This document shows, one piece after another, positions 1-64,000 of a stretch of DNA of 64,000 nt. The stretch comes from Desulfosudaceae bacterium (GTDB lineage Bacteria; Desulfobacterota; Desulfobacteria; Desulfobacterales; Desulfosudaceae): assembly GCA_963674745.2 (NCBI GenBank), contig CAXXDV010000001.1, positions 2,304,001 through 2,368,000 on the forward strand. Reading direction: 5' to 3'. Each line of letters begins with the position of its first letter. Position 1 is the stretch's first letter. The notes beneath the pieces were generated by a model. The model did not search any database and had not been told where the DNA came from. It was given only the letters and a program-made list of their open reading frames with translations. The translations under genes and the position numbers were made by a program.

Positions 1-1722
1 ATCAAGACCGCTGAAAAAGGGTTCTTGATGTGGATTTTTTCTTCTGCCGGTGATTTGAAAATGGATATACTTTCTCAGGACATTGCCCGCCTGACTGCGC
101 ATTATCACGATAACGGCTATATTAATGCCAGGATCGGTGAACCCGAAATCGTTTACGGCCAGGCCCCGGCGGAAGAGGGTGAAAAAGAACCGGAAAAAGG
201 CATTTATATCAAGTTTAAAATTGAAGAGGGAGAGCAGTACAAGGTCGGAAGCATCGATCTGTCCGGAGACCTGATTGAGGATGAACAGTTTTTACGGGAC
301 AGGCTGCAGGTAACGGAGGATACGGTTTTTAATCGGTCCCAGTTGCGGATGGATTTAATGCGGCTCACCGATTTTTATTCGGATCGGGGGTATTACTATG
401 TCGATATTTATCCCAAAACCGACGTCAATGAAGAATCTCTGACGATTGACATCGATTATGTGATTACCAAAGGGGAGCTTGTTTTTTTTGATCAGATTAT
501 CATTACCGGCAACACCAAAACCCGCGACAAGGTAATCCGCAGGCAGTTGAGCTTTCATGAGCAGGAGCGTTACAGCGGACGAAAATTAAAATACGGCATC
601 AGCCGGTTATACCGGTTGAACTATTTTGAAAACGTGGGCGTAGATGTTGTTGAAAAGAAAGCGGAAAACAAGATTGATCTGAAAATAGACGTTGAGGAAA
701 AACCGACCGGCGAATTCTCTTTCGGCGGCGGCTACAGCAGCCAGGAGAAGTTTTTTGCTACCGCCTCTGTTTCCCAGTTTAACCTTTTCGGCCGCGGGCA
801 GACATTACAGGTGCAGGGCCAGATGGGGGGGACAACCAATCAGTTCAAGCTCAGTTTTACCGAACCCTGGCTTTTTGATATCCCCCTGTCGGCAGGCATA
901 GATTTTTATAACTGGGAAGTCGATTATGACACTTATACAATGGACACCACGGGCGGAGGACTGCGCTTCGGCTATCCTGTTTTCAGAGATACCCGTTTAT
1001 ACCTGTCCAACTCATATGAAGTCAACAGTATCCAAGATGTTTACCAGGATGCGCCTACTTCCATTCTCGACCTGCTGGACATAGATGAAGACCGTATTGT
1101 CACCAACAGCATTTCCATGTCTCTTGTTTATGATTCCCGCGACAACGTCATGAACCCGCGCAGAGGTGCTAAACATTCGCTTACCATCGAAAACGCCGGT
1201 GGCCTTCTCGGCGGTGACGTTGCCTTCACCAAATATACTTCCGAGTTGGGCTGGTATATACCGTTATTCTGGAAAACCGTCGGTTTTATTCATTCCAAAG
1301 GCGGTTATGTAAATGAAAATTCAGACGGCTATCTGCCGGACTATGAAAAATTTTATCTGGGAGGGATGAATTCGTTGCGGGGTTTTGACTGGCGCGATGT
1401 ATCCATATTGGAGTTTGATGAGGATGGCTTTCTGATCGACGAACGGGGGGGGGATAAGTTTGTCCAGCTTAATCTGGAGTTTCAGTTTCCCCTTTTTGGT
1501 GACGAACTCGGTCTGGTGGGTGTCATGTTCTATGATACCGGTAATGTGTTCGATAAAGGGGATAACATTGATTTAGGCGACTTAAGAAAAAGCTGGGGCT
1601 TCGGATTCAGATGGTATTCGCCCATGGGGCCGATCAGACTGGAGCGGGGGTATGTGCTTAATCCCGAGGAATGGGAAGACTCCGGCGGGAAATGGGAGTT
1701 CAGCATGGGAACCGCGTTTTAA
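1..1722 (+). CDS. bamA: Outer membrane protein assembly factor BamA (5' end lies outside the window)
   Basis: POTRA-like repeats (GNTKTRDKVIRR, EG..YKVGSI), conserved LRGF loop motif, C-terminal Phe; frame open from base 1; upstream of skp-lpxD. Confidence 0.97.
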   Translation: MKTAEKGFLMWIFSSAGDLKMDILSQDIARLTAHYHDNGYINARIGEPEIVYGQAPAEEGEKEPEKGIYIKFKIEEGEQYKVGSIDLSGDLIEDEQFLRDRLQVTEDTVFNRSQLRMDLMRLTDFYSDRGYYYVDIYPKTDVNEESLTIDIDYVITKGELVFFDQIIITGNTKTRDKVIRRQLSFHEQERYSGRKLKYGISRLYRLNYFENVGVDVVEKKAENKIDLKIDVEEKPTGEFSFGGGYSSQEKFFATASVSQFNLFGRGQTLQVQGQMGGTTNQFKLSFTEPWLFDIPLSAGIDFYNWEVDYDTYTMDTTGGGLRFGYPVFRDTRLYLSNSYEVNSIQDVYQDAPTSILDLLDIDEDRIVTNSISMSLVYDSRDNVMNPRRGAKHSLTIENAGGLLGGDVAFTKYTSELGWYIPLFWKTVGFIHSKGGYVNENSDGYLPDYEKFYLGGMNSLRGFDWRDVSILEFDEDGFLIDERGGDKFVQLNLEFQFPLFGDELGLVGVMFYDTGNVFDKGDNIDLGDLRKSWGFGFRWYSPMGPIRLERGYVLNPEEWEDSGGKWEFSMGTAF

Positions 1723-1745
1723 ACACCAAAAAAGGAGTTTAAGAA

Positions 1746-2285
1746 ATGAGACGAACGATTATTCAGATTGCTGGAATAGTGATTACGCTTTTAATCTGGG
1801 CGGGCGCCGGAATGGCGGCTGATGTCGCTAAAATTGGCGTGGTTGATTTTCAGCGGTTTCTGACGGAATCCAATATCGGGCAGGCAGCTCAGGAGGAGAT
1901 TGAGACCGAAGGCGCCCGAATGGAGAAAGACCTTAAAACCCAGGGAGAAGCCATAGCCGCCTTGGAAAAAAAGCTGGAAGCGGACGCCCTGGTGGTCAGT
2001 GAGGAGAAACGGGAGTCGCAACTTCGAGAATACAGGATAAAAATCGGTGATCTAAAAGCACTGCAACAGAAATATACGATGGCTTTGAAGAAAATGGAGC
2101 AGGAATTGATCGCCAGGGTTCAAAAAAAGGCTTCGACACTGGCTTCGGAACTGGGCGAAAAGGAAGGGTATCTTTTGTTGATCGAAAAGACGGCGGTCAT
2201 TTATCATCCGGCTGCCATTGATGTGACCGACGAGTTGATCCAATTCGCCAACGCAAAAGAGAACAAAACTGAAAATTCTCAATAA
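1746..2285 (+). CDS. skp: OmpH/Skp periplasmic chaperone
   Basis: Signal peptide, KIGVVDFQ start, coiled-coil body, DVTDELI end; canonical position between bamA and lpxD. Confidence 0.93.
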   Translation: MRRTIIQIAGIVITLLIWAGAGMAADVAKIGVVDFQRFLTESNIGQAAQEEIETEGARMEKDLKTQGEAIAALEKKLEADALVVSEEKRESQLREYRIKIGDLKALQQKYTMALKKMEQELIARVQKKASTLASELGEKEGYLLLIEKTAVIYHPAAIDVTDELIQFANAKENKTENSQ

Positions 2286-2335
2286 GCCTAATGGCCAGAG
2301 GCAAGCAGAGGTAAAGGCTGAAAAGGCGTGGAAAA

Positions 2336-3373
2336 ATGAAATTACCGCTTAAGGAAATAGCCGCCATGGTGGGCGGTATGGTCCGGGGCAATCCCGATCA
2401 TGGGATTTCCGGTGTGGCGCCTTTCGAACGTGCCGGAGAGGAAGATATCACGCTGGCCGGCAGCGCGACATACTGGAATGATCTGGATCGTACGACCGCC
2501 GGCGCCTTGATCGTACCCCAGGGGGTTGACTGCGGCGGTAGAAACGCAATCGAAACCGATAACCCGCAGGCGGCTTTTACCAAACTGATCAATGCCTTTG
2601 CCGCAAAAAAGAGACCCGGTTGCGGGATCGCCCAGCAGGCATGTATCGGCCGCAATTTTTCCTGCGGGCAGGCTGTACATATATCCCCGGGGGTTGTTAT
2701 CGCCGATGACGTAACGCTGGGAGACCATGTTGTTATCTACCCGGGCGTTTTTATCGGGGAAGGCGTGACCATCGGCAGCGAAGTCGATATTCATGCCAAT
2801 GCTTCTGTCATGTGGGGCTGCGTAATCGGTGACAGGGTTATTATTCAGGCCGGTACGGTGATCGGCAGCGATGGCTTCGGCTATAAACGGGACGGTGATC
2901 AATATCTCAAGATGACGCATACCGGTATTGTTCAGATCGATGATGACGTTGAGATCGGGGCCAACAATACCATTGACCGCGGCACGTTTGATAAAACCTG
3001 GATAAAATCCGGGGTTAAAACCGACAACCTGGTGCATATCGCACACAATGTTTCGGTCGGTGAGAACACGATCATTGTGGCCCAGTCAGCCATTGCCGGC
3101 AGTGTTGTCATCGGCAGGAATGTCGTAATCGCCGGGCAGGCCGGTATCAGTGATCATCTTGAGATCGGTGACTTTGCCATTATCGGCCCCCAGGCCGGTA
3201 TTGCCAAGTCCGTTGGGGCTGGAGATGTCGTTTCCGGCACGCCGGGAATGCCCCACAAGCTGTGGCTGAAAACCCATAGCCTGATCACCCGGTTGCCCGC
3301 GATTAATAAGAAAATAAAATACCTGGAGAAAAAGGTGACCGAACTGGTGACCGGGTTGGAGAAAAATGAATGA
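2336..3373 (+). CDS. lpxD: UDP-3-O-(3-hydroxyacyl)glucosamine N-acyltransferase
   Basis: Hexapeptide repeats; IGSDGFGY, DDVEIGANNTIDRG and DNLVHIAHNV motifs. Confidence 0.97.
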   Translation: MKLPLKEIAAMVGGMVRGNPDHGISGVAPFERAGEEDITLAGSATYWNDLDRTTAGALIVPQGVDCGGRNAIETDNPQAAFTKLINAFAAKKRPGCGIAQQACIGRNFSCGQAVHISPGVVIADDVTLGDHVVIYPGVFIGEGVTIGSEVDIHANASVMWGCVIGDRVIIQAGTVIGSDGFGYKRDGDQYLKMTHTGIVQIDDDVEIGANNTIDRGTFDKTWIKSGVKTDNLVHIAHNVSVGENTIIVAQSAIAGSVVIGRNVVIAGQAGISDHLEIGDFAIIGPQAGIAKSVGAGDVVSGTPGMPHKLWLKTHSLITRLPAINKKIKYLEKKVTELVTGLEKNE

Positions 3374-3824
3374 GATGAGAATTGATATCAATAAGATCAT
3401 CTCGGTGCTGCCCCAGCGATACCCTTTTATTATGATAGACCGGGTGATCGACTATGTTCCGGATCAAGAGATAACCGCCGTGAAGAACGTTTCTGCCAGT
3501 GACCCCTGGATGGCCGGACATTTTCCGGACAATCCCGTTATGCCCGGGGTCCTGATTCTCGAGGCCATGTGTCAGGCCGGCGGTGTGCTGGTCAATCTGT
3601 CCAATGAAAAAGCAGCAAGATACCTGGCCGGGATGGATAAAGTAAGGTTCAGAAAAAGGGTCATCCCCGGTGACCAGCTGGTCATCCACGGAAAGGTCCT
3701 GAAAAGAAAGTTGAACATGATTAAAATGGAAGTGTCCGCCACGGTTGACGGAACGCTGGTCGCGAAAGCACAGATTATGGCCAGCACAGGAGATGAAAAT
3801 GATACATCCGACAGCGATAATTGA
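3366..3824 (+). CDS. fabZ: 3-hydroxyacyl-ACP dehydratase
   Basis: RYPF..IDRV, GHFP..PVMPGVLILEAMCQ and VIPGDQL motifs; lpxD-fabZ-lpxA synteny. Confidence 0.95.
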   Translation: MNEMRIDINKIISVLPQRYPFIMIDRVIDYVPDQEITAVKNVSASDPWMAGHFPDNPVMPGVLILEAMCQAGGVLVNLSNEKAARYLAGMDKVRFRKRVIPGDQLVIHGKVLKRKLNMIKMEVSATVDGTLVAKAQIMASTGDENDTSDSDN

Positions 3825-4569
3825 TTCCAGTGCTCAAATAGCGTCAGACGTGGAGGTCGGACCCTACGCCATTATTGCCAATGATGTCGTCATCGAGGCG
3901 GGCACGAAAATCGGTCCCCACGTGGTGATTGATGCCTACACCAGTATCGGTCCGGAATGCCGGGTCTATCAGTTCGCCTCAATCGGCGCGCCACCTCAGT
4001 CGGTCAAGTATGCAGGCGAAAAAACAGAGGTGAAAATCGGTCGGGGCTGCGCCGTTCGGGAGTTCGTTACCATTCACCGGGGAACCAAGTCCGGTGGCGG
4101 TGTAACGGAAATCGGCGAGGACTGTATGCTGATGGCCTATACCCATATCGCCCATGACTGCCGGATAGGGAACCGGGTACTGTTTGCCAATAACGCTACC
4201 CTGGCCGGACATATTTCAGTCGGGAATAACGCCACCATCGGGGGGCTGGTTGCCATTCATCAGTTCGTTAATATCGGGAGCCACGCCTTTATCGGCGGTA
4301 AGTCGGCAGTCGTTAAAGATGTGCCCCCCTACGTAATCGCCGCCGGGGACCGGGCCAGACTTTATGGTTTGAATACAGTCGGGCTGAAGCGGAATAATTT
4401 TTCCCAGGAAACCCTTTTGTCTCTGAAAAAAGCCTACCGGATTATTTTTAGAATCGGCCTGACCTTAAATGAAGCCATTGAAAGGGCTTATGCCGAAGTT
4501 GAGCAGACCCCTGAAGTGGAGACTTTTTTGGCGTTTATTAAATCCTCCCGTCGCGGCATCACACGCTAA
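3799..4569 (+). CDS. lpxA: Acyl-ACP--UDP-N-acetylglucosamine O-acyltransferase
   Basis: MIHPTAII start with AGGAG 6 nt upstream; REFVTIHRGT, HIAHDC, HQF and DVPPY motifs. Confidence 0.97.
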   Translation: MIHPTAIIDSSAQIASDVEVGPYAIIANDVVIEAGTKIGPHVVIDAYTSIGPECRVYQFASIGAPPQSVKYAGEKTEVKIGRGCAVREFVTIHRGTKSGGGVTEIGEDCMLMAYTHIAHDCRIGNRVLFANNATLAGHISVGNNATIGGLVAIHQFVNIGSHAFIGGKSAVVKDVPPYVIAAGDRARLYGLNTVGLKRNNFSQETLLSLKKAYRIIFRIGLTLNEAIERAYAEVEQTPEVETFLAFIKSSRRGITR

Positions 4570-4606
4570 ACGGTTTTTGCCGGCGGCCGGGTAAAATGGT
4601 TACAAG

Positions 4607-5437
4607 ATGAAAATTGGACTGATCGCGGGCGGGGGCAGCTTTCCGCTGGAATTCGCCGATGCCGCCCGAAAAAACGGCAAACAGGTCTTCACCGTCGCCT
4701 ATCACGGCGCGGCCGACCCCGACATCGGGCATCGGGTGCATGCCGTCGAGTGGCTCTATGTGGGGGAGATTGAAAAGCTGATCCGGTTTTTTAAGGAAAA
4801 TGATGTCAGGGAAACCGTTATGATGGGTGGTGTCGACAAGCGCGTCATGTTTTCAGATTTCAGACCGGATGAGACCGCTTTAACCCTGATTGCCGGACTG
4901 ACCGAAACACATGACGATGCATTGCTGAGAGGTTTCGCGGCGGTTCTGGAAGAAAACCATATCGCGGTCCGCGCCTCCACATTCTTGCTGCCGGAACTGC
5001 TTGCGCCGGAAGGTTGCTGGACGAAAACCGCTCCGGACGAAGCCCAGCAGTCGGATATCGCTATCGGCTGGAAAACGGCCAAGGCCATCGGCGACCTGGA
5101 TATCGGGCAATGCGTGGTGGTGGAAAAAGGGTCGGTCCTGGCCGTGGAAGCCATTGACGGCACGGATGCCACTATCAAAAGAGGAGGCGGACTGGGCGGT
5201 GGTCAGGCTGTGCTGGTAAAGGTCAGCAAACCGAATCAGGATATGCGCTTTGATGTCCCTTCAGTCGGTCCGGCCACGATTCAAACCATGCACGAGGCAG
5301 GGGTCAGGGTTCTGGCCATGGAGACCGGAAAAACCGTCGTTTTCGACAGGGAAAAAATGATTGCCATGTCAAACGATTATAACATAGCCATTGTCGGGTT
5401 GAGTGAGGAACAATGTCAGAGCTTCGCGTCGGCGTAA
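4607..5437 (+). CDS. lpxI: UDP-2,3-diacylglucosamine diphosphatase LpxI
   Basis: GLIAGGG.FP, DIGQ.VVV, AVEAIDGTD and KP.QDMRFDVP motifs; lies between lpxA and lpxB. Confidence 0.93.
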   Translation: MKIGLIAGGGSFPLEFADAARKNGKQVFTVAYHGAADPDIGHRVHAVEWLYVGEIEKLIRFFKENDVRETVMMGGVDKRVMFSDFRPDETALTLIAGLTETHDDALLRGFAAVLEENHIAVRASTFLLPELLAPEGCWTKTAPDEAQQSDIAIGWKTAKAIGDLDIGQCVVVEKGSVLAVEAIDGTDATIKRGGGLGGGQAVLVKVSKPNQDMRFDVPSVGPATIQTMHEAGVRVLAMETGKTVVFDREKMIAMSNDYNIAIVGLSEEQCQSFASA

Positions 5438-6369
5438 TCGGGTCCGGATATCTGGGAAAATTTCACGCTGAAAAATATGCTGCCATGGATGGTGTGACCT
5501 TGGCCGGTGTGGTTGATGTTGATGCCGTCGCCGCCGGAGCGGTGGCAGACCGTTTGGGGTCGACCGCCTATACGGATTACAAGGATCTGTTCGGCCGGGT
5601 GGACGCGGTCAGTATTGTCGTGCCTACGCCGGCGCACTGTCCGATCGCGTTGGCTTTTCTGGAAAACGGTGTTGATGTTATGGTGGAAAAGCCCATGACC
5701 ACCACCCTGGAAGAAGCTGACCGGTTGATCGAGCTGGCTGAGAAAAAAGATCGCATTATTCAGGTCGGGCATCTGGAACGGTTCAATCCTGCTGTTCACC
5801 CGCTTAAGAACATCGTTGATCGGCCCCTTTTTATCGAATCTCATCGGTTGAGCATTTATAAAACCCGGGGTACGGATGTCAGCGTGGTGCTGGACCTGAT
5901 GATTCACGATATCGATCTTATCTTGAATTTTGTAAAGTCCGAGATAACCGATATCCGAGCGGCCGGCGTATCCATCATTTCAGACAGCGTGGACATCGCC
6001 AATGCCCGGCTCGAGTTTGAGAGCGGTTGTGTGGCCAATATTACCGCCAGCCGGGTCTCCAACCGCAGTGAACGAAAAATCCGATTGTTTCAGAAGAGCG
6101 CATACATATCTGTCGATTTTGCCGACAGCGGTATCACGGTGGTGAAAAAGGGTGATGCCGACAACGGCAGTGGACCCATCCCGGGCATGAACGCGCAGCA
6201 GCTTTCTTTTGAAAAATGGGATGCCCTGGAACAGGAACTCAAAGCCTTTGTCGATTGTGTCCGGCACCGCAAGCGCCCCCAAGTCTCAGGTCACGAGGGA
6301 CGCAAAGCCCTCCAGACGGCTCTGGCCGTGATGGAACGGATAAACCAGACGGGAAAGCGATTTGAATAA
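5413..6369 (+). CDS. Gfo/Idh/MocA oxidoreductase, GnnA-like (putative UDP-GlcNAc 3-dehydrogenase)
   Basis: GVIGSGYLG Rossmann motif, VEKPM, VGHLERFNPA, DLMIHDID; embedded in the lpx operon. Confidence 0.85.
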   Translation: MSELRVGVIGSGYLGKFHAEKYAAMDGVTLAGVVDVDAVAAGAVADRLGSTAYTDYKDLFGRVDAVSIVVPTPAHCPIALAFLENGVDVMVEKPMTTTLEEADRLIELAEKKDRIIQVGHLERFNPAVHPLKNIVDRPLFIESHRLSIYKTRGTDVSVVLDLMIHDIDLILNFVKSEITDIRAAGVSIISDSVDIANARLEFESGCVANITASRVSNRSERKIRLFQKSAYISVDFADSGITVVKKGDADNGSGPIPGMNAQQLSFEKWDALEQELKAFVDCVRHRKRPQVSGHEGRKALQTALAVMERINQTGKRFE

Positions 6370-7528
6370 TCAACTTCCAACCAAACCGGTGCCTCCCGCC
6401 AGATGCGTCATGATATCGGCGGGTGAAGCTTCCGGTGATTTGCATGCCGCCAATTTGATCCGAAGTATGCGCAAAAAATGGAGCGATCTTTTTTTCTGCG
6501 GCATCGGCGGCGCGGCCATGCGCCAGGCCGGGGCCAAGATTGTCGTGGACGCCGATCAGCTGTCCGTGGTCGGTATTACAGAAGTTCTGGCCCGGTTGCC
6601 GGCCATTTTAAATGGACTGGATGCCGCCAAAAAAGTGCTTATTTCCCGCCTGCCCGACCTCCTTATTTTGATCGACTTTCCGGATTTTAATTTCAAGCTG
6701 GCCGCTGTTGCCAAACAGCAGGGGATCCCGGTTTTTTATTATATCACACCCCAGGTATGGGCCTGGCGTCAGCGGCGGATTCACACCATCAAGCGGCTGG
6801 TTGACCGGGCCGCGGTCATTCTTCCTTTTGAAGAGGATTTTTTCAGACAGCATGGTGTTCCGGTTTCCTTTGTGGGCCATCCCTTGCTGGATTCAGGATA
6901 CGAAAATCTGCCGGTGCCTGCTGAGCATTCACCGCAACTAAACGCGCCCGTTGTCGGTTTTCTGCCCGGTTCCCGCACCCGCGAAATCAGGAAACTGCTG
7001 CCGGTCATGCTGAACGCGGCCATGGCCATCAGCCGTCAGCATGATCAGGTCCGGTTTCTGGTGTCCAAAGCGCCGTCTGTTTCCCCTGACGTGTTTGACC
7101 GGATTGCCGGGCAATTTTCCGGCCGGGTAAATTTTGAGATCGTGACCGAAAAGGTGGACGTTATTTTAAACCAGGCCACCCTGGTGGTGGCGGCCTCGGG
7201 AACGGTTGCCCTGGAGGCGGCCCTGACCGCTACGCCCATGATCGTGGTTTATAAAGTATCGGCCTTGAGTTACTGGCTGGGCAAGCTGCTGGTTCGCTTG
7301 CAGCATGTCAGCCTGGTCAACCTGATTGCGGGCAAAGAGGTCATCTCCGAACTGCTGCAGGGCGACGCCACGCCTGAAACTATTGTTGCGCATGTGTCGG
7401 CATTGTTAAATGACCCTGACAAATTACAGCAGGTCCGAACTGAGTTGCTGGACGTGCGCCGGAAACTGGGCGGTGGCGGGGCTTCCGACCGGGCGGCCGG
7501 GATTGCCCTTGAGATGCTGGAATCATGA
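6362..7528 (+). CDS. lpxB: Lipid A disaccharide synthase
   Basis: AGEASGDLH, IDFPDFN, PQVWAWR, FVGHPL, LPGSR..E and SGT..LE motifs. Confidence 0.97.
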   Translation: MNNQLPTKPVPPARCVMISAGEASGDLHAANLIRSMRKKWSDLFFCGIGGAAMRQAGAKIVVDADQLSVVGITEVLARLPAILNGLDAAKKVLISRLPDLLILIDFPDFNFKLAAVAKQQGIPVFYYITPQVWAWRQRRIHTIKRLVDRAAVILPFEEDFFRQHGVPVSFVGHPLLDSGYENLPVPAEHSPQLNAPVVGFLPGSRTREIRKLLPVMLNAAMAISRQHDQVRFLVSKAPSVSPDVFDRIAGQFSGRVNFEIVTEKVDVILNQATLVVAASGTVALEAALTATPMIVVYKVSALSYWLGKLLVRLQHVSLVNLIAGKEVISELLQGDATPETIVAHVSALLNDPDKLQQVRTELLDVRRKLGGGGASDRAAGIALEMLES

Positions 7529-7676
7529 TCGAAGGGTGCTCATAAAGGTTTTTTTCGGAGGTTGATTCCATATTTAATTTGGGGATACATATGGGGTGTC
7601 AGGCATCCCAAAGGGCACACGGTGTGAACAGAAATGGATTTTCTCAACGCAGCAGGGCTAAAAGGATAATTTTTTA

Positions 7677-9422
7677 GTGGCACTATTTAAAATAGAGAAT
7701 CGTTACCGGAACCTGCTGGGTTATATCAAGGACAACCGGTTCAGGCTTTACGGGGCCATGTTTTGCATGCTGATTACGTCCGTAAGCACGGCCGCTACCG
7801 CCTATCTGGTCAGACCGGTGATTGACAAGATATTTGTGGCCCATGATGCGTCCATGCTGAAACTGATCCCCCTGGCGGTGATTGCTGTGGCATTTCTTCA
7901 GGGGCTGGGCATGTACGGTCAGGAGGTTCTGCTGATTCGCGTGGCCCAGGGGATTATCAAGGAGTTCCGGGACAGGCTTTACGCCAGGATCACCACCCTG
8001 CCGCTGGCTTTTTTCCATGAGAAAAAGACCGGGGTGCTTATGTCCCGGATCACCAATGACATTCAACTGATCAAGTCGGTGGTGGCCCATGCCATTACCT
8101 ATCTTGTCCGGGACGTGTTCACCCTGATCGGCCTTTTGTGCGTGACTTTCTACCAGATATGGCAACTGGCTTTTGTGGCCTTTGTGGTCCTGCCGTTGCT
8201 TTATTATCCCATCGCCGCCATCGGCCGAAAGGTAAGGCGCATATCCCGGCGTTCCCAGACGCGGGTCGGAGATATCAATTCCTTTCTTCATGAGACCTTT
8301 GTGGGCAACAAGATCATCAAGGCCTTCGGCCGGGAAGAATATGAAATCGATCGATTTTATGAAAAATCCGCCGCTCTCTTTGATATTGAAATGAAAAATA
8401 TCAAGACCAAGGCCCTGACCTCACCGATTGTGCAGGTCCTGTCCGGCCTGGGGGTGGCCTTGGTGATCTGGTTCGGCGGTTCCCAGGTGATGAGCGGTGT
8501 TTATACCTCCGGACAGTTTCTTTCTTTTCTGGCAGCGGTCATGCTCATGTACGCGCCGTTAAAACGACTGTCCAGCCTTAACGCCCAGGTCCAGCAGGGC
8601 ATGGCGGCGGTTGACCGGGTGTATGAAATTCTCGAGGTGCAATCGGATATTGTCGAAGCCCCGGACGCGGTTGAAATTAAAGGCAGGCATCACCGGGTGA
8701 CCTTTGATAAAGTGGATTTTTCTTATAATGGCCAGGAGCAGGTTCTGACCAATATCGACCTTGATGTGGCGCCGGGTGAAGTGATTGCCATTGTCGGTGC
8801 CAGCGGCGGCGGCAAGACCACCCTGGTCAACCTGATTCCCCGTTTTTACGACGTTTCATCCGGCGCGGTCCTGGTCGACGGGCTGGATATCCGCCAAGCA
8901 ACCATCGCCTCGTTGCGGAAACAGATTGCCATTGTGACCCAGGAGCCGATTTTGTTCAACGACACCATTCGTGCCAATATTGCTTACGGCAACCCGGATG
9001 CTTCAGAAGAGGATATCATCCGGGCGGCCAAAGATTCCTATACGTATGATTTCGCAATGCGTTTTCCCGAGCAGCTGGATACGGTCATCGGGGAGCTGGG
9101 CGCGAGGCTTTCCGGGGGACAGAAACAGCGGTTGTGTATCGCCCGCGCCCTGATCAAGGATGCGCCGATTCTGATACTGGACGAGGCCACGTCTTCGCTT
9201 GATACCGAAGCCGAGGCCATTGTTCAGAAAGCCCTGGCCAATCTGATGAAAGGCCGGACGACATTCGTTATCGCCCATCGGCTTTCGACGGTCAGCCACG
9301 CCGATCGGGTGATCGTGATTTCAAACGGGAAAATATCCGAGCAGGGCAAACACGACGAACTTTTGGCCCTGGGAGGGGATTACTACCGCTTATGCCAGAT
9401 GCAGTTTAAAAACGGCGGCTGA
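7677..9422 (+). CDS. msbA: Lipid A/core flippase ABC transporter
   Basis: TM domain plus NBD (GASGGGKTT, LSGGQKQR, ILDEATS, IAHRLST); directly after lpxB. Confidence 0.9.
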   Translation: MALFKIENRYRNLLGYIKDNRFRLYGAMFCMLITSVSTAATAYLVRPVIDKIFVAHDASMLKLIPLAVIAVAFLQGLGMYGQEVLLIRVAQGIIKEFRDRLYARITTLPLAFFHEKKTGVLMSRITNDIQLIKSVVAHAITYLVRDVFTLIGLLCVTFYQIWQLAFVAFVVLPLLYYPIAAIGRKVRRISRRSQTRVGDINSFLHETFVGNKIIKAFGREEYEIDRFYEKSAALFDIEMKNIKTKALTSPIVQVLSGLGVALVIWFGGSQVMSGVYTSGQFLSFLAAVMLMYAPLKRLSSLNAQVQQGMAAVDRVYEILEVQSDIVEAPDAVEIKGRHHRVTFDKVDFSYNGQEQVLTNIDLDVAPGEVIAIVGASGGGKTTLVNLIPRFYDVSSGAVLVDGLDIRQATIASLRKQIAIVTQEPILFNDTIRANIAYGNPDASEEDIIRAAKDSYTYDFAMRFPEQLDTVIGELGARLSGGQKQRLCIARALIKDAPILILDEATSSLDTEAEAIVQKALANLMKGRTTFVIAHRLSTVSHADRVIVISNGKISEQGKHDELLALGGDYYRLCQMQFKNGG

Positions 9423-9436
9423 TCTTCCCTGATTTA

Positions 9437-10087
9437 TCAGACAATCACCATCCGTTTAACGGCTTTAACGACTTCTTCAGGGTCATCTATCACCTGGAGG
9501 ATATCGATGTCATTGGGTGATATTCGTTTCTCGTCGAGGAGTTGTTCTTTTATCCAGTCGATCAGCCCGGACCAGTAATCCGTTCCCACCAGAATCACCG
9601 GCAGCGGTTTAATCCGCCTTGTCTGGATCAGGGTCACGGCCTCAAATAATTCATCAAGGGTGCCGAATCCGCCGGGCATGATGATGTAGGCCTGGGCGTA
9701 TTTTATGAACATGACCTTGCGGATAAAAAAATATTCAAACTCCTGCGTGATATTGGCAAAAGCATTGGGCTTTTGCTCAAAAGGCAGGACGATATTCAAA
9801 CCGACTGATCGGCCGTTTTTTTCCGCGGCCCCTTTGTTGGCCGCCTCCATGACGCCGCCGCCGCCGCCGGTGATTACGGCAAATCCGTTTTGCACGAAAA
9901 GGCCGGCAATTTCTTCCGTAGTTTTGTAGACCGGGGAATCCGGTTGTATGCGGGCGGACCCGAAGATGCTGACTGCCGGTCCGATATCATGAAGCGCCTC
10001 GACACCGTCAACAAACTCGCCCATAATTTTGAATATCCGCCAACTCTCCTCCAGCTTGAAGTCATCAATTAAAAACTGCCTTTTCAT
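9437..10087 (-). CDS. LOG family (TIGR00730-type Rossmann fold) nucleotide phosphoribohydrolase
   Basis: FGSAR, TGGG.GVMEAAN, FFIRK and PGGFGTLDE motifs. Confidence 0.93.
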   Translation of the reverse strand: MKRQFLIDDFKLEESWRIFKIMGEFVDGVEALHDIGPAVSIFGSARIQPDSPVYKTTEEIAGLFVQNGFAVITGGGGGVMEAANKGAAEKNGRSVGLNIVLPFEQKPNAFANITQEFEYFFIRKVMFIKYAQAYIIMPGGFGTLDELFEAVTLIQTRRIKPLPVILVGTDYWSGLIDWIKEQLLDEKRISPNDIDILQVIDDPEEVVKAVKRMVIV

Positions 10088-10129
10088 TTTGTCCTTTCCT
10101 ATAATTTTCTCGGCTCCCGGTCGAAAAGG

Positions 10130-10366
10130 TTACTTCACCCGTCACCCGCGTCCTTTCAAGCCAATGGTGACCTTGTCTTGCTCCACGATAACCGGAATCT
10201 TCCGGTTTCCATCTGAATATCTGAGCATTTCGTCCAGATTGGCCGGGTCTGCCAGGACATCAACGTAGCGTACGGAATTTCCTTTTTTCGTATACGCCTC
10301 ACGGGCCAGGGTGGTGAACGGTCAGGTGCTCTTCCCGAAGATTATGATTTGATGGTTTTGATTCAT
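10130..10366 (-). CDS. Glutaredoxin-like selenoprotein, 78 aa, with two in-frame UGA codons read as Sec15 and Sec75; absent from the ORF track
   Basis: Manual translation: MNQNHQIIIFGKST-U-PFTTLAREAYTKKGNSVRYVDVLADPANLDEMLRYSDGNRKIPVIVEQDKVTIGLKGRG-U-RVK-TAA. UGA at 10324-10322 occupies the Grx active-site position (UPFT); IP cis-Pro motif present; ATGA overlap with the PP2C stop. Confidence 0.85.
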
Positions 10367-11175
10367 AAGCTTTTATTCAGAAGACGCCCGATACGTGAAA
10401 AAATATTACGCTGCTTGTCCACGTCTTTTATCTTGAGCACAATTACCGTAATGTTATCCAGACCGCCCTTTTCATTGGCCAGATCAACCAGCTTTTTACA
10501 GGCAGCGGCCGGTTTGTCGCCCAGGGCCGTATCCAGGATAACCTCTTCTGAAATCATGTCGGTCAGGCCGTCTGAACAGAGAACGAAGGTGTCTCCGGCC
10601 AGGCCTTTCTGCTCGACAGTATCGGGCGTTACTTGAGGCTTGGTGCCCACGGCCTGGGTCAGCATATGTTTGAATTCTTCATTCAGCGGCTCACCGTCCG
10701 GGTTGGCCGCCTTGGCGGCAGAAGCGACCGTATGCAGGGTCGATATCAGTTCAATCTGATCATTACGGATTAAAAACACCGGGCTGTCACCGACATTGGC
10801 CACGATAACTGTCTTGTCAGTCAAGAAAACAGCCGAGATTGTCGTACCCATTCCCGCGTATTTCGGATTATCAGAAGCCAGGTCGAGAACGCTCATGTTG
10901 GCCAGATTAATCCCGGCCAGCAGCCGGTTGGCCTGTTTGGAAAGCCGCCGTCGGGTATCCGGTAATTCCTCGGGGTTTTTATGATCTGTAATGTTTTTGA
11001 TATAGCTCAGGATGGTCTCGGCGGCGACACGGCTGGCCACTTCTCCGGCAGCGTGTCCGCCCATACCGTCGGCTACCACATACAGCCCCAAGGCCTCGTC
11101 AATCACAAAAAAATCTTCATTGGCCTTTCTTTTTCTGCCGGTATCTGTCAGGCCCGCAGACTCAACGATAAGCAT
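10363..11175 (-). CDS. PP2C/Stp1 family Ser/Thr protein phosphatase
   Basis: TDTGRKR..NED, VADGMGGH, GMGTT, NVGDS, LCSDGL and GG.DNIT motifs. Confidence 0.96.
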   Translation of the reverse strand: MLIVESAGLTDTGRKRKANEDFFVIDEALGLYVVADGMGGHAAGEVASRVAAETILSYIKNITDHKNPEELPDTRRRLSKQANRLLAGINLANMSVLDLASDNPKYAGMGTTISAVFLTDKTVIVANVGDSPVFLIRNDQIELISTLHTVASAAKAANPDGEPLNEEFKHMLTQAVGTKPQVTPDTVEQKGLAGDTFVLCSDGLTDMISEEVILDTALGDKPAAACKKLVDLANEKGGLDNITVIVLKIKDVDKQRNIFSRIGRLLNKSL

Positions 11176-11189
11176 AAGGTGCCCTTTTG

Positions 11190-13724
11190 TTATTTGTTGC
11201 TTTGTTGTCTCTTGCTCCGGGCAGCGTCTATTTTCTGGCCGAGTGTTCTCAAGTGTTGCGCCATCTGCCCGGCTGACTGGTATCTTTGTTCCACCTTTTT
11301 GGCCATTGCCTTGTTGAGAATGGCGACCAGCGGTTTGAATATTTTGGGATTAATCTGCTGTGGGTTGGGATGGGGTTCGTTCAATATTTTGTGCATCAAC
11401 TCGGCCGGGCTGCTTCCCTTAAAGGGGACTTCTCCTGTCAGTAATTGAAACATCATGGTGCCCAGAGAAAAAATATCACTCCGGCCGTCCACTTTTTTGC
11501 CTGTAATCTGCTCCGGAGACATGTAATAGGGTGTCCCCTTGATGATGCCCGTTTTGGTCTGTGAAGAAGCCGTTATCCTGGCTATGCCGAAATCGGTTAT
11601 TTTAATTTTATTGCCTTTGATCAACATGATATTGGCCGGTTTGATATCGCGATGGACGATACCTTTCTGATGCGCGTAGTCCAGCCCTTCCGCAATGTCC
11701 GCGATGTAATCAATAACCCGACGCATGGGCAGCAGGTTTTTTTTCTTGGTATATTTGTCGAGGTCATCTCCTTCCAGGTACTCCATGGCAATGTAAGCCA
11801 GGTCCTGCTCTTCACCGGCGTCATATATGGTCACGATGTTGGGATGGGACAGGGTGCCGGCACTTTCGGCTTCCCGGAAGAATTTGGCCTTCATTTCCCT
11901 GGCTTCGTCTTCGTCGAAATCTTCGCTGAATTTGACGGTTTTAATAGCGGTCGTCCGGTTAATGCGGGGGTCCTGGCCAAGGTAGACAGTGCCCATGGCA
12001 CCTTTGCCGAGCTGCTTCATGATTTCATAGCGGCCCAGCGTGGGCCGGACGCCTGATGTACCGGCCATGTCATCGCCGCCGCTGCCGATAAAGTCGCTGC
12101 CGAACACCATGGTCTCGCTGGCCAGGTTCAGTTTTTTCTTCTTATCGGTGACGTCTTTGAACTTACTGTCATGTTGTTCGATGTAACCATATACCGCCGC
12201 TGCCTTGTTGAATTGGCGTTTGCGCTCGTAGTCCAGGGCCAGGTTGTAAAGCACGTCTTTCATTTCATCGTCGACCGGTACTTTTCTGAATTTATCAAAG
12301 GCCATATCCAGCATGCCCTGGGATTGGAAAGAGATGCCCAGCATACGGTTGGTCTGCGCGGATTCACCTTCGACCTTTTCCTTGCCCGCTTCGGTCACAA
12401 AATAATTGATGGATACAATACCGGTATAACCAACGATCAGAAGAAGAAGCGGGTAAATCACCTGAATCCAGATATTTTGCATCAGGAAAAAATAAGCCGA
12501 ACCACCGATCAGCAGGCAGACAAAAAAGAAAAAGGTAGTTCCGGCAATAAGGGCCTTCATCCTGGGAAAACCCCATGTAATCAACAACCCCAGTAATACG
12601 ATGGCGATCCCCTGGCTTTTACCGCCAAGCGGCATTTCCCGGATGAAATTCTGGTTCAAAATGGACCATATGATATTACCGCTGAAATCACCGAAGGAGG
12701 TCCCGGCCGAAACCGGCGTGCTTAAGGGGTTGGCCAGTCCCTTGGCAGAAAAGGATAGCAGTACGATTTTTCCCTTGAACAGGCGCAGGGGGATTTTATC
12801 GTTTATAACGTCAAAGAACGAGTAATGCTTAAACGCCTCATCGGAACCGATGAAGTTGATCAAAATTTCCGAAGAGGATGTCAAGGGAATGGTGATGTCT
12901 TTTAAATATATTTTATCCCCTATTTTTGCAGTGATTTCAGAGGGTTTGATGTTCAGATAGTTGGCCGCGATCACCAATGAATAGGAAGGAATGAACAAAT
13001 CGTTGAACTGATAAAACGGGCGTTCTCTTCTGAATGTGCCGTCTTGATCCGGGGCATAATTGATATGTCCCATGCCGGCGGCGGCTTTCTGGAAAGCGGC
13101 GATGGGAAGGGTGACATCACCGGATTGGGGATGCCTGAGCGGCCCGGAAGGGGCATGGCTGACGTTAATGGCCTGTGAAGCGATGACGGTGTTTTTTCCT
13201 GTTTCATCTTCTTCCGGCAGCAGGGTGTCTTTGAAAAAAACGGGTAAGATCACATTCCCTGCGTTTTTCATGGATTTTGCAAGCTTGGAGTCCCGGTCAA
13301 GATTTTCCCTGGCATCGGAAACGGCATTTAAAAAGGCCGGTGCTTTCGGGTCATCGAAAAAAGATGATTTGAAAATATCCTCCAGCCTGTCAATCTCCAG
13401 CAAACCGGCATTTTCTTCGGCCTCGCTGTAGATGATATTCAGACCGATAACAGCCGGTTTTTCCGTTGCGATTTTGTCTATACAGGCGGCGATCATTGAC
13501 CGGGGCCAGGGCCAGCGGCCGAGGTTTTCAATGGATTCATCATCAATTTCGATAATAACGACCCGGTCCGTGGCTTCGGCCTGAATTTTCAACTTCATCC
13601 AGGTGTCGTAAAGCTTCAACCCCAGCGTGTCAAAAAAATCAATGCGGATAAATGCCAGGAGTAAAAAAAGGATAGTGACCGTCAGGCCAAAAACAAGTGT
13701 GGGATTTTTTTTTATCCAATTCAT
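11190..13724 (-). CDS. Membrane Ser/Thr protein kinase with N-terminal CHASE2 sensor domain
   Basis: CHASE2 signature (IDDESI..LGRWPWPR), TM helices, then a Hanks kinase domain (GKGAMG, AIK, HRDIKPAN, DFG, GTPYYMSPEQ). Confidence 0.95.
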   Translation of the reverse strand: MNWIKKNPTLVFGLTVTILFLLLAFIRIDFFDTLGLKLYDTWMKLKIQAEATDRVVIIEIDDESIENLGRWPWPRSMIAACIDKIATEKPAVIGLNIIYSEAEENAGLLEIDRLEDIFKSSFFDDPKAPAFLNAVSDARENLDRDSKLAKSMKNAGNVILPVFFKDTLLPEEDETGKNTVIASQAINVSHAPSGPLRHPQSGDVTLPIAAFQKAAAGMGHINYAPDQDGTFRRERPFYQFNDLFIPSYSLVIAANYLNIKPSEITAKIGDKIYLKDITIPLTSSSEILINFIGSDEAFKHYSFFDVINDKIPLRLFKGKIVLLSFSAKGLANPLSTPVSAGTSFGDFSGNIIWSILNQNFIREMPLGGKSQGIAIVLLGLLITWGFPRMKALIAGTTFFFFVCLLIGGSAYFFLMQNIWIQVIYPLLLLIVGYTGIVSINYFVTEAGKEKVEGESAQTNRMLGISFQSQGMLDMAFDKFRKVPVDDEMKDVLYNLALDYERKRQFNKAAAVYGYIEQHDSKFKDVTDKKKKLNLASETMVFGSDFIGSGGDDMAGTSGVRPTLGRYEIMKQLGKGAMGTVYLGQDPRINRTTAIKTVKFSEDFDEDEAREMKAKFFREAESAGTLSHPNIVTIYDAGEEQDLAYIAMEYLEGDDLDKYTKKKNLLPMRRVIDYIADIAEGLDYAHQKGIVHRDIKPANIMLIKGNKIKITDFGIARITASSQTKTGIIKGTPYYMSPEQITGKKVDGRSDIFSLGTMMFQLLTGEVPFKGSSPAELMHKILNEPHPNPQQINPKIFKPLVAILNKAMAKKVEQRYQSAGQMAQHLRTLGQKIDAARSKRQQSNK

Positions 13725-13828
13725 TCGGTTTCAGGCAACCTGTTAGAAATCGAAAGCGTTTACCATGAACACGACCTCCCCTTTTTGAAACGGCGTTTTC
13801 ATGTCATGGGAAAATTATCAGTCCTGTA

Positions 13829-13858
13829 ATTATAAGGTAAGCGATTAAAAGGTGTCAA
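13829..13858 (-). promoter_or_regulatory. Sigma-70 promoter of the kinase-PP2C-selenoprotein-LOG operon
   Basis: Minus strand reads TTGACA-N18-TATAAT, both hexamers at consensus, about 105 bp upstream of the kinase start. Confidence 0.8.
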
Positions 13859-13938
13859 TAGATAGTGTCTACCCCTTTTAGATGGATCGAAACGAGATAA
13901 GAAGGCGGATAGATTCCATATCTTTCCGGAAGTGCCGA

Positions 13939-15393
13939 TTACCTGAATTTGATCTGCCGGGCCGCCAGAAACACTAATTTTAGCAGTATCCAGCCGTGTT
14001 TCCATCTTTTGATTTTCGTTGTGCCGTAAGTCCTGCGGCGATAACGGACGGGCAGATCAATTATTTTAAGGTTAATCCTGGCTGCGTTGAAAAGAAGATC
14101 AAAATCGCCGAAAGGATCCATAAGGCTGAGGCCGTCCGGGTTTTGCTTCATTTTTTCATAATCTTTTTTCCACAACGCCTTGGTGCCGCAAAGCGTGTCT
14201 TTGACGGGTTGATCAAGCAACCAGGACAACAGCAGGCCGAAAGCCTTGTTGAACACCATGTTTAAAAAGCGCATGCTTTGATCTTCCAGTGGATATACCA
14301 GCCGGACACCATTGATGAAATCGCCTTTTCCGGTTATCAGCGCTTCGACAAAGCGGGGAAGGCCTTCGGGAGGGACGGTCATGTCGGCATCAAGGATGAC
14401 CAGGATATCACCGGTCGCCTGGTTGAATCCGGCCCGGACGGCATCGCTTTTTCCCTGCCCGGGCTGCTTGATGAAGCGGATGTTTTGGTTCGAAAATTCG
14501 TTGATGGCATGGCGGATCGTTTCCTCGGTTCCATCCGTGGATCCCCCTTCGACGAAAATCAGTTCCGTATCGTACCCCGGCAGTTTCGTCTGTTGCAGCA
14601 GGTCCGGGATGTTTCCGGCTTCGTTCTTGGCCGGGACTATGATTGAAACAATCGGGGTTGACAGGGGGTGACAGCGATTCTCCGGTGGTGATAACGGCCG
14701 GGCAACAATGTAATTTGTTAACCCGAACCATTGAAAGGGTAAAAAATTTATCAGGAAACGGTTTGCCGTTGCCTCCAGCAGCGGACATCTTGCCGGAAAC
14801 AGGATTCTGGTTCTGTTGCCGAGGGGCTCAAATCCGGACAGGCGTAAAAGGTTGAAAATATCCATGGGCGTCAGCCAGTTTTGTTTCAGCATATCGGCTG
14901 CCAGGTGACACTTTCTGGCCAATTCAAACGGGATGCGCCATACATTATTAAAAAAATTGATGATAATCCGTGTGCCGGCATGACACAAAGGCCGGATTCC
15001 CGTTAGCACCGATTGCACATCCCACAGGTCATTTATCAGATCGGAAAGGATGATTATATCGAACCTGGCGCTGAATGCCAGCTGGTGAACATCAGCGCAA
15101 ACAAAGTCGAGATGAGGATATTTTTTTTTGGCCTGCTTGATCATGGGGATTGAAAAGTCAACGCCGACACCAACTTCAGGTGCCAGGACGTTAAGCAGGT
15201 CGCCCTGACCGCATCCAAGTTCCAGGACCGTTAATCCGGGTGGAATCAGGAAATGATAATAACGCTGGAGCAGGGAGTGGTAAAAGCGGCCGGTGCGCCG
15301 GCCTTTGTTTATCCTGTCCATGCAGATGGCATCCCATTGCCGTCGCCTTTTGGTCTGATAGGTTGCCTCTGGTGTCGGGGTAGCGGTCATCAT
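13939..15393 (-). CDS. Bifunctional class I SAM methyltransferase / GT2 (DPM1-like) glycosyltransferase
   Basis: N-terminal VLELGCGQG; C-terminal SIIVPAKNEAGNI, ILDADMTVPP, DTLCGTK. Confidence 0.88.
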   Translation of the reverse strand: MMTATPTPEATYQTKRRRQWDAICMDRINKGRRTGRFYHSLLQRYYHFLIPPGLTVLELGCGQGDLLNVLAPEVGVGVDFSIPMIKQAKKKYPHLDFVCADVHQLAFSARFDIIILSDLINDLWDVQSVLTGIRPLCHAGTRIIINFFNNVWRIPFELARKCHLAADMLKQNWLTPMDIFNLLRLSGFEPLGNRTRILFPARCPLLEATANRFLINFLPFQWFGLTNYIVARPLSPPENRCHPLSTPIVSIIVPAKNEAGNIPDLLQQTKLPGYDTELIFVEGGSTDGTEETIRHAINEFSNQNIRFIKQPGQGKSDAVRAGFNQATGDILVILDADMTVPPEGLPRFVEALITGKGDFINGVRLVYPLEDQSMRFLNMVFNKAFGLLLSWLLDQPVKDTLCGTKALWKKDYEKMKQNPDGLSLMDPFGDFDLLFNAARINLKIIDLPVRYRRRTYGTTKIKRWKHGWILLKLVFLAARQIKFR

Positions 15394-15403
15394 CTTTATA
15401 TCT

Positions 15404-15528
15404 GGTTCATCTCCCGAAAATATGTATTAAGCATTCATAAAAATTTTCATTAACAACCCCTTGAACCCTCGACCCCTTGAATCCTTGAATGCTTGAACCC
15501 TGTGTGCCCACTAAATTGGAGAAGAGCC
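15404..15528. mobile_element. MITE-like element containing octamer tandem repeats
   Basis: Imperfect terminal IRs GGTTCATCTCC / GGAGAAGAGCC; internal CCCTTGAA-type repeats at 15458-15501. Confidence 0.55.
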
Positions 15529-15699
15529 TTGTGTGTAAATCGGTTTACCGGCGTTTGGTTTAATATTATTATTCATTTTTTCATTTGTTTATGTAATATA
15601 AAGCAGATCGTATGACAACAGGCAAATATATCAAAAACCCAGCCAGGATATGCAGGTGGCAGTTGCCACGGCGTGGACGAGGCATATCCGGGATAAAGG

Positions 15700-17604
15700 A
15701 TGGCCGGGAAAGGACCCCAAAAAAATATGGCGGATGGTAATACCGGTTTGAAAAAAATCGCCATCGGTTTGGCGGGGTTTTCCCTGATTGCCTGCCACTG
15801 GCTGATTTTTTCCAGATTTTTCCCCATTTTGGGGGGGGGGCTGGGGCATGATTTCACCCTGGGACTGCCACAGCTGTTGTCCGGATATTTTTGGTTTCGA
15901 AATAATGGCCTTTCGTCGGTTTTCTGGTTTTCGCCTTTTATCTGTGGCGGTGTGCCGGCATTTGCCCATCCCATTCATTTTTTTTATTCCATGCCACAAT
16001 TTCTGACCTTTCTGGTGGACCCTTTTTCAGCCGTCATGCTGAATTTTATCCTGTTCGCGACCGTCGGCTTCTGGGGGCATTATTTTCTCGTGCGCCGGGT
16101 GTTCGCCACGACGGCTTATACGGCATTACTTTGCGCCACTTTGTTTCTTTTTAACGGTTTTTATGTTTACCGGTATATTATCGGACATTTTCTTTTTCAT
16201 TCCTTTATGCTGACTCCCTGGTGCGTGTTACTGCTGGTGGATCCCGTCTTGACGACAGGAGGGGGGCGAGTTGGAAAGAACGTGGGTGCCTGTACGATAA
16301 CGGCTTTGATGATCAGTTATATGGTTCATTCCACGCTGCAGAACCTGATGCCGCCTGTTATGCTGAGTATTGTTGCGGCCAGCCTGGTCAGTGGTCTTGC
16401 CCTTGGTCGGCAATTTTCAACAAAAGCCTGGGCGGCACGGTTTTTTTGTGCCTGTACGCTGGCCCTGGGTATATCAGCGGCCAAATTGAGCGCGCTTTAT
16501 CATTTTTTAAGCCATGTACCCAGGACAGGTTATATGTTGCCTCAGTTTACCAGCCTGCCCGATCTTCTTTATGTTCTGTTTCAGTCGCTTTTTTTCAGGC
16601 CGGCCTGGGAAAGGGCGCGACAATCCATGACCCATATGCAGTTTACATTGAAACGTCATGAGTTTGAGTTCGGGCTGACGTTTGTGCCACTGCTCATTCT
16701 GGGCGTTGGCGTAATTTATTTCCTGCTGTTGTTAAGGAAGGGTGACCGACGGCGGTTGTTTTTGAAAAGTATAAACGCCAGGACCCTGTCGCTTGTAACG
16801 GTCTTGTTGCTGTTGCTGGCTCTGCCGATTGTCTTGAATTATTACACGCCCGCCTGGAACCGGTTTTTAAAAACGGTTCCCATCATCGGCAGCAGCACAC
16901 AATGCACGCGCTGGTTTTGTATATATATTCCGATCATCACAATCCTGACGGCCATAGCCGCCTGCAAAACACCTTTTTTCAGGCGGTTTCCGAAATCGGT
17001 GGCGCTGGTCGGTATTTCTGCCGTTTTGTTCGTCAATTTGAGCACGGAGAAATCCTACTATCTTCAGGAAACATATTCGCCATTCCCGATTATGGCCATG
17101 TATTACAAAGTCAAAAAGGGGCAGTGGGAACCTGTCATAACCGATATCGGTGTCTGTACTGATAAATACGGCCGTCCTGTAACCCCTGTTTACCGGAATG
17201 ACAGTCTCGTTTTCGGACAGTCTCAACTGCTATGCTATGATTCCGCATTCGGGTATCGGCTGGAAAATATACCGGTAAAACAATTGTCCCCCGGGCCGGT
17301 ACTCAAGGAAACAGACGGGTTTTTGAATATCAAGAATCCGGCCTGTTATGTGTTTCCGGAAAACAATAATTGTGAGCCGGGAGATCATTTCAGAGTTTCG
17401 GAAAAGGAAAAAGCCCTGGCCTTCACGCATTACCGGCCATACGATTTCGAAATGCCGGTTATCCAGAAGATCGCCAACCGGATAAGTTTCGGCAGTCTGT
17501 TGATATCCGGTATTCTTTTGGCCTGGGTGGTGGTCGCTACAGGCGTTTCTTCCTGGCGACAAAGAACTGGGTCCACAGCAGAAAATCAAGCCTGGTGCCG
17601 GTGA
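15700..17604 (+). CDS. Polytopic membrane protein, possibly a GT-C fold (YfhO-like) glycosyltransferase
   Basis: Many hydrophobic helices, W.P...GG.P.FA.P in the first loop, C-terminal soluble domain; flanked by GT2 and methyltransferase genes. Confidence 0.6.
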   Translation: MAGKGPQKNMADGNTGLKKIAIGLAGFSLIACHWLIFSRFFPILGGGLGHDFTLGLPQLLSGYFWFRNNGLSSVFWFSPFICGGVPAFAHPIHFFYSMPQFLTFLVDPFSAVMLNFILFATVGFWGHYFLVRRVFATTAYTALLCATLFLFNGFYVYRYIIGHFLFHSFMLTPWCVLLLVDPVLTTGGGRVGKNVGACTITALMISYMVHSTLQNLMPPVMLSIVAASLVSGLALGRQFSTKAWAARFFCACTLALGISAAKLSALYHFLSHVPRTGYMLPQFTSLPDLLYVLFQSLFFRPAWERARQSMTHMQFTLKRHEFEFGLTFVPLLILGVGVIYFLLLLRKGDRRRLFLKSINARTLSLVTVLLLLLALPIVLNYYTPAWNRFLKTVPIIGSSTQCTRWFCIYIPIITILTAIAACKTPFFRRFPKSVALVGISAVLFVNLSTEKSYYLQETYSPFPIMAMYYKVKKGQWEPVITDIGVCTDKYGRPVTPVYRNDSLVFGQSQLLCYDSAFGYRLENIPVKQLSPGPVLKETDGFLNIKNPACYVFPENNNCEPGDHFRVSEKEKALAFTHYRPYDFEMPVIQKIANRISFGSLLISGILLAWVVVATGVSSWRQRTGSTAENQAWCR

Positions 17605-18328
17605 GGCCGTTGTTCAAGCGAGCCAACATCTTTTGCGGCCACCTGGCGGGTATTTCCGCCAGGCCTGGAAGATAAAGGCCCGATTTATGTGTTTCTAAGA
17701 TGGTAAATCCGCTCTGGGCCAGCTTGCTTTCGAGTTTGCGGTTGGCAACGAGGTTGATATGGCCTGTCGGCAGTACCGGCTCCCTGTAAATTTTTTTCGT
17801 AAACGGTATGACCGGACGGCGCAGAAAGATACCGGCTGTCAGCTCCAACAGGCTGAATGGCTGGGGGGTTGAAAGGATCAAGATGCCGCCCGGCTTTAAA
17901 ATACGGTATATCTCGTTCAGGCAGGCCGTCTCATCCTGAATGTGTTCCAGCACTTCGGAGCAGACAATCAATCCGGCCGCATCGCCCCGGATGGGCAGCG
18001 ACCTGGCATTTCCGGCCATATATTGCGTATTCCCCTTTTCTATCGGTACTTCTTTTAGATAACGCAGGAAGGCCGGCTCAATATCCACGCTGATAACGGA
18101 ACGAAAATGCAGGGAGAGTATCGGCAGTAAAACGCCGGATCCGGTACCAAGATCAACGGCCGGCCCACAGGGCACCACCGAAACATAACGGGTGACGGCC
18201 GCGTTTAACCATTGCAGTCGGCTGTTATGCAGCCATCTGCGGGTCGGGTTGCGAGAATCATACAGGCCGCGCTGCAGACGAAGGGCGTCATTAATCCGGC
18301 TATGGCCGCGATGTTTCGTTTTTTTCAT
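17537..18328 (-). CDS. Class I SAM-dependent methyltransferase
   Basis: VDLGTGSG, CSEVLEHI and RILKPGG motifs. Confidence 0.9.
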   Translation of the reverse strand: MKKTKHRGHSRINDALRLQRGLYDSRNPTRRWLHNSRLQWLNAAVTRYVSVVPCGPAVDLGTGSGVLLPILSLHFRSVISVDIEPAFLRYLKEVPIEKGNTQYMAGNARSLPIRGDAAGLIVCSEVLEHIQDETACLNEIYRILKPGGILILSTPQPFSLLELTAGIFLRRPVIPFTKKIYREPVLPTGHINLVANRKLESKLAQSGFTILETHKSGLYLPGLAEIPARWPQKMLARLNNGLTGTRLDFLLWTQFFVARKKRL

Positions 18329-18677
18329 CAGGTGTTATGGCTTTGCGGACGACAAAAAGCGGCGGGTCCTGCATATCGGCGTCGATAACAACCACGGCAT
18401 CCCCAACGCCTTTTTCCAGGCCGGCGAATACAGCCGTGTCTTTTCCAAAACGCCTTGACAGGGAGGCAAGGGCGGTGTCGGTTCGGTTGCGATAGATGCC
18501 GAGCAGGACATCCCAGCTGTTGTCCGTACTGCCGTCACCAATAAAAATAAATTCATGTTTGAATTTTTCAAAAGTAAGCGCCTGGTCAAGGGCTTTTGCC
18601 AGTTCGGGCAGAATATCGGCTTCATTATAAACCGGTATCACGATGGACAGGATTTTGTCTTTAAGGCCTATTTTCAT
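18300..18677 (-). pseudogene. Truncated GtrB/ArnC-like GT2 glycosyltransferase (N-terminal part only)
   Basis: SIVIPVYNE, GDGSTD (usual DDGS altered), SRRFGK..A..AGL, IDADMQDPP, then similarity ends at about residue 107; no C-terminal TM region. Confidence 0.7.
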
Positions 18678-20451
18678 GGGGGTTGCTGTTTAGTGTAATG
18701 TTAATCCGATATATTTCATAAAGTTTTTTTTCAAGATCAAAAGAGGCGGTTAACAAGCGAGCCTGGCTATGGGAACTGAAAATAATCGGTTGGGCCATTT
18801 CCGGGAAGAAGTTGCCAGTGATTTTCTGCGTTGTTTCGTTTAATGCTAATAGTGATTCCAATTGGTTGTCCGTCTTGATGAGATAGGCCAATGTTTTTCC
18901 ATCAGGGCTGAATATGGGACGGGAAATTGATTCTAGAAGCACCGGCTGCTGTTTGATCTCATATGTTGCTTCTTTGTTGTTCACAACCATTATCAGCTTA
19001 TTGTTATCCATAGCCCGATATGCAAGTTTTTTGGAGTCCGGGCTGAAAACCGGCAACCCCATGGCATCATAAGCCTTTTGGGGTTTTCCGTCTGTTATCA
19101 TGTACCATTTCCCCCGGTTTTGGGCCGGATAAGCGAGCTTTTGTGAATCCGGGCTGAAAATCGGTCTTCCGACGACACCAAAAGGTTTCCCCGCCCGCCC
19201 GTTTTTTACCATGAGCCATTTCCCTTCAGCCATTGCCCGATAAATGAGTGTTTTTGAGTCCGGGCTGAAAACCGGTTCATCAATCATATCATATGCATTA
19301 CCAATTGTCCCGTCATGTATCATTTTCATTTTAACACCAGCAGGTGTCCGGATTACGGCCAAATAGGCATAATGCCGCGAATCCGGACTGAATACCACCA
19401 TGCCGACTCGATCAAAAAGCGGTCCGGTTTTTTTGCCGATGACATTCCGGAACTTTTCCCCTTCAATCCTGGAAAAGGCCATTTGAGACGCGTCCGGGCT
19501 GAAAATCGGCGGTATCAGATGCGGGGCATTAGTGGCAGTGCTGTCCTGAAAAAAGATATTCTGAGGCACAAAATCACCGGCTGGGATTTTGTCGTTGTTG
19601 TCAATTACCCAGAACTTTTTATCTTTGATTGCGATATGGGCGAGATGGACGGAGTCGGAACTCCATGTTAAACCTGCGGCTTTGTCATAAGGTCCTTTTT
19701 TAAAACCATCATGGATAACATACCAGGCGTTGTTTTGTGATACAGAATAGGCTGTTTTTTTTGCGTCAGGACTGAAAGAGATCTCTTTTATGCTGTCAAA
19801 CAACTCGCTTTCTTTTCCGTTGATTATAATCCGGGCGCCTTTTTCCGACTTGTTCCGTGTCAGATATATGATGGACTGGGCGTCCGGGCTGAACACAACA
19901 CCTGTTACCTGGTCGATCATGTCGTATGGCTTCAGCCGGTTACCATTGAGCACCACAAACTGTTTGTTTTTGTCCTGTGCGATAAATACGGCATGCTCAC
20001 CGCTGGGGCTGAATCGCAGGCAGCAGGCACCATCATAACCGATCGATTCTTTACCATCTATTACTACGAAATATTTACCATCCTTGTCGGCGATGTAGCC
20101 GAAACGGTTTCTGGCAGGTGAAAAAATCGGATAGCCTCTGGCGATATGGTCATATACTTTTTCCGCCTTACTATTTATTATCACCCCCATGCCTTTTTCG
20201 CGGGCAACTACATAGGCAATATCGTGCATGTCGGGACTGAAAATTAAAGAGTCCGAATATACCAATGTCCTTTTGGGTTGTTTCGTGAGGAGTTCTGCCT
20301 CAACCAATGGGGTGGCGGGCGATGCAAAGGGCTGTACTCCCGGCAGGCAGACTGAAAACAGGCAGAATATGCACAGCAGGACGGGACGTAAACCGTGTGG
20401 TATGTCATTCCACCAGCCGTTGCCTTCTGATTTAATGTCTTTTTTTATCAT
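18661..20451 (-). CDS. Exported WD40/TolB-like beta-propeller repeat protein
   Basis: About 13 repeats of roughly 38 aa carrying FSPD-like motifs; N-terminal hydrophobic signal-like segment. Confidence 0.85.
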   Translation of the reverse strand: MIKKDIKSEGNGWWNDIPHGLRPVLLCIFCLFSVCLPGVQPFASPATPLVEAELLTKQPKRTLVYSDSLIFSPDMHDIAYVVAREKGMGVIINSKAEKVYDHIARGYPIFSPARNRFGYIADKDGKYFVVIDGKESIGYDGACCLRFSPSGEHAVFIAQDKNKQFVVLNGNRLKPYDMIDQVTGVVFSPDAQSIIYLTRNKSEKGARIIINGKESELFDSIKEISFSPDAKKTAYSVSQNNAWYVIHDGFKKGPYDKAAGLTWSSDSVHLAHIAIKDKKFWVIDNNDKIPAGDFVPQNIFFQDSTATNAPHLIPPIFSPDASQMAFSRIEGEKFRNVIGKKTGPLFDRVGMVVFSPDSRHYAYLAVIRTPAGVKMKMIHDGTIGNAYDMIDEPVFSPDSKTLIYRAMAEGKWLMVKNGRAGKPFGVVGRPIFSPDSQKLAYPAQNRGKWYMITDGKPQKAYDAMGLPVFSPDSKKLAYRAMDNNKLIMVVNNKEATYEIKQQPVLLESISRPIFSPDGKTLAYLIKTDNQLESLLALNETTQKITGNFFPEMAQPIIFSSHSQARLLTASFDLEKKLYEIYRINITLNSNPHENRP

Positions 20452-20476
20452 GGGCGTGTTTGAATAGATGAAGTTC

Positions 20477-21160
20477 TTAATCGTTCATGGTGTAGCATTC
20501 CCTGATGCTTTCCGTGAGGGTCTGGCTCATATAGTCGGCAATGTTACGGTCATAAACGGCAGTATGTTCAAACGTTTTTTGGGCCATTAAATAGCGGGTA
20601 TTAAGAGAAATTTTTCCTTCTGTGCGTGTCATTTCGTCCAGAACGGTGGTGTAGTCATCGGGATTGACCACCGGTGTGACCCGGATAAAATTCTTTGCTG
20701 CCGCCCGCAGCATACAGGGGCCGCCGATATCGATGTTGCCCCGGGCCTGCTCGGGTGTGACATCCGGTTGCGCAATGGTACGGGCAAAGGGGTAGAGGTT
20801 CACCACTACCATATCGATGGTGATGGCGCCGGTACGTGCCATATCTCGGATGTGGTCAGCGTTGTATGTTTCCGTAAGCAGACCAAGATAGATTTTAAAA
20901 TCAAGGGTTTTTACCAGGCCGCCCTGCGTCTCCGGTTGCCCGGTATAGTCTGCGACCTGGGTCAGTCGCGATTCGGATTTTTCCCCCAAAAATTTTTGAA
21001 TGGCTGAAAATGTACCCCCGGTGGAAAGAATATTAATGTTCGGATTGATATTGATAAGGCCTGATACAAAACCATCCAATCCGGTTTTGTCTGAAACACT
21101 GACCAGCAGATTGTTGATTGGAATCAGGTCGTCTATACGGCTGACAACGTTAATGCTCAT
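20477..21160 (-). CDS. Stand-alone IMP cyclohydrolase (PurH N-terminal MGS-like domain)
   Basis: LVSVSDKTGL, STGGT, VKTL, VVNLYPF and IDIGGP..LRAAAKN motifs; ends at 227 aa with no AICAR transformylase domain. Confidence 0.88.
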   Translation of the reverse strand: MSINVVSRIDDLIPINNLLVSVSDKTGLDGFVSGLININPNINILSTGGTFSAIQKFLGEKSESRLTQVADYTGQPETQGGLVKTLDFKIYLGLLTETYNADHIRDMARTGAITIDMVVVNLYPFARTIAQPDVTPEQARGNIDIGGPCMLRAAAKNFIRVTPVVNPDDYTTVLDEMTRTEGKISLNTRYLMAQKTFEHTAVYDRNIADYMSQTLTESIRECYTMND

Positions 21161-21299
21161 GGTCGTTTACCTCCATAGTTTCGTACTTAGTAAGGATGAT
21201 ATGCGTTCCTGTGATTCTTTTCTGATGTTACCGCAAAAGCATGGTTGACTGCGAGCTGTTTTTTTAATATCAGACTATTCCTGCCGATTTTTACTATTT

Positions 21300-21380
21300 T
21301 GTACTGTTAAATAGGACAGTGTCTAATTATTTAGGACAAACTATCGGTTTTTTATCGTGCCTGTTAAACGGTACAGGACA
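21300..21380. promoter_or_regulatory. Three putative enhancer (bEBP) binding sites, TGTN-N11-GACA
   Basis: TGTACTGTTAAATAGGACA (21300-21318), TGTCTAATTATTTAGGACA (21320-21338), TGTTAAACGGTACAGGACA (21362-21380), upstream of a sigma-54 motif. Confidence 0.65.
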
Positions 21381-21483
21381 AATCTTAATTTTCATGGGCT
21401 AAGTTACGCCTCTGGGTTTAATTTTGTGAAATTATTTCAGCATTTTATTTTTTTATTAACAAAACGGGGTTTTTACCATTCAT

Positions 21484-21499
21484 TGGCCCGGTAATTGCT
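21484..21499 (+). promoter_or_regulatory. Sigma-54 (-24/-12) promoter
   Basis: TGGCCCG-GTAA-TTGCT against consensus TGGCACG-N4-TTGCW, exact spacing, one mismatch. Confidence 0.75.
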
Positions 21500-21509
21500 T
21501 TAGATATTC

Positions 21510-21753
21510 GAAAGATTACCTGCCCAGCCAGGTATGAGAAAATTAATAAAGAGGTGTTAATTAAGTTATTCAGGAAGCCTGTTAGCCGCGTTTGCCTGCC
21601 GCCAAGGCTTCCTTATTGTACGGTGTGTCTGATTCGTTCATCAGCATCTCCCCAGGTGCTACCGGCACCCCCCCCTCCTCCAGCCGGGTGAGTGAATCAG
21701 GCCACCTACACTTTATAAGCTGTTGCGTATTCCGATACGCAACAGCTTTTTTG
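21510..21753 (+). ncRNA. Candidate structured sRNA (about 240 nt) with C-rich loops
   Basis: Bounded by a sigma-54 motif and a + strand intrinsic terminator; both flanking CDSs are on the minus strand; several strong stems. Confidence 0.7.
21717..21753 (+). terminator. Rho-independent terminator
   Basis: Perfect 14-bp stem AAGCTGTTGCGTAT-tccg-ATACGCAACAGCTT followed by a T-rich tail on the + strand only. Confidence 0.88.
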
Positions 21754-21803
21754 TTTTATGGCTTCGTAAAAAGTCCAAAACAACCCCTTGAATCCTTTTG
21801 TAA

Positions 21804-22445
21804 TTAAGCTTTGCCTTCGTATTCAGTCAGGAAGCGGCTGAAAAATCGTTCCATGAATTCGTGACGGGCCTGGGCCATTTCCCGGCCGCTTGCCGTCAGC
21901 ATTCTGTCTTTGACCCAGCGGAGCTTGACCCGGTATTCCCGGTAGCCGGTATCGTTTTCCGAATATGACGGAACCCGCTCCACGTTGATATCCGGATTGT
22001 GCAGGCAGGCGCCCAGTTCCCCGGCGAAAAGGTAGGCTCTGGCAATGCCGATGGCGCCGATGGCATCCAGTTTATCGGCGTCGAATACGACCTTCGCTTC
22101 CGGGGTTTCAGGTTCAGGCGGTTTCCGAAAACGATGCGAGGCAATGCAGTGAACAATGTTGTTTTTTCGGGCCTCAGAAAAAGGGAATTTCTCCAGTATG
22201 GCCTGGGCCATCTGGGCCCCTTTTTGAGCATGGCATATGGAACCATTGGCACTGTCCTGGTAGCAGCGGCCGATGTCGTGCAACAAGGCCCCGGCCACCG
22301 CTACTTCCAGATCAACCCCTTCGAGAGCGCCAAGGGTTTTTGTCAGGTTCACGACACGTCTTGTGTGTTCCCAATCGTGGCTGCCCCGACCGGCCAGAAA
22401 ATTTTTTTTGGCGATTTCGGCAATGGCCGATTCATGTTTTGTCAT
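21804..22445 (-). CDS. HD-domain metal-dependent phosphohydrolase
   Basis: SHDWEH..RV, LLHDIG, HRF and DADKLDAIGAIG motifs. Confidence 0.92.
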   Translation of the reverse strand: MTKHESAIAEIAKKNFLAGRGSHDWEHTRRVVNLTKTLGALEGVDLEVAVAGALLHDIGRCYQDSANGSICHAQKGAQMAQAILEKFPFSEARKNNIVHCIASHRFRKPPEPETPEAKVVFDADKLDAIGAIGIARAYLFAGELGACLHNPDINVERVPSYSENDTGYREYRVKLRWVKDRMLTASGREMAQARHEFMERFFSRFLTEYEGKA

Positions 22446-23370
22446 GGGCCGTAAGTGACCGGAAATACGTGGCGTCGTTTTTTTCTATCGCTTCCAAATG
22501 GTTTTCTGAAAGCAGATTCGGGATCTGTTTTTGAATTTTTTCCATCGGCACTCTCAGGCCTGCGGCCATATCTTCTATTGTTACCGGTCGACGCGCCGCC
22601 ATTTCCAGGATAGCCGGCACAATATCAAGGCTGGAATCGTCGGATACGGTGGAAAAAACAGTGTCCCGTTGCCGATTCATCCCCAATACGTCATAAAAAT
22701 AGTCGATCATGTCTTCACCGGCCTGCTTGGCTTCAGCCTCCGGAGCCGGTCGGACCGTAGTGTTGATATAAATGTCCGTCGGGGTGATTTTATCCACCAG
22801 GGGTTTGAAACGGGCGGCATCTTCTGTTGAGGCGTTAACGCCGTCCATGATTAATATTTCCAGCCATAAGCGACCGGAGAAACAGTCCGCGAATTCAGCC
22901 AGACCTTCAAACATCCGGTCAAACCCGATATCCTTGTGCGGCCGGTTGATGGTCTCAAACAACCCCGGGTTATGGGCATCGAGTGACGGCACCACGATAT
23001 CGGCTGCCATCAGCGCTTCGCGGACAGCTGCTTCTGACAGTAGCGAACTGTTGGTCAGTACAGCTACCGGTAATTCCGTCCGTTTTTTTATGCCTCGAAT
23101 TACGGCCCCGAGGTTACTGTTGAGGGTGGGCTCGCCGGATCCCGCAATGGTGATGCAGTCGGCCTTTACGCCCCGGTCCAGGGTTTGCTCAAGTTGCGAA
23201 AAAACTTCCGCGGTGTCTCTGTACGGGCGTCTTTTTGTCGTTTTTGCGGTTGTCCTGCCCAGCTGACAATAGATACAGTCATAAGTGCAGATCTTGGCCG
23301 GAAGCAGATCAATACCCAGAGAGCGCCCCAGCCGCCTGGACGGAACAGGCCCATAGATACAGGTCTTCAT
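22432..23370 (-). CDS. Radical SAM protein of unknown function
   Basis: YGPVPSRRLGRSLG start, CTYDCIYC cluster motif, GSGEPTL. Confidence 0.92.
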   Translation of the reverse strand: MKTCIYGPVPSRRLGRSLGIDLLPAKICTYDCIYCQLGRTTAKTTKRRPYRDTAEVFSQLEQTLDRGVKADCITIAGSGEPTLNSNLGAVIRGIKKRTELPVAVLTNSSLLSEAAVREALMAADIVVPSLDAHNPGLFETINRPHKDIGFDRMFEGLAEFADCFSGRLWLEILIMDGVNASTEDAARFKPLVDKITPTDIYINTTVRPAPEAEAKQAGEDMIDYFYDVLGMNRQRDTVFSTVSDDSSLDIVPAILEMAARRPVTIEDMAAGLRVPMEKIQKQIPNLLSENHLEAIEKNDATYFRSLTAHDKT

Positions 23371-23378
23371 AGGCTACC

Positions 23379-23795
23379 TTACTTTAAGGCCGACTGGTAA
23401 GCTTCATCAATACGGGCCTGTACATAATTTACCAGCGCGTCATCTTTTTCTTCAATATCAAAACAATGACCGTCTTCTCCGAGCAGGCCGCCGGGAATAA
23501 GATCTCCCAGCTCATCCGGGTCGGTGATCATCTCTCCGTAAAAACAGACCGACAGCCACCGGTTTTGCGGGTCATCATCAATAACGTCCACCATGACGAA
23601 AAGTTCTCTGTCCTGGCCAGGTGTTGCCGCCCGCAGTGAATAGCTGACGCCCGGGCGGGCTTTGAATGCCAGCAGCGCCTGCTCTTTTCCTTCCAGATGT
23701 TGTTTCATGCTGTCGAAAACACCACGCGTACCGCTGGGTGTCTCCTGCCAGGAATTAATAAATTCGGCTAACGCTTTTTGTTCGGTTTCATCCAT
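23379..23795 (-). CDS. Hypothetical protein
   Basis: 138-aa acidic ORF with GAGGAG RBS, tightly packed in the rsmA operon. Confidence 0.8.
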   Translation of the reverse strand: MDETEQKALAEFINSWQETPSGTRGVFDSMKQHLEGKEQALLAFKARPGVSYSLRAATPGQDRELFVMVDVIDDDPQNRWLSVCFYGEMITDPDELGDLIPGGLLGEDGHCFDIEEKDDALVNYVQARIDEAYQSALK

Positions 23796-23815
23796 TATGA
23801 CTTCTCCTCGTTCGT

Positions 23816-24676
23816 TTATCGGGTTCTATCCCTGGTCAGTTCTTTATAATATTTGCATATATCAAGATAATCGGGTGCGTCAAGGACTTCCGCTCGATCA
23901 TTTCCGTTAATACCGGACTGCCGCAGGATCTGTTCCCAGACCGAAGCAGGGATTTCCGGCTTCCCGGTGGTCAATGCGTTTTTGATGGTTTTCCGCCTTT
24001 TGGCAAAAGCGATTTTGATGATTTCAAAGAGCAGGTCATCCTCGCAGTCACCGTTTTTTATGGGTTGATTAAAACGGATGGCAACCACGGCTGAAGCGAC
24101 TTTCGGTTTTGGGAAAAACAGGTCTTTTTTAACCCGCATCACTGATTTGACGGTGGCGCAATAACGCAGCATAACCGATAGGCGGCCGTAAGTTTTATTG
24201 CCCGGCAGGGCGGTGATACGGTCGGCCAGCTCCTGTTGAAACATGAGTACGGCTCGATCAATGTATCGGCGGGACCGGATAAGGCGGACAAGGATCTGAG
24301 AGGAGATATAGTAAGGCAGATTTCCAAGAACCACCAGTCGCTGTCCCGTTTTCTCATAGAGTCGGGCCAGATCCACGTCCATGAAACTGCGGTTGATGAT
24401 GGTGATATTATCAAGATCGTTTTCCTGTGTCATCTCGGTCAGCAGGCCAACCAGCCGCCGGTCTGTTTCAATGGCAAAAACCGTTGCCGCCGTGCGGGCC
24501 GCCGCAAATGTCAGGGCACCTGTGCCTGACCCGATTTCGACCACGGTGTCAGACGGGTTTATGCAGGCGTGACGTACAATCGCCTCGGCTGCCTGAGGGT
24601 CACAGAGAAAATTCTGCCCCAGACTCTGTTTGGGGCGGATATCCCGGCTGGCCAGAAGGGCTCTGGGTGATGCCAT
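23816..24676 (-). CDS. rsmA: 16S rRNA m6,2A1518/1519 dimethyltransferase
   Basis: K.LGQNFL, VEIGSGTGALT, GNLPYYISS, YGRLSV and F.PKPKV.S motifs. Confidence 0.96.
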   Translation of the reverse strand: MASPRALLASRDIRPKQSLGQNFLCDPQAAEAIVRHACINPSDTVVEIGSGTGALTFAAARTAATVFAIETDRRLVGLLTEMTQENDLDNITIINRSFMDVDLARLYEKTGQRLVVLGNLPYYISSQILVRLIRSRRYIDRAVLMFQQELADRITALPGNKTYGRLSVMLRYCATVKSVMRVKKDLFFPKPKVASAVVAIRFNQPIKNGDCEDDLLFEIIKIAFAKRRKTIKNALTTGKPEIPASVWEQILRQSGINGNDRAEVLDAPDYLDICKYYKELTRDRTR

Positions 24677-24838
24677 GATGTGCTTACCTTGTCTCTACAG
24701 GGGCCCGAATCTTAGTAGCAGCCCGGTGTCTCGCCAAATTTGAAAAGGCGCAATCTTACGCCATTTCATCCTTGACGAGACTCTAGCATGTTTGCGGCGG
24801 CCTTTCAATCGGGGCAATTTCGTCTGACTATTTAAAAC

Positions 24839-24891
24839 TTGACAATTATCGGCCGGGTAAGATAACATACATTTTTTTGAACAAACGTTCA
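24839..24891 (+). promoter_or_regulatory. Putative sigma-70 promoter with a downstream palindromic operator
   Basis: TTGACA-N18-TAACAT, then TGAAC-AAAC-GTTCA (24878-24891), ahead of the acyl-CoA dehydrogenase RBS AGGAGG. Confidence 0.5.
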
Positions 24892-24958
24892 GTTTTTGTT
24901 TTTCTTTTTAAATACAAACAATTAAGGAAAAAAGCAAAATCAAAAGGAGGATGGTATT

Positions 24959-26773
24959 ATGGCACAACAATTGGCTGACAGACGGGACATGGATTTCGTC
25001 ATGTGGGAACAGCTTGGGGGTGAGGATTATATTAAAAAGTTCGGGTCCAAGGAGTTCAACAAAAAGACCTGTGACATGATTTTAAGCGAAGCCCGGACAC
25101 TGGCCATCAAGGAAATTCTGCCGAGTCTGAGCGAGAGTGACACCGAAGGGCTCAAGTTTGACGCGGGTGTTGTCAAGGTCCCGGAATCGTTTCATCGACT
25201 TCGGCACCTGCTGCTGGAAGGCGAATGGCAGAACCTTCAAGTCGAGGAAGAGATGGGCGGCCAGGGTGCGCCGGCTTTTCTGGCGGCCGCGGTCAGCGAA
25301 TATTTCATGGCCGCCAACTGGCCGCTTTATACCTATGTTACGCTGGGCTGCAGCACGGCCGGTATGATCTATCGCCACGGCACTGAGGAGCAGAAAAAAT
25401 TATATCTGGATAAACTGATTTCCGGTGAATGGGGCGGTACCATGGCCCTGACCGAGCCCAATGCCGGTACCGACGTGGGCGCCCTGGAAACCTCGGCCGT
25501 TAAAAACGAAGACGGCACCTATTCGATAAGCGGTAACAAGATCTTTATTACCAACGCCGAACAGGATCTGACCGAAAACATCATTAATCCGGTGCTGGCC
25601 CGTATTGAAGGCCATGAGCCCGGTACCAAAGGGATATCCATTTTCATCGTTCCCAAGTTCCTGGTCAACCCGGACGGCAGCCTGGGGGAAAGAAATGATA
25701 TCGTCTGCACCGGTGTCGAGGAAAAGCAGGGCATTCATGCCAGCGCCACCTGCAGCCTCAGTATGGGCTCCAAGGGCAAGTGCATCGGCTTTCTGCTGGG
25801 CGAGGAAAAAAAGGGCATGCGGATCATGTTTGAAATGATGAATGAGGCTCGTATGGCCACCGGTCTGCAGGCCTTTGCCTATTCTTCGGCTGCCTACATG
25901 ATTGCCGTTAACTATGCCCGGGAGCGGATTCAGAGCAAAGAGATCACCAGCTTTAATGACCCCAACGCGCCCTCGGTCGCGATTATCAAACATCCGGATG
26001 TACGCCGCAATCTGCTCTGGATGAAATCCCTGGTGGATGGTATGCGCAGTTTCTTCTACTATACCAGCATATTGGGCCAGAAAGCCTTGAGAGCCACGGA
26101 TGAGGCGGAAAAAGAGTTCTGTCACGACATGTTCGAGCTGCTGACCCCGCTGATCAAGGAATATTTGTCGGTCAAGGGATTTGACGTCTGCGTGCAGGCC
26201 ATGCAGGTCATGGGCGGTTCCGGTTATATTAAAGAATACCTGGTCGAGCAGTATGTCCGGGATTGCAATATCACCTCTATTTACGAAGGCTGCAGTGGTG
26301 TTCAGGCCATGGATCTGCTGGGCCGCAAGATGACCATGAAAAAAGGCCAGGTGTTTACCACCTTCCTGGGAGAGGTCAACAAGACCATTGCCAAGGCCAA
26401 GGAAATCGACGCCACCAAAGCGATGGCCGAACAGCTTGAGAAAGCCGCCAACCGTCTGGGTGAAGTGGCGATGCATCTAGGCGCCACGGCCATGGAAGGG
26501 AAAATCAAGGAAGCCTTTGCCCATTCCCTGCCGTATCTCCATGCCATGGGTGATGTCATCATGGGCTGGATGTTGCTGTGGCGGGCGATTACAGCCGCAC
26601 CGAAAGTGGAAGGTGCCAAGAAATCCGATGCTGCTTTCTATGAAGGCCAGGTTAAAACGGCTGATTTTTTCATTAACACCGTGCTTTACCAGACCATGGG
26701 GGCCATGGATTCCATTCAGGCCACCTGCGCGGCCGCCATCGAGATTCCCGATGACGGTTTCGGCGGACTGTAA
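24959..26773 (+). CDS. Acyl-CoA dehydrogenase (long, about 600-aa subfamily)
   Basis: GTMALTEPNAGTDVG, GNKIFIT, MNEAR, GGSGYI.EY and IYEG motifs. Confidence 0.96.
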   Translation: MAQQLADRRDMDFVMWEQLGGEDYIKKFGSKEFNKKTCDMILSEARTLAIKEILPSLSESDTEGLKFDAGVVKVPESFHRLRHLLLEGEWQNLQVEEEMGGQGAPAFLAAAVSEYFMAANWPLYTYVTLGCSTAGMIYRHGTEEQKKLYLDKLISGEWGGTMALTEPNAGTDVGALETSAVKNEDGTYSISGNKIFITNAEQDLTENIINPVLARIEGHEPGTKGISIFIVPKFLVNPDGSLGERNDIVCTGVEEKQGIHASATCSLSMGSKGKCIGFLLGEEKKGMRIMFEMMNEARMATGLQAFAYSSAAYMIAVNYARERIQSKEITSFNDPNAPSVAIIKHPDVRRNLLWMKSLVDGMRSFFYYTSILGQKALRATDEAEKEFCHDMFELLTPLIKEYLSVKGFDVCVQAMQVMGGSGYIKEYLVEQYVRDCNITSIYEGCSGVQAMDLLGRKMTMKKGQVFTTFLGEVNKTIAKAKEIDATKAMAEQLEKAANRLGEVAMHLGATAMEGKIKEAFAHSLPYLHAMGDVIMGWMLLWRAITAAPKVEGAKKSDAAFYEGQVKTADFFINTVLYQTMGAMDSIQATCAAAIEIPDDGFGGL

Positions 26774-26797
26774 AATCAATAAGCAGCGATAAGCAAG

Positions 26798-27922
26798 ATG
26801 ATGAACCATAAGGGGGCAGACCGGGCCGAACAACCCGGCTGCCCCCTTTTTTGTCCCGGGTGCCACGACAGGCAACGTTCGCCGGAAGAACGGCTGGCTG
26901 AAAAAGTGCGGTTCATGACAACGGTTCTGTCGCCCTGGCAGGACCGCATCGCAACCGTGCGGGAGGCCGATTTCGACCGTCGCCGGGGTTACCGTGAAAA
27001 AGTCTGCCTGTCCGCCCAATGGCGGGACCAAGGCTGGCAGCTGGGCTTTATTAAACGACAGCAACTGGTTCCTGTCCACCACTGCCCTCAGCATACGTCA
27101 CGCGTCAACGACACCTTGAATCTTCTGGCCGGTGTGCTGCCGCCGGCTGAAAAATTCCCTCTGGCCTTTTATCTGCAGTCCGGTGCGCAGGTGACACTGG
27201 TGGTTAAAGACCGTCACATGCCGGATATGTCCTGGCTGAATGCCGAAGTAAAGGATGGTCTGCAAAGCATGGGCAATGACGGTTTGTGGCTGCACCTGCA
27301 CCCATCAACCGGTCGCCGGGTGACGGCCAAAAACAAATGGCACCTGGTCTGGGGCAAGCCCCGCTCGACCGACAGGACCGGACTGGTTTACGGCCCGACC
27401 GCTTTTCAGCAACTGCTTCCGGAACTGGCCCGGGCGGCCCTGGATGTCGCGGAAACACACCTGTCGCTGAAAAGAAATGATTTTGTCCTGGATTTGTATT
27501 GCGGTATCGGCAGCAGTCTGCGACGGTGGAACCGGGAGGAATGCCGGGTGGTCGGGGTCGAGATCAATGGCGAAAGTGTGGACTGCGCACGGACCAATGC
27601 GCCGGCCGCAACCATATTAATAGGTGCCGGCCGGCACCGATTGCCCCAGTTAATGGAAATGCTTCCGCCGAACAGGGATCAGCGCCTGCTCTACGCCAAT
27701 CCCCCGCGCATGGGTATCGAGCCCGAGATAATGGACTGGATCGTGGATGGGTTCAGGCCACGCCGCATTGCCTGTCTGTCATGTAACGCCGTCAGCTTGA
27801 AAAAAGATATGAAGCGACTGACCGGCGCCGGATACAAGGTGGCACAAATCGTCCCTTATGATTTTTTCCCGGGAACGCGGTACCTGGAAATGATGGCACT
27901 CCTTATATCTAAAGGGAAATAA
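26798..27922 (+). CDS. RlmD/TrmA-family RNA (uracil-5-)methyltransferase
   Basis: AFQQ, LDLYCGIG, NPPR.G, LSCN (catalytic Cys) and DFFPGT..LE motifs; N-terminal Cys cluster. Confidence 0.85.
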   Translation: MMNHKGADRAEQPGCPLFCPGCHDRQRSPEERLAEKVRFMTTVLSPWQDRIATVREADFDRRRGYREKVCLSAQWRDQGWQLGFIKRQQLVPVHHCPQHTSRVNDTLNLLAGVLPPAEKFPLAFYLQSGAQVTLVVKDRHMPDMSWLNAEVKDGLQSMGNDGLWLHLHPSTGRRVTAKNKWHLVWGKPRSTDRTGLVYGPTAFQQLLPELARAALDVAETHLSLKRNDFVLDLYCGIGSSLRRWNREECRVVGVEINGESVDCARTNAPAATILIGAGRHRLPQLMEMLPPNRDQRLLYANPPRMGIEPEIMDWIVDGFRPRRIACLSCNAVSLKKDMKRLTGAGYKVAQIVPYDFFPGTRYLEMMALLISKGK

Positions 27923-28019
27923 TTATAATTGACGAGACACCGGCCAGGCAGCGCTTGTCCGTGGTCTACAAACGCAGAAAATATTTCCCGGGGACAGAAG
28001 ATTATTGTATTTTAAAAAC

Positions 28020-28841
28020 ATGAGTTCAAAAAAAGAACATCAGAAAGAAAATCCAGAACACCAAAGAGAGCCATTTGCCGGAAAAGGACCCGACCGGCAG
28101 AAAATAAGCGATACGGAGGTCCCGCTTCCTCGCGGCTTTCCGGGTTCTGTTTTGTCCGGTATTATGGACTGGGCGCTGGCCGGCTGGTTTGTGGTTGGGC
28201 TGTCCGCGACGCTTCACTCCGGGACCCCTTATGAGCCATTCATGGATTTCTGGCAATGGTGGTTTGCTTATGAATTTTTCTCCTGGCTTGGACTTTTCAC
28301 TGTTACCATGTTCAGTTTCAGGGTCTATAAACAGGCCGAACCGGATTTGGAAAAGAAGGTCTGGCAGGAACCGTCTTATTGGTACGGACTTGGTATCATG
28401 CTGTTGATTCTGCTGGGCCTTCTGGGAAAAGCCTCTTATGACATGTTCGGTGATTTCTGGTTTTTTAAATATTTCCTCATTGTTTATGCGGTACGTCTTG
28501 TTTCTTTTTCCATGAAACCGGCCGATAAAGCAGTTGATAAACTAATCGAGCAGACGCTGATCTTTTTTATCTCGATGATTTCGGCTTTTTTTCTGGGAAT
28601 ACTGGTTCTGGGCGGACTTCTGTCGAAAATATTTGTGGCTGCTGCTCCGCTGACGCCATCCGGATATATTGATTCGGACGGGCATCATCATTTAACCCGT
28701 TGCGTTTATCTGCTTGCTTTCGGGACATGTTACTATTTGATCATGGGAATACTGGCCTATGTTCTTGCAAGGTACCCGCGTTTTACGCTGGCCGGTCTGG
28801 ATAACATGGGGCAGACGCGGAAAAAAACCTTTCGCCAATAG
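28020..28841 (+). CDS. Hypothetical membrane protein
   Basis: About six hydrophobic segments; start uncertain (TTG 28005 or ATG 28020). Confidence 0.7.
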   Translation: MSSKKEHQKENPEHQREPFAGKGPDRQKISDTEVPLPRGFPGSVLSGIMDWALAGWFVVGLSATLHSGTPYEPFMDFWQWWFAYEFFSWLGLFTVTMFSFRVYKQAEPDLEKKVWQEPSYWYGLGIMLLILLGLLGKASYDMFGDFWFFKYFLIVYAVRLVSFSMKPADKAVDKLIEQTLIFFISMISAFFLGILVLGGLLSKIFVAAAPLTPSGYIDSDGHHHLTRCVYLLAFGTCYYLIMGILAYVLARYPRFTLAGLDNMGQTRKKTFRQ

Positions 28842-28886
28842 GGCCGGTTGTTTTTTTAATAACGATTATTTTCAAAGGGAGACCCG

Positions 28887-29291
28887 ATGAAAACCGTATC
28901 CGTGAAAACAAACGCCAGGAAACAGATGCTGGATGTTACCGCTGAGGTGCGAAAGGCGGTCAGTGAAAGCGGCATTGAAGACGGGATGGTCGTGGCTTAC
29001 GTGCCCCACACCACGGCCGGTATTACCATTAATGAGAATGCCGATCCTGATGTCTGCCGGGATATTTTAAGCCACCTGGGCAAGCTGGTACCGGCAGACA
29101 AAAACTTCCGCCATGTCGAGGGTAATTCCGATGCCCATATCCAGGCCAGCCTCATGGGCAGTTCCGTCATGGTTATCGTCGAATCAGGCAAGCTGGTGCT
29201 GGGCACCTGGCAGTCGGTATTTTTTTGTGAGTTTGACGGCCCTCGAACCCGGAAGCTGCATTTTAAGGTGTTGCCCTCCGGTTCCATCTGA
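28887..29291 (+). CDS. yjbQ: YjbQ (UPF0047) family protein
   Basis: HTTAGITINENADPDV, HVEGNSDAHI and LGTWQ..FFCEFDGPR motifs. Confidence 0.93.
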   Translation: MKTVSVKTNARKQMLDVTAEVRKAVSESGIEDGMVVAYVPHTTAGITINENADPDVCRDILSHLGKLVPADKNFRHVEGNSDAHIQASLMGSSVMVIVESGKLVLGTWQSVFFCEFDGPRTRKLHFKVLPSGSI

Positions 29292-29358
29292 TGTTTTGAA
29301 ATTATTATGGTCGATGGCGACAAATCCGTGCTGATCTGCTGTAACATTTCAATAACAG

Positions 29359-29395
29359 GCCTTGGCCCCTCGACCCCTGGACCCCTTGAATCCTT
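29359..29395. repeat. Degenerate octamer tandem repeat (CCCTYGRM type)
   Basis: gccttggc ccctcgac ccctggac cccttgaa tcctt, between convergent genes. Confidence 0.75.
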
Positions 29396-29447
29396 TGGTC
29401 AATTATAGGCGAAAGACCGTCGTCTAATGCGGGTGGTGTAACTTGTG

Positions 29448-32084
29448 TTATATGGCAACATGTTTAACCGGCAGGTCCCCGAACAGTTCCCGGGTTCCGG
29501 GATGACAGGTGAACAGCAGTGCTTGACGATTTTTAGAGAATTCATGCAGGATGGCTGCCGTGCGTTCGGCCCGTTTCGGGTCGAAATTGACCAGGACGTC
29601 GTCCAGCACCAGGGGAAGTGCTTCCGTCTTTTTTTCATACTCCTCGATAAAGCCCAACCGGATGCTGATCAGCAGCTGTTCCCGGGTGCCCCGGCTCAAC
29701 TGGTCGATCCGCCATGCCCGCTCATTCCGGTCAAAAACCAGCAACCGGGCGTCTTCCAGTGAAACCTGTATCCGCTGGTACCGGTCACCGGTGATTTGCC
29801 TGAAAATCCGGCTCGAGTTTCGGATGACCGACGGCTGCTTTTTCTGCTCATACTGGCTTTTGACCTGCTGCAGGACATGGCGGGCCAGACCGGCCGCCAG
29901 CCACTCGCTGCGGCAGCGCTCCAGTTTTTCCCGGCAGGCCGCCAGTTGCGTCATGAGCTCAGCCAGATCGGATGTGTCCCGGAGCTGTTGACGCAGGGTT
30001 TCGTCGGCACTGATTTTTCTGTTCAGCTCATCACGCTCCCGGCTTAACGCCAGCAGTCCCGATGCCACTTCGTCCAGCTCTTTTTCGATCTTCGGTTTTT
30101 CCGTGACGGTAAGGTAGGCCATGACCTCTTCGGCGGCATGAACACCGGCAATCTGCTCGATGGTCCGTATGGCCTGCCGCCGCTGTTCCCGCAACAAGCC
30201 GATCCTGTCATTGAACATATATTTTTGCTTGAAATCATCCCGGTCATCAGCCTGGATGGATGACTGCAGGCGGTTGATATTTTCTGTTATATCGACGATC
30301 GCCTGTTCGATTTTTTTCCGGGCCGTTCGCTTTTGCGCCAGCTCATTTTTGATTTGAAGCGTTTTGTTTTTCAGGGTGATAGACGCTTTGTATTCCCTTA
30401 GTATACTGGCGGCCAGAAGGGCTTTGTCGGTGTCAGTGTCCCCTTGGGTCAAGACCCGGCTCAGGTCGTTCAGTTCGGCTTCAAAAGATTGGATAAAGGC
30501 CTCTTTTTCCAGCATCCGGTTCAGACGCCTGTTCCGATCGACAATATCCAGTCGTATCTGTTCGATAAGCGTCAACGACGCCAGGGCGGCTTCCGGAGAC
30601 AGCTCCGGGGGCAAGCCAAGTTCCTCTTCGATAAAGCGGCGGAATTCATTTTCGGCCATGGCTTTTTCCGCTTCCATCCAGCCGGCTGCCTGAAGGGCTT
30701 CCTTCAATGGATCGTCCATTGTCACCAGCTTTCGGCCGGACAGCAGGATAAAAGCCATGAGCAGTAAAACGGTTCCCCAGAGGTATTCTTGAAACATGAA
30801 CAAGGGTGTCGCACCGGCCAGCAGGGCCAGGCCTGTCAGAACAAAGGCGTTACGTCCGTTAATCATCGAGCGCCGGGCTTTCAGTATGCCGATCCGGTCT
30901 TCCAGCCGATCCTGATTTTTCTGCAGTGTCTCAAGCCGACTGATAAACGCTTTGATGTGATCCCGGTGGGAAATCATGCCGGAAAACGCCAGGACAGACG
31001 CTTCCGACCAATCCGCATTTATCCCGGCGATTCGCCGGCGGATTGACTGATTCAATTCCTCGAGCGCCAGCCGGTCCTGCCGGCACTCTTCCGCCCAGGT
31101 CTTGTATTTTTCCAGGTTGAACGAGAGGCTTTCAATCTGCTGGGCGCGTGCCAGGAGCGCTTCATTATAATCTTCGGCCCGGTTTGATTCGGTGGCTGAC
31201 AGGGTATCCTGAAGATCGGTCAGTTCCCGGTTCAATCGGGCTTCTTCGGTTTCCAACCGTTCCAGGCGAGACATTCCGTCCGGCGGATAATCCTGCCATT
31301 CCGGCAGGGCCGACAACTCCCGGTCAATGCCTCTGATAATGACAAAGCTTTCATAACATTTCTCATAACAGCTGAGACGATCATGCAGTGCCTTACGTTC
31401 GGCAAAAACGGATTCCAGGTCGCTTAAGGCCTTCTCATGCCGCTTGATGTCCAGTGACAGCTGACGGTACCGTGGCAAGTGTGACTGGACGGCCGCTGTC
31501 TGCTGTTCATAAGCTTCGATTTCATGTAACAGCAGAATGGCCTCCTGTTTTTTACCGTGGGGTTTATAAATGTTTTCCCTTCGGGAAACAAGGGCCTGAT
31601 CGACCTGGTTGATGGAGATGTTTTTCAGGCCCAGGCCGACACTGAATATTTTATCTTCAACCCCGGAACGGCTTAACGATTCCAGGCCCACCAGTTCATC
31701 CAGAGAGAAAGCGTAAACATTCTCAAACAGCCGGCCGGAGGCATGCCCCAGTACCTGGCGCCAGTCATCAGTGCTGTCGCTGAAAGCATCGGCCGTATGG
31801 AGCCGGATATCTCCGGGATAACCGGCGGATCGTTCCAGGACGATTTCGGATCTATCTGTTTTCAGTGCTTTGATACGACCGCCGTGGTTACCCCCGTAAA
31901 CCGGCGGCAAACGTTGTTCCAGGGAACGCGGATACCCGAACAGTGTAAAACGGATAAACTGAAGCAGCGTGGACTTGCCGGATTCATTGCCACCGGAAAT
32001 GATGTTTATACCCGGTTGCAGATCAGCGAGCGTGTAGTCGGTGAAGATGCCGAAGCCGTCAATATGTATTTGTGTCAGACGCAT
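29448..32084 (-). CDS. YhaN-like SMC/Rad50-type ATPase
   Basis: I.GFG, GGNESGKSTL Walker A, long coiled coil with a hydrophobic hairpin, LSRGTREQL signature, LDDVLVNFD, FTCH. Confidence 0.9.
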   Translation of the reverse strand: MRLTQIHIDGFGIFTDYTLADLQPGINIISGGNESGKSTLLQFIRFTLFGYPRSLEQRLPPVYGGNHGGRIKALKTDRSEIVLERSAGYPGDIRLHTADAFSDSTDDWRQVLGHASGRLFENVYAFSLDELVGLESLSRSGVEDKIFSVGLGLKNISINQVDQALVSRRENIYKPHGKKQEAILLLHEIEAYEQQTAAVQSHLPRYRQLSLDIKRHEKALSDLESVFAERKALHDRLSCYEKCYESFVIIRGIDRELSALPEWQDYPPDGMSRLERLETEEARLNRELTDLQDTLSATESNRAEDYNEALLARAQQIESLSFNLEKYKTWAEECRQDRLALEELNQSIRRRIAGINADWSEASVLAFSGMISHRDHIKAFISRLETLQKNQDRLEDRIGILKARRSMINGRNAFVLTGLALLAGATPLFMFQEYLWGTVLLLMAFILLSGRKLVTMDDPLKEALQAAGWMEAEKAMAENEFRRFIEEELGLPPELSPEAALASLTLIEQIRLDIVDRNRRLNRMLEKEAFIQSFEAELNDLSRVLTQGDTDTDKALLAASILREYKASITLKNKTLQIKNELAQKRTARKKIEQAIVDITENINRLQSSIQADDRDDFKQKYMFNDRIGLLREQRRQAIRTIEQIAGVHAAEEVMAYLTVTEKPKIEKELDEVASGLLALSRERDELNRKISADETLRQQLRDTSDLAELMTQLAACREKLERCRSEWLAAGLARHVLQQVKSQYEQKKQPSVIRNSSRIFRQITGDRYQRIQVSLEDARLLVFDRNERAWRIDQLSRGTREQLLISIRLGFIEEYEKKTEALPLVLDDVLVNFDPKRAERTAAILHEFSKNRQALLFTCHPGTRELFGDLPVKHVAI

Positions 32085-32089
32085 AGTCG

Positions 32090-33346
32090 TTATTTGAAAA
32101 AAAGATCAATCAATCTGCGCCGGGCCAGGGCTGTAATCTGCCGGCAATCATCATCATTTAATGGACGCGTTTCTTTCCGGATGGCATGGGTCGCGAATTC
32201 TTCAGCCATGGACCGGATCAGCTCGGCCGAACTTTCCGGATTTTCGTAATACGCATTAATCCCTTTGAGAATATCCGCCGGGAAATCATTGCCTCCGGCG
32301 ATGCTGTCCAGATCAATATCCGGAAGGGTTTGGGATTCAATCCGATCGATATGGAAAAAAGAGCCTAAAGAGAGAGATTCGTTCAACCACTGCGCCAGAT
32401 CTTTCAACGCTTCTTCGCTGGTTAAATGGGAATGTAGTGACGTTCGTCCCGTTAAAACAAGTCGCACGATGCAGCCCGTCTGTTCCGGACCGGAAGTGCT
32501 GTTGAAACCGGCTGACGCGATCATTTCCGGGATCCGATCCAGGGTGTCGACGCCGGTCAGGTCAACGGGTATTCTTTCGAACCGGACCGTACAGGTGGGA
32601 ATAAACGTTATGTCCGGTTTCTGATCGGGGGCCAGGACGACCCGGCAGCAGCCCTTGAGACCGGTTTCGCCGAAGTCCCTTCCCTGAGGGTTGCCGGGAT
32701 AAACAACAGCCGGGTCGGCGTCTCGAACCACCCGCTGGTTATGAATATGGCCCAGGGCCCAGTAATCAAAGCCTTTTTCCATGATATCATCTGCGGTAAA
32801 AGGACCGTAAGGAAGGTGCGGCCCGGCCGGACCGATGGTACCATGGAGCAGACCGATGGAAAAACGGGCCGGCAGGTCTTTTCGTTGAAACAGGGCCGTG
32901 GGGTTGTCGTTTCCGGAACGGCTGTCAAAACTGATACCGTGAATATCCACCAGGGGGTCTCCGTTTTTGGTGAAAGTTATCGTTTTCGGTTGCGAGCAAG
33001 GAAAACAATGGACATTGTCCGGTAATGCCAGTTCTTTCATCCAGGTCTCCTCGGGGTCATGGTTGCCGAACACCATGTAGACCGGAATCTGCGCCTGTGC
33101 CAGGCGCTGCAGTTCGTCGGCAAACCCCAGTTGTGCGGACAGGCTGCGTGATTCGCCGTCAAACGTATCACCGGCGATCAGCAGAAAATCGACCGGTTCC
33201 CGGAGGCAGCAATCCACGATTTGTCGGAAGGCCTGGAAAGTCGACTTTTTAAGGCGTTTGGCCAGGGTACTGTCGACTTCGGTCAGCCCTTTGAAAGGTG
33301 TGTCCAGATGGATGTCCGCCGTATGGATGAAGGTGACTTTCGGCAT
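32090..33346 (-). CDS. YhaO-like Mre11/SbcD metallophosphoesterase nuclease
   Basis: HTADIHLD, AGD.FD, GNHD, YWALGHIH and YPGNPQGR motifs. Confidence 0.92.
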   Translation of the reverse strand: MPKVTFIHTADIHLDTPFKGLTEVDSTLAKRLKKSTFQAFRQIVDCCLREPVDFLLIAGDTFDGESRSLSAQLGFADELQRLAQAQIPVYMVFGNHDPEETWMKELALPDNVHCFPCSQPKTITFTKNGDPLVDIHGISFDSRSGNDNPTALFQRKDLPARFSIGLLHGTIGPAGPHLPYGPFTADDIMEKGFDYWALGHIHNQRVVRDADPAVVYPGNPQGRDFGETGLKGCCRVVLAPDQKPDITFIPTCTVRFERIPVDLTGVDTLDRIPEMIASAGFNSTSGPEQTGCIVRLVLTGRTSLHSHLTSEEALKDLAQWLNESLSLGSFFHIDRIESQTLPDIDLDSIAGGNDFPADILKGINAYYENPESSAELIRSMAEEFATHAIRKETRPLNDDDCRQITALARRRLIDLFFK

Positions 33347-33454
33347 AAACCCGGGCCTTTGCCTGATGGTTGTCCGGCTCAATTTTACCGGTTATGTGTC
33401 AGCATAGGGAAAAAAACGGGGAAGGTCAATGGCCGCAGGTTCAAGGTTCGGGGT

Positions 33455-34057
33455 TCATTCCTGAGGTCCTTCCAGCTTTAAGACATATGCCAGCCAGTCG
33501 TCTTTTGAATTTACGGCTGACTGGCTGCATGAGAAGTCCAGGACGGTCAGGCCAAGGTCCTGCCAGATACGCTCAAGCCGCTCTGTTTCCCAGAGATAAA
33601 AAACACGTCCGAATTGATCAGACGTTGTTTTTTGTCCCTGTTTAAGCGAGATGTAGGCAACACCGGAGCAAGCCAACGCCATCAGCATCCGCTTTAACAG
33701 GCCGGTCAGTCGTTCGTGAGGAACATGCACCAGTGAGCCGCAGGCCATGATGGCATTAACGCCAAAAACGGAAAAATCCAGGGTTTCAAAATCCCCGACA
33801 ATTACCTCGCATCCGGAATGGGCTCTGGCCAGTTGCGCCAGGCCCGGCGCCCGCTCAACACCCGTGGCCGTAAAACCGCGGTCCTTCAGCCACAGGAGGT
33901 CGCGGCCTGATCCACAGCCGATGTCTAAAACGGAGGCGCCTTTTCCCAGGTGACGAATAAACGGCGTCAGAAAAAGAGCGGGATCGACGGAAACCGTCCG
34001 TTTAAAATAATCCCGGTAACGGCTCTGGTAGAAGTCGGTTACACGCGCTTTTGACAT
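33455..34057 (-). CDS. Class I SAM-dependent methyltransferase
   Basis: VLDIGCGSGRD and A.GSLVHVP motifs. Confidence 0.9.
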   Translation of the reverse strand: MSKARVTDFYQSRYRDYFKRTVSVDPALFLTPFIRHLGKGASVLDIGCGSGRDLLWLKDRGFTATGVERAPGLAQLARAHSGCEVIVGDFETLDFSVFGVNAIMACGSLVHVPHERLTGLLKRMLMALACSGVAYISLKQGQKTTSDQFGRVFYLWETERLERIWQDLGLTVLDFSCSQSAVNSKDDWLAYVLKLEGPQE

Positions 34058-34089
34058 AATGTCTTCCTGTCGGCCATAAGGATGAATAA

Positions 34090-34512
34090 TTATTCTATCC
34101 GGGTGATTTTTTTGCGGTTGCGTTTTAAACGACTGCGATGTGTTTTTGTTTCCCTGAGACGCTTTCGGGAACCCGCGGTGGGCTTGGTCTTTCGCCGGGT
34201 TCTGGGTTTTTGAGCGGCCTTCTGAATCATTATCGCCAGGCGCAAGACGGCATCCTGACGGTTTCTGGACTGCTCCCGGAACTGCCGGGCATCGATAATC
34301 AGAACCCCCTCATCATTCATCCGTTTGCCGGCCAGTTTTGTCAACCGCTTGCGGACGCTTTCCGGCAAAGACGGCGACCGGCGGACGTCAAAGCGGAGCT
34401 GAACCGCCGAGGATACTTTATTGACGTTTTGCCCGCCCGGACCCGAGGCGCGAATAAACTTGAATGCCAATTCATTTTCGGGAATGGCGATCTGGTCGGT
34501 AACATGAATCAT
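34090..34512 (-). CDS. arfB: Alternative ribosome rescue peptidyl-tRNA hydrolase
   Basis: RASGPGGQNVNKVSS (GGQ motif), R.Q..NR..A, basic C-terminal tail. Confidence 0.96.
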   Translation of the reverse strand: MIHVTDQIAIPENELAFKFIRASGPGGQNVNKVSSAVQLRFDVRRSPSLPESVRKRLTKLAGKRMNDEGVLIIDARQFREQSRNRQDAVLRLAIMIQKAAQKPRTRRKTKPTAGSRKRLRETKTHRSRLKRNRKKITRIE

Positions 34513-34643
34513 TAATTTATCAAAATAAATGACTTTTATTAAACCGTCAAATCGAATGAAATAAAGATTGACATGTAAATACCCCCTCCATAATACTGAT
34601 CACACAGAATCGTAACCAAGATAACCCAATTCCATGAGAGCCC

Positions 34644-36599
34644 ATGTCTGACAATGACGTTGAAAATACTGGCGAAGTGACCGTAAAAAGCCTTATCCGG
34701 TATTTTATGAAGCTGTATAAGGTACAACTGGGTGTCCCCAGAGACACGAATTCGAGAATCGCCTATGTAGAGCCCAGCCGGCAGTATCCCAAACTGATTA
34801 CCTACGATTTGTTCGTGGAGCAAAAAGGTGAAATGATATCCCGCCGGGTAACCGTCGGTCCCATTGCCGAAGATACCGGCAGCAAAAGCAGTTGTTTTTT
34901 AGCTATTTACGACAGCAAAATTGTTATTAAAATTCCGCCCACGCCGATCAGAGATTTTGATGAGTATATCAGTTGTATTGAGCGGGACAGACAAATCGTT
35001 GCTACCCTCGCCCCCCGGGAATGCCTGATCCCCGGCGTTTCCATGATTCTGGACAAAATTTATAAATTTCCGAGGATTAATAAATTACGGGGGAATGAGC
35101 GGGAGGACGCTTATTTTGAATGGTTGAACTTTAACCAGGAATACCAGTCGTACCTCAAGATAGAAGACAGTTTCGCTTTTTTCATGGATCTTTCCAAGCA
35201 TATGTTTCTATCGGATATTCTGTCCCTTTTTCACGGCCTGGAAACAAAAGTCCCGGAGGAGATCACCCGTGATCCCTCTATTCTGGAAAGCTTTGAAAAA
35301 TTTGAAGGTCGTTACGGCGTTGAAAATATCCATATCGGTGTAGACCTGAAAGAAGTTTATAAGAAATACGAAGGCCAGGCCTGCAGCCAGATGGCGAAAA
35401 CCAGTGCCGGTTCGTCCGATATGCTGTATAAACTTCAACAGTGGTTTTTCAGTTATATCAGCCGTCAGTCCTTGAAAAAAGAAGACAATGATATGGCTGA
35501 AACATATATACCCGGATTTAATGATTTAATGGCCAAAATCGTTGAAGAGAACAAAGATGTTCTGGAGCAGTACCGGTCCATGATTGTTCATTCCCTGAGG
35601 GTCAAACACTCTTTTCAGAACCGGCGTTTTAAAGAGGGGGTTGTGGCCAATATTCTTGAGATGCTGGCCGGTGTCAGGGGAAAAAACGTCGCCATCAGGG
35701 ACATCAAGCCTGATAATTTACTTATAACCGGAGATATGGACAATTATCCGGCCTTTCTGACCACGCCGGAACGGTTTTCCATCGGTTTGATAGATTTTGA
35801 AACATCCATCGTCTTTGATCCGGAAAACCAGCAGGAGATGGAACAGCCTTTTCTCGGGGGGACGTCATGGTATGCCACGCCGTTGAATATGTACAACAAT
35901 AAGGTCCTGCGGCTGTTTTATAAAGATATGCCCCGCTCGTATTATCTTCAGGACTGGTATTCGGTGGTGGCCATGATTTACCGGATAATTATCGGAGAGC
36001 ACCTGTTCCCAAAGACATCCAAGCTTTTTAAGGTGGCGGCTGGAAAGCTTCGGGAAGCCAAAAAGACCGGCCGGCCGGCGGAAGTCGTCGTAACTGAGAT
36101 AAACGATATATTCTGGAAAAACGCGGTCCGGGAATTTGAAGCCAACCTGGCAAAAAAGAAGGATGCCCTGCGGTTTTTACAGGCCATTTTGTGTGATTCC
36201 GCGCGTGACATGTTTTTAGAAGAGCTGGCGGCGGAAAATCATTCCAAAGATAAAGAGATCAAGCACCTGATCAATCAACAGACCCTGTTCAAGAGCCAGG
36301 GAAACAGGGAGCAGCTCTATATCGTTTCATCTGAACAGCTCGGCCATTTGATCAAAAAAGCCCAGGACAGCTCGGGCGGAGCTGCGGCTCAGTCTCTGGT
36401 AAAACCACTGGCCCAGCTCAAGACGATTCAGCAACTAAAAATGGACCTGGCGAGAAATCATGAGATTATGCATCGTCTTGAAATCGGCGGCTTTGATTTT
36501 ACCGTCTATGAGGTGCTGAAGATCATGTTTTACCGGGTTGTTTCTTTTATGAATATCAGGCCCCTGGATGAGGTGAAAAATTATGAGCCCGGCCAGTGA
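34644..36599 (+). CDS. Atypical protein kinase-fold protein
   Basis: GSKS.CF loop, IVIKIPP, IRDIKPDNLL, IDFE, GGT..YATP, QDWYS; large helical insertions. Confidence 0.75.
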   Translation: MSDNDVENTGEVTVKSLIRYFMKLYKVQLGVPRDTNSRIAYVEPSRQYPKLITYDLFVEQKGEMISRRVTVGPIAEDTGSKSSCFLAIYDSKIVIKIPPTPIRDFDEYISCIERDRQIVATLAPRECLIPGVSMILDKIYKFPRINKLRGNEREDAYFEWLNFNQEYQSYLKIEDSFAFFMDLSKHMFLSDILSLFHGLETKVPEEITRDPSILESFEKFEGRYGVENIHIGVDLKEVYKKYEGQACSQMAKTSAGSSDMLYKLQQWFFSYISRQSLKKEDNDMAETYIPGFNDLMAKIVEENKDVLEQYRSMIVHSLRVKHSFQNRRFKEGVVANILEMLAGVRGKNVAIRDIKPDNLLITGDMDNYPAFLTTPERFSIGLIDFETSIVFDPENQQEMEQPFLGGTSWYATPLNMYNNKVLRLFYKDMPRSYYLQDWYSVVAMIYRIIIGEHLFPKTSKLFKVAAGKLREAKKTGRPAEVVVTEINDIFWKNAVREFEANLAKKKDALRFLQAILCDSARDMFLEELAAENHSKDKEIKHLINQQTLFKSQGNREQLYIVSSEQLGHLIKKAQDSSGGAAAQSLVKPLAQLKTIQQLKMDLARNHEIMHRLEIGGFDFTVYEVLKIMFYRVVSFMNIRPLDEVKNYEPGQ

Positions 36600-37215
36600 A
36601 CAGGCGCTCTCCATTCTGCGCGATCCCGGAAATATGCAGTGGTATGTAGTGCCGTTGCTGATTTTTGTCATTTACGCCTACGTGTCAGAGATTGAGCGAA
36701 AAAACTGGCCTGCGGTGGCGCTGGGCATCGCCTTCTGGGCCGGCGAATTTATCTGGGAAATGTTCAATGCCCTGGTATTGAAAATGAACGGCTGGGCACC
36801 CATGTGGATAACACCCGGCGGCAATTCCGCTTATGTGATTTATGTCGGCCTGAATATCGAAATCGCCTTCTTTTTTGCCGTGGCTGCCCTGCTGGTTCTC
36901 AAGGCCCTGCCGGCAGATCGTTCATTGAAAATTTTTGGTCTCCCCAACCGTCTGGTCATTCCGGTTTTGATGGGCCTGGCATCTGTGTTCGTGGAGGTGT
37001 TGTTAAACCGCGCCGGGTTGCTGGTATGGGATAATGTATGGTGGCAATGGCCGCACCTCTGGTTGATTGTGGTCGCCTATTGCCTGCCCTTTCTGGCCGT
37101 AACCTGGTGCCATGATCATCTGACACTGAAAACCAAGACCGTGGCCGCCGTCATCCTGCCTGTTCTGGCCGTGGTTTGTCACCTGATCTTTGCCACCTGG
37201 CTGAACTGGATTTGA
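36583..37215 (+). CDS. Hypothetical integral membrane protein
   Basis: About seven TM segments; overlaps the upstream kinase stop by 17 nt. Confidence 0.8.
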   Translation: MSPASEQALSILRDPGNMQWYVVPLLIFVIYAYVSEIERKNWPAVALGIAFWAGEFIWEMFNALVLKMNGWAPMWITPGGNSAYVIYVGLNIEIAFFFAVAALLVLKALPADRSLKIFGLPNRLVIPVLMGLASVFVEVLLNRAGLLVWDNVWWQWPHLWLIVVAYCLPFLAVTWCHDHLTLKTKTVAAVILPVLAVVCHLIFATWLNWI

Positions 37216-37219
37216 TATC

Positions 37220-38197
37220 CTAGAACATGCCTGCCATTTCGGGGACCAGGTTTTCAGGAACCCTGCCTTCGAGGGCGGCAATTACGTTTCGGGCCGCCAT
37301 AACGGCCATGGCGGAGCGGGTTTCCACGGTGGCCGAACCGATGTGCGGCAGCAGGACGACATTGTCCATGGCCATCAGCTCTTCGGTGACAGCCGGTTCG
37401 CGCTCGTATACATCAAGACCGGCGCCTTTGAGCCGACCGGAGGCAAGCGCTTCGGTCAGGGCGGTTTCATCGATCAGCTCTCCCCGGGCCGTGTTGATCA
37501 GGTACGTGCCGGTTTTCATCCTCTCAAATACCGATCGGTTAAAAAGGTAACGGGTCTCTTCGGTTAGCGGCGCATGGATGGAGATGACATCGGCCCGGGT
37601 CAGCAGTTCGTCAAAAGAACAGTAAACAGCCGACAGATGGTTTTCAGTTTTTTCGTCCAGCCGGCGGCGGTTGTGGTAAATGACGGACATGCCGAAGGCG
37701 CGGCATTTTTCCGCCAGGCTTTGACCGATTCTGCCCATGCCGACAATGCCCATGGTTTTGCCGGCCAGCTCGTCTCCGAGAAACAGCAGCGGGTCCCAGC
37801 CGATAAAACGTCCCTGCCGGGTGTACCGGTCGGAGGTCATGATACGGCGGGTCAGCGTGATCATCAGGGCAAAGGCCAGTTCGGCGGTGGCGTTGGTCAG
37901 CACCCCGGGTGTGTTGGTTACCATGACGCCTTTTTCCTGTGCCGCCCTGATGTCGATATTGTTATACCCCACAGCGTAATTCGCGATAATCTTCAATTGG
38001 TTTACCTGATCAAGCAATGCCTGGTCGATGCGGTCGGACAACAGGCAGACCAGGGCATCGGCTTTGCCGGCGCCCTGTATCAAGTCCTTTCGTTCAATCG
38101 GTGCCGGCTGTTGTGATACGGACACATGGAAACGGTCCCGGAGCAGGTTTAAGCCCGCTTCGGGGATGACGCGCGTAACAAAAACGGATTTTTTCAT
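37220..38197 (-). CDS. D-2-hydroxyacid dehydrogenase (glyoxylate reductase / D-glycerate dehydrogenase type)
   Basis: AVGYNNID, NTPGVLT.ATAE, GIVGMGRIG, INTARG, GLDVYE.EP and PHIGSAT motifs. Confidence 0.95.
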   Translation of the reverse strand: MKKSVFVTRVIPEAGLNLLRDRFHVSVSQQPAPIERKDLIQGAGKADALVCLLSDRIDQALLDQVNQLKIIANYAVGYNNIDIRAAQEKGVMVTNTPGVLTNATAELAFALMITLTRRIMTSDRYTRQGRFIGWDPLLFLGDELAGKTMGIVGMGRIGQSLAEKCRAFGMSVIYHNRRRLDEKTENHLSAVYCSFDELLTRADVISIHAPLTEETRYLFNRSVFERMKTGTYLINTARGELIDETALTEALASGRLKGAGLDVYEREPAVTEELMAMDNVVLLPHIGSATVETRSAMAVMAARNVIAALEGRVPENLVPEMAGMF

Positions 38198-38386
38198 AAC
38201 GACACACGATGATTTTTAGTTCTGGTTAACCCCCGGCAACCATCCTGAGTGGTTTGCCCCGCTGCTTGCAACCACACGCTTTTATGTGTTACAAGTTGTC
38301 ATCGCGAAATTCGGCCGTTTTTATTAACTGGCTGATTTGTCAGACGATAAAGCCAAAACAGCAGATAACGGCCGGGCCATGACGGG

Positions 38387-39112
38387 ATGAACACGTTTAA
38401 AGATAACATGACTGGGAAAAAAATAAAAATCCGGATTGAAAAATACCGGAATTATACCTTCGGCTCATTGGTGCCCCTGGGCACCACTACCCTGGACAGG
38501 CTCATTGATATTTTTGAACATCCTTCGGCCCAAAAGACCAAACGCCTTGAAGGTCGGGCCGCGCCCCGATTCGCTGCTCTGCCCGAGTCCGGTCCGGTTG
38601 CGGTTAAATTTTTTAAACGTGGCGGTTGGCTGTCACGTTTTAACCGGGAACGATATTTGAGAACGTTTAAGACACGATCAAGAAAAGAGTTTGAATTTCT
38701 TTTTTTAGCGGCCGAAGCCGGTGTCCCGGTACCGGCTCCGGTGGCGTTTGCCAGTCGGGGCAGCCTGGTTTATAGAGCCTGGCTGATCACCGGCGCTATA
38801 AAAGAGGCCGTTCCCTTCGTACGACTCTGCCAGGACGAAAAAGACAAAGCCCTGGCACTGATGCCTGAAATTTCAAGTCATATCCGCGTTTTAATTCAAC
38901 AGGGCATTTTTCATGTGGACCTTCATCCCGGTAATATTATTGTCGGTAAAGATGATAAACCGTATATTATTGATTTTGACAAGGCCTGTCAGTGTTCTTT
39001 TACCGGACCAGAACTGGCTGCAAAATATCAGCGGCGGTGGATAAGAGCCGTTAGAAAATACAGCCTGCCGGATGTTTATGGGAATCTGGGTCTTACAGAG
39101 ATTGACAGCTAG
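38387..39112 (+). CDS. Kdo/WaaP (InaA) family LPS kinase, KdkA-like
   Basis: K.FKRGG, R..KEF, HVDLHPGNI and IIDFDK motifs. Confidence 0.85.
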   Translation: MNTFKDNMTGKKIKIRIEKYRNYTFGSLVPLGTTTLDRLIDIFEHPSAQKTKRLEGRAAPRFAALPESGPVAVKFFKRGGWLSRFNRERYLRTFKTRSRKEFEFLFLAAEAGVPVPAPVAFASRGSLVYRAWLITGAIKEAVPFVRLCQDEKDKALALMPEISSHIRVLIQQGIFHVDLHPGNIIVGKDDKPYIIDFDKACQCSFTGPELAAKYQRRWIRAVRKYSLPDVYGNLGLTEIDS

Positions 39113-39174
39113 GTCCGGCCTTGTTATAGCTGTGGGCAAAATAATTTTCCTATTTTTTTAAGGGATTAGATAAA

Positions 39175-40119
39175 TTGCGAGGCAAAATTTCCGGTTTTAT
39201 CGCAGGTATTCCATATCGCCATGTCGCGGCGTTGGGAAGCATCGTCGGCCTGCTGATTTATTTTGTGGATGCCAGGCACCGGCGGATCGTCCGCCGGAAC
39301 CTGTCTTTTGCCTATCCGGATTGGACAAAAGCGCAGATTAAAGAAATGTCCGGCCGGGTTTTTCGGAACCTGGGCACGACCCTGATGGAGATCTGCCAGA
39401 TAACCTGCCTTTCCGGGGACGACATCATCAAAAGAGTGAACATCAAAGGGGAAGAACATCTCCGGGAGGCCCTGGAATATCACAAAGGCGTGGTGCTGGT
39501 GTCCGCCCACCTCGGAAACTGGGAAGTGGTACCCCTGTTCTGGCCGCTGTATTTCAAAACGCCGGTTGCCTTTGTGGCCCGGGAGCTTGAGAACAGGATC
39601 GTTGACCGGTGGGTTTGCCGTCTCAGAAGCCGGTTCGGCGGTGAAGTGATTTATAAAGAAACGGCCATGCCGGAAATGATTCGCGCCTTACGCGCGGATA
39701 AGGCGCTGGCCATATTGATCGACCAGGGCACAAAAAGTTCGCTGGGTGTAAAGATAACGTTTTTCGATAAATTCGTAACCGCCACATCCGGTGCATCCCT
39801 GCTGGCCATGCGTTGTAAAAGCCCGGTACTGCCCGGTTTCTGTATAAGGAATGGTGACGGTACCTTTACCCTGCACCTGAAAAAGCCCATGTTTCTGAAA
39901 CGAAGCGGTGACCTTCGCGCGGATTTGAAGGAAAATACGCAGATCATGACCGGCCTCATCGAACAAATGGTGAGGCAATACCCGGAACAATGGTTCTGGG
40001 TGCACAAGCGCTGGAGGAAGTATTATCCGCATCTTTATCCGGAAGACATTGCCAGGCGTAAAGCCCGGCGGGCGAAAAAAAACAGAAAACGGGAACGCGA
40101 AAGAGCCGTCAATCCATAG
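39175..40119 (+). CDS. Lipid A late (lauroyl/myristoyl-type) acyltransferase, LpxL/HtrB family
   Basis: SAHLGNWE, L.DQ, FF and P.QWFWVHKRW motifs. Confidence 0.9.
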   Translation: MRGKISGFIAGIPYRHVAALGSIVGLLIYFVDARHRRIVRRNLSFAYPDWTKAQIKEMSGRVFRNLGTTLMEICQITCLSGDDIIKRVNIKGEEHLREALEYHKGVVLVSAHLGNWEVVPLFWPLYFKTPVAFVARELENRIVDRWVCRLRSRFGGEVIYKETAMPEMIRALRADKALAILIDQGTKSSLGVKITFFDKFVTATSGASLLAMRCKSPVLPGFCIRNGDGTFTLHLKKPMFLKRSGDLRADLKENTQIMTGLIEQMVRQYPEQWFWVHKRWRKYYPHLYPEDIARRKARRAKKNRKRERERAVNP

Positions 40120-40136
40120 TGCCGAGGTTCAGTTAA

Positions 40137-41096
40137 ATGCCGACGACCCTGAAGGACTTAACCATTGTGATCGTTAACTGGAATACCAGGGAGCTGCTAT
40201 GCAGTTGCCTGAATTCGGTATACGGTTGCATCAAAAATATCAGTTTCGAAGTGTTTGTGGTGGATAACGCCTCCTCAGACGGGAGTGCGGAAGCGGTCCG
40301 GCAACGTTTTCCGCAGGCGCAGCTGGTTGTCAACCAGAAGAACGAGGGGTTTGCCAGGGCCAATAACCAGGTCCTGCGCCGGGTCAATACGCGATACGCG
40401 CTGCTTCTTAACTCGGATACCGAAGTGCTTCCCGGCGCCATCGAAGCCCTGGTTGCCTTTATGGATCAGCATCCGGCCGCGGGCGTGGTCGCCCCGCAAT
40501 ATCTTAATTCCGATGGTTCAAAACAGAACTCCTTTGAAAATTTTCCGGGTTTGATTTCGGAGTTGCTGAATAAAAGCCTGCTGAAAATGATTTTTCCGCA
40601 AAAGTATCCCAGCAAGCGCAAGACCTATCTCGATCCGTTGCCGGTCGATTCGGTAATCGGGGCCTGCATGATGGTGCGGACGGAAGCCATGGAAAAAGTG
40701 GGCTGCCTGGATGAAGACTATTTTTTCTTTCTGGAAGAAACGGACTGGTGTTATCGCATGCGCCGGGCGGGTTATGGCGTTTATCATTTACCACAGGCAC
40801 GGATTTATCATATCCAGGGTGCCAGCAAAGAGAAAGTACCCGCCCTGGCCTGGATCGAATACTACCGGTCCAGTTATCTTTTTTTCAAGAAAAACAGAAG
40901 CGGTTTTTCCTGGTTGGTTTTTCGTATGTTCCGTCCCGTAAAGCTGGGGATTAATTTTTTTCTGGCGTCGCTGGCAGTACTGCTGACGTTGGGCCGACAT
41001 GCGCGATCAAGGCGCAAGTGGGGCATTTACTCCCGGCTTTGCCTGTGGCACATTAAACTGTGCCCGGATAACATGGGGTTGAGGGCAAAACAATAG
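40137..41096 (+). CDS. GT2 glycosyltransferase (WbbL-like)
   Basis: IVNWNT, VVDNASSDGS, LLLNSD, GACMM and EETDWC motifs. Confidence 0.92.
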   Translation: MPTTLKDLTIVIVNWNTRELLCSCLNSVYGCIKNISFEVFVVDNASSDGSAEAVRQRFPQAQLVVNQKNEGFARANNQVLRRVNTRYALLLNSDTEVLPGAIEALVAFMDQHPAAGVVAPQYLNSDGSKQNSFENFPGLISELLNKSLLKMIFPQKYPSKRKTYLDPLPVDSVIGACMMVRTEAMEKVGCLDEDYFFFLEETDWCYRMRRAGYGVYHLPQARIYHIQGASKEKVPALAWIEYYRSSYLFFKKNRSGFSWLVFRMFRPVKLGINFFLASLAVLLTLGRHARSRRKWGIYSRLCLWHIKLCPDNMGLRAKQ

Positions 41097-41107
41097 CCCG
41101 GGAATAA

Positions 41108-42286
41108 ATGTGTCAAAGCGCAGGTGACGGGTTGTCTGTTATGTTAAATCAAGACTCATACCCTTGTTGGGATGCTGCCAATTGTACCCTGTTAAAGGAG
41201 TCAAAACATAAACGGCTCCTGCGCGGTCCCGGTGATCCCAAAGCCCCGCATAAATTATTTTTGATTAAAATATATTTTTATCCGGGTCTCTGGCAGCGGT
41301 TAAAATATGTTTTCCGCCGGGGCCGGGCGCAGCAGGAAATGGCTCTGGCCGGGCGCATAAAAGCAAAAGGTATTCCGACAATTGTGCCCCGGCAGACGCG
41401 GGACATCAGAAAACGGGGGCTTTTGCATAAAAGCATTATCGTAACGGAATACCTGCCGGGATGTATGAACCTGGAGGAACTGCTCATCAAACAGCAACTT
41501 TCCGACTGGCATTTGAAACGAAAAGTACTGAATGAATATGGCCGGCTGGCGCGAAGGATTCATGATCAGGGGATCTTTCAGGATGATTTCGATCCGAATA
41601 ATATTTTGTATCAGCCCAAACCGGACGGGACATTCCAGTTGTATTTTATTGATCTTGAGAAAACCCGGCTGGTTGAAACCATCGACGCAAAGCAAAGAAT
41701 CCATATCCTGGCCAAACTGAATCGTATGGGACAGCGGCTGGGCGCTACCGACCAGATGCGCTTTCTGGCGGCCTATCTGGGGCCGCAGACGGGCAGGCGG
41801 GAAAGAAAGCAATGGGCGAGGTGCATCAAGCGTGAAGAAAAGCGCGTGCGGTTAACTGATCGGCGCAGGGCCTGGAGAAAAAGCACGTCTGTCGGTAAAA
41901 AAATCGGCTTTATCCGGCACGACGGTTATCAGGGATATTATCGGAAAAGGCACCATTCACGGGAATGCTATACCAGCGCCGATATCATCGGTCTTGTTCA
42001 GGCCATTGAAGATAATATCCCGAAACAATCAGTCCCGGTTGGCCGGTCTATTACCGTCACCGCGCGACTGCATGACACAGAATCGTCATTCCGGGTTTTG
42101 CCTTTTGAGTATGGCGGTTTTTTTCATTGCCTGCCCGGCACGAGAAATAAAACGCCGCTTATTAACGCCTGGCGGGAAGATAACGGCTGTCTTAAAAACA
42201 GGTCCGCCGATTTCATGCCGGTGGCGGCCGTGGGAAAAAGAATCGCCTGGAACCGTTATCACGGCTACCTGATCCGTCAGATTTGA
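41108..42286 (+). CDS. Kdo/WaaP family LPS kinase-like protein
   Basis: LIKIY, RA.QE, HDQGIFQDDFDPNNIL, FIDLE and DQMRFL.AY motifs. Confidence 0.8.
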   Translation: MCQSAGDGLSVMLNQDSYPCWDAANCTLLKESKHKRLLRGPGDPKAPHKLFLIKIYFYPGLWQRLKYVFRRGRAQQEMALAGRIKAKGIPTIVPRQTRDIRKRGLLHKSIIVTEYLPGCMNLEELLIKQQLSDWHLKRKVLNEYGRLARRIHDQGIFQDDFDPNNILYQPKPDGTFQLYFIDLEKTRLVETIDAKQRIHILAKLNRMGQRLGATDQMRFLAAYLGPQTGRRERKQWARCIKREEKRVRLTDRRRAWRKSTSVGKKIGFIRHDGYQGYYRKRHHSRECYTSADIIGLVQAIEDNIPKQSVPVGRSITVTARLHDTESSFRVLPFEYGGFFHCLPGTRNKTPLINAWREDNGCLKNRSADFMPVAAVGKRIAWNRYHGYLIRQI

Positions 42287-42289
42287 GTT

Positions 42290-43084
42290 GTGGAGAAATC
42301 AATGGAAATTTCAGCTATCATAATGACCTATAATGAAGAACAGAATATCCGCCGTTGCCTGGTGTCCTTGCGGGACATCGTTGATGAAATCGTGGTGGTC
42401 GACTCCTATTCAACCGATAAGACCGAACAAATCTGTCGGGAAATGGGCGTGATTTTTATGCAGCATAAATTTGAAGGATATATCGAACAGGAGAGTTACG
42501 CCCTCGGTAAAACGCGTTATGATTTTGTCCTGTCTCTTGATGCGGATGAAGCACTATCCGATAAACTCCGGGAATCTGTTCTGGCTGTCAAGAACGACTG
42601 GGGCAGTGACGGCTACGCCTTTAACCGGCTGACCAATTACTGTGGAAAATGGATCCGGCACTGCGGCTGGTATCCCGACATAAAAATACGGCTGTGGGAC
42701 AAGCGAAAAGGGGGCTGGGGAGGGGTCAACCCTCATCCCCGGGTGATTATGCACGAGGGGACCACTGTCAAGCACCTGGAAGGAGATTTGCTTCATTACT
42801 CCTATTACAGTGTCCGGCAGCAGGTGGAACAGATCAACAGCTTTTCCGATCTGGCTGCCCGGGCGGCTGATGACAAAGGGAAAAGGTCTTTTTTTATAAA
42901 AGACATTCTGCTTAATCCCGTGTTTACCTTTATCAAAATGTATATCCTGCAGAGGGGGTTTCTGGACGGTTATTTCGGTTTTGTGATTTGTGCCAATTCC
43001 AGTTATGGAAAGTTTTTGAAGTATATCAAGCTGCGGGAAATACGGATGCAGAAAAGCAACGCATTACCTGATCAGCCGGAGTAA
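42290..43084 (+). CDS. GT2 LPS core glucosyltransferase (WaaE/KdtX/LgtF-like)
   Basis: TYNEE.NI, VDSYSTD.T, LSLDADE, GWYPD..IRL and GFLDG motifs. Confidence 0.9.
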   Translation: MEKSMEISAIIMTYNEEQNIRRCLVSLRDIVDEIVVVDSYSTDKTEQICREMGVIFMQHKFEGYIEQESYALGKTRYDFVLSLDADEALSDKLRESVLAVKNDWGSDGYAFNRLTNYCGKWIRHCGWYPDIKIRLWDKRKGGWGGVNPHPRVIMHEGTTVKHLEGDLLHYSYYSVRQQVEQINSFSDLAARAADDKGKRSFFIKDILLNPVFTFIKMYILQRGFLDGYFGFVICANSSYGKFLKYIKLREIRMQKSNALPDQPE

Positions 43085-43123
43085 ATGAATTGCATCGCTT
43101 TCTGTGCGAACGAAGTCCCTGGA

Positions 43124-43296
43124 AGGGGCCAAGGGTTCAAGGATTCAAGGGGTCAAGTAAACGGCTGCAAATTTAAATCTTATGCGTCTCTGAATGTTCG
43201 GTCTATGGGGCAATGCCTGGATATTATAGGCAGACTGTTCAATTCCCTTGGCCCCTTGGCCCCTTGGCCCCTCGACCCCTTGAATCCTTGAACCCT
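43124..43296. mobile_element. Inverted octamer-repeat element enclosing an ~85-bp core (MITE-like relic)
   Basis: Left arm gccaaggg ttcaagga ttcaaggg gtcaag is complementary to right arm (cccttggc)x3 ccctcgac cccttgaa tccttgaa ccct. Confidence 0.7.
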
Positions 43297-43318
43297 GCTA
43301 AATGTTGCACAGCGGGTA

Positions 43319-44512
43319 TTAATCAGGAGCTTCCGACTTCTGAGCGGCAATACCGGCCGTCAGGGCCAGCGGCAGCCAGAAAAAGAACCAGAACGGACCG
43401 GGGTGGGTAATCACTTTATCCTGGTCGATGAGAATATTACCGGCGCCGAACAGAATCAATGCCAACAGGATGATATCCCCGGTCAGGAAATAGTGGCGCA
43501 GGCTCTCCCTGAAGGCCATGGCCAGCAGAAGCAGAAAAATAAAAAGGGCCGCCAGACCGCCGTACAGGACCATCCCCAGATAGACATTGTGCGGGTGGTA
43601 TAACAAGAAACCGTCGTTTGCCCTTATCTGCTGATCGGTGGTTATGCCTTTGCCGAAGAACACATCCCCTTTGATCATATTGATCGTTTTCTCGGCCAGT
43701 TCGATGCGATAACTCAGCCCCCGCTGGGTCACCGCTTTTTGGATCGAATCGTTTTTTGTGAAAAGGGTTGCACCGAGAATAATGATACAGGCCAGAACGA
43801 TCAGCAGCTTGAAATCCCGTGTCAGCAGGCCGCCGACAATAAACGTGATCAGCAAAATCCCGAGCGGTCCGCGGCTTTGCGTCAGTACAACCGAACCGGC
43901 GACGATCGCCGCCATCATACCGTATAACCACCGGCGTTTACGGTCGGGGGTTTTTTTCATGATATAAAAATATATGATCAGTACGATCATGCCGTAAATG
44001 ATCCCACCGAAAACGGCATTATGAAGCTGGTCTGCGATGTATTCCAGCCGGGCAGCGGGGAAAGGAGCGGCGTGATAAAAATAGAGCATGGAAGCCACCG
44101 CTGTCGCCGTGCCGATCCAGGCCAGAAAAGAGAACAGTTTTTCAACAAACCGGGGACCGGTTAACGACAGTTCCATGGTCAGGCTGAAGAAGACAAACAG
44201 ATAAACCACCTTGCGGATATAATAGGTGGCGCTTTTGTCCCCGGTGTTTTTTTCCCACAGGATGGTCAGCACGAGGTAAACCAGGAGGGCCATGGTGACC
44301 AGCCAGATCCTTGAACCCAGAAAAAACCGGATTTTGGTTTTGTTCAGTGAAAGCAAATAGACCGGAATGATAAGTCCGTAGAACAGGTTGCAATGCAGGC
44401 GGAGATTGGGGGAAACGAAAAAAATCAGCACAAAGAGAAAGTACAGTTTAAGATTAATCTGCTTGTCTTCAACAAAAGCCAGGATGTTTGTCCGTAAGTT
44501 CGCAACGTTCAT
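43319..44512 (-). CDS. waaL: O-antigen ligase family protein
   Basis: About 12 TM segments; TQSRG, R...., G.G and HPHNVYL motifs; inside the LPS cluster. Confidence 0.85.
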   Translation of the reverse strand: MNVANLRTNILAFVEDKQINLKLYFLFVLIFFVSPNLRLHCNLFYGLIIPVYLLSLNKTKIRFFLGSRIWLVTMALLVYLVLTILWEKNTGDKSATYYIRKVVYLFVFFSLTMELSLTGPRFVEKLFSFLAWIGTATAVASMLYFYHAAPFPAARLEYIADQLHNAVFGGIIYGMIVLIIYFYIMKKTPDRKRRWLYGMMAAIVAGSVVLTQSRGPLGILLITFIVGGLLTRDFKLLIVLACIIILGATLFTKNDSIQKAVTQRGLSYRIELAEKTINMIKGDVFFGKGITTDQQIRANDGFLLYHPHNVYLGMVLYGGLAALFIFLLLLAMAFRESLRHYFLTGDIILLALILFGAGNILIDQDKVITHPGPFWFFFWLPLALTAGIAAQKSEAPD

Positions 44513-44547
44513 GTCGGTCGACTTATCCGGTTTAAAGGGTTGATTTT

Positions 44548-46050
44548 TTAAGGCGCCAGCTTCGCAAGATCAAGGCCGAAAGGCAAGGTGTTTTTCTCCC
44601 TGGTGACGGCCCATATTTTTCGATATGCCTGACGCCGTACCGCTCTGGATGGCAGTTCCTCCCGGCAATAATAATGAAAAAAACGCAACCGGTCTTTTAA
44701 GGTCAGGTGACTGCTGATGGATGCGTTCAGTTGGGCCAGGTTGATCAGTTTTTTGGGCCATGGCAGGTGGCGACGGATTTTGACGCCATCCAGATCGACC
44801 ATCATGAATTGATTGTCCAGGGCCAGCACATTGCTGGATTTGAAATCACGCTGCCAAATGTTCAGGTCGTGACAGGCGCGAAGCCAGGCGGCAAACGCCC
44901 GTATGGCGGCTTTTTTCCCCGTACGGCTCATATCCGAAGAAAGGTAATCGTTGAGTGGCAGACTGTCGCTGTAATATGATGCCAGAAAATAAGTCATACC
45001 ACCCGCGTCAAAGTAAGCCAGGGCGGCAGGGACGTTTATGCCTCTGACCGCCAGCATTCTGGCCATCTTCCAGCCGGCCAGCGAACGATCCTTGTGGAAA
45101 AGTCTTTTGTTGTGAATTTTAATGCAAACGTTTTGATAAACCATCAGCTTATCGTCTTTGATCAGGTGCCCCCGGTCCAGAGCGTTCTGCAGTTCCTGTT
45201 TACCCCACTTGAAATCCCTTCGTTTAAACCCTTTTAACCCCTGGCCATTTCTGATGACTTGAAATTCGGTGCTGTTTTTCATGCATCTTGCCGCGCGGGA
45301 GCGATAATGCCGTTGCTGCCGGCGGTCAACGATAGCCGCTACTTTACCTGAATCAACAGGTTCTTCCTGGCTCTGATTGTAGACATTTAAGAATTCCTTC
45401 AGGGCCACCGGGCATTGCGTCCGGCAATGAAGGTGCCACCAGAATTGTGCCAGGTTGGAAATTTTCAGTTTTCGGGGCAGCCGGGGAAGAAAATACGTTT
45501 CCTGGACATCGAGTAATACCGGCTGATCATTCCGGTCCAGAAGCAGGTTCCCGGGATGGAGATCCCGGTGATAAATCCCCCTGTCATGTAAAACGGCCAG
45601 GTGGCCGGCCAGTTTAAGCACCTGTTCACGGCTTTTGCAGTCGATTTCCGAGCCCTGAACTGCCTCTGTGACAAGAAAAAATCCTTGCCCCGGGAATCTG
45701 CCCTTATAGCCGAATAAAACACGCTTTGGCGCCGGAATGGATTTTTGCGCCAGCCGGGATAAATTTCGCCATTCCGTTGTCATGCGCCAGGGAAGCAGTA
45801 AAAAACGCAAGCGGTCTTTTTTTCGGCGCAACGGACTGAGTTTAAGAAAAAAAGTGCCGGCGTCGGTTTTAACGGCATACACCTCCCGGCGAAACCGGTC
45901 GGAAACAATAAAGAATCGCTCGACATTATCCGTCAACCAGTTGATTTTAAAATGGGCGTATGCCGGGTCCCGGACAATCCGGCAGGCATTAATAAAATCG
46001 TATAAACGGGAGGCGGAAGAACGGTCAACCGGTTCAGGATTCTGATTCAT
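44548..46050 (-). CDS. LPS kinase with two tandem Kdo/WaaP-type domains
   Basis: HDRGIYHRDLHPGNLL...LLD in the N-half; HDLNIWQRDFKSSNVL...VDLD in the C-half. Confidence 0.85.
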   Translation of the reverse strand: MNQNPEPVDRSSASRLYDFINACRIVRDPAYAHFKINWLTDNVERFFIVSDRFRREVYAVKTDAGTFFLKLSPLRRKKDRLRFLLLPWRMTTEWRNLSRLAQKSIPAPKRVLFGYKGRFPGQGFFLVTEAVQGSEIDCKSREQVLKLAGHLAVLHDRGIYHRDLHPGNLLLDRNDQPVLLDVQETYFLPRLPRKLKISNLAQFWWHLHCRTQCPVALKEFLNVYNQSQEEPVDSGKVAAIVDRRQQRHYRSRAARCMKNSTEFQVIRNGQGLKGFKRRDFKWGKQELQNALDRGHLIKDDKLMVYQNVCIKIHNKRLFHKDRSLAGWKMARMLAVRGINVPAALAYFDAGGMTYFLASYYSDSLPLNDYLSSDMSRTGKKAAIRAFAAWLRACHDLNIWQRDFKSSNVLALDNQFMMVDLDGVKIRRHLPWPKKLINLAQLNASISSHLTLKDRLRFFHYYCREELPSRAVRRQAYRKIWAVTREKNTLPFGLDLAKLAP

Positions 46051-46257
46051 ATATTTATTTCATAAAAAATATTGGCAGTTGGTGGCAGGTCACCTGCTCC
46101 CGTTCGGTTTTTTTGCAGCCGAACGGAATTTTGTGTAATAAATCAAAAGGTTTTTCTCGGTGATGGCCATTCTTCATTTTTATCCCTTTTATCATAAAAC
46201 AAATTGAATTGGCAACAAACAAGGACGCTTACAGCCCGGCTAGCGGGATTTGAATGG

Positions 46258-46287
46258 TTGACACCTCTTTTTAAGCGCTGTTATATT
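46258..46287 (+). promoter_or_regulatory. Sigma-70 promoter for the sulfotransferase-GT-waaF operon
   Basis: TTGACA-N18-TATATT with an extended -10 TG. Confidence 0.55.
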
Positions 46288-46319
46288 AGCCATCTGATTT
46301 ATAGACGAAAGGATAGAGT

Positions 46320-47156
46320 ATGTTGCTGAAAAACCTGCAACGCAAGCTGCGTCTGGTACGCCAGTACGCGGTTTCCAAAGCGCGCGCGCCACAGTACCAT
46401 GATGTTTTCGAAGGCGTTGAAACATACTGCATGTTTATCGGGTATCCCCGAAGCGGACACACCCTGGTCGGGTCGCTGCTGGACGCGCACCCGGAGGTTG
46501 TGGTGGGCAACGAACTCAATACCATTCGATACGTACGGTACCATTTTCGCCGGGACCAGATCTACTGGCTGCTGCTTGAAAATACCCGCCATTTTTCCCA
46601 AAAGGGACGCTGGCATACGGATTATCTTTATGCCGTTCCCGATCAGTGGCAGGGGCGCTACAAACGGCTGCGGGTGATCGGCGATAAACGGGGCAGCGGA
46701 TCAGTCAAGAAGATTTACGCCAATCCCCGGCTTTACCGGCGCCTGGTTGACATGGTGGGGGTGCCGATCCGTGTGATTCATGTCGTCCGCAATCCCTTTG
46801 ATAATATCAGTACCATTTTTCTCAAAGGCCGGAGCAAGAATTTTCAGGAAAGTATCGACTATTACTTCTTTCTGGCAGAAGAAGTGAGCAAGCTCAAACA
46901 GGTCATCGGCGAGGGCAACATACTGGAAATTCACCATGAGGATTTGATTCGTGATGTCCCCTCCCACCTTCAGAAGTTGACCGCCTTTGTCGGTGTAGAG
47001 GCAACGCCGGATTACCTGGAGGCCTGCAGCAGCATTGTCTTTTCCAGGCCCCATCAGACGCGCAATGACGGACCTTGGACCGAGGCGTTGATCAAAGAGG
47101 TCAGTGAGCGAATGCAGCAGTATCCTTTTTTAGCGGCCTATTCTTTTAATAACTGA
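46320..47156 (+). CDS. Sulfotransferase family protein
   Basis: 5'-PSB-like GYPRSGHTL...LDAHP, 3'-PB-like HVVRNPFD..S, HEDL. Confidence 0.85.
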   Translation: MLLKNLQRKLRLVRQYAVSKARAPQYHDVFEGVETYCMFIGYPRSGHTLVGSLLDAHPEVVVGNELNTIRYVRYHFRRDQIYWLLLENTRHFSQKGRWHTDYLYAVPDQWQGRYKRLRVIGDKRGSGSVKKIYANPRLYRRLVDMVGVPIRVIHVVRNPFDNISTIFLKGRSKNFQESIDYYFFLAEEVSKLKQVIGEGNILEIHHEDLIRDVPSHLQKLTAFVGVEATPDYLEACSSIVFSRPHQTRNDGPWTEALIKEVSERMQQYPFLAAYSFNN

Positions 47157-47189
47157 TCACATCAAAGCGGTTTTTACTGGCTGTAAACT

Positions 47190-48329
47190 ATGAAGATTAT
47201 ACATCTTCTCAGCAACTGGAAGTGGACGGAACGTTCAGAGCTGGTCGTCGAACTGGCGTTATCACAGCGCCGGCTGGGGCATCAGGTCTGGCTTGTTTGC
47301 GGGCAGCCGTCACCGGAAGATGGTGAGGTCCTGGATGTGTCGTTTCATGCCGGACAAAAAGGGCTTGAAAATATAATTGTTTTACCTGAAATGAGCAAAC
47401 ACATCCGGATTTTTTCCCTGCTCCGGGGCAGCCGGAGGCTTCGGGGTGTCTTTGATCGTATCGGGCCGGATGTCGTTCATTGCCATATGCGCAACGCCCA
47501 CCTGCTGGCCGGCCTGGCCCGCAGGAAAAGCATGAACCCGCTCTGGATACGAAGTGTCTATAATCCCGAACAGGTGGCCCGGGATTATCGTTCCCGCTGG
47601 TGTTATCGCAATTGTACCCGGGGGATCATCGTGGTCAGTGAGAAGGTCCGTCAATCGGTTTTATGCCGGAGATTCCCGGTCGAGAACGTCATTGTTTTAC
47701 AACCGGGTATCGATCTGGAACGGTTTTCACCGGAAAGGGAATTGGCCGATCAGACCCTTTATTTTGAGCTTCCTGATGATGCCTTTGTGGTCGGGGTGGT
47801 CAGCCGGATACGGCCGACGCGTCGTCTGGATATCCCCTTGCATGTCATTCAACGGTTGAAAGATCAGTACCCCCGGTTAAGACTGCTTCTGGTGGGCCGG
47901 GGGCGTCCCGGCGCGTTTGAAAGGGTCATTGAAAGACCGGCAGCCGAACTTGGCATCCGGGGCAGAATTATCCAGGCAGGATACTGTATGGGGGATGATC
48001 TGGTGGCCGCCTATCGTCGCATGCAGGTTCTGCTGTATCCCATCCCGGGGACCGACAAAACCTGTCGGACGGTCAGAGAGGCCCTGGCTGCCGGTGTTCC
48101 GGTGATTGCGCCGGACATGGAATTTCTGCCGGAGTTGATTGAAAACGGGCAAAACGGATATCTGGTCGATCAATCCCCGCAGGGATTTGCTTCGGCCCTG
48201 GCAGAACTGATGGATTCCCCGGAGACGCTGGACAATATTTCCCGCCAGGCACTTTCCTCGGCCAGGGAGCGGTTTAACTGGGGGGCGCTTGCGGAAAAAA
48301 GCCTTAAATTTTATGAAAGACTTATCTGA
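47190..48329 (+). CDS. GT4 glycosyltransferase
   Basis: GH.V, PDVVHCH, PGIDLERF, EALAAGVPVI and ENG.NGYL motifs. Confidence 0.9.
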   Translation: MKIIHLLSNWKWTERSELVVELALSQRRLGHQVWLVCGQPSPEDGEVLDVSFHAGQKGLENIIVLPEMSKHIRIFSLLRGSRRLRGVFDRIGPDVVHCHMRNAHLLAGLARRKSMNPLWIRSVYNPEQVARDYRSRWCYRNCTRGIIVVSEKVRQSVLCRRFPVENVIVLQPGIDLERFSPERELADQTLYFELPDDAFVVGVVSRIRPTRRLDIPLHVIQRLKDQYPRLRLLLVGRGRPGAFERVIERPAAELGIRGRIIQAGYCMGDDLVAAYRRMQVLLYPIPGTDKTCRTVREALAAGVPVIAPDMEFLPELIENGQNGYLVDQSPQGFASALAELMDSPETLDNISRQALSSARERFNWGALAEKSLKFYERLI

Positions 48330-48398
48330 CGGTGAACATGGCTGTTTTTTTGATCCCTCTGCCGGACAGGTGGCGGGAACGGATCCGATGGGGGTGTA

Positions 48399-49274
48399 AT
48401 GGTGGTAAACCAGATCACTGAACGGTCCCGGACAAGTGCCGGGGCGGATTGCAGTGTCCTGATCGCCACTTATAACCGGCCCGGTACACTCAAACTGCTG
48501 TTAACGGCACTGAATATCCAGACCGTAAAGCGATTTGAAGTTCTGATCTGTGACGACGGGTCAGGACCTGAGACGGCGGAGATGATCACGTCAATCCGCC
48601 AGACCCTTGACTTTAATGTCCGGTATATCCGGCATGAAGACCAGGGATTCCGCAAGGCCATGATCCTCAACCGGGGTATTCTGGCATCCGGCACGGATTA
48701 CCTGCTTTTCCTCGATGATGACTGCATTCCCCACAGTCGCTATATTGAAAGCCATCTGAGGAAAAAAAGTCCGGGCACCCTTGTGTTCGGGAAGTTTGTC
48801 AGAATCCGGCCGGAGCTGATCGGTTTGATCACCGAAGACCTGATACAAAACAGGGGCATGGAGAAAAAGCCGTTTTTTACGCCGGGAAAAAAGTTCGGCC
48901 TGGTGATGAACCGGTTACGGTTTTACAGGCACCTGTTGCAGAAGAATTCTTTACGGCCAAAACTGTATGGTGCGAATTTCGCCGTGGACAAGCCCTCCCT
49001 GTTTAAGGTGAACGGTTTTAACGAGGCCTTCGAAGGCTGGGGTTATGAGGACAATGAACTGCGATTACGCCTGGTCAACAGCGGCATCAGAATGCGGGAA
49101 GCCATTACAGAAGCCATTGTTTTTCATCTCGTGCTTCAGGAACACAGAAAATCCTGCCAATATGATTCGGGACGCCTCAACAAGGACCTGTTTCTTCAGC
49201 AAAAAAATGAGCAATGGGCGTTGCGCGGCCTTCGTCAGCACAAACAGGCAGTAAAAGAACAGGAAACGATTTGA
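48399..49274 (+). CDS. GT2 glycosyltransferase
   Basis: IATYNRP, CDDGS, FLDDDC and NGFNE.FEGWGYED motifs. Confidence 0.9.
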   Translation: MVVNQITERSRTSAGADCSVLIATYNRPGTLKLLLTALNIQTVKRFEVLICDDGSGPETAEMITSIRQTLDFNVRYIRHEDQGFRKAMILNRGILASGTDYLLFLDDDCIPHSRYIESHLRKKSPGTLVFGKFVRIRPELIGLITEDLIQNRGMEKKPFFTPGKKFGLVMNRLRFYRHLLQKNSLRPKLYGANFAVDKPSLFKVNGFNEAFEGWGYEDNELRLRLVNSGIRMREAITEAIVFHLVLQEHRKSCQYDSGRLNKDLFLQQKNEQWALRGLRQHKQAVKEQETI

Positions 49275-49292
49275 TAAGAACATCATGCGTTA

Positions 49293-50360
49293 TTGAAAAG
49301 AGCCTTACCGATCATGACAATTAAACCGGAGAAAATGGTTGTCTTCTGCCCGAACTGGGTTGGTGACGTGGTCATGGCCACCCCGGTCTTTGACTGCCTG
49401 CGTCAGAATTATGCGCAGGCACACATAACGGGTGTGATCCGGAAATATGCCGCCGGCGTGATCAAGGACGGCCCCTGGTTTGATGATATTATTGAGCTTG
49501 ATGAGGATAAAACCCCTGGCGGCTTTATGGCCGGTGTCCGCGACGTCAGAACCGCCCGGCCGGATATGGCCATTGTCCTGCCCAACTCGTTCCGATCCTC
49601 CCTGATTGCTTTTCTGGGCGGGGCGAAAAAACGGTACGGCTATAAAAGGGCTTTACGGTCTTTTCTGTTGAGCGGCGGTCCCAGGCCATTGAAGGCGGGG
49701 CATGACATCAAGCCGGTGCCCATGGCTGAATATTATATGGCGGTCTGCCGCTATCTCAATCTTAACCTGCCGGAAAAAACACGACCGGAACTGTATTTTT
49801 CCGAATCAATCCGGGAAAAAGGAGAGTCGCTTTTTGAAAAGTATCATATTCAACCGGGTGAGATGTTGATCGGCTTGAATCCCGGCGCGAAGTTCGGCGC
49901 CTCAAAATGCTGGCCGCCGGAATATTTCGCCAGATTGGCGGAAGGGATCAGTAAAAAATGGGCTGGCCGGATCCTGCTGCTGGTCGGGCCCGGGGAAGAT
50001 GAAATCGCAGCCTCAATCATCAAGTCCAGCAGTGCGGAGATTATCAATACCGGTCCCGACAAAGTGGATCTTGAACTGTTAAAGTATGTGATCAGCCGGC
50101 TGGATCTTCTGGTAACCAATGACACCGGCCCCCGGCATTACGGGGTGGCCTATGACATTCCCACGGTGGTGATCATGGGGCCGACCAATCCCGACTATAC
50201 GGCCGCCAATCTTGATAAAACCGTTGTCCTGCGTAAAATCCTGGACTGCTCCCCCTGCCATGAAAAAACATGCCCGCTGGGTCATCATCAATGCATGACC
50301 CGGATCATGCCGGAAGAAGCCCTGGCGGCGTCTGTTCAACTTTTGGCCAGCCTGCGCTGA
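49293..50360 (+). CDS. waaF: ADP-heptose:LPS heptosyltransferase II
   Basis: PNWVGDVVMA, LPNSFRS, LNPGAKFG.SKCWP, TNDTGP.H and CSPC....CPLGH..CM motifs; start may be ATG 49314. Confidence 0.92.
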   Translation: MKRALPIMTIKPEKMVVFCPNWVGDVVMATPVFDCLRQNYAQAHITGVIRKYAAGVIKDGPWFDDIIELDEDKTPGGFMAGVRDVRTARPDMAIVLPNSFRSSLIAFLGGAKKRYGYKRALRSFLLSGGPRPLKAGHDIKPVPMAEYYMAVCRYLNLNLPEKTRPELYFSESIREKGESLFEKYHIQPGEMLIGLNPGAKFGASKCWPPEYFARLAEGISKKWAGRILLLVGPGEDEIAASIIKSSSAEIINTGPDKVDLELLKYVISRLDLLVTNDTGPRHYGVAYDIPTVVIMGPTNPDYTAANLDKTVVLRKILDCSPCHEKTCPLGHHQCMTRIMPEEALAASVQLLASLR

Positions 50361-50377
50361 AGATGATAAACGATTAA

Positions 50378-50908
50378 ATGGACGTGATACACCGAAACCT
50401 CTGCCGCTACCTTGAGGTCGAAGCGTTTTTGAACGAATTCTTCAGGTCCTTTGATTACTGTTTTGAACAATGCATTAAAAAGGAACTTGAACAAAACGGC
50501 GGCAACCCGGTGGCGGCATGCTGCCGGAATAAATACTACCGGCTTTATGACCTGGACCATCCCGCCTTTGATCTGCTTAGAAAGGAACGTGAACAGCGGT
50601 ATGGACAGCCTGGTGACTATCTCTGGCCATCTCCTGTCTCGCCATGCGAGTATCACAACCCATCTGAAGGTTGTGTTCTGACGACCCATAAAAGCCCCAT
50701 CTGCCTGGCTTTTATGTGCCGTGAAAGTATCGACTTTCTGAGGGAAAACTATGATATTTATAGCTATGATTATCTCGGCATGCACTATGCCCTGGAGTGG
50801 ACCCTGACCGGTGACTTTTCAGACAGGCAGTACCGGGAACTGAAGGACAGCATTAACGGCATGATCGTATCGATTGAAAACAGGAACCGATCAATCATCC
50901 GGACCTGA
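50378..50908 (+). CDS. Cys-rich hypothetical protein (YkgJ-like cysteine pattern)
   Basis: Nine Cys, including CFEQC, CC, CEYH....GC and CLAFMC. Confidence 0.7.
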   Translation: MDVIHRNLCRYLEVEAFLNEFFRSFDYCFEQCIKKELEQNGGNPVAACCRNKYYRLYDLDHPAFDLLRKEREQRYGQPGDYLWPSPVSPCEYHNPSEGCVLTTHKSPICLAFMCRESIDFLRENYDIYSYDYLGMHYALEWTLTGDFSDRQYRELKDSINGMIVSIENRNRSIIRT

Positions 50909-51029
50909 AATAGGCCTTTTTCCTGCTTTTCAAAACGAGTCCATTTTTTTGGAAAACGTCACCTGACAATTTATTTTTGTATAAAAACAATTGGTTAACG
51001 TTTTGTATGTGCCTTCCACAGTGAAATTG

Positions 51030-51148
51030 AGTCCTGAAAATCAGTACAAAACAATCTGTTGCGATTTTTCCCATCCGGCTGATTTTCTATCAACCCATTG
51101 TATTTGCAGTATATTTAATTTTTATGATGGCTTGGCATGCTTCTTGAT
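51030..51148 (+). promoter_or_regulatory. Putative sigma-54 promoter with IHF site and enhancer site
   Basis: TGGCATG-CTTC-TTGAT (51133-51148, non-consensus -12); TATCAACCCATTG matches IHF WATCAANNNNTTR (51088-51100); AGTCCTGAAAATCAGTACA (51030-51048). Confidence 0.55.
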
Positions 51149-51159
51149 AGGTATATAGT

Positions 51160-51342
51160 AACGTTGTTAATAAAACTTTGGAGGAGCCTATATTATTTTT
51201 TATATTTAATAAGAATGCCGGTTGACCAGGATGTTTCGGGGCCGGGATTGTGTTCTAGTCACCCCCCCCCCCACCCCCCCCCCCCAAACCCCGACAAACA
51301 TATTTCCCGGCCCTGGAATTTCCTGGCCAACCGGCATTTTGA
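51160..51342 (+). ncRNA. Candidate sRNA: long hairpin with a poly-C loop
   Basis: AATGCCGGTTG...CAACCGGCATT, CCAGGA/TCCTGG and GGGCCGGGA/TCCCGGCCC stems enclose C11-A-C12. Confidence 0.5.
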
Positions 51343-51405
51343 ATTAATCCTGAATTTAAAATTTCAACTTCCGGAACACCTTCTGTTCTTCTTCACTTAA
51401 GCAAT

Positions 51406-51571
51406 GACTTTCCCGTGCTTCATGTCTTTCCCCTTTTGCCAATGTCAACGCCATGGTGGTTTAGGATAACAAGCTGGGCGTGGATTCCGGTCCCGGCGAC
51501 GGGGTTTACCGGTACAATGGTGCCTGGAACCTGATACGGTCCTGGAGTACGGCCGAGTAAGCCAGGGAGAC
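51406..51571 (+). ncRNA. ssrS: Probable 6S RNA-like molecule
   Basis: Rod-like fold: closing stem TTTCCC.TGCTT / AAGC.AGGGAGA, central bubble, inner stems CGCCAT/ATGGTG and GCTGGG/CCCGGC; CCTGGAACC..GGTCCTGG resembles the 6S 3' CCTTGAACC..GGTTCAAG segment. Confidence 0.55.
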
Positions 51572-51592
51572 CGCCAAATAGTAAGCAGGCAG

Positions 51593-52708
51593 TTATGGCT
51601 TTATGACCTGAAAGAGCTTCTGTTTGACATCTTCTGCGGTAATGGCGTTCAGGCAGGCCAGGTTTTTGCCCGGGCATTTGCGTTTATAACATGGGGCACA
51701 ATCAAGGGGCTTTTTGACGATCAGGTGTTCACTGCCAAAAGGTGCGGTAAGCGAAGGGTCGGTCGGACCGAAGATGGTTACATAATGCGTTCCAACCGCG
51801 GCGGCGATATGGGCGGAGCCGCAATCAGGTCCGACCGCGGCTTCGGCCTGCTGTAAAACCGCTGCCAGTTCCGGCAGCGACGTCTGCCCGACCAGGTTGA
51901 TCAGGCGGGCGTTACTGATCTCATGCTCAAGGTCGCAGGCCATTTGATATTTTGCCCCGGTGTCGACCATGACCATATTTAAGGATGTTTCCTGGAGAAG
52001 GTCACGAATTAAGTCCGCGTATCCTTTAAAATGCCATTCCTTTGAAACCCAGCTTGAACCGAGAACGACGGCCATGAAGGGCGGCTTCAATTTTGGCAGC
52101 ACCTTCTCCGCATTGGATGAAAGCGCGTTTTTTGAAAAACCGAAATCAAGCGCCTGGGATTTGAAAAGTTCCCGGGACCGGGACGGGTCAAATGCCGTAT
52201 GACAGCCCAGAAGTTCCGTAAATTTCAGGTAATGAAAGATTTTGGGGTATGCCTCATCCATGCGGGGGATATGGATATTGTTAAACAGCCAGTTCCCCTC
52301 TTTGGCGTTTGCCCGATGAAACCCGATCCGACAGGCGGCGCCGGTAACAAATGAAAAAAATCCGCTTTTCAGGTGACGCTGTAGATCAAGCACACAGTCA
52401 AAAGGCCTTTTCCTCAGCTCATAAAGGATACCTGTTAACCCGCCCTGTTGCCAGTTGGCCCGGTTAAACACCAGGATCTCATCGATAAGCGGGTGGACCG
52501 TTACGATCCCCTCGCATTTGGGCTCTATCAGCCAGGTAATGGTGGATTCCGGAAATCGATTTTTAATCAGTGAAACCAGACACAGCCCCCGGGTCACATC
52601 ACCCAGGGACCCCATGAGGATGATCAGAAAAGACGGTGCTTCAGGCAATTGCAGGCCGTCTCCGGCGCGTGATTCGTCTATATGTGTTGATGGTTTGATT
52701 CCGGTCAT
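51593..52708 (-). CDS. GT9 heptosyltransferase (WaaC-like)
   Basis: GSLGDV, ITWL, LDLQ...KS, G.TSL.EL, D.G.AHIAAA, FGPT and CAPC motifs. Confidence 0.88.
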   Translation of the reverse strand: MTGIKPSTHIDESRAGDGLQLPEAPSFLIILMGSLGDVTRGLCLVSLIKNRFPESTITWLIEPKCEGIVTVHPLIDEILVFNRANWQQGGLTGILYELRKRPFDCVLDLQRHLKSGFFSFVTGAACRIGFHRANAKEGNWLFNNIHIPRMDEAYPKIFHYLKFTELLGCHTAFDPSRSRELFKSQALDFGFSKNALSSNAEKVLPKLKPPFMAVVLGSSWVSKEWHFKGYADLIRDLLQETSLNMVMVDTGAKYQMACDLEHEISNARLINLVGQTSLPELAAVLQQAEAAVGPDCGSAHIAAAVGTHYVTIFGPTDPSLTAPFGSEHLIVKKPLDCAPCYKRKCPGKNLACLNAITAEDVKQKLFQVIKP

Positions 52709-52916
52709 ATGTTCAAAAGTCCTTCCAGGATCGTGTAGGGGAAATTACCATGCCTGAACAGGATTATCAAGCTGTCAGCCAGGAAGGGCCGAGTCGTCGC
52801 ATCTGTCGGCCGCACCAGAAAACCATTGACACCAACCGCCGCTCTTGTTAGAGGTAATCATTTTTAGAGATACCCTTTGAAATAAATAGATTATCATTAT
52901 TTTTTTACTTCAGCAC

Positions 52917-54407
52917 ATGATTCCTCAGTTATATTCAGCTAAATGGGAAAACTTGAAAAAAGGTGAGCCTGATCCGGAGGCGATAGGTCACCTGGCACGC
53001 CAGATCGCCCTGTCTTTTATGGACGCCTGTTTGTATTGCGACCGGTATGAACATACCTGTATCCAGCTGTTATGTGAGATGGCCACCGCCTTTGAGGCGG
53101 ACAGCGGATTGAACGCCAAGGCCTCATCAGCGCTTTTTAATATTGTTGTTGAAGGCCTTTGTGACGAGTTCGAGGACATGCAGGTGGAAATATACGACCG
53201 GGTCATGTGCCAGATCATTTCTTTCTGCCGGAACATTCCCCAGGGACAGGACCTGGATAAAACACTTTCCCGTTTTGGCTTTGGTTCTTCTGAGAGTCTC
53301 ATTGGCCGTGCTGCCGGCATGCGCAAACATTTTTTCATTCAAGAAGATATCGAGAAACCGGGAAAAATTATTTTTCTTTCCCGGGTGACCTTTGGCGCGG
53401 ACATCGCGGTTACCAGCGTGCTGATACAGCGGTTTGCCGACGCTTTTCCCGGGGCGGAACTGGTCTTGCTCGGCAATGGCAAGTTAAATGGCCTGTTCGG
53501 CGGACATGAAAAGCTGCGGATTCGAGAGCTTCATTATCCCCGCCGGGGAGATCTGCTGGCCCGGTTTTCGGCCTGGTTTTCCACCCTGGAAGCCATCCGG
53601 GAAGAAACGGCGGAAATCGGCCACAGGTTTCTGGTAATTGACCCGGATTCACGCTTGTCCCAGCTGGGTATCCTGCCGGTGACGGATACCGGGCGGTATT
53701 TTTTCTTTAACAGCCGGTTTAACGGCAGCAGTCCTTACCGCTTGTCCATGTCGGAGCTGGCCAATGAATGGGCCAATCGTATTCTGCCCGAGTCCGGTTT
53801 TTATCATCCCGGGGCCTGGATCGATGACACCTCGAAGGAAACTGCCGGGAGTTTAATTAAAGCGTTGCGCCGTTTTTCAGAACGTATTGTAACCGTCAAT
53901 CTGGGTGTGGGCGGAAACAGTCGGAAGCGGCTGGATGATGATTTTGAGCTCAGGCTGCTGGCATCGCTATTGTCTGAAGAAAACACTTCCGTGGTCCTGG
54001 ATTGCGGGGCCGATGACGAAGAAAAAAAGCGGGCCGAAAAACTGCTTGCGGCCCTGGGCGAACAGGGGGTTGCAACCGCCGAGGCTGATTTGAGCGGCTC
54101 CCCGGTAACACTTTCCGGCCCCGGTATTATCAGTATTCTTTCCAGCATCGGTGAAATCGCGGCCGTAATTTCCGCCAGTGATGAGTTTATCGGGTATGAT
54201 TCGGCCTGCCAGCATATCGCGGCTGCCGCCGGCATCCCTTCCTGCACCGTATTTGCCGGCTCGAATAACCCCCGCTTCGTCAGGAGATGGCATGCCCGGG
54301 GACAGGCCGTCAGCCGTATTATCCATGTGGATAATTTGAGCCGGGACAAAATCTTCGATAACGCCGACATTATCGCACGTATCAATGCCGCCAGGGAACG
54401 GGCATGA
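52917..54407 (+). CDS. Divergent GT9-like glycosyltransferase with an N-terminal helical extension
   Basis: SRVTFGADIAV, GGNSRKR and FIGYDSACQHIAAA.GIP..TVF motifs. Confidence 0.7.
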   Translation: MIPQLYSAKWENLKKGEPDPEAIGHLARQIALSFMDACLYCDRYEHTCIQLLCEMATAFEADSGLNAKASSALFNIVVEGLCDEFEDMQVEIYDRVMCQIISFCRNIPQGQDLDKTLSRFGFGSSESLIGRAAGMRKHFFIQEDIEKPGKIIFLSRVTFGADIAVTSVLIQRFADAFPGAELVLLGNGKLNGLFGGHEKLRIRELHYPRRGDLLARFSAWFSTLEAIREETAEIGHRFLVIDPDSRLSQLGILPVTDTGRYFFFNSRFNGSSPYRLSMSELANEWANRILPESGFYHPGAWIDDTSKETAGSLIKALRRFSERIVTVNLGVGGNSRKRLDDDFELRLLASLLSEENTSVVLDCGADDEEKKRAEKLLAALGEQGVATAEADLSGSPVTLSGPGIISILSSIGEIAAVISASDEFIGYDSACQHIAAAAGIPSCTVFAGSNNPRFVRRWHARGQAVSRIIHVDNLSRDKIFDNADIIARINAARERA

Positions 54408-55921
54408 AAGTACTGTTTGTTTATCCCAATGCCGGTTCACAGCTTGGTTTTAATTATGGCCTGGCTCAGATGAGCGCCGTGTTGAAACAGGCCGGACACC
54501 AGGTAACACTCGTCCACCTGGCCGAAGAACTGGGGCCGCTGCCACAAGAGGCGCAGCTCCAGGCCATGGTCAAAGAATACGATCCCGGGCTGATCGGTTT
54601 TTCCGTGGTGACCAACCAGTGGCCCCTGGCCCGGCAAATCGCCGGATGGATCCGAAAGACCACAGACGTGCCCATTGTCTGCGGCGGTATTCATGCCACG
54701 GTGGCCGCCGACCAGATCCTTCGTTCGGGGGTGTTTGATTATGTACTGGTCGGAGAGTGCGATACCGCTCTTCTGGAATTCGTCAATATCATTGAGCAGG
54801 GGGAGGACCCTTCCGGCATCCGGAACCTGGGGTTTTTAAAAGACGGCACCGTCCGGATAAACCCGGTCCGGCCGTTTCCCGGCCTTGAAACGCTTCCCAT
54901 GAAGGACTACAGCCTTTTTGACTTTCAGAAGCTGATCGATGAAAAAAACGGCTGGGTCGGTCTGATGGCCTCGCGGGGCTGCCCTTTTCAGTGTACTTAC
55001 TGCTTTAATCATCTAATCGTGAAAAAATACCGGGCTGAGCTTGGCTGTAGTTTTTCGGGGCTGAATTATATCCGTCATGTCCCTGTTCCCGCCATGATCG
55101 CTGAGATCAGGTACCTGATTGAAAATTATAAAAACATTAAAATGTTCATCTTCGATGATGACCTTTTTACCTTTAATGCCGATTATCTGCTGGCGTTTTG
55201 TGAGGCTTATAAAAACGTCTGCCAGATCCCGTTTGTGGTCAATGCCCATGTTCACTTTTTCGACCGTAAGCGGGCAAAAGCGCTGGCCGAAGCCGGTTGC
55301 CGGATTGTCAAATTCGGCCTGGAAAGCGGCAGCCCCAGGGTGCGCAAAGAAATCATGCGCCGGCATACCAGCAACAAGGATATCGCCCAGGCCATTTCAT
55401 ACGCCAAGGACGAAGGCATGCACACCTCTTGTTTTGTCATGATCGGTCTGCCCGGAGAAACATCTGAAAACGTGATGGAAACCATTGACCTTCTGGCACA
55501 GGCAAAACCAGGACGGTTCCGCTGGACATTTTTTTACCCCTTTCCGGGAACAGAAGCTTACGCCATCAGCGAACGGGGCGGCTATATCGACTTTGAAAAA
55601 AAAGAACAACTGGTTAATTTTACCGACACGACCTGTCTCGACTTCGGTCCGGAACAGAACCTGTTCTTAAAAAAGGTCGGCCGGATTATGCCCTGGTTTG
55701 TTAACGCCCGTGCAAAAATGGACTGTTCGCAGGTTTACCGGCAGAACGTCGATGCGCTTCTGGCTCTGGACGAAGCCGCATGGGCGGCCGTTGCGGACGG
55801 CCTGGTTGAAGAGGATAAACAGCTTTCATCGCAGATGGTCGAAGCCGGGAAGACCCATTACGCCATCAAGTATAACCGCTTTATGGGCGTTATTTCGGAT
55901 TATTTCTTAGAAGAAGAATAA
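54404..55921 (+). CDS. B12-binding domain radical SAM protein
   Basis: GGIHAT, GE.D, SRGCPFQCTYC, DDLF, GLESGS and MIGLPGET motifs; ATGA overlap with the upstream gene. Confidence 0.95.
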   Translation: MKVLFVYPNAGSQLGFNYGLAQMSAVLKQAGHQVTLVHLAEELGPLPQEAQLQAMVKEYDPGLIGFSVVTNQWPLARQIAGWIRKTTDVPIVCGGIHATVAADQILRSGVFDYVLVGECDTALLEFVNIIEQGEDPSGIRNLGFLKDGTVRINPVRPFPGLETLPMKDYSLFDFQKLIDEKNGWVGLMASRGCPFQCTYCFNHLIVKKYRAELGCSFSGLNYIRHVPVPAMIAEIRYLIENYKNIKMFIFDDDLFTFNADYLLAFCEAYKNVCQIPFVVNAHVHFFDRKRAKALAEAGCRIVKFGLESGSPRVRKEIMRRHTSNKDIAQAISYAKDEGMHTSCFVMIGLPGETSENVMETIDLLAQAKPGRFRWTFFYPFPGTEAYAISERGGYIDFEKKEQLVNFTDTTCLDFGPEQNLFLKKVGRIMPWFVNARAKMDCSQVYRQNVDALLALDEAAWAAVADGLVEEDKQLSSQMVEAGKTHYAIKYNRFMGVISDYFLEEE

Positions 55922-55936
55922 ACGATTTAACCGTAA

Positions 55937-56094
55937 GGGTATCTCTAAAAATTAGAATTTTGGTTCGAGGTCAAGGCGTGCGAAAATTATACAGTAGGGG
56001 CACGGCGTGCCGTGCCCTGATTGGTCGTATTTCGAGGATTAAAATTTGAGCACAACGCCGACATCGGGCCAAAAGGCAATTTTTAGAGGTGCCC
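55937..56094. mobile_element. MITE-like palindromic element with an internal GTAG REP-like palindrome
   Basis: 17-bp terminal IRs GGGTATCTCTAAAAATT / AATTTTTAGAGGTGCCC (2 mismatches); inner IRs; GTAGGGGCACGGCGTGCCGTGCCCT at 55994-56018. Confidence 0.75.
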
Positions 56095-56098
56095 GTAA

Positions 56099-57232
56099 TC
56101 AGCTGCCCAGCATAAAACTCCACAACACACCCGCTGCAATGGCCGAGCCGATAACGCCGGATGAATTACAGGCCATGGCATGCATGAGCAGATAGTTGGT
56201 GGGGTCTTCATGCAGACCGACCAGGTGGACCTCCCGGGCGGATCCCGGAACCGCGGAAACGCCGGCTGCACCAAGCAGGGGGTTGATCTTGTTTTTCATG
56301 AACAGGTTCATGATTTTCCCAAAGATAAGCCCCGATGCGGTAGCAACGGAAAAAGCGACCGCACCCAGAAAAAAGATGCCGATGGATTTCCCGGTCAGGA
56401 AAATATCACCCTGGGTGCTGGCGCCTACGGTCATGCCCAGGAAAATGGTGGCGGCATCCATGATAACCGTTCGGGCGCTTTGGGCCAATCGTTCAGCCTG
56501 GCCGCATTCTTTGAGAAAATTACCGAAAAAGAACGGCCCCAGCAGGGGAATTGAGGCAGGTGCCAGAAAACAGCAGAGCACGATACCGATGACCGGAAAA
56601 ATCATGCGTTCATTTTTGGATGTTTCACGAATTTCCGGCATGCGGATCAAGCGTTCCTTACGGGTGGTCAGCAGCCGCATGATGGGCGGCTGGATGACAG
56701 GAATCAACGCCATGTAAGAATAAGCGGCAATGGCAATGGGGCCGATCAGGTGGGGCGCCAGCTTGGCTGTAAGGAAGATCGAGGTCGGGCCGTCGGCGCC
56801 GCCGATGATGGCCACGGAAGCGGCTTCTTTGGGCAGAAAACCCAGCCCCAAGGCACCCAGCAGGGTAAAAAATACGCCGACCTGAGCCGCCGCCCCCAGA
56901 AGCATCAGCTTCGGTTGGGATAACAGCGAGGAAAAATCCGTCATAGCCCCCAGGCCAAGAAAGACGATGGATGGATACAGCCCGGAAGTCACGCCGAAAT
57001 ACAGGTAATGCAGAACACTGTTGTTCTCATACACACCAAGCCCGAAACCTTTAAAGAAGGGAACGTTGCCGATAATGATGCCCAGTCCGATGGGGATCAG
57101 CAGTAATGGTTCATAGCCCTTGGCCGCACCAAGGTAAACACAGGTGCTGCCGACAACCAGCATGATCAGGTTGCGGTAATCGGCCAGTGCGAAACCGGTA
57201 TTGCTTAGAAAATCAATGGCTAAATTAAGCAT
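56099..57232 (-). CDS. oadB: Na+-translocating decarboxylase beta subunit
   Basis: YEPLLLIPIG, GAMTDF, LGAAAQ, IIGGADGPT, YSYMAL and GAAGVSAVP motifs. Confidence 0.95.
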   Translation of the reverse strand: MLNLAIDFLSNTGFALADYRNLIMLVVGSTCVYLGAAKGYEPLLLIPIGLGIIIGNVPFFKGFGLGVYENNSVLHYLYFGVTSGLYPSIVFLGLGAMTDFSSLLSQPKLMLLGAAAQVGVFFTLLGALGLGFLPKEAASVAIIGGADGPTSIFLTAKLAPHLIGPIAIAAYSYMALIPVIQPPIMRLLTTRKERLIRMPEIRETSKNERMIFPVIGIVLCCFLAPASIPLLGPFFFGNFLKECGQAERLAQSARTVIMDAATIFLGMTVGASTQGDIFLTGKSIGIFFLGAVAFSVATASGLIFGKIMNLFMKNKINPLLGAAGVSAVPGSAREVHLVGLHEDPTNYLLMHAMACNSSGVIGSAIAAGVLWSFMLGS

Positions 57233-57271
57233 TTGTGCTCCTGTTAGAGAGTCGCTGAAGCGGGTTGCGGG

Positions 57272-57691
57272 TTATGTGCGCCATTTGAAGCGGCCGTTTC
57301 CTTCCGGGACAAGCAGACCGGCTTCACGCAATGCTTTGATGGTCAGATGAGGGTGCGGCAATCCGCTTTCCTCGGAAGACCTGTAAAGTTCTGAAAGTTG
57401 GAAAATTTCACCCAGAGACTTGGCGCAATCTTTATAAACGGCGGCAATTTTATTAATACCTTCCTCGGACAGGTCGTCCGGTTTTGATTCAACAACCGGT
57501 TTATGCCCGGGGACTCCCGGTGCTTTTTTGAAGATCGACCCGATTTTCTCCATTATAACCACCAGCATCGGTACTCTGGATATGATAGTCGCAAGCAAAG
57601 CCAGTCCGGTGAGATCGATCGTAATCCCCAGTGCGGCCATTGCCCATCCGTTTTGGGCGGTAATTCGAGAAAAACTAAATAAATCGAACAA
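57272..57691 (-). CDS. OadG-family (gamma/delta) decarboxylase subunit
   Basis: Single N-terminal TM (NGWAMAALGITI), Pro-containing linker, directly upstream of oadB; GGAGGA RBS with TTG start. Confidence 0.72.
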   Translation of the reverse strand: MFDLFSFSRITAQNGWAMAALGITIDLTGLALLATIISRVPMLVVIMEKIGSIFKKAPGVPGHKPVVESKPDDLSEEGINKIAAVYKDCAKSLGEIFQLSELYRSSEESGLPHPHLTIKALREAGLLVPEGNGRFKWRT

Positions 57692-57902
57692 AATATCCTC
57701 CCCGGCGGTTTTGTTATGCCAGCCGTTGTTTTTATTCTGTCTGTTGCTGTATCACTTTTTTCGATGTTCCCCCTGACTAATCATATCTGGGGGTAAAATC
57801 TGTTATGTTAATCCATAATTCTCCTTTGATGTCAATAAAAACTTTGATTACACACAGACCTCCCGTAACGCTTTTGATAAACCACCGGCCGGACCGGAGA
57901 TG

Positions 57903-57931
57903 TTGACATGACTGCCGGCACCGGATAAATT
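57903..57931 (+). promoter_or_regulatory. Sigma-70 promoter of the radical SAM operon
   Basis: TTGACA-N17-TAAATT about 70 bp upstream of ATG 58004. Confidence 0.55.
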
Positions 57932-58003
57932 GAACCCTGAGCGGATTGACGTAAGGCGCGTCAATTTTAGCTGAGCGCTGAATGCGATTATGCGGATGAT
58001 TCC

Positions 58004-59485
58004 ATGAGACTGGCCCTGATTTTTAATCCCTTTAAATATAAAGTTCATGAAGAAAACCTGAGGATCGTGCAAAAATATTTCGGTCTGTTTCCCCCGTTGA
58101 GTATCTGCTGGGTGGCGGCCATTGCCCGGCAGGCGGGTCATGAGGTGACGATTATCGACGCCCGGACATTGAAACTGTCCAAAGAAGACGTGTTTGAGCG
58201 GCTGAAAATGTTCAAACCGGATATCATGGGCTTCATGATGACCACCTACATGTTTCAGGATACCCTGGAATGGATCCGTTATCTCAAAAAACGGCTGGAT
58301 ATCCCTGTATTGATCGGTGGCTATAATTTGAGGGTTTATCCGGAAGCATCACTCAGCCATCCTGAAATCGATTACGGGGTGGTGGAACACGCTTTGGAAA
58401 CCGTACCCAGTCTGTTTGCGGCCCTGGAAGGTACGGGAAACCTTGAGGATGTGCCGGGCCTGGTCTATAAAGAGGATGGTAAGATCATCATAAATCCACC
58501 AAATCCTGTCAGTTTTGAAGGTTTCCCCAATCCGGCCCGGGATCTGTTGCCGAACGACTTGTATGCTGAATTTCCGACGGAGAGAAAGAATTTCACCGTC
58601 ATGGTGACCAGCCTGGGCTGTCCTTACGGTTGCAGTTTTTGCGAGGCCGGCAGAACGGTTTATAATCCCAGAAGCCCTGTAACCGTCGTCAATGAAATGG
58701 AGGAGTGCTATACCCGGTACGGTGTCCGGGAAATCGACATCTTTGACTATTCCTTTACGGCGGATAAACAGCGCACGATTGACATCTGCCGGGAGATGAA
58801 AAATCGCGGCCTTGATATCCTGTGGGCCTGTCGCTCACGGATTGATATCGATCGGGAATTGCTGGAAGAGATGAAAAAAGCCGGCTGCGGCAGAATATAT
58901 TACGGCATTGAATCCGGTTGCCAGGAAATTTTAGACCGGGTCAATAAGGGGATTACGCTTGAACAGATCAAAGAGACCATCGATCATACCCGGAAGCTGG
59001 GCATGAAGGCGCTGGGATTTTTTCTTATCGGCGCGCCCGGTGAAACAAAGCAGACGGTCAGGCAGACCGTGAAGTTCGCCCGAACGCTTGATCTGGAGTA
59101 TGTTCAATTTTCCAAGTGCCTGGCCAAACCGCTGACGCCGCTATGGGAACAGATGAAACAGGAGACGGGCAAAGACTACTGGGAAGACTGGGTGCGCGGG
59201 CTGGAGGTGGATCGCCCCCTGCCGCGGCTATGGACGGATTTGACCGACGCGGAAATCGACCGCCTTGCCAAGTGGGCTTATGTCAAATATCACTCCCGGT
59301 TTTTGTTTCTTCTCCGCGCCACAATTCAGGTCAAGTCATTTTCGGAGTTTAAACGAAAATTTTTCGGGTTTTTGGAAATGGTTTTCAGCCAGGAAGATGT
59401 GTCCACAAGGGACGAGTCTTTTATCGCTTATAATGATAATTCCAGGCGGCTGGACTTTTACAAGAAGATTGCAAAATACAAATAG
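58004..59485 (+). CDS. B12-binding domain radical SAM protein
   Basis: PPL, TSLGCPYGCSFC, YGIESG, NKG and FLIGAPGET motifs. Confidence 0.95.
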   Translation: MRLALIFNPFKYKVHEENLRIVQKYFGLFPPLSICWVAAIARQAGHEVTIIDARTLKLSKEDVFERLKMFKPDIMGFMMTTYMFQDTLEWIRYLKKRLDIPVLIGGYNLRVYPEASLSHPEIDYGVVEHALETVPSLFAALEGTGNLEDVPGLVYKEDGKIIINPPNPVSFEGFPNPARDLLPNDLYAEFPTERKNFTVMVTSLGCPYGCSFCEAGRTVYNPRSPVTVVNEMEECYTRYGVREIDIFDYSFTADKQRTIDICREMKNRGLDILWACRSRIDIDRELLEEMKKAGCGRIYYGIESGCQEILDRVNKGITLEQIKETIDHTRKLGMKALGFFLIGAPGETKQTVRQTVKFARTLDLEYVQFSKCLAKPLTPLWEQMKQETGKDYWEDWVRGLEVDRPLPRLWTDLTDAEIDRLAKWAYVKYHSRFLFLLRATIQVKSFSEFKRKFFGFLEMVFSQEDVSTRDESFIAYNDNSRRLDFYKKIAKYK

Positions 59486-59494
59486 TTGACTTTT

Positions 59495-60994
59495 ATGCGG
59501 ATTACATTTGTACACCTGGGAAGAGAGCATCTGGGGATTGAATATCTTTCCAGTATTCTCAAACAGCAGGGCCATGACGTCGCCCTGGCCTATGACCCGG
59601 GCCTGTTCGGGCCGGAAGACAATGTCTTTTATATCCCGTTTCTGCAGAAACTGTTTGATCAACGGCAGCAGGTGGTCTCGACTGTCAGGTCCTCTGCGCC
59701 GGACGTGGTCGCCTTTACCGTATACACCGGAACCTACCAGTGGGCCTGTGGCATCGCCAGGGAAATCCGCCGACATCTGGATGTGCCGATTGTTTTCGGC
59801 GGCAGCCACGCCACACTTGTTCCAGAGGTGGTCATCAGCAATGATGAGATTGATTTCGTGATCGAGGGTGAGGGGTTTCATGCCTTTCCCCAGCTGATCG
59901 ACGCCCTGGCTTCGGGTGGTGACCGGCTGGATGAGGTGAACAATCTGTGGTTCAAACAAAACGGTTCCGTCAAACGGGGCCGCCTGGCGCCGCCGCTGGC
60001 GGATCTTGACCGGCTGCCCTTTCCCGACAAGACATTATTTGAAAACGATGTCAATTATATTGATGATTACGTGATTATCACCAGCCTGGGATGTGTCTTT
60101 AATTGCAGTTACTGCTGTGAAAGTTACCTCAACCGGCTTTATCAGCATAAATATTTTCGCCGCCGGAGCGTAAAGTCCGTTATTGATGAATTGATTGTCA
60201 TGAAAGCCAGATATCATTTTAAAGAAGTCATGTTTAACGACGCGCTTTTTTTTACAGACAAAGCCTGGCTCCGGGATCTGATAACCGAGTACAGGCGAGT
60301 GATTAATGTGCCCTTCCGGTGTTTCGGTAAGGTTTCTCATCTGGATGACGATATCTGTCGTTTGCTGAAAGCCGGCGGATGTTACTGTATCGAATTCGGT
60401 ATGCAGACCTGGAATGAACATTTGAAAAAAAAGGTGCTGCATCGCAATGAAACCAATGTCCGGGCGCTGGAAGCTTTCAAGCGCTGTGACAGGTTCGGGC
60501 TGCGATATGATATCGACCATATCTTCGGTCTGCCGGGCGAGACAACCCGGGACCATACTGATGGCCTTTATTTTTACAGCCAGCTTAAACTGTTAAATAG
60601 AATCAAATGCCACAATTTAACCTATTTCCCGAAGACGGCCATTACGCAATACGCCCTGGATCACCATTTGTTGGCAGAAGAAGAGATGACCAGGCTTGAA
60701 CAGGGTGACATCTCCGATTTTTTTCACGGTGACGCCATCAGGGACAGCACGCTGAAAACGGCCAAAGACGCCTTTTCAAAATGTTATAAATGGCTGCCGA
60801 TTATTCCAAAATTTATCATTCGGAGACTGATCCGAAGCGAGAATTGGAAGTGGTTTGGCGCCATACCCGGGCCGCTCATTATTCTCGGCCAGCTGCTGGT
60901 GGCCGTCAAAGGACGGGATTATCGTTACCTGATATATTTAAAATATTATCCGCTGAGGATCAGACAGTCGTTAAGGAGAATGCGGACCGGTTAG
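59495..60994 (+). CDS. B12-binding domain radical SAM protein
   Basis: LGIEYLSS, GGSHAT, GEG, SLGCVFNCSYC and FGLPGET motifs. Confidence 0.94.
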   Translation: MRITFVHLGREHLGIEYLSSILKQQGHDVALAYDPGLFGPEDNVFYIPFLQKLFDQRQQVVSTVRSSAPDVVAFTVYTGTYQWACGIAREIRRHLDVPIVFGGSHATLVPEVVISNDEIDFVIEGEGFHAFPQLIDALASGGDRLDEVNNLWFKQNGSVKRGRLAPPLADLDRLPFPDKTLFENDVNYIDDYVIITSLGCVFNCSYCCESYLNRLYQHKYFRRRSVKSVIDELIVMKARYHFKEVMFNDALFFTDKAWLRDLITEYRRVINVPFRCFGKVSHLDDDICRLLKAGGCYCIEFGMQTWNEHLKKKVLHRNETNVRALEAFKRCDRFGLRYDIDHIFGLPGETTRDHTDGLYFYSQLKLLNRIKCHNLTYFPKTAITQYALDHHLLAEEEMTRLEQGDISDFFHGDAIRDSTLKTAKDAFSKCYKWLPIIPKFIIRRLIRSENWKWFGAIPGPLIILGQLLVAVKGRDYRYLIYLKYYPLRIRQSLRRMRTG

Positions 60995-61021
60995 CCGGTC
61001 TTCGTCTCTACTCAAACGTAA

Positions 61022-62008
61022 ATGAAACAAATGAATATGTTCAAACCTGCCATCGGCCTGTTGCAGGCGAAACTGCTCAAGCGCAAGAAACCGCTTGTCG
61101 TCGGTTGGGCCATAACGGATCAATGCAACAGAAAGTGCGCCTATTGCGCCATATGGCGGCGTCCTGAGAGGGACCTGCCTCTGGAGCAGGTTACCGCCAT
61201 TATTGATGACCTGGCCGAAGCAGGTGCCCTGAGGATTTCATTTACCGGCGGAGAGCCGCTGTTAAGACAGGACATGGGGGATATTATCAGCTATGCTCAT
61301 GAAAAGGGCATAGAAACAAAAATGAACTCCAACGGTTCGCTGGTGAAAGAGAAAATAGATGCGTTGCGCCACCTGGACCTGCTGACCTTGAGCCTGGACG
61401 GACCGATGGAAATTCATGACGCTATCCGCGGCCGGGGGGCTTTTGCCGACGTGCAGGCGGCTCTGCGGGCGGCGCGGGAACAGGGGGTTAAAACCAGCCT
61501 GGCCACGGTGTTGACGTCGACCAATCTTGACGCTGTCGACGCCATTCTCGATATTGCCCGTCAGGCGTCGTGCCGGGTCACGTTTCAGCCGGCAACGACA
61601 ATGCGCCTGGGCGGGCAGATTAAAAACGACCTGACACCGCCGGCAGGACCGTATCGGGAAACCCTGAATCATCTGATTATCAGGAAAAAAGCCGGAGATC
61701 AGCATATCGCCAATTCTGTTTCCGGATTAAGCCATCTTCAAAAATGGCCGGAACCAACCAGCATGGCATGTGCCAGCGGCTGGATCAGTTGCCGGATAGA
61801 ACCTGACGGGAGCGTCCTGTATTGCAGTCGGGAATCGTTTCCTTTTCAACCCGGCAATTGCGTTGAGGCGTCGTTTCAGGAAGCGTTTAATAAATTGCGG
61901 CCGGTGGTTTGCAATGATTGCTGGTGCGCCGCAAGGGTGGAGCTTAACCTGGCCTACGCGCTTAACCTGCCGGTGCTTTTAAACCTAGTAAACAACCGGG
62001 TTGACTAA
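61022..62008 (+). CDS. Radical SAM protein with a SPASM/twitch-like C-terminal domain
   Basis: CNRKCAYC, FTGGEPLL, SLDG...HD..RG, C.SG...C.IEPDG.V..C, C..C.C. Confidence 0.92.
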   Translation: MKQMNMFKPAIGLLQAKLLKRKKPLVVGWAITDQCNRKCAYCAIWRRPERDLPLEQVTAIIDDLAEAGALRISFTGGEPLLRQDMGDIISYAHEKGIETKMNSNGSLVKEKIDALRHLDLLTLSLDGPMEIHDAIRGRGAFADVQAALRAAREQGVKTSLATVLTSTNLDAVDAILDIARQASCRVTFQPATTMRLGGQIKNDLTPPAGPYRETLNHLIIRKKAGDQHIANSVSGLSHLQKWPEPTSMACASGWISCRIEPDGSVLYCSRESFPFQPGNCVEASFQEAFNKLRPVVCNDCWCAARVELNLAYALNLPVLLNLVNNRVD

Positions 62009-62989
62009 TTGCCAAGTAACGTTATCAAAAAACTTCGTTTTGTGCTTCCGCTGGCGGTTTCATTTCTGATTCTTTTTCTGTTGTCCCTGAAAATAGATGT
62101 CGCGAAAATCGTAGATTCGCTGCGGGGGTGCGATCTGAGACTGGTTGGCCTGGCCGTGACCGTCTCCCTGTTTGTGAATATACTGGTTGGTGCCGAAAAA
62201 TGGCGTCAGATTCTGGCCGCCCTGGGCTGTTCCCTTTCTTTTCGGGAAACAATTTCCATTCGCACCGCCTGCATCCCGTTTAAAATTCTTTTACCGCTTA
62301 AGTCTTCAGAATTATTAAAAGCCGTGTACCTGGACAGGCGTCGGAGACTATCATTTGCCAGGGCCACCGGATCACTAATAATTGATAAGGCTCTAAATAT
62401 ATTGGTGATAATTCCAATAGCCGCAGTCGGTCTGACCATGGTGGATCTTCCCGTTTCCAGAAGTATGCTGTTTGCTCTGTTGTCCGTTATTCTGGTGTTG
62501 ATTCTGCTGACAGTTTATTCGGTTATGTTCAGGCAGGGGCTGATCAGCCTGGCTTCAAAAATACATTCCCGCCTGAACGGTTTTGCGGTTGACCTGCTAA
62601 GCGGTTTTGCCGAGATCGGACCGGGCCGGAAAACCATTCTGTTGTTTTTTTCTTTTATCTTTCAGTCTTCTGAATTTATAAATACGTTTATCCTTTTAAA
62701 AGCGGTCGGCGTTACGGTTCCGATTTATTATTTGATGGTTATCATTCCAGTGATTATGATTATCAACAACTTGCCGATTACAGCTCTCGGCCTGGGTACC
62801 CGGGAAATTGCCATCGTTTATTTTTTTTCGGCGTTCGGCCCGGCGGCCGCTCTCCTTAGTGCCGGTATTTTGGTCTCTCTGGTTGAATATGTTCTGCCGG
62901 TTTTAACCGGCCTGTTGTTTATGCGTTCTTTTCAAGCCTATTTTACAATTAAAAATGACGCACTTTTTACTGAAACGGCGGCAAAATGA
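62009..62989 (+). CDS. Lysylphosphatidylglycerol synthase TM-domain (UPF0104, flippase-like) protein
   Basis: About eight TM segments; KWR.IL, LP...SE and LPIT..GLGTRE motifs. Confidence 0.85.
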   Translation: MPSNVIKKLRFVLPLAVSFLILFLLSLKIDVAKIVDSLRGCDLRLVGLAVTVSLFVNILVGAEKWRQILAALGCSLSFRETISIRTACIPFKILLPLKSSELLKAVYLDRRRRLSFARATGSLIIDKALNILVIIPIAAVGLTMVDLPVSRSMLFALLSVILVLILLTVYSVMFRQGLISLASKIHSRLNGFAVDLLSGFAEIGPGRKTILLFFSFIFQSSEFINTFILLKAVGVTVPIYYLMVIIPVIMIINNLPITALGLGTREIAIVYFFSAFGPAAALLSAGILVSLVEYVLPVLTGLLFMRSFQAYFTIKNDALFTETAAK

Positions 62990-64000
62990 AAATAGTTCTG
63001 GTTAACCCGCGTTCACGAAATCCCGAGGAGCTTCAGCAGAAATGTTTTGCGCCGGTTAACCTGCTTTACCTGGCCGCTTCGCTGCTGGAGAATAATTTTG
63101 AAGTGGATGTTGTGGACGCCAATGCTTACGGGTTGTCCGATAAGGCTGTGGCAGAACTGGTCGGGGGGAAAAAACCTGATTTGATCGGCGTCTCCTTGCT
63201 GTCTGAAACAATGCCGCGGACTTTTACCTTGAGTGAACGCCTTAAGCAGTCCTGCCCCCGGGCGACACTTCTGCTCGGCGGCCCACACGCCAACGCCATG
63301 CCGGAAGCGGTTTTGGAAGAATTTACCCATGTCGATCTGGTTTTGACAGGCGAATGCGAACAGCGCCTGGTGACACTTTGCCGGACAATTGAGCAAAACG
63401 GCAATCTCGGCCGTGTTCCGGGACTGTTTTACCGCCAGGAGAAAAGAGTCGTCGGCACAGAAGGGGATGATTCAATCAAAGCGCTGGACAGTCTGCCCGC
63501 CCCGGCGCGTCATCTCCTGTCGGACGCTTATCAATCCGACCGTTATTACATGATTCTTGAAAAAGAGCGGCCGGTGGAAACCCTGCTGACCAGCAGGGGC
63601 TGTCCCTTTCAATGCGCGTTCTGCAGTAACATTCCGGGGGCTTTCAGGGCCAGGTCACCGGAAAATGTGGTGGCGGAAATCGTCGAGCGGTATACGGCCG
63701 GGATAACCAATTTTGATATTGCTGACGCCAATTTTACACACGACCCCGATCGGGCGATGCGGATTTTTGATTTGATCATACGGGAGAAGCTCGATATTTC
63801 TTTCCGGTTTAAGAGCCGGACAACGGTAATCCGTGAAGAACTGATGGATAAAGCCCGGCGGGCAGGTGCTTATCTGGTCTCCATGGGCATGGAATCCGGA
63901 TCGCAGGAGATCCTGCGGCGTATGAACAAAAAAACACGGCTCCAAGCGAATGTGAAGGCTTGTGAAACCGTGTTAAAGGCAGGCCTGAAGTTGAACACCG
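62986..64000 (+). CDS. B12-binding domain radical SAM protein (runs off the window; absent from the ORF track)
   Basis: Manual translation from ATG 62986 (ATGA overlap): MKIVLVNP...LLYLAA...GGPHAN...GECE...TSRGCPFQCAFC...GMESGSQ. Confidence 0.93.
   Translation, partial: MKIVLVNPRSRNPEELQQKCFAPVNLLYLAASLLENNFEVDVVDANAYGLSDKAVAELVGGKKPDLIGVSLLSETMPRTFTLSERLKQSCPRATLLLGGPHANAMPEAVLEEFTHVDLVLTGECEQRLVTLCRTIEQNGNLGRVPGLFYRQEKRVVGTEGDDSIKALDSLPAPARHLLSDAYQSDRYYMILEKERPVETLLTSRGCPFQCAFCSNIPGAFRARSPENVVAEIVERYTAGITNFDIADANFTHDPDRAMRIFDLIIREKLDISFRFKSRTTVIREELMDKARRAGAYLVSMGMESGSQEILRRMNKKTRLQANVKACETVLKAGLKLNT

Follow-up and report, generated by a model that had tools for sequence, protein, structure and literature searches.

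A probable double-selenocysteine, glutaredoxin-fold protein of UXX-star family 1 encoded between a phosphatase gene and a LOG-family gene in a Desulfosudaceae bacterium

Introduction

In a Desulfosudaceae bacterium, the genes for a PP2C-type Ser/Thr phosphatase and a LOG/TIGR00730-family protein lie on the same strand with a short gap between them, and a frame crossing that gap is broken only by two UGA codons. The question raised by this locus is whether the frame is a gene and, if so, whether both UGA codons are read as selenocysteine (Sec, U). The gap belongs to a 64,000-nt stretch of DNA, referred to here as the window, from a genome of 5.55 Mb in 3 contigs. A first-pass annotation made from the letters of the window alone had proposed a glutaredoxin-like protein with two Sec residues, akin to the UXX-star selenoproteins and ending in a U-X-X-X-stop tail. 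The proposal is upheld by a score of 101.4 bits against the UXX-star family 1 model NF041114 and by a tail one residue longer than that which gives the family its name. From sequence comparison we hold with high confidence that the gene is an intact UXX-star family 1 selenoprotein gene of glutaredoxin fold, both UGAs of which are decoded as Sec by SelA, SelB, SelD and tRNA-Sec.

Proteins of this description have been listed in reviews. The table of a 2026 review contains a 'Distant Grx-like protein 1' with motif UxxT and two Sec residues (PMC13188914), and the table of a 2022 review contains 'Distant Grx-like protein 1, UxxT' (PMC9312934). The later review credits its family-1 row to its reference 61, which we take to be the GOS paper (PMC2398784), and cites Haft and Tolstoy 2025 on possible roles of the UXX-star Sec residues and as the source of its rows on UXX-star family 2 and the fusion (PMC13188914). 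No UxxT Grx-like entry with two Sec was found in passages of PMC2398784 or PMC5029168, the supplements of which could hold the original description. In full-text searches the terms 'UXX-star' and 'distant Grx-like' were found only in PMC13188914 and PMC9312934, and the searches made turned up no experimental work on the family.

A hidden frame with two in-frame UGA codons

The coding sequence (10130..10366, minus strand) is opened by an ATG at 10366-10364 and comprises 78 codons followed by a TAA at 10132-10130. It is interrupted only by TGA at codon 15 (10322..10324) and codon 75 (10142..10144) and contains no frameshift, TAA or TAG. Reading through both yields a 78-residue product with the motifs IIIFGKST-U-PFT, RKIPVIV and GRG-U-RVK-stop, in which UGA15 encodes the predicted Sec of an active-site U-P-F-T and UGA75 a predicted C-terminal Sec followed by R-V-K and the stop. 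The ATG shares the four bases ATGA (10366-10363) with the TGA stop of the PP2C gene, an overlap that suggests translational coupling of the PP2C and selenoprotein genes. The start, the stop, the overlap and the two TGAs had been described in the first-pass annotation, as had the motifs IIIFGKST-U-PFT, IPVIV and GRG-U-RVK, and the sequence and its read-through product contain each of them.

The table-11 ORF list of the window (40-aa minimum) has nothing in the selenoprotein frame, and the lone minus-strand ORF listed within the interval, at 10156-10302, is in a different frame. The expectation that gene callers would miss the gene is correct for plain callers. A search of a collection of 5.8 billion proteins yielded only three relatives, all with Cys at the first site and all ending just before the C-terminal U; this yield says nothing on the rarity of the family, because callers truncate the Sec forms. 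The same expectation fails for model-aware detection, which the curated NF041114 model allows. At the RNA level, a metatranscriptome contig of 234 nt that is 95-99% alike covers 10331-10564, comprising the end of the PP2C gene and the first 12 codons of the selenoprotein gene, too short a part for expression of the latter to be concluded. The stretch is present in the other two runs as contigs of unknown kind.

A search for the Sec machinery, suggested together with the original reading, found every component in the genome, each above its cut-off: tRNA-Sec (75.1 bits), selA (607.9 bits), selB (369.8 bits) and selD (368.6 bits), the last with its own in-frame TGA.

Family membership and fold

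With U scored as C, the read-through product scores above the cut-off of 72 bits for NF041114 (NCBIfam, UXX-star selenoprotein family 1; E = 2.4e-29), with residues 7-77 aligning to model positions 1-70 of 70. A six-frame search of the genome with the same model returns 91.7 bits over model positions 1-66. The protein likewise scores above the cut-offs of the broader Uxx_star subfamily model NF041212 (79.0 bits against 66) and of Pfam Glutaredoxin PF00462 (38.6 bits against 22.9), and the one match in the genome to the Uxx_star subfamily model that carries an in-frame TGA is this gene. Coding conservation beyond the first UGA, the lack of which the first-pass annotation had named among its refuting conditions, is apparent both in the span of the NF041114 match and in an alignment of 31 family sequences. 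Membership of neighbouring families was rejected. The scores against NF041211 (UXX-star family 2), NF047338 (UXX-star family 3) and NF045501 (HUGP/GUXX-star fusion selenoprotein) are 56.6, 46.9 and 37.8 bits against cut-offs of 100, 97 and 325, and those against GRX_bact TIGR02181, YruB TIGR02196 and NrdH TIGR02194 are 31.0 against 90, 26.7 against 88.55 and 18.5 against 85.75 bits. The protein also falls far under the cut-offs of the mycoredoxin and glutaredoxin 3 models.

An AlphaFold2 model built with the 31 family sequences has a mean pLDDT of 90.3 and the topology beta1 (6-11), alpha1 (16-27), beta2 (31-36), alpha2 (41-50), beta3 (59-62) and beta4 (65-68). The model has no glutaredoxin-type C-terminal helix past strand 4; a short non-helical tail follows beta4 and bears U75. 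By Foldseek the model is nearest to glutaredoxins and NrdH (TM 0.70-0.73; 7c10/7c12, 3ic4, 1h75). A sequence profile search of the PDB finds glutaredoxins at E = 1.7e-7 and no solved structure of UXX-star family 1 itself. The protein therefore joins the family by model score, and it has the glutaredoxin/thioredoxin-type fold, the U-x-x-T site (as U-P-F-T) and a second Sec in the C-terminal column. It departs from the family in the name-giving U-X-X-star tail, since R-V-K places three residues after the Sec. Tail length is taken here as descriptive only, since in practice the curators decide membership by model score.

Conservation of the two UGA columns

NF041114 has a match above cut-off in 103 of 201 sampled genomes of the order, the genome carrying the window included, and 105 above-cut-off loci were read from the 102 other genomes. 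At the first site 99 of the 105 loci have UGA and the remaining 6 Cys, and such pairing of Sec and Cys within one alignment column classically marks a selenoprotein. At the C-terminal site the codon is UGA in all 105, and never Cys, TAA or TAG. The check that had been proposed on homologues, namely that they carry U or Cys at these positions, thus finds either U or Cys at the first, and at the second only U.

The protein of the window shares no more than 65% identity with any of the 105 relatives, and its NF041114 score is as high as those of the best relatives, which range from 78 to 103 bits. It also agrees with every one of the 19 invariant columns of the 31-sequence alignment (I9, G11, K12, U15, P16, T18, A21, R22, E23, V37, M47, S51, R55, P58, I60, V66, G69, G72 and U75). 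These observations bear on the possibility that the locus is a decaying copy, either a young pseudogene or a source of truncated peptides only, whose UGAs are no longer efficiently decoded. Against decay of this kind stand a frame free of frameshifts, TAA and TAG over all 78 codons, the retention of every invariant column, a score level with that of the best relatives and an intact ATGA coupling to the PP2C gene. Three features discussed below lean towards it, namely an extra codon in the tail, a weak 3' hairpin and the lack of the gene in a genome of the same genus, and overall we judge decay improbable.

The codons that follow UGA75 are informative on whether the second UGA is read. In nearly all 105 loci the two codons after it encode G, R or K and then V, I or A, the commonest tails being GV (60), RV (19), GI (7), KV (6) and RI (5). 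All four bases occur at the third positions of both codons, and the first and second positions hardly vary, with G at position +4 in 93 of the 105 and T at position +5 in 102. Such a pattern is that of coding sequence, and on this comparative evidence UGA75 is taken to be read through. A stop directly follows U-X-X in 103 of the 105 relatives. The window has a 3-nt insertion before the stop relative to them, and its U-R-V-K tail resembles those of the only two relatives with three residues after the Sec, L045 (U-A-V-K) and L064 (U-R-V-V), both of which score above the NF041114 cut-off. In 41 of the 105 loci the codon that ends the tail is itself UGA.

An alternative reading is that only UGA15 encodes Sec and that UGA75 is a real stop, giving a 74-residue product, with the hairpin that follows serving as a transcript-stabilising or attenuating structure. 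Termination at UGA75 would cost the protein little, as the codon lies only four codons from the end. Gene callers end the Cys-form relatives precisely at the C-terminal UGA, and UGA is also the codon that ends the tail in 41 of the 105 relatives. A mere stop could also be TAA or TAG, however, and the C-terminal codon is neither in any relative; nor would a terminating UGA account for two codons under coding constraint with a stop next after them. The hairpin, moreover, sits at a SECIS-like distance from the UGA (median spacer 12 nt), and no T-run follows it in the window. A single-Sec product is very improbable on this evidence, and we proceed with the reading in which both codons specify Sec.

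SECIS-like hairpins downstream of each UGA

A SECIS-like hairpin is found after each UGA of the window at the position typical of the family, the second of the two being weak. The pair at 10306-10296 and 10127-10107 corresponds to the hairpins pointed out in the first-pass annotation. The first is a mini-hairpin, GCC-CGUGA-GGC (10296..10306, minus strand), placed over the codons for A-R-E-A and 15 nt past UGA15. Its helix recurs over the A-R-E-A codons in all Sec-form genes as GGCY-CGUGA-RGCY. In the 31-sequence alignment 83.2% of the cells of this helix are paired, compared with 25-54% when the partners are slid by 1-3 columns, and its covariation was reached by 0 of 500 shuffles. The innermost pair, which links the synonymous third bases of an Ala codon and a Glu codon, is UA in 18 sequences, CG in 10 and UG in 1, and among the 31 sequences the only ones that break it are two of the three Cys-form genes. 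The hairpin of the window, with three G-C pairs, has an energy of -2.0 kcal/mol within a family range of -1.6 to -9.1.

The second hairpin, UUUUCG-ACCGGGAGC-CGAGAA (10107..10127, minus strand), starts 14 nt past UGA75 and is located in the spacer that separates the TAA from the ribosome-binding site of the next gene. It therefore lies beyond the stop codon and is untranslated. The family consensus is YCGGC-loop-GCCGR, and the arms vary from genome to genome, in several of them completely, yet stay complementary, as in GCGACACC/GGTGTCGC and GTCGACCA/TGGTCGAC. Across the 105 sequences the best hairpin has a median energy of -10.6 kcal/mol. At the family position the window has UCGAC-CGGGA-GCCGA, with A opposite C where relatives have a G-C pair, and its second hairpin, with a 6-bp stem and a 9-nt loop, reaches only -3.0 kcal/mol. 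The window ranks 98th of 105 by best 3' hairpin, the second of the features that would fit a gene in decay; against this, several relatives have 3' stems that are equally short (4-5 base pairs).

Folded as single sequences, neither UGA context of the window is better than shuffled sequence (z = +0.74 and +0.80), and the hairpins, as predicted structures, show only when relatives are compared. When RNAalifold was applied to the 3' region in a plain MAFFT alignment, only 4 pairs came out, because stems of unequal length were misaligned, and it was replaced by hairpin searches in each sequence; in 3 of 31 (L027, L034 and L053) the search took another hairpin right after the UGA. An Rfam scan of 9900-10500 gave no matching family for the hairpins. 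Its two hits, PreQ1 (E = 0.77) and sX12 (E = 1.9), are at chance level and were taken as noise.

Gene neighbourhood

The selenoprotein gene stands within a string of minus-strand genes headed by a gene for a CHASE2-domain Ser/Thr protein kinase (11190..13724; Pfam Pkinase 200 bits, CHASE2 180.4 bits). The PP2C-type phosphatase gene lies directly upstream (10363..11175; Pfam PP2C_2 58.6 bits; NF033484 201.2 bits, below its cut-off of 230) and the LOG/TIGR00730-family gene downstream (9437..10087; PF03641 124.1 bits, TIGR00730 144.1 bits). The selenoprotein gene is probably co-transcribed with the kinase and PP2C genes upstream and the LOG-family gene downstream. A scan of the minus strand over 10100-10400 found no promoter-like or terminator-like site, the counts being not above those of shuffled sequence.

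The downstream neighbour is widely shared. A LOG-family gene follows directly on the same strand in at least 54 of the 105 relatives' loci, some of which are ended by contig ends. The neighbours in 30 scanned loci are LOG-family genes, PTS HPr and enzyme I genes and genes for PAS-GAF proteins, with PTS HPr or enzyme I genes found upstream and divergent in 13 of the 30. Of the 31 loci of relatives available with 1.5 kb flanks, none has a PP2C gene upstream, and no kinase or ABC gene adjoins the gene in these 31 loci apart from one weak ABC match. A general link between PP2C and the redoxin was rejected on the former count, the other 74 loci being represented by 60 nt upstream only.

G129, the only other congeneric genome in the sample, is 99% complete and holds no trace of the selenoprotein gene. 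Its PP2C gene (72% identical) and LOG-family gene are adjacent, with an unrelated spacer of about 100 nt between them. The gene is dispensable in the lineage, since G129 lacks it. That the gene is missing between the same neighbours in a close relative, through loss or because it was never there, is the third feature in keeping with decay; loss in G129 would be the simpler reading, because the pair of redoxin and LOG-family genes is widespread in the order.

Discussion

The arrangement of the two hairpins suggests how each UGA may be decoded. SelB with Sec-tRNA would bind the small hairpin 15 nt past UGA15, within the coding sequence. For UGA75 it would bind the hairpin that starts 14 nt downstream, past the stop codon, such that the true stop would be located in the spacer between UGA75 and its SECIS. 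A SECIS just past a stop codon has been reported to support Sec insertion in engineered constructs in E. coli.

A chemistry can be proposed for the two residues. We consider the chances about even that the protein runs a redox cycle in which U15 attacks and U75 resolves through an intramolecular Se-Se bond. U15 would be the attacking selenolate, positioned at the start of helix 1 within the U-P-x-T site and opposite the conserved cis-Pro (Pro58) loop. U75, carried on a Gly-rich tail (G69, G72 and G74) that would stand in place of the usual C-terminal helix of glutaredoxins, could fold back as the resolving residue to give the Se-Se bond. Such a cycle would be akin to that of a monothiol redoxin with a tail-borne partner.

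The same gene may instead serve a different chemistry, in which the selenols serve as ligands for a soft metal or metalloid, for instance Hg, As or Cu, or carry a selenium or sulfur species, with no diselenide cycling. Binding of metal or metalloid by the two selenols is mentioned for the family in the 2026 review (PMC13188914). The lack of a Cys form of the C-terminal site in 105 loci is unusual for redox selenoproteins and would fit a need for selenium itself. On the other hand, no metal-resistance or transport genes adjoin the gene in the window or in the 30 scanned loci, and the U-P-x-T site, borne on a glutaredoxin fold, is of a classical redox type. This alternative is judged less likely than not, and the diselenide redoxin is the reading carried forward in the comparisons below.

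UXX-star family 1 is the closest known system. The window's gene agrees with it in the U-P-x-T site, the invariant C-terminal Sec, the two hairpin positions and the frequent LOG neighbour, and differs in the longer U-R-V-K-stop tail, the unusually weak 3' hairpin and the PP2C gene upstream. A glutaredoxin-like domain and a Sec near the C-terminus are also found in UXX-star families 2 and 3 and in the HUGP/GUXX-star fusion. A Sec-containing clostridial glutaredoxin is also cited in the 2026 review (PMC13188914). Classical glutaredoxins and NrdH/YruB have the same fold, with a redox residue at the start of helix 1 and a cis-Pro loop in common with the protein described here. Their site is C/U-x-x-C, however, whereas the window protein has U-P-x-T and a Gly-rich Sec tail in place of the C-terminal helix. 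Animal thioredoxin reductase ends in Gly-Cys-Sec-Gly, and SelL is a diselenide protein with a UxxU motif. Like the tail of thioredoxin reductase, that of the window protein places Sec a few residues from the C-terminus on a flexible, Gly-rich segment, which suggests a mobile redox partner. The likeness to thioredoxin reductase and SelL does not extend to fold and size, which are unrelated, and in the window protein, on its glutaredoxin fold, a second Sec some 60 residues distant would act as the partner.

The features peculiar to the window could be combined into a more elaborate proposal. In this the redoxin is wired into a CHASE2-kinase/PP2C signalling operon, has gained a Lys in its tail and has had its 3'-UTR SECIS weakened, such that UGA75 is decoded only partly, according to selenium supply, to give 74-residue single-Sec and 78-residue double-Sec isoforms. 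We regard this as a long shot. If true, Ser/Thr phosphosignalling or the LOG-family enzyme could be tied through the two isoforms to selenium or redox state.

NCBIfam and two reviews already list the family, and the gene adds little new biology to it. For annotation, it represents a real gene inside a 275-nt gap of the plain ORF list; to read the gene correctly, UGA must be recoded twice and a SECIS beyond the stop codon recognised. For those who study Sec decoding, a C-terminal Sec with no Cys counterpart in 105 loci may be of help, and the 41 of 105 loci in which one UGA means Sec and another, nine bases on, means stop are a natural display of how position relative to a hairpin sets the meaning of UGA. 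A UXX-star family 1 member in a cultivable organism would be a candidate for biochemical study.

Gene neighbourhood of the redoxin

The redoxin gene of the window lies directly downstream of a kinase/phosphatase pair on the minus strand, formed by a Ser/Thr kinase with a CHASE2 sensor (window 11190-13724) and a PP2C phosphatase (window 10363-11175). The GOS paper (PMC2398784) describes a selenoprotein in which a peroxiredoxin is fused with a PP2C-like domain, and the coupling of redoxin and PP2C in the window loosely parallels this fusion. The gene order ABC-LOG-PP2C is common to this genome and to the same-genus genome G129 (locus L062, G129:C1:431638-435429). At that locus the redoxin gene is absent between PP2C and LOG, and the interval (about 1343-1477) consists only of a short spacer unrelated in sequence.

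Alignment of the relatives delineates a shorter family subtype, which has four residues fewer between helix 1 and strand 2 (…YKDH-xY…) and one residue fewer ahead of the tail (…GY-GGxUGV). Its members include loci L031, L032, L035, L037-L039, L043 and L051 among others, and no LOG gene adjoins a shorter-subtype redoxin among the first 30 loci. At locus L029 (G191:C13), a LOG-family gene downstream of the redoxin gene (about 1868-2514 in redoxin-gene orientation) is matched in two pieces, residues 1-76 and 76-216. Because these pieces lie in different frames, a frameshift or sequencing error within this LOG gene is suggested.

The C-terminal tail and 3' hairpin

In 41 of the 105 relatives' loci (L026-L055, L057, L063-L136) the U-X-X tail ends with UGA as the stop, and in these the codon apparently first encodes Sec and then, nine bases on, terminates translation. 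Locus L064 (G121:C44) is one of two relatives in which three residues follow the Sec, here as U-R-V-V. Its hairpin 3' of the second UGA reads GCCGAC-UGUAU-GCCGGC, and comparison with that of the window places an A opposite a C at the same stem position in both.

Sec machinery of the host genome

The selB model identifies one clear copy in the window's own genome, G000 (C1:1156265-1158157), together with a second, full-length SelB-like gene on the minus strand of another contig (locus L010, G000:C3:1795409-1797292). The open frame of the latter spans 678 aa, and its match to model positions 1-579 scores 239.9 bits, narrowly below the selB cut-off of 242.25 bits. The selD gene (locus L018, G000:C1:326061-326981, minus strand) contains one in-frame TGA, and for this reason the selenophosphate synthetase of this organism is probably itself a selenoprotein.

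Follow-up and report, generated by a model that had tools for sequence, protein, structure and literature searches.

A very probable small regulatory RNA gene, uncatalogued and with a sigma-54-type promoter, in one family of the Desulfobacterales

The locus and its predicted RNA

The window analysed here is a 64-kb stretch of DNA in which a + strand unit at 21510-21753 is located between two minus-strand genes, namely a short PurH-like gene (MGS plus AICARFT N-terminus; 20477-21160) and an HD-domain gene (21804-22445), the latter being convergent to the unit. This arrangement had been described in a first-pass annotation of the same DNA, and all features listed there were recovered at their positions. 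The locus very probably represents an uncatalogued small regulatory RNA gene, equipped with a sigma-54-type promoter and occurring in one sulfate-reducer-type family of the Desulfobacterales. Judged from the sequence comparisons presented below, the + strand unit is an independent, conserved and structured non-coding RNA gene. The gene itself is regarded as solid; what we infer concerns its control and its targets.

The start of the RNA was placed near 21510 on the basis of the promoter position, giving a predicted length of ~240 nt in the window's genome and of ~140-235 nt in its relatives. The 244 nt from 21510 to 21753 were predicted to fold with an energy of -92.8 kcal/mol, compared with -60.19 +/- 4.59 kcal/mol for shuffled sequences (z = -7.10), and none of 200 shuffles folded as well. 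All stems named in the annotation were present in the MFE structure, together with the hairpin loops CCCC (21650-21653) and ACCCCCCCCTCCTCCA (21667-21682). The variable 5' part of the + strand RNA (21510-21616) comprises three predicted hairpins in the MFE fold of the window's genome. Between genera, this part could not be aligned and its hairpins differ, indicating that the three 5' stems (TACCTG, AATTAA and AGGAAGCCT) are specific to the window's genome; they hold as elements of the MFE fold, and do not hold as structures conserved beyond the window's own sequence.

A terminator scan identified an intrinsic terminator on the + strand at 21717-21757 (stem-loop at 21717-21748), composed of a 14-bp stem, a 4-nt loop and a U-tract. 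The stem is followed by the tail TTTTGTTTTA, and the U-tract is found on the + strand only, in agreement with the perfect 14-bp, + strand-specific terminator reported earlier.

Contigs from the RNA libraries of three studies (72-332 nt) were shown to be 90-99% alike to 21572-21778. RNA preparations thus contain this sequence or something closely related to it, which does not amount to transcription as such: the contigs show neither strand nor ends, and such libraries can contain DNA. The depth of four RNA-library runs was zero over 21100-21558 and 21802-21900, where the absence of cover constitutes no evidence.

Across the 64-kb window, a search against Rfam 15 returned no match at the gathering threshold. 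At E values of up to 10, nine weak and unrelated matches were obtained in the window, mostly on the terminator hairpin, the best of these scoring 22.1 bits against a threshold of 100, so that the designation of the RNA as undescribed stands with regard to Rfam. A literature search on sigma-54-dependent and C-rich-loop sRNAs retrieved no description of the present RNA, although unpublished status is not thereby proven.

The conserved three-way junction and its distribution

The sole conserved part of the RNA was found to be a three-way-junction domain on the + strand (21618-21709), as defined by CM matches and covariation. This domain consists of a closing helix (GUACGG/CC(G)UAC), a long helix of 13-14 bp (CUGAUUCAUUC/GAAUGAAUCAG, i.e. 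CUGAUUC.../...GAAUCAG) and two hairpins, one of which is short, while the other carries a long C-rich loop. In a structure-fitted alignment of seven homologues, 92.9% of the cells were paired, compared with 27-35% when the partners were slid by one to three columns. Covariation analysis of this alignment, which was fitted to the model and draws on no more than seven related sequences, identified 10 pairs with changes on both sides, a number that was reached by none of 500 shuffles. RNAalifold independently retrieved the same junction with 12 compensatory pairs, and the junction is thus backed by compensatory changes. Furthermore, CM scores were 30-134 bits on the + strand versus 16-24 bits on the reverse strand, and several of the pairs are of the G-U type, identifying the + strand as the RNA strand by sequence criteria.

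The two hairpin loops of the junction were shown to differ in their conservation. The CCCC loop of the first hairpin (21650-21653, + strand) is kept only in G002, a genome of the same genus, and is replaced by GAAA or an A-rich loop outside the window's genus; its proposed role as a C-rich loop is consequently compatible with the fold and with the same genus, and does not extend to other genera. Conversely, the C-rich loop of the second hairpin (ACCCCCCCCUCCUCCA; 21667-21682, + strand), which represents the proposed seed, consists exclusively of pyrimidines, is rich in C and measures ~14-28 nt in all seven homologues. Its mean probability of being unpaired was 0.86-1.00 in all full-length models (7/7 homologues), and the loop highlighted by the annotation is therefore both conserved and predicted to be accessible. 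The loop motif CCCCCCCUCCUCC was present in five of the seven homologues, with longer C-runs in G008 and G011.

To describe the distribution of the RNA, two CMs were used, the first of which (R1) was built from three copies and the second from all seven. One strong copy was detected by R1 in seven of the 13 genomes of the window's family (G000, G002, G003, G005, G008, G009 and G011), representing four of six genera, and the window's genome was shown to encode a single copy. A BLAST-type search of 61 related genomes recovered the 3' part in two. The convergent HD gene was traced in 12 of the 13 family genomes, and this exposed further RNA copies downstream of it. The family genomes without a match, namely G001, G004, G006, G007, G010 and G012, include a complete one (G007; 99%) and several incomplete ones (71-95%), for which reason 'not found' is not equivalent to absent.

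Beyond the family, the second CM was applied under strict filters to 151 evenly sampled genomes of the order and to as many of the class, where the only match outside the family was a weak one in G082. This match (23.7 bits) was rejected as a homologue, being located in or just after a coding sequence and lacking convincing promoter features, as were two further loci (G005:C150 and G009:C23; 20-24 bits) situated in or just after coding sequences. None of these three loci exhibited a convincing sigma-54 motif or paired upstream sites; two had one loose pattern match each inside coding sequence, and one had a single 20-nt TGT...ACA match. A pattern scan of genome contigs, for which roughly eight matches are expected by chance, yielded five loci: one on an uncultured Desulfobacterales contig, corresponding to G003, and four in MAGs titled Succinivibrio, Acidobacteria, Planctomycetota and Bryobacteraceae. 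A scan of metagenome contigs with a degenerate pattern fitting all seven homologues gave no match. The RNA constitutes a new sRNA family, of a kind already known, that was restricted to a single family of the Desulfobacterales among the genomes searched.

Almost no work exists on the regulatory RNAs of the Desulfobacterales, a group of sulfate reducers and fermenters that abounds in marine sediments. The present locus provides a clean, conserved and testable case, in which the promoter has a recognisable enhancer, the structured domain is well defined and a candidate seed is obvious.

The promoter element and its upstream sites

The only match to a sigma-54-type -24/-12 element in the window, TGGCCCGGTAATTGCT, was located on the + strand at 21484-21499, as proposed in the annotation. 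It fits the canonical TGGCAC-N5-TTGCW, with GG at -24 and GC at -12, and its counterpart in G002 is TGGCCCGGATATTGCT. Taken by itself, the -24/-12 pattern is no more frequent than chance would allow (1.53 expected per window; at least one in 81 of 100 shuffles), and its weight accordingly comes from its context and conservation. A TGGC-N7-TTG motif precedes the RNA at a matching position in all seven homologues, but the GC at -12 is retained in only two of them.

Three enhancer-like sites precede this element on the + strand, each conforming to the TGTN-N11-GACA pattern and starting where they had been reported (21300, 21320 and 21362). Site 1 (TGTACTGTTAAATAGGACA; 21300-21318) is a 19-bp imperfect palindrome with a same-position site in G002 and G009, site 2 (TGTCTAATTATTTAGGACA; 21320-21338) starts 20 bp, i.e. 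~two helical turns, after the start of site 1, and site 3 is TGTTAAACGGTACAGGACA (21362-21380). On both strands of the window, 15 matches to TGTN-N11-GACA were counted, compared with 5.22 +/- 2.32 in shuffles, none of which (0/100) reached 15, and four of these 15 matches fall within the 81 bp from 21300 to 21380. Among the homologues, an exact tandem of 19-bp TGT(C)-N11-GACA sites, repeated every 20 bp, occurs in five of seven (the window's genome, G002, G011, G005 and G008), while G009 carries one exact and one degenerate site and G003 only degenerate forms; an exact third site was not seen in the relatives. The distance from the upstream sites to the -24 element amounts to 156-190 bp. No second copy of the tandem occurs in the 5.5-Mb genome, and the present locus is the only one of 276 sigma-54-like motifs in the genome with at least two such sites 40-300 bp upstream.

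The sites and the promoter element are separated by a spacer (21381-21483) whose description as AT-rich is borne out by its G+C content of 28%, compared with 51% for the window. An IHF consensus with at most one mismatch was not found in 21371-21500. The genome was shown to encode one rpoN and to contain 42 matches to Sigma54_activat, the enhancer-binding-protein (EBP) domain. Of the ORFs of 120 aa or longer that were scanned in the 64-kb window, none was identified as an EBP gene. From the 42 domain matches, 20 response-regulator-type EBPs were compared with NCBIfam models: none reached the cut-off for GlrR (best score 397.9 versus 763 bits), and one was identified as NifA.

This layout closely resembles that of glmY, whose sigma-54 promoter is preceded, at a distance of more than 100 bp, by three TGTCN10GACA motifs to which GlrR binds (PMC3045617). 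The GlmY/GlmZ system of Enterobacteriaceae, with GlrR/QseF, thus has in common with the present locus a sigma-54-type sRNA promoter, a set of three remote TGTC-N-GACA sites (>100 bp upstream) and a spacer that can bend (PMC3045617). However, the spacing within the present sites is N11 (19 bp), i.e. one base longer than the N10 of glmY, and here neither an IHF consensus nor, among the EBPs scanned, a protein at the GlrR cut-off was found. Moreover, the present RNA has no Rfam match to GlmY or GlmZ, even among weak matches at E up to 10, and GlmY, which sequesters a protein, lacks a C-rich loop.

A second parallel is provided by Desulfovibrio vulgaris, for which dedicated EBP-to-ncRNA regulons involving four ncRNAs of unknown function are described, the small RNA being the apparent sole target of each of these EBPs (PMC4641369, PMC3333781). 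The sigma-54 ncRNAs of D. vulgaris Hildenborough (e.g. Dv_sRNA2 downstream of DVU0679), compared here by description rather than by sequence, likewise occur in sulfate-reducing delta-type hosts with many EBPs. They adjoin the genes of their regulators, whereas the ORFs scanned in the 64-kb window included no EBP gene. Qrr (with LuxO and sigma-54) and Pxr of Myxococcus are further sRNAs reported to be transcribed from sigma-54 promoters under an NtrC-type activator (PMC10162802, PMC5568312). Both share the sigma-54-type promoter on an sRNA gene with the present locus, but are unrelated to it in sequence and structure, and no Rfam match to them was obtained.

Proposed mode of action and alternative explanations

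The explanation that we favour, and consider rather likely as a whole, is that of a stand-alone sRNA gene under NtrC-type/sigma-54 control, the C-rich loop of which pairs with G-rich sites in mRNAs. An NtrC-type EBP would bind the paired 19-bp TGT(C)-N11-GACA sites ~160-190 bp upstream and, once bound, would switch on sigma-54 RNA polymerase at the -24/-12 element, with transcription expected to stop at the intrinsic terminator. The functional part would be the 3' three-way junction, predicted to keep the long, pyrimidine-only C-rich loop unpaired. This loop may then pair, in an Hfq-independent manner, with G-rich mRNA stretches, the likeliest sites being extended GGAGG/poly-G Shine-Dalgarno regions, at which ribosome binding would be blocked. 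As modelled, pairing of the exposed C run with G-rich ribosome-binding sites is the most likely mode of action; five of the seven homologues carry the loop motif CCUCCUCC, which is perfectly complementary to strong Shine-Dalgarno sequences.

A search of the genome, which is 99.96% complete, yielded no match to Hfq, and this fits a chaperone-independent, G-C-rich pairing mode. Qrr RNAs are Hfq-dependent. The unpaired C-rich loops of RsaE/RoxS of Firmicutes pair with G-rich ribosome-binding regions independently of a chaperone. RepG of Helicobacter pylori is shorter than the present RNA and is not known to be sigma-54-dependent. The C/U-rich terminator loop of RepG is reported to pair with a homopolymeric G-repeat in an mRNA leader (PMC8295292). 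Like the present RNA, RepG thus has a C/U-rich loop in a terminator structure and a host without Hfq (PMC8295292); it differs in that there is no sequence or CM relationship and in that the loop described here is placed on a three-way junction. The C-rich loops of the 6C sRNA of Actinobacteria are likewise described as pairing with G-rich ribosome-binding regions in a chaperone-independent manner (PMC6486639). Conserved unpaired C-rich loops are shared with 6C and RsaE/RoxS, which differ in fold, lineage and promoter type and gave no Rfam match; the loop of the present RNA is also far longer (14-28 nt). Because the loop and the lack of Hfq match the design of RepG, 6C and RsaE/RoxS, base pairing with G-rich ribosome-binding regions is favoured.

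By analogy, the promoter logic of the locus would resemble that of glmY, Qrr and the D. vulgaris sRNAs, and its presumed effector logic that of RepG, 6C and RsaE. The sequence and structure tests show the RNA to be a member of none of these families. It represents a new sequence family for two known themes, i.e. sigma-54/EBP-driven sRNAs and chaperone-independent C-rich-loop sRNAs, and suggests how post-transcriptional control may run in a genome without Hfq, while opening no new category of mechanism.

The target side of this model is weak. Start regions with at least 8 nt of complementarity to the loop numbered 73 in the genome, a set that is unspecific since the C-rich loop matches any strong Shine-Dalgarno sequence this well. 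The best specific match (12 nt) was located upstream of C1:1010101-1011096 and was the only candidate checked for conservation; it was kept neither in the orthologue of the sister species (G002) nor in four orthologues from genomes without the RNA. Pfam annotation of 20 of the 73 candidates revealed no single theme: two encode DctP-like solute-binding proteins, preceded by G10 and G8 tracts, and other annotated candidates include a TRAP T-component, three giant surface-repeat proteins, a polyketide synthase, a DUF1302 protein and glycogen-related proteins. Poly-G Shine-Dalgarno tracts were observed in only two of 20 DctP-like paralogues; the DctP-like gene at G000:C1:2061952-2063343 is an example of a poly-G candidate.

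Homopolymeric-G Shine-Dalgarno tracts were found in the genome before selected TRAP solute-binding proteins, giant surface-repeat proteins and a polyketide synthase. These tracts allow a more specific extension of the pairing model, to which a small but appreciable chance is assigned: a dedicated, single-target EBP would drive an Hfq-independent poly-C riboregulator, the 14-28-nt loop of which, placed on the junction of the terminator, would read the G8-G10 Shine-Dalgarno tracts of a regulon. As the C-tract and the G-tracts are both prone to slippage, the degree of regulation could come to differ among strains, by drift or by switching. If true, RepG-like, length-dependent control would here encompass an entire regulon and be subject to sigma-54 signalling.

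The features of the loop also bear on a different effector, in which the RNA is real and titrates a protein that binds C-rich single-stranded RNA (e.g. a KH-domain protein or Rho), in the manner of a CsrB/GlmY-like sponge. This possibility is minor, though one to be reckoned with. At up to 28 nt, the loop is unusually long for a seed, and it is constrained in composition rather than in sequence, given that the lengths of the C-runs vary between homologues. Several C-rich loops are found in G002, where an extra C-rich hairpin loop and a C6 terminator loop were observed, and the single candidate checked for conservation yielded no conserved mRNA target. Furthermore, GlmY, which has the closest promoter layout, is described as working via protein sequestration (PMC4152352). 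However, no candidate binding protein was identified, and the occurrence of CCUCCUCC in five of seven homologues is more readily reconciled with the pairing of Shine-Dalgarno sequences. To our knowledge, all well-studied bacterial C-rich-loop sRNAs are pairing regulators. Pairing is also the mode of action given in sources on such RNAs (PMC6486639, PMC8295292), and it remains the preferred reading here.

With respect to control, we regard it as unlikely that the RNA is real but transcribed from a housekeeping-type promoter, with TGGC-N7-TTG and the TGT...ACA sites serving otherwise, for example in regulating the divergent PurH-like gene. The -12 dinucleotide is GC in two of the seven homologues (G000 and G002), GT in four and GA in one. 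The C at -12 of sigma-54 promoters is normally near-invariant, and its absence from five of seven homologues favours this alternative, as does the chance-level frequency of the bare -24/-12 pattern. Minus-strand sigma-70-like hexamers (21325-21296 and 21367-21340) overlap the TGT...ACA sites and face the divergent gene, which is also in line with this alternative. Conversely, no + strand sigma-70-like promoter was found in 20900-22100, and TGGC at -24 is retained with TTG at a fixed spacing in all seven homologues despite unalignable surroundings. A separation of 156-190 bp between sites and promoter, with AT-rich DNA in between, is what enhancer-dependent promoters typically show, and the genome makes heavy use of sigma-54, all of which argues against this alternative.

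It is more doubtful still that the conserved domain is mainly cis-acting rather than a trans-acting regulator, be it as a bidirectional terminator or 3'-end structure of the convergent HD gene, or as a 5' leader. The element is positioned directly downstream of this gene in six of the seven genomes, where synteny is conserved. Its relationship to the terminator varies: a separate terminator hairpin follows the junction in the window's genome and in G002, whereas in G003, G011, G005 and G008 a U-tract is placed directly 3' of the junction domain, so that the junction is itself the terminator. The copy in G009 is without a U-tract and lies ~70 nt upstream of a same-strand ORF, as a 5' leader might. 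However, a terminator requires neither a conserved three-way junction with a pyrimidine loop of 14-28 nt nor a promoter motif or upstream sites of its own. Moreover, the HD gene is not on the strand that carries the U-tract and the G-U pairs, and this gene is present in 11 of the 12 other family genomes, compared with six of 12 for the RNA. A trans-acting RNA thus remains the preferred interpretation.

Finally, the annotation had noted no convincing ORF in the unit, consistent with the finding that its two overlapping ORFs, a proline-rich one of 45 aa with a GTG start (21554-21691) and one of 71 aa with a TTG start (21592-21807), have frames and starts that are not shared by the homologues. 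The coding of a small protein by the unit, e.g. of the 45-aa product, was rejected as very improbable: the C-terminal peptide ...SPQVLPAPPPPPAG is common to the window and G002 in the same frame, but the region in G003 is read in a different frame, the only purine-rich tract is overlapped by the GTG start, the loop lengths differ among homologues by indels that are not multiples of three, and the changes in the stems are compensatory.

Copies of the RNA in related genomes

In the RNA of the sister species (G002), additional C-rich features were identified (L002 1468-1490 and 1606-1640). Its 5' part was found to form an additional hairpin with the loop CCCCCCCCUCCCCCU, and its terminator loop contains C6, such that each molecule carries three or four C-rich loops. 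The RNA-domain copy of another genome of the family, G009, is located on the minus strand (L021 2850-3013) and is not followed by a U-tract. Furthermore, an ORF is present on the same strand approximately 70 nt downstream of this copy, preceded by a GGAGG ribosome site and specifying a product whose N-terminus is hydrophobic and which carries an HEAAHE motif. Because of the missing U-tract and the proximity of this ORF, the G009 copy may act as a leader of the downstream gene.

Further strong terminator hairpins with C-rich loops were observed immediately 3' of protein-encoding genes, in the genome of the window (G000:C1:1572780-1572880) and in G009 (L031 1500-1582). One of these, with a 12-bp stem and the loop AUCCUUCCCCCUCCUCCCCCGA, follows an ORF of 629 aa. 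Such hairpins may represent RNAs derived from 3'-UTRs that function in a style similar to that of the RNA.

Enhancer-like sites, activators and Hfq

Sigma-70-like hexamer pairs were identified on the minus strand (window 21296-21367), where they overlap the enhancer-like sites (window 21300-21380) and point toward the divergent PurH-like gene (window 20477-21160). Based on this overlap and orientation, one activator bound at these sites might also act on the PurH-like gene. The genome of the window contains 42 Sigma54_activat matches, including clusters of enhancer-binding-protein paralogues of approximately 700 aa (G000:C1:495205-523977 and 577189-579780), and one enhancer-binding protein (C1:1675130-1676659) exceeds the NifA cut-off. 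No match to the Hfq domain was obtained in this entire genome (99.96% complete).

G-rich leaders

The same genome encodes 20 paralogues of a DctP-like solute-binding protein of approximately 465 aa (G000:C1:2054558-2063340 and elsewhere), six of them in tandem. Of the 20, two possess homopolymeric Shine-Dalgarno tracts (G10 or G8). A phage-type integrase gene is present in two copies (G000:C3:2710360-2711271 and 2719634-2720545), with an identical G8-containing leader upstream of both.

Other genes of the window

Genes for outer-membrane and LPS biogenesis are abundant in the window (25-9422, 38387-40119, 43319-46050 and 51593-54407), including those encoding Omp85/BamA, OmpH/Skp, LpxD, a FabZ-like protein, LpxA, LpxI and LpxB, as well as an MsbA-like ABC exporter, a lipid A acyltransferase, Kdo/WaaP-type kinases, an O-antigen ligase and heptosyltransferases. 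A Ser/Thr protein kinase of eukaryotic type, 844 aa in length and with a CHASE2 domain, adjoins a PP2C phosphatase (window 10363-13724), and three neighbouring B12-binding radical-SAM genes that are paralogues of one another were also observed (window 54404-55921, 58004-59485 and 59486-60994).
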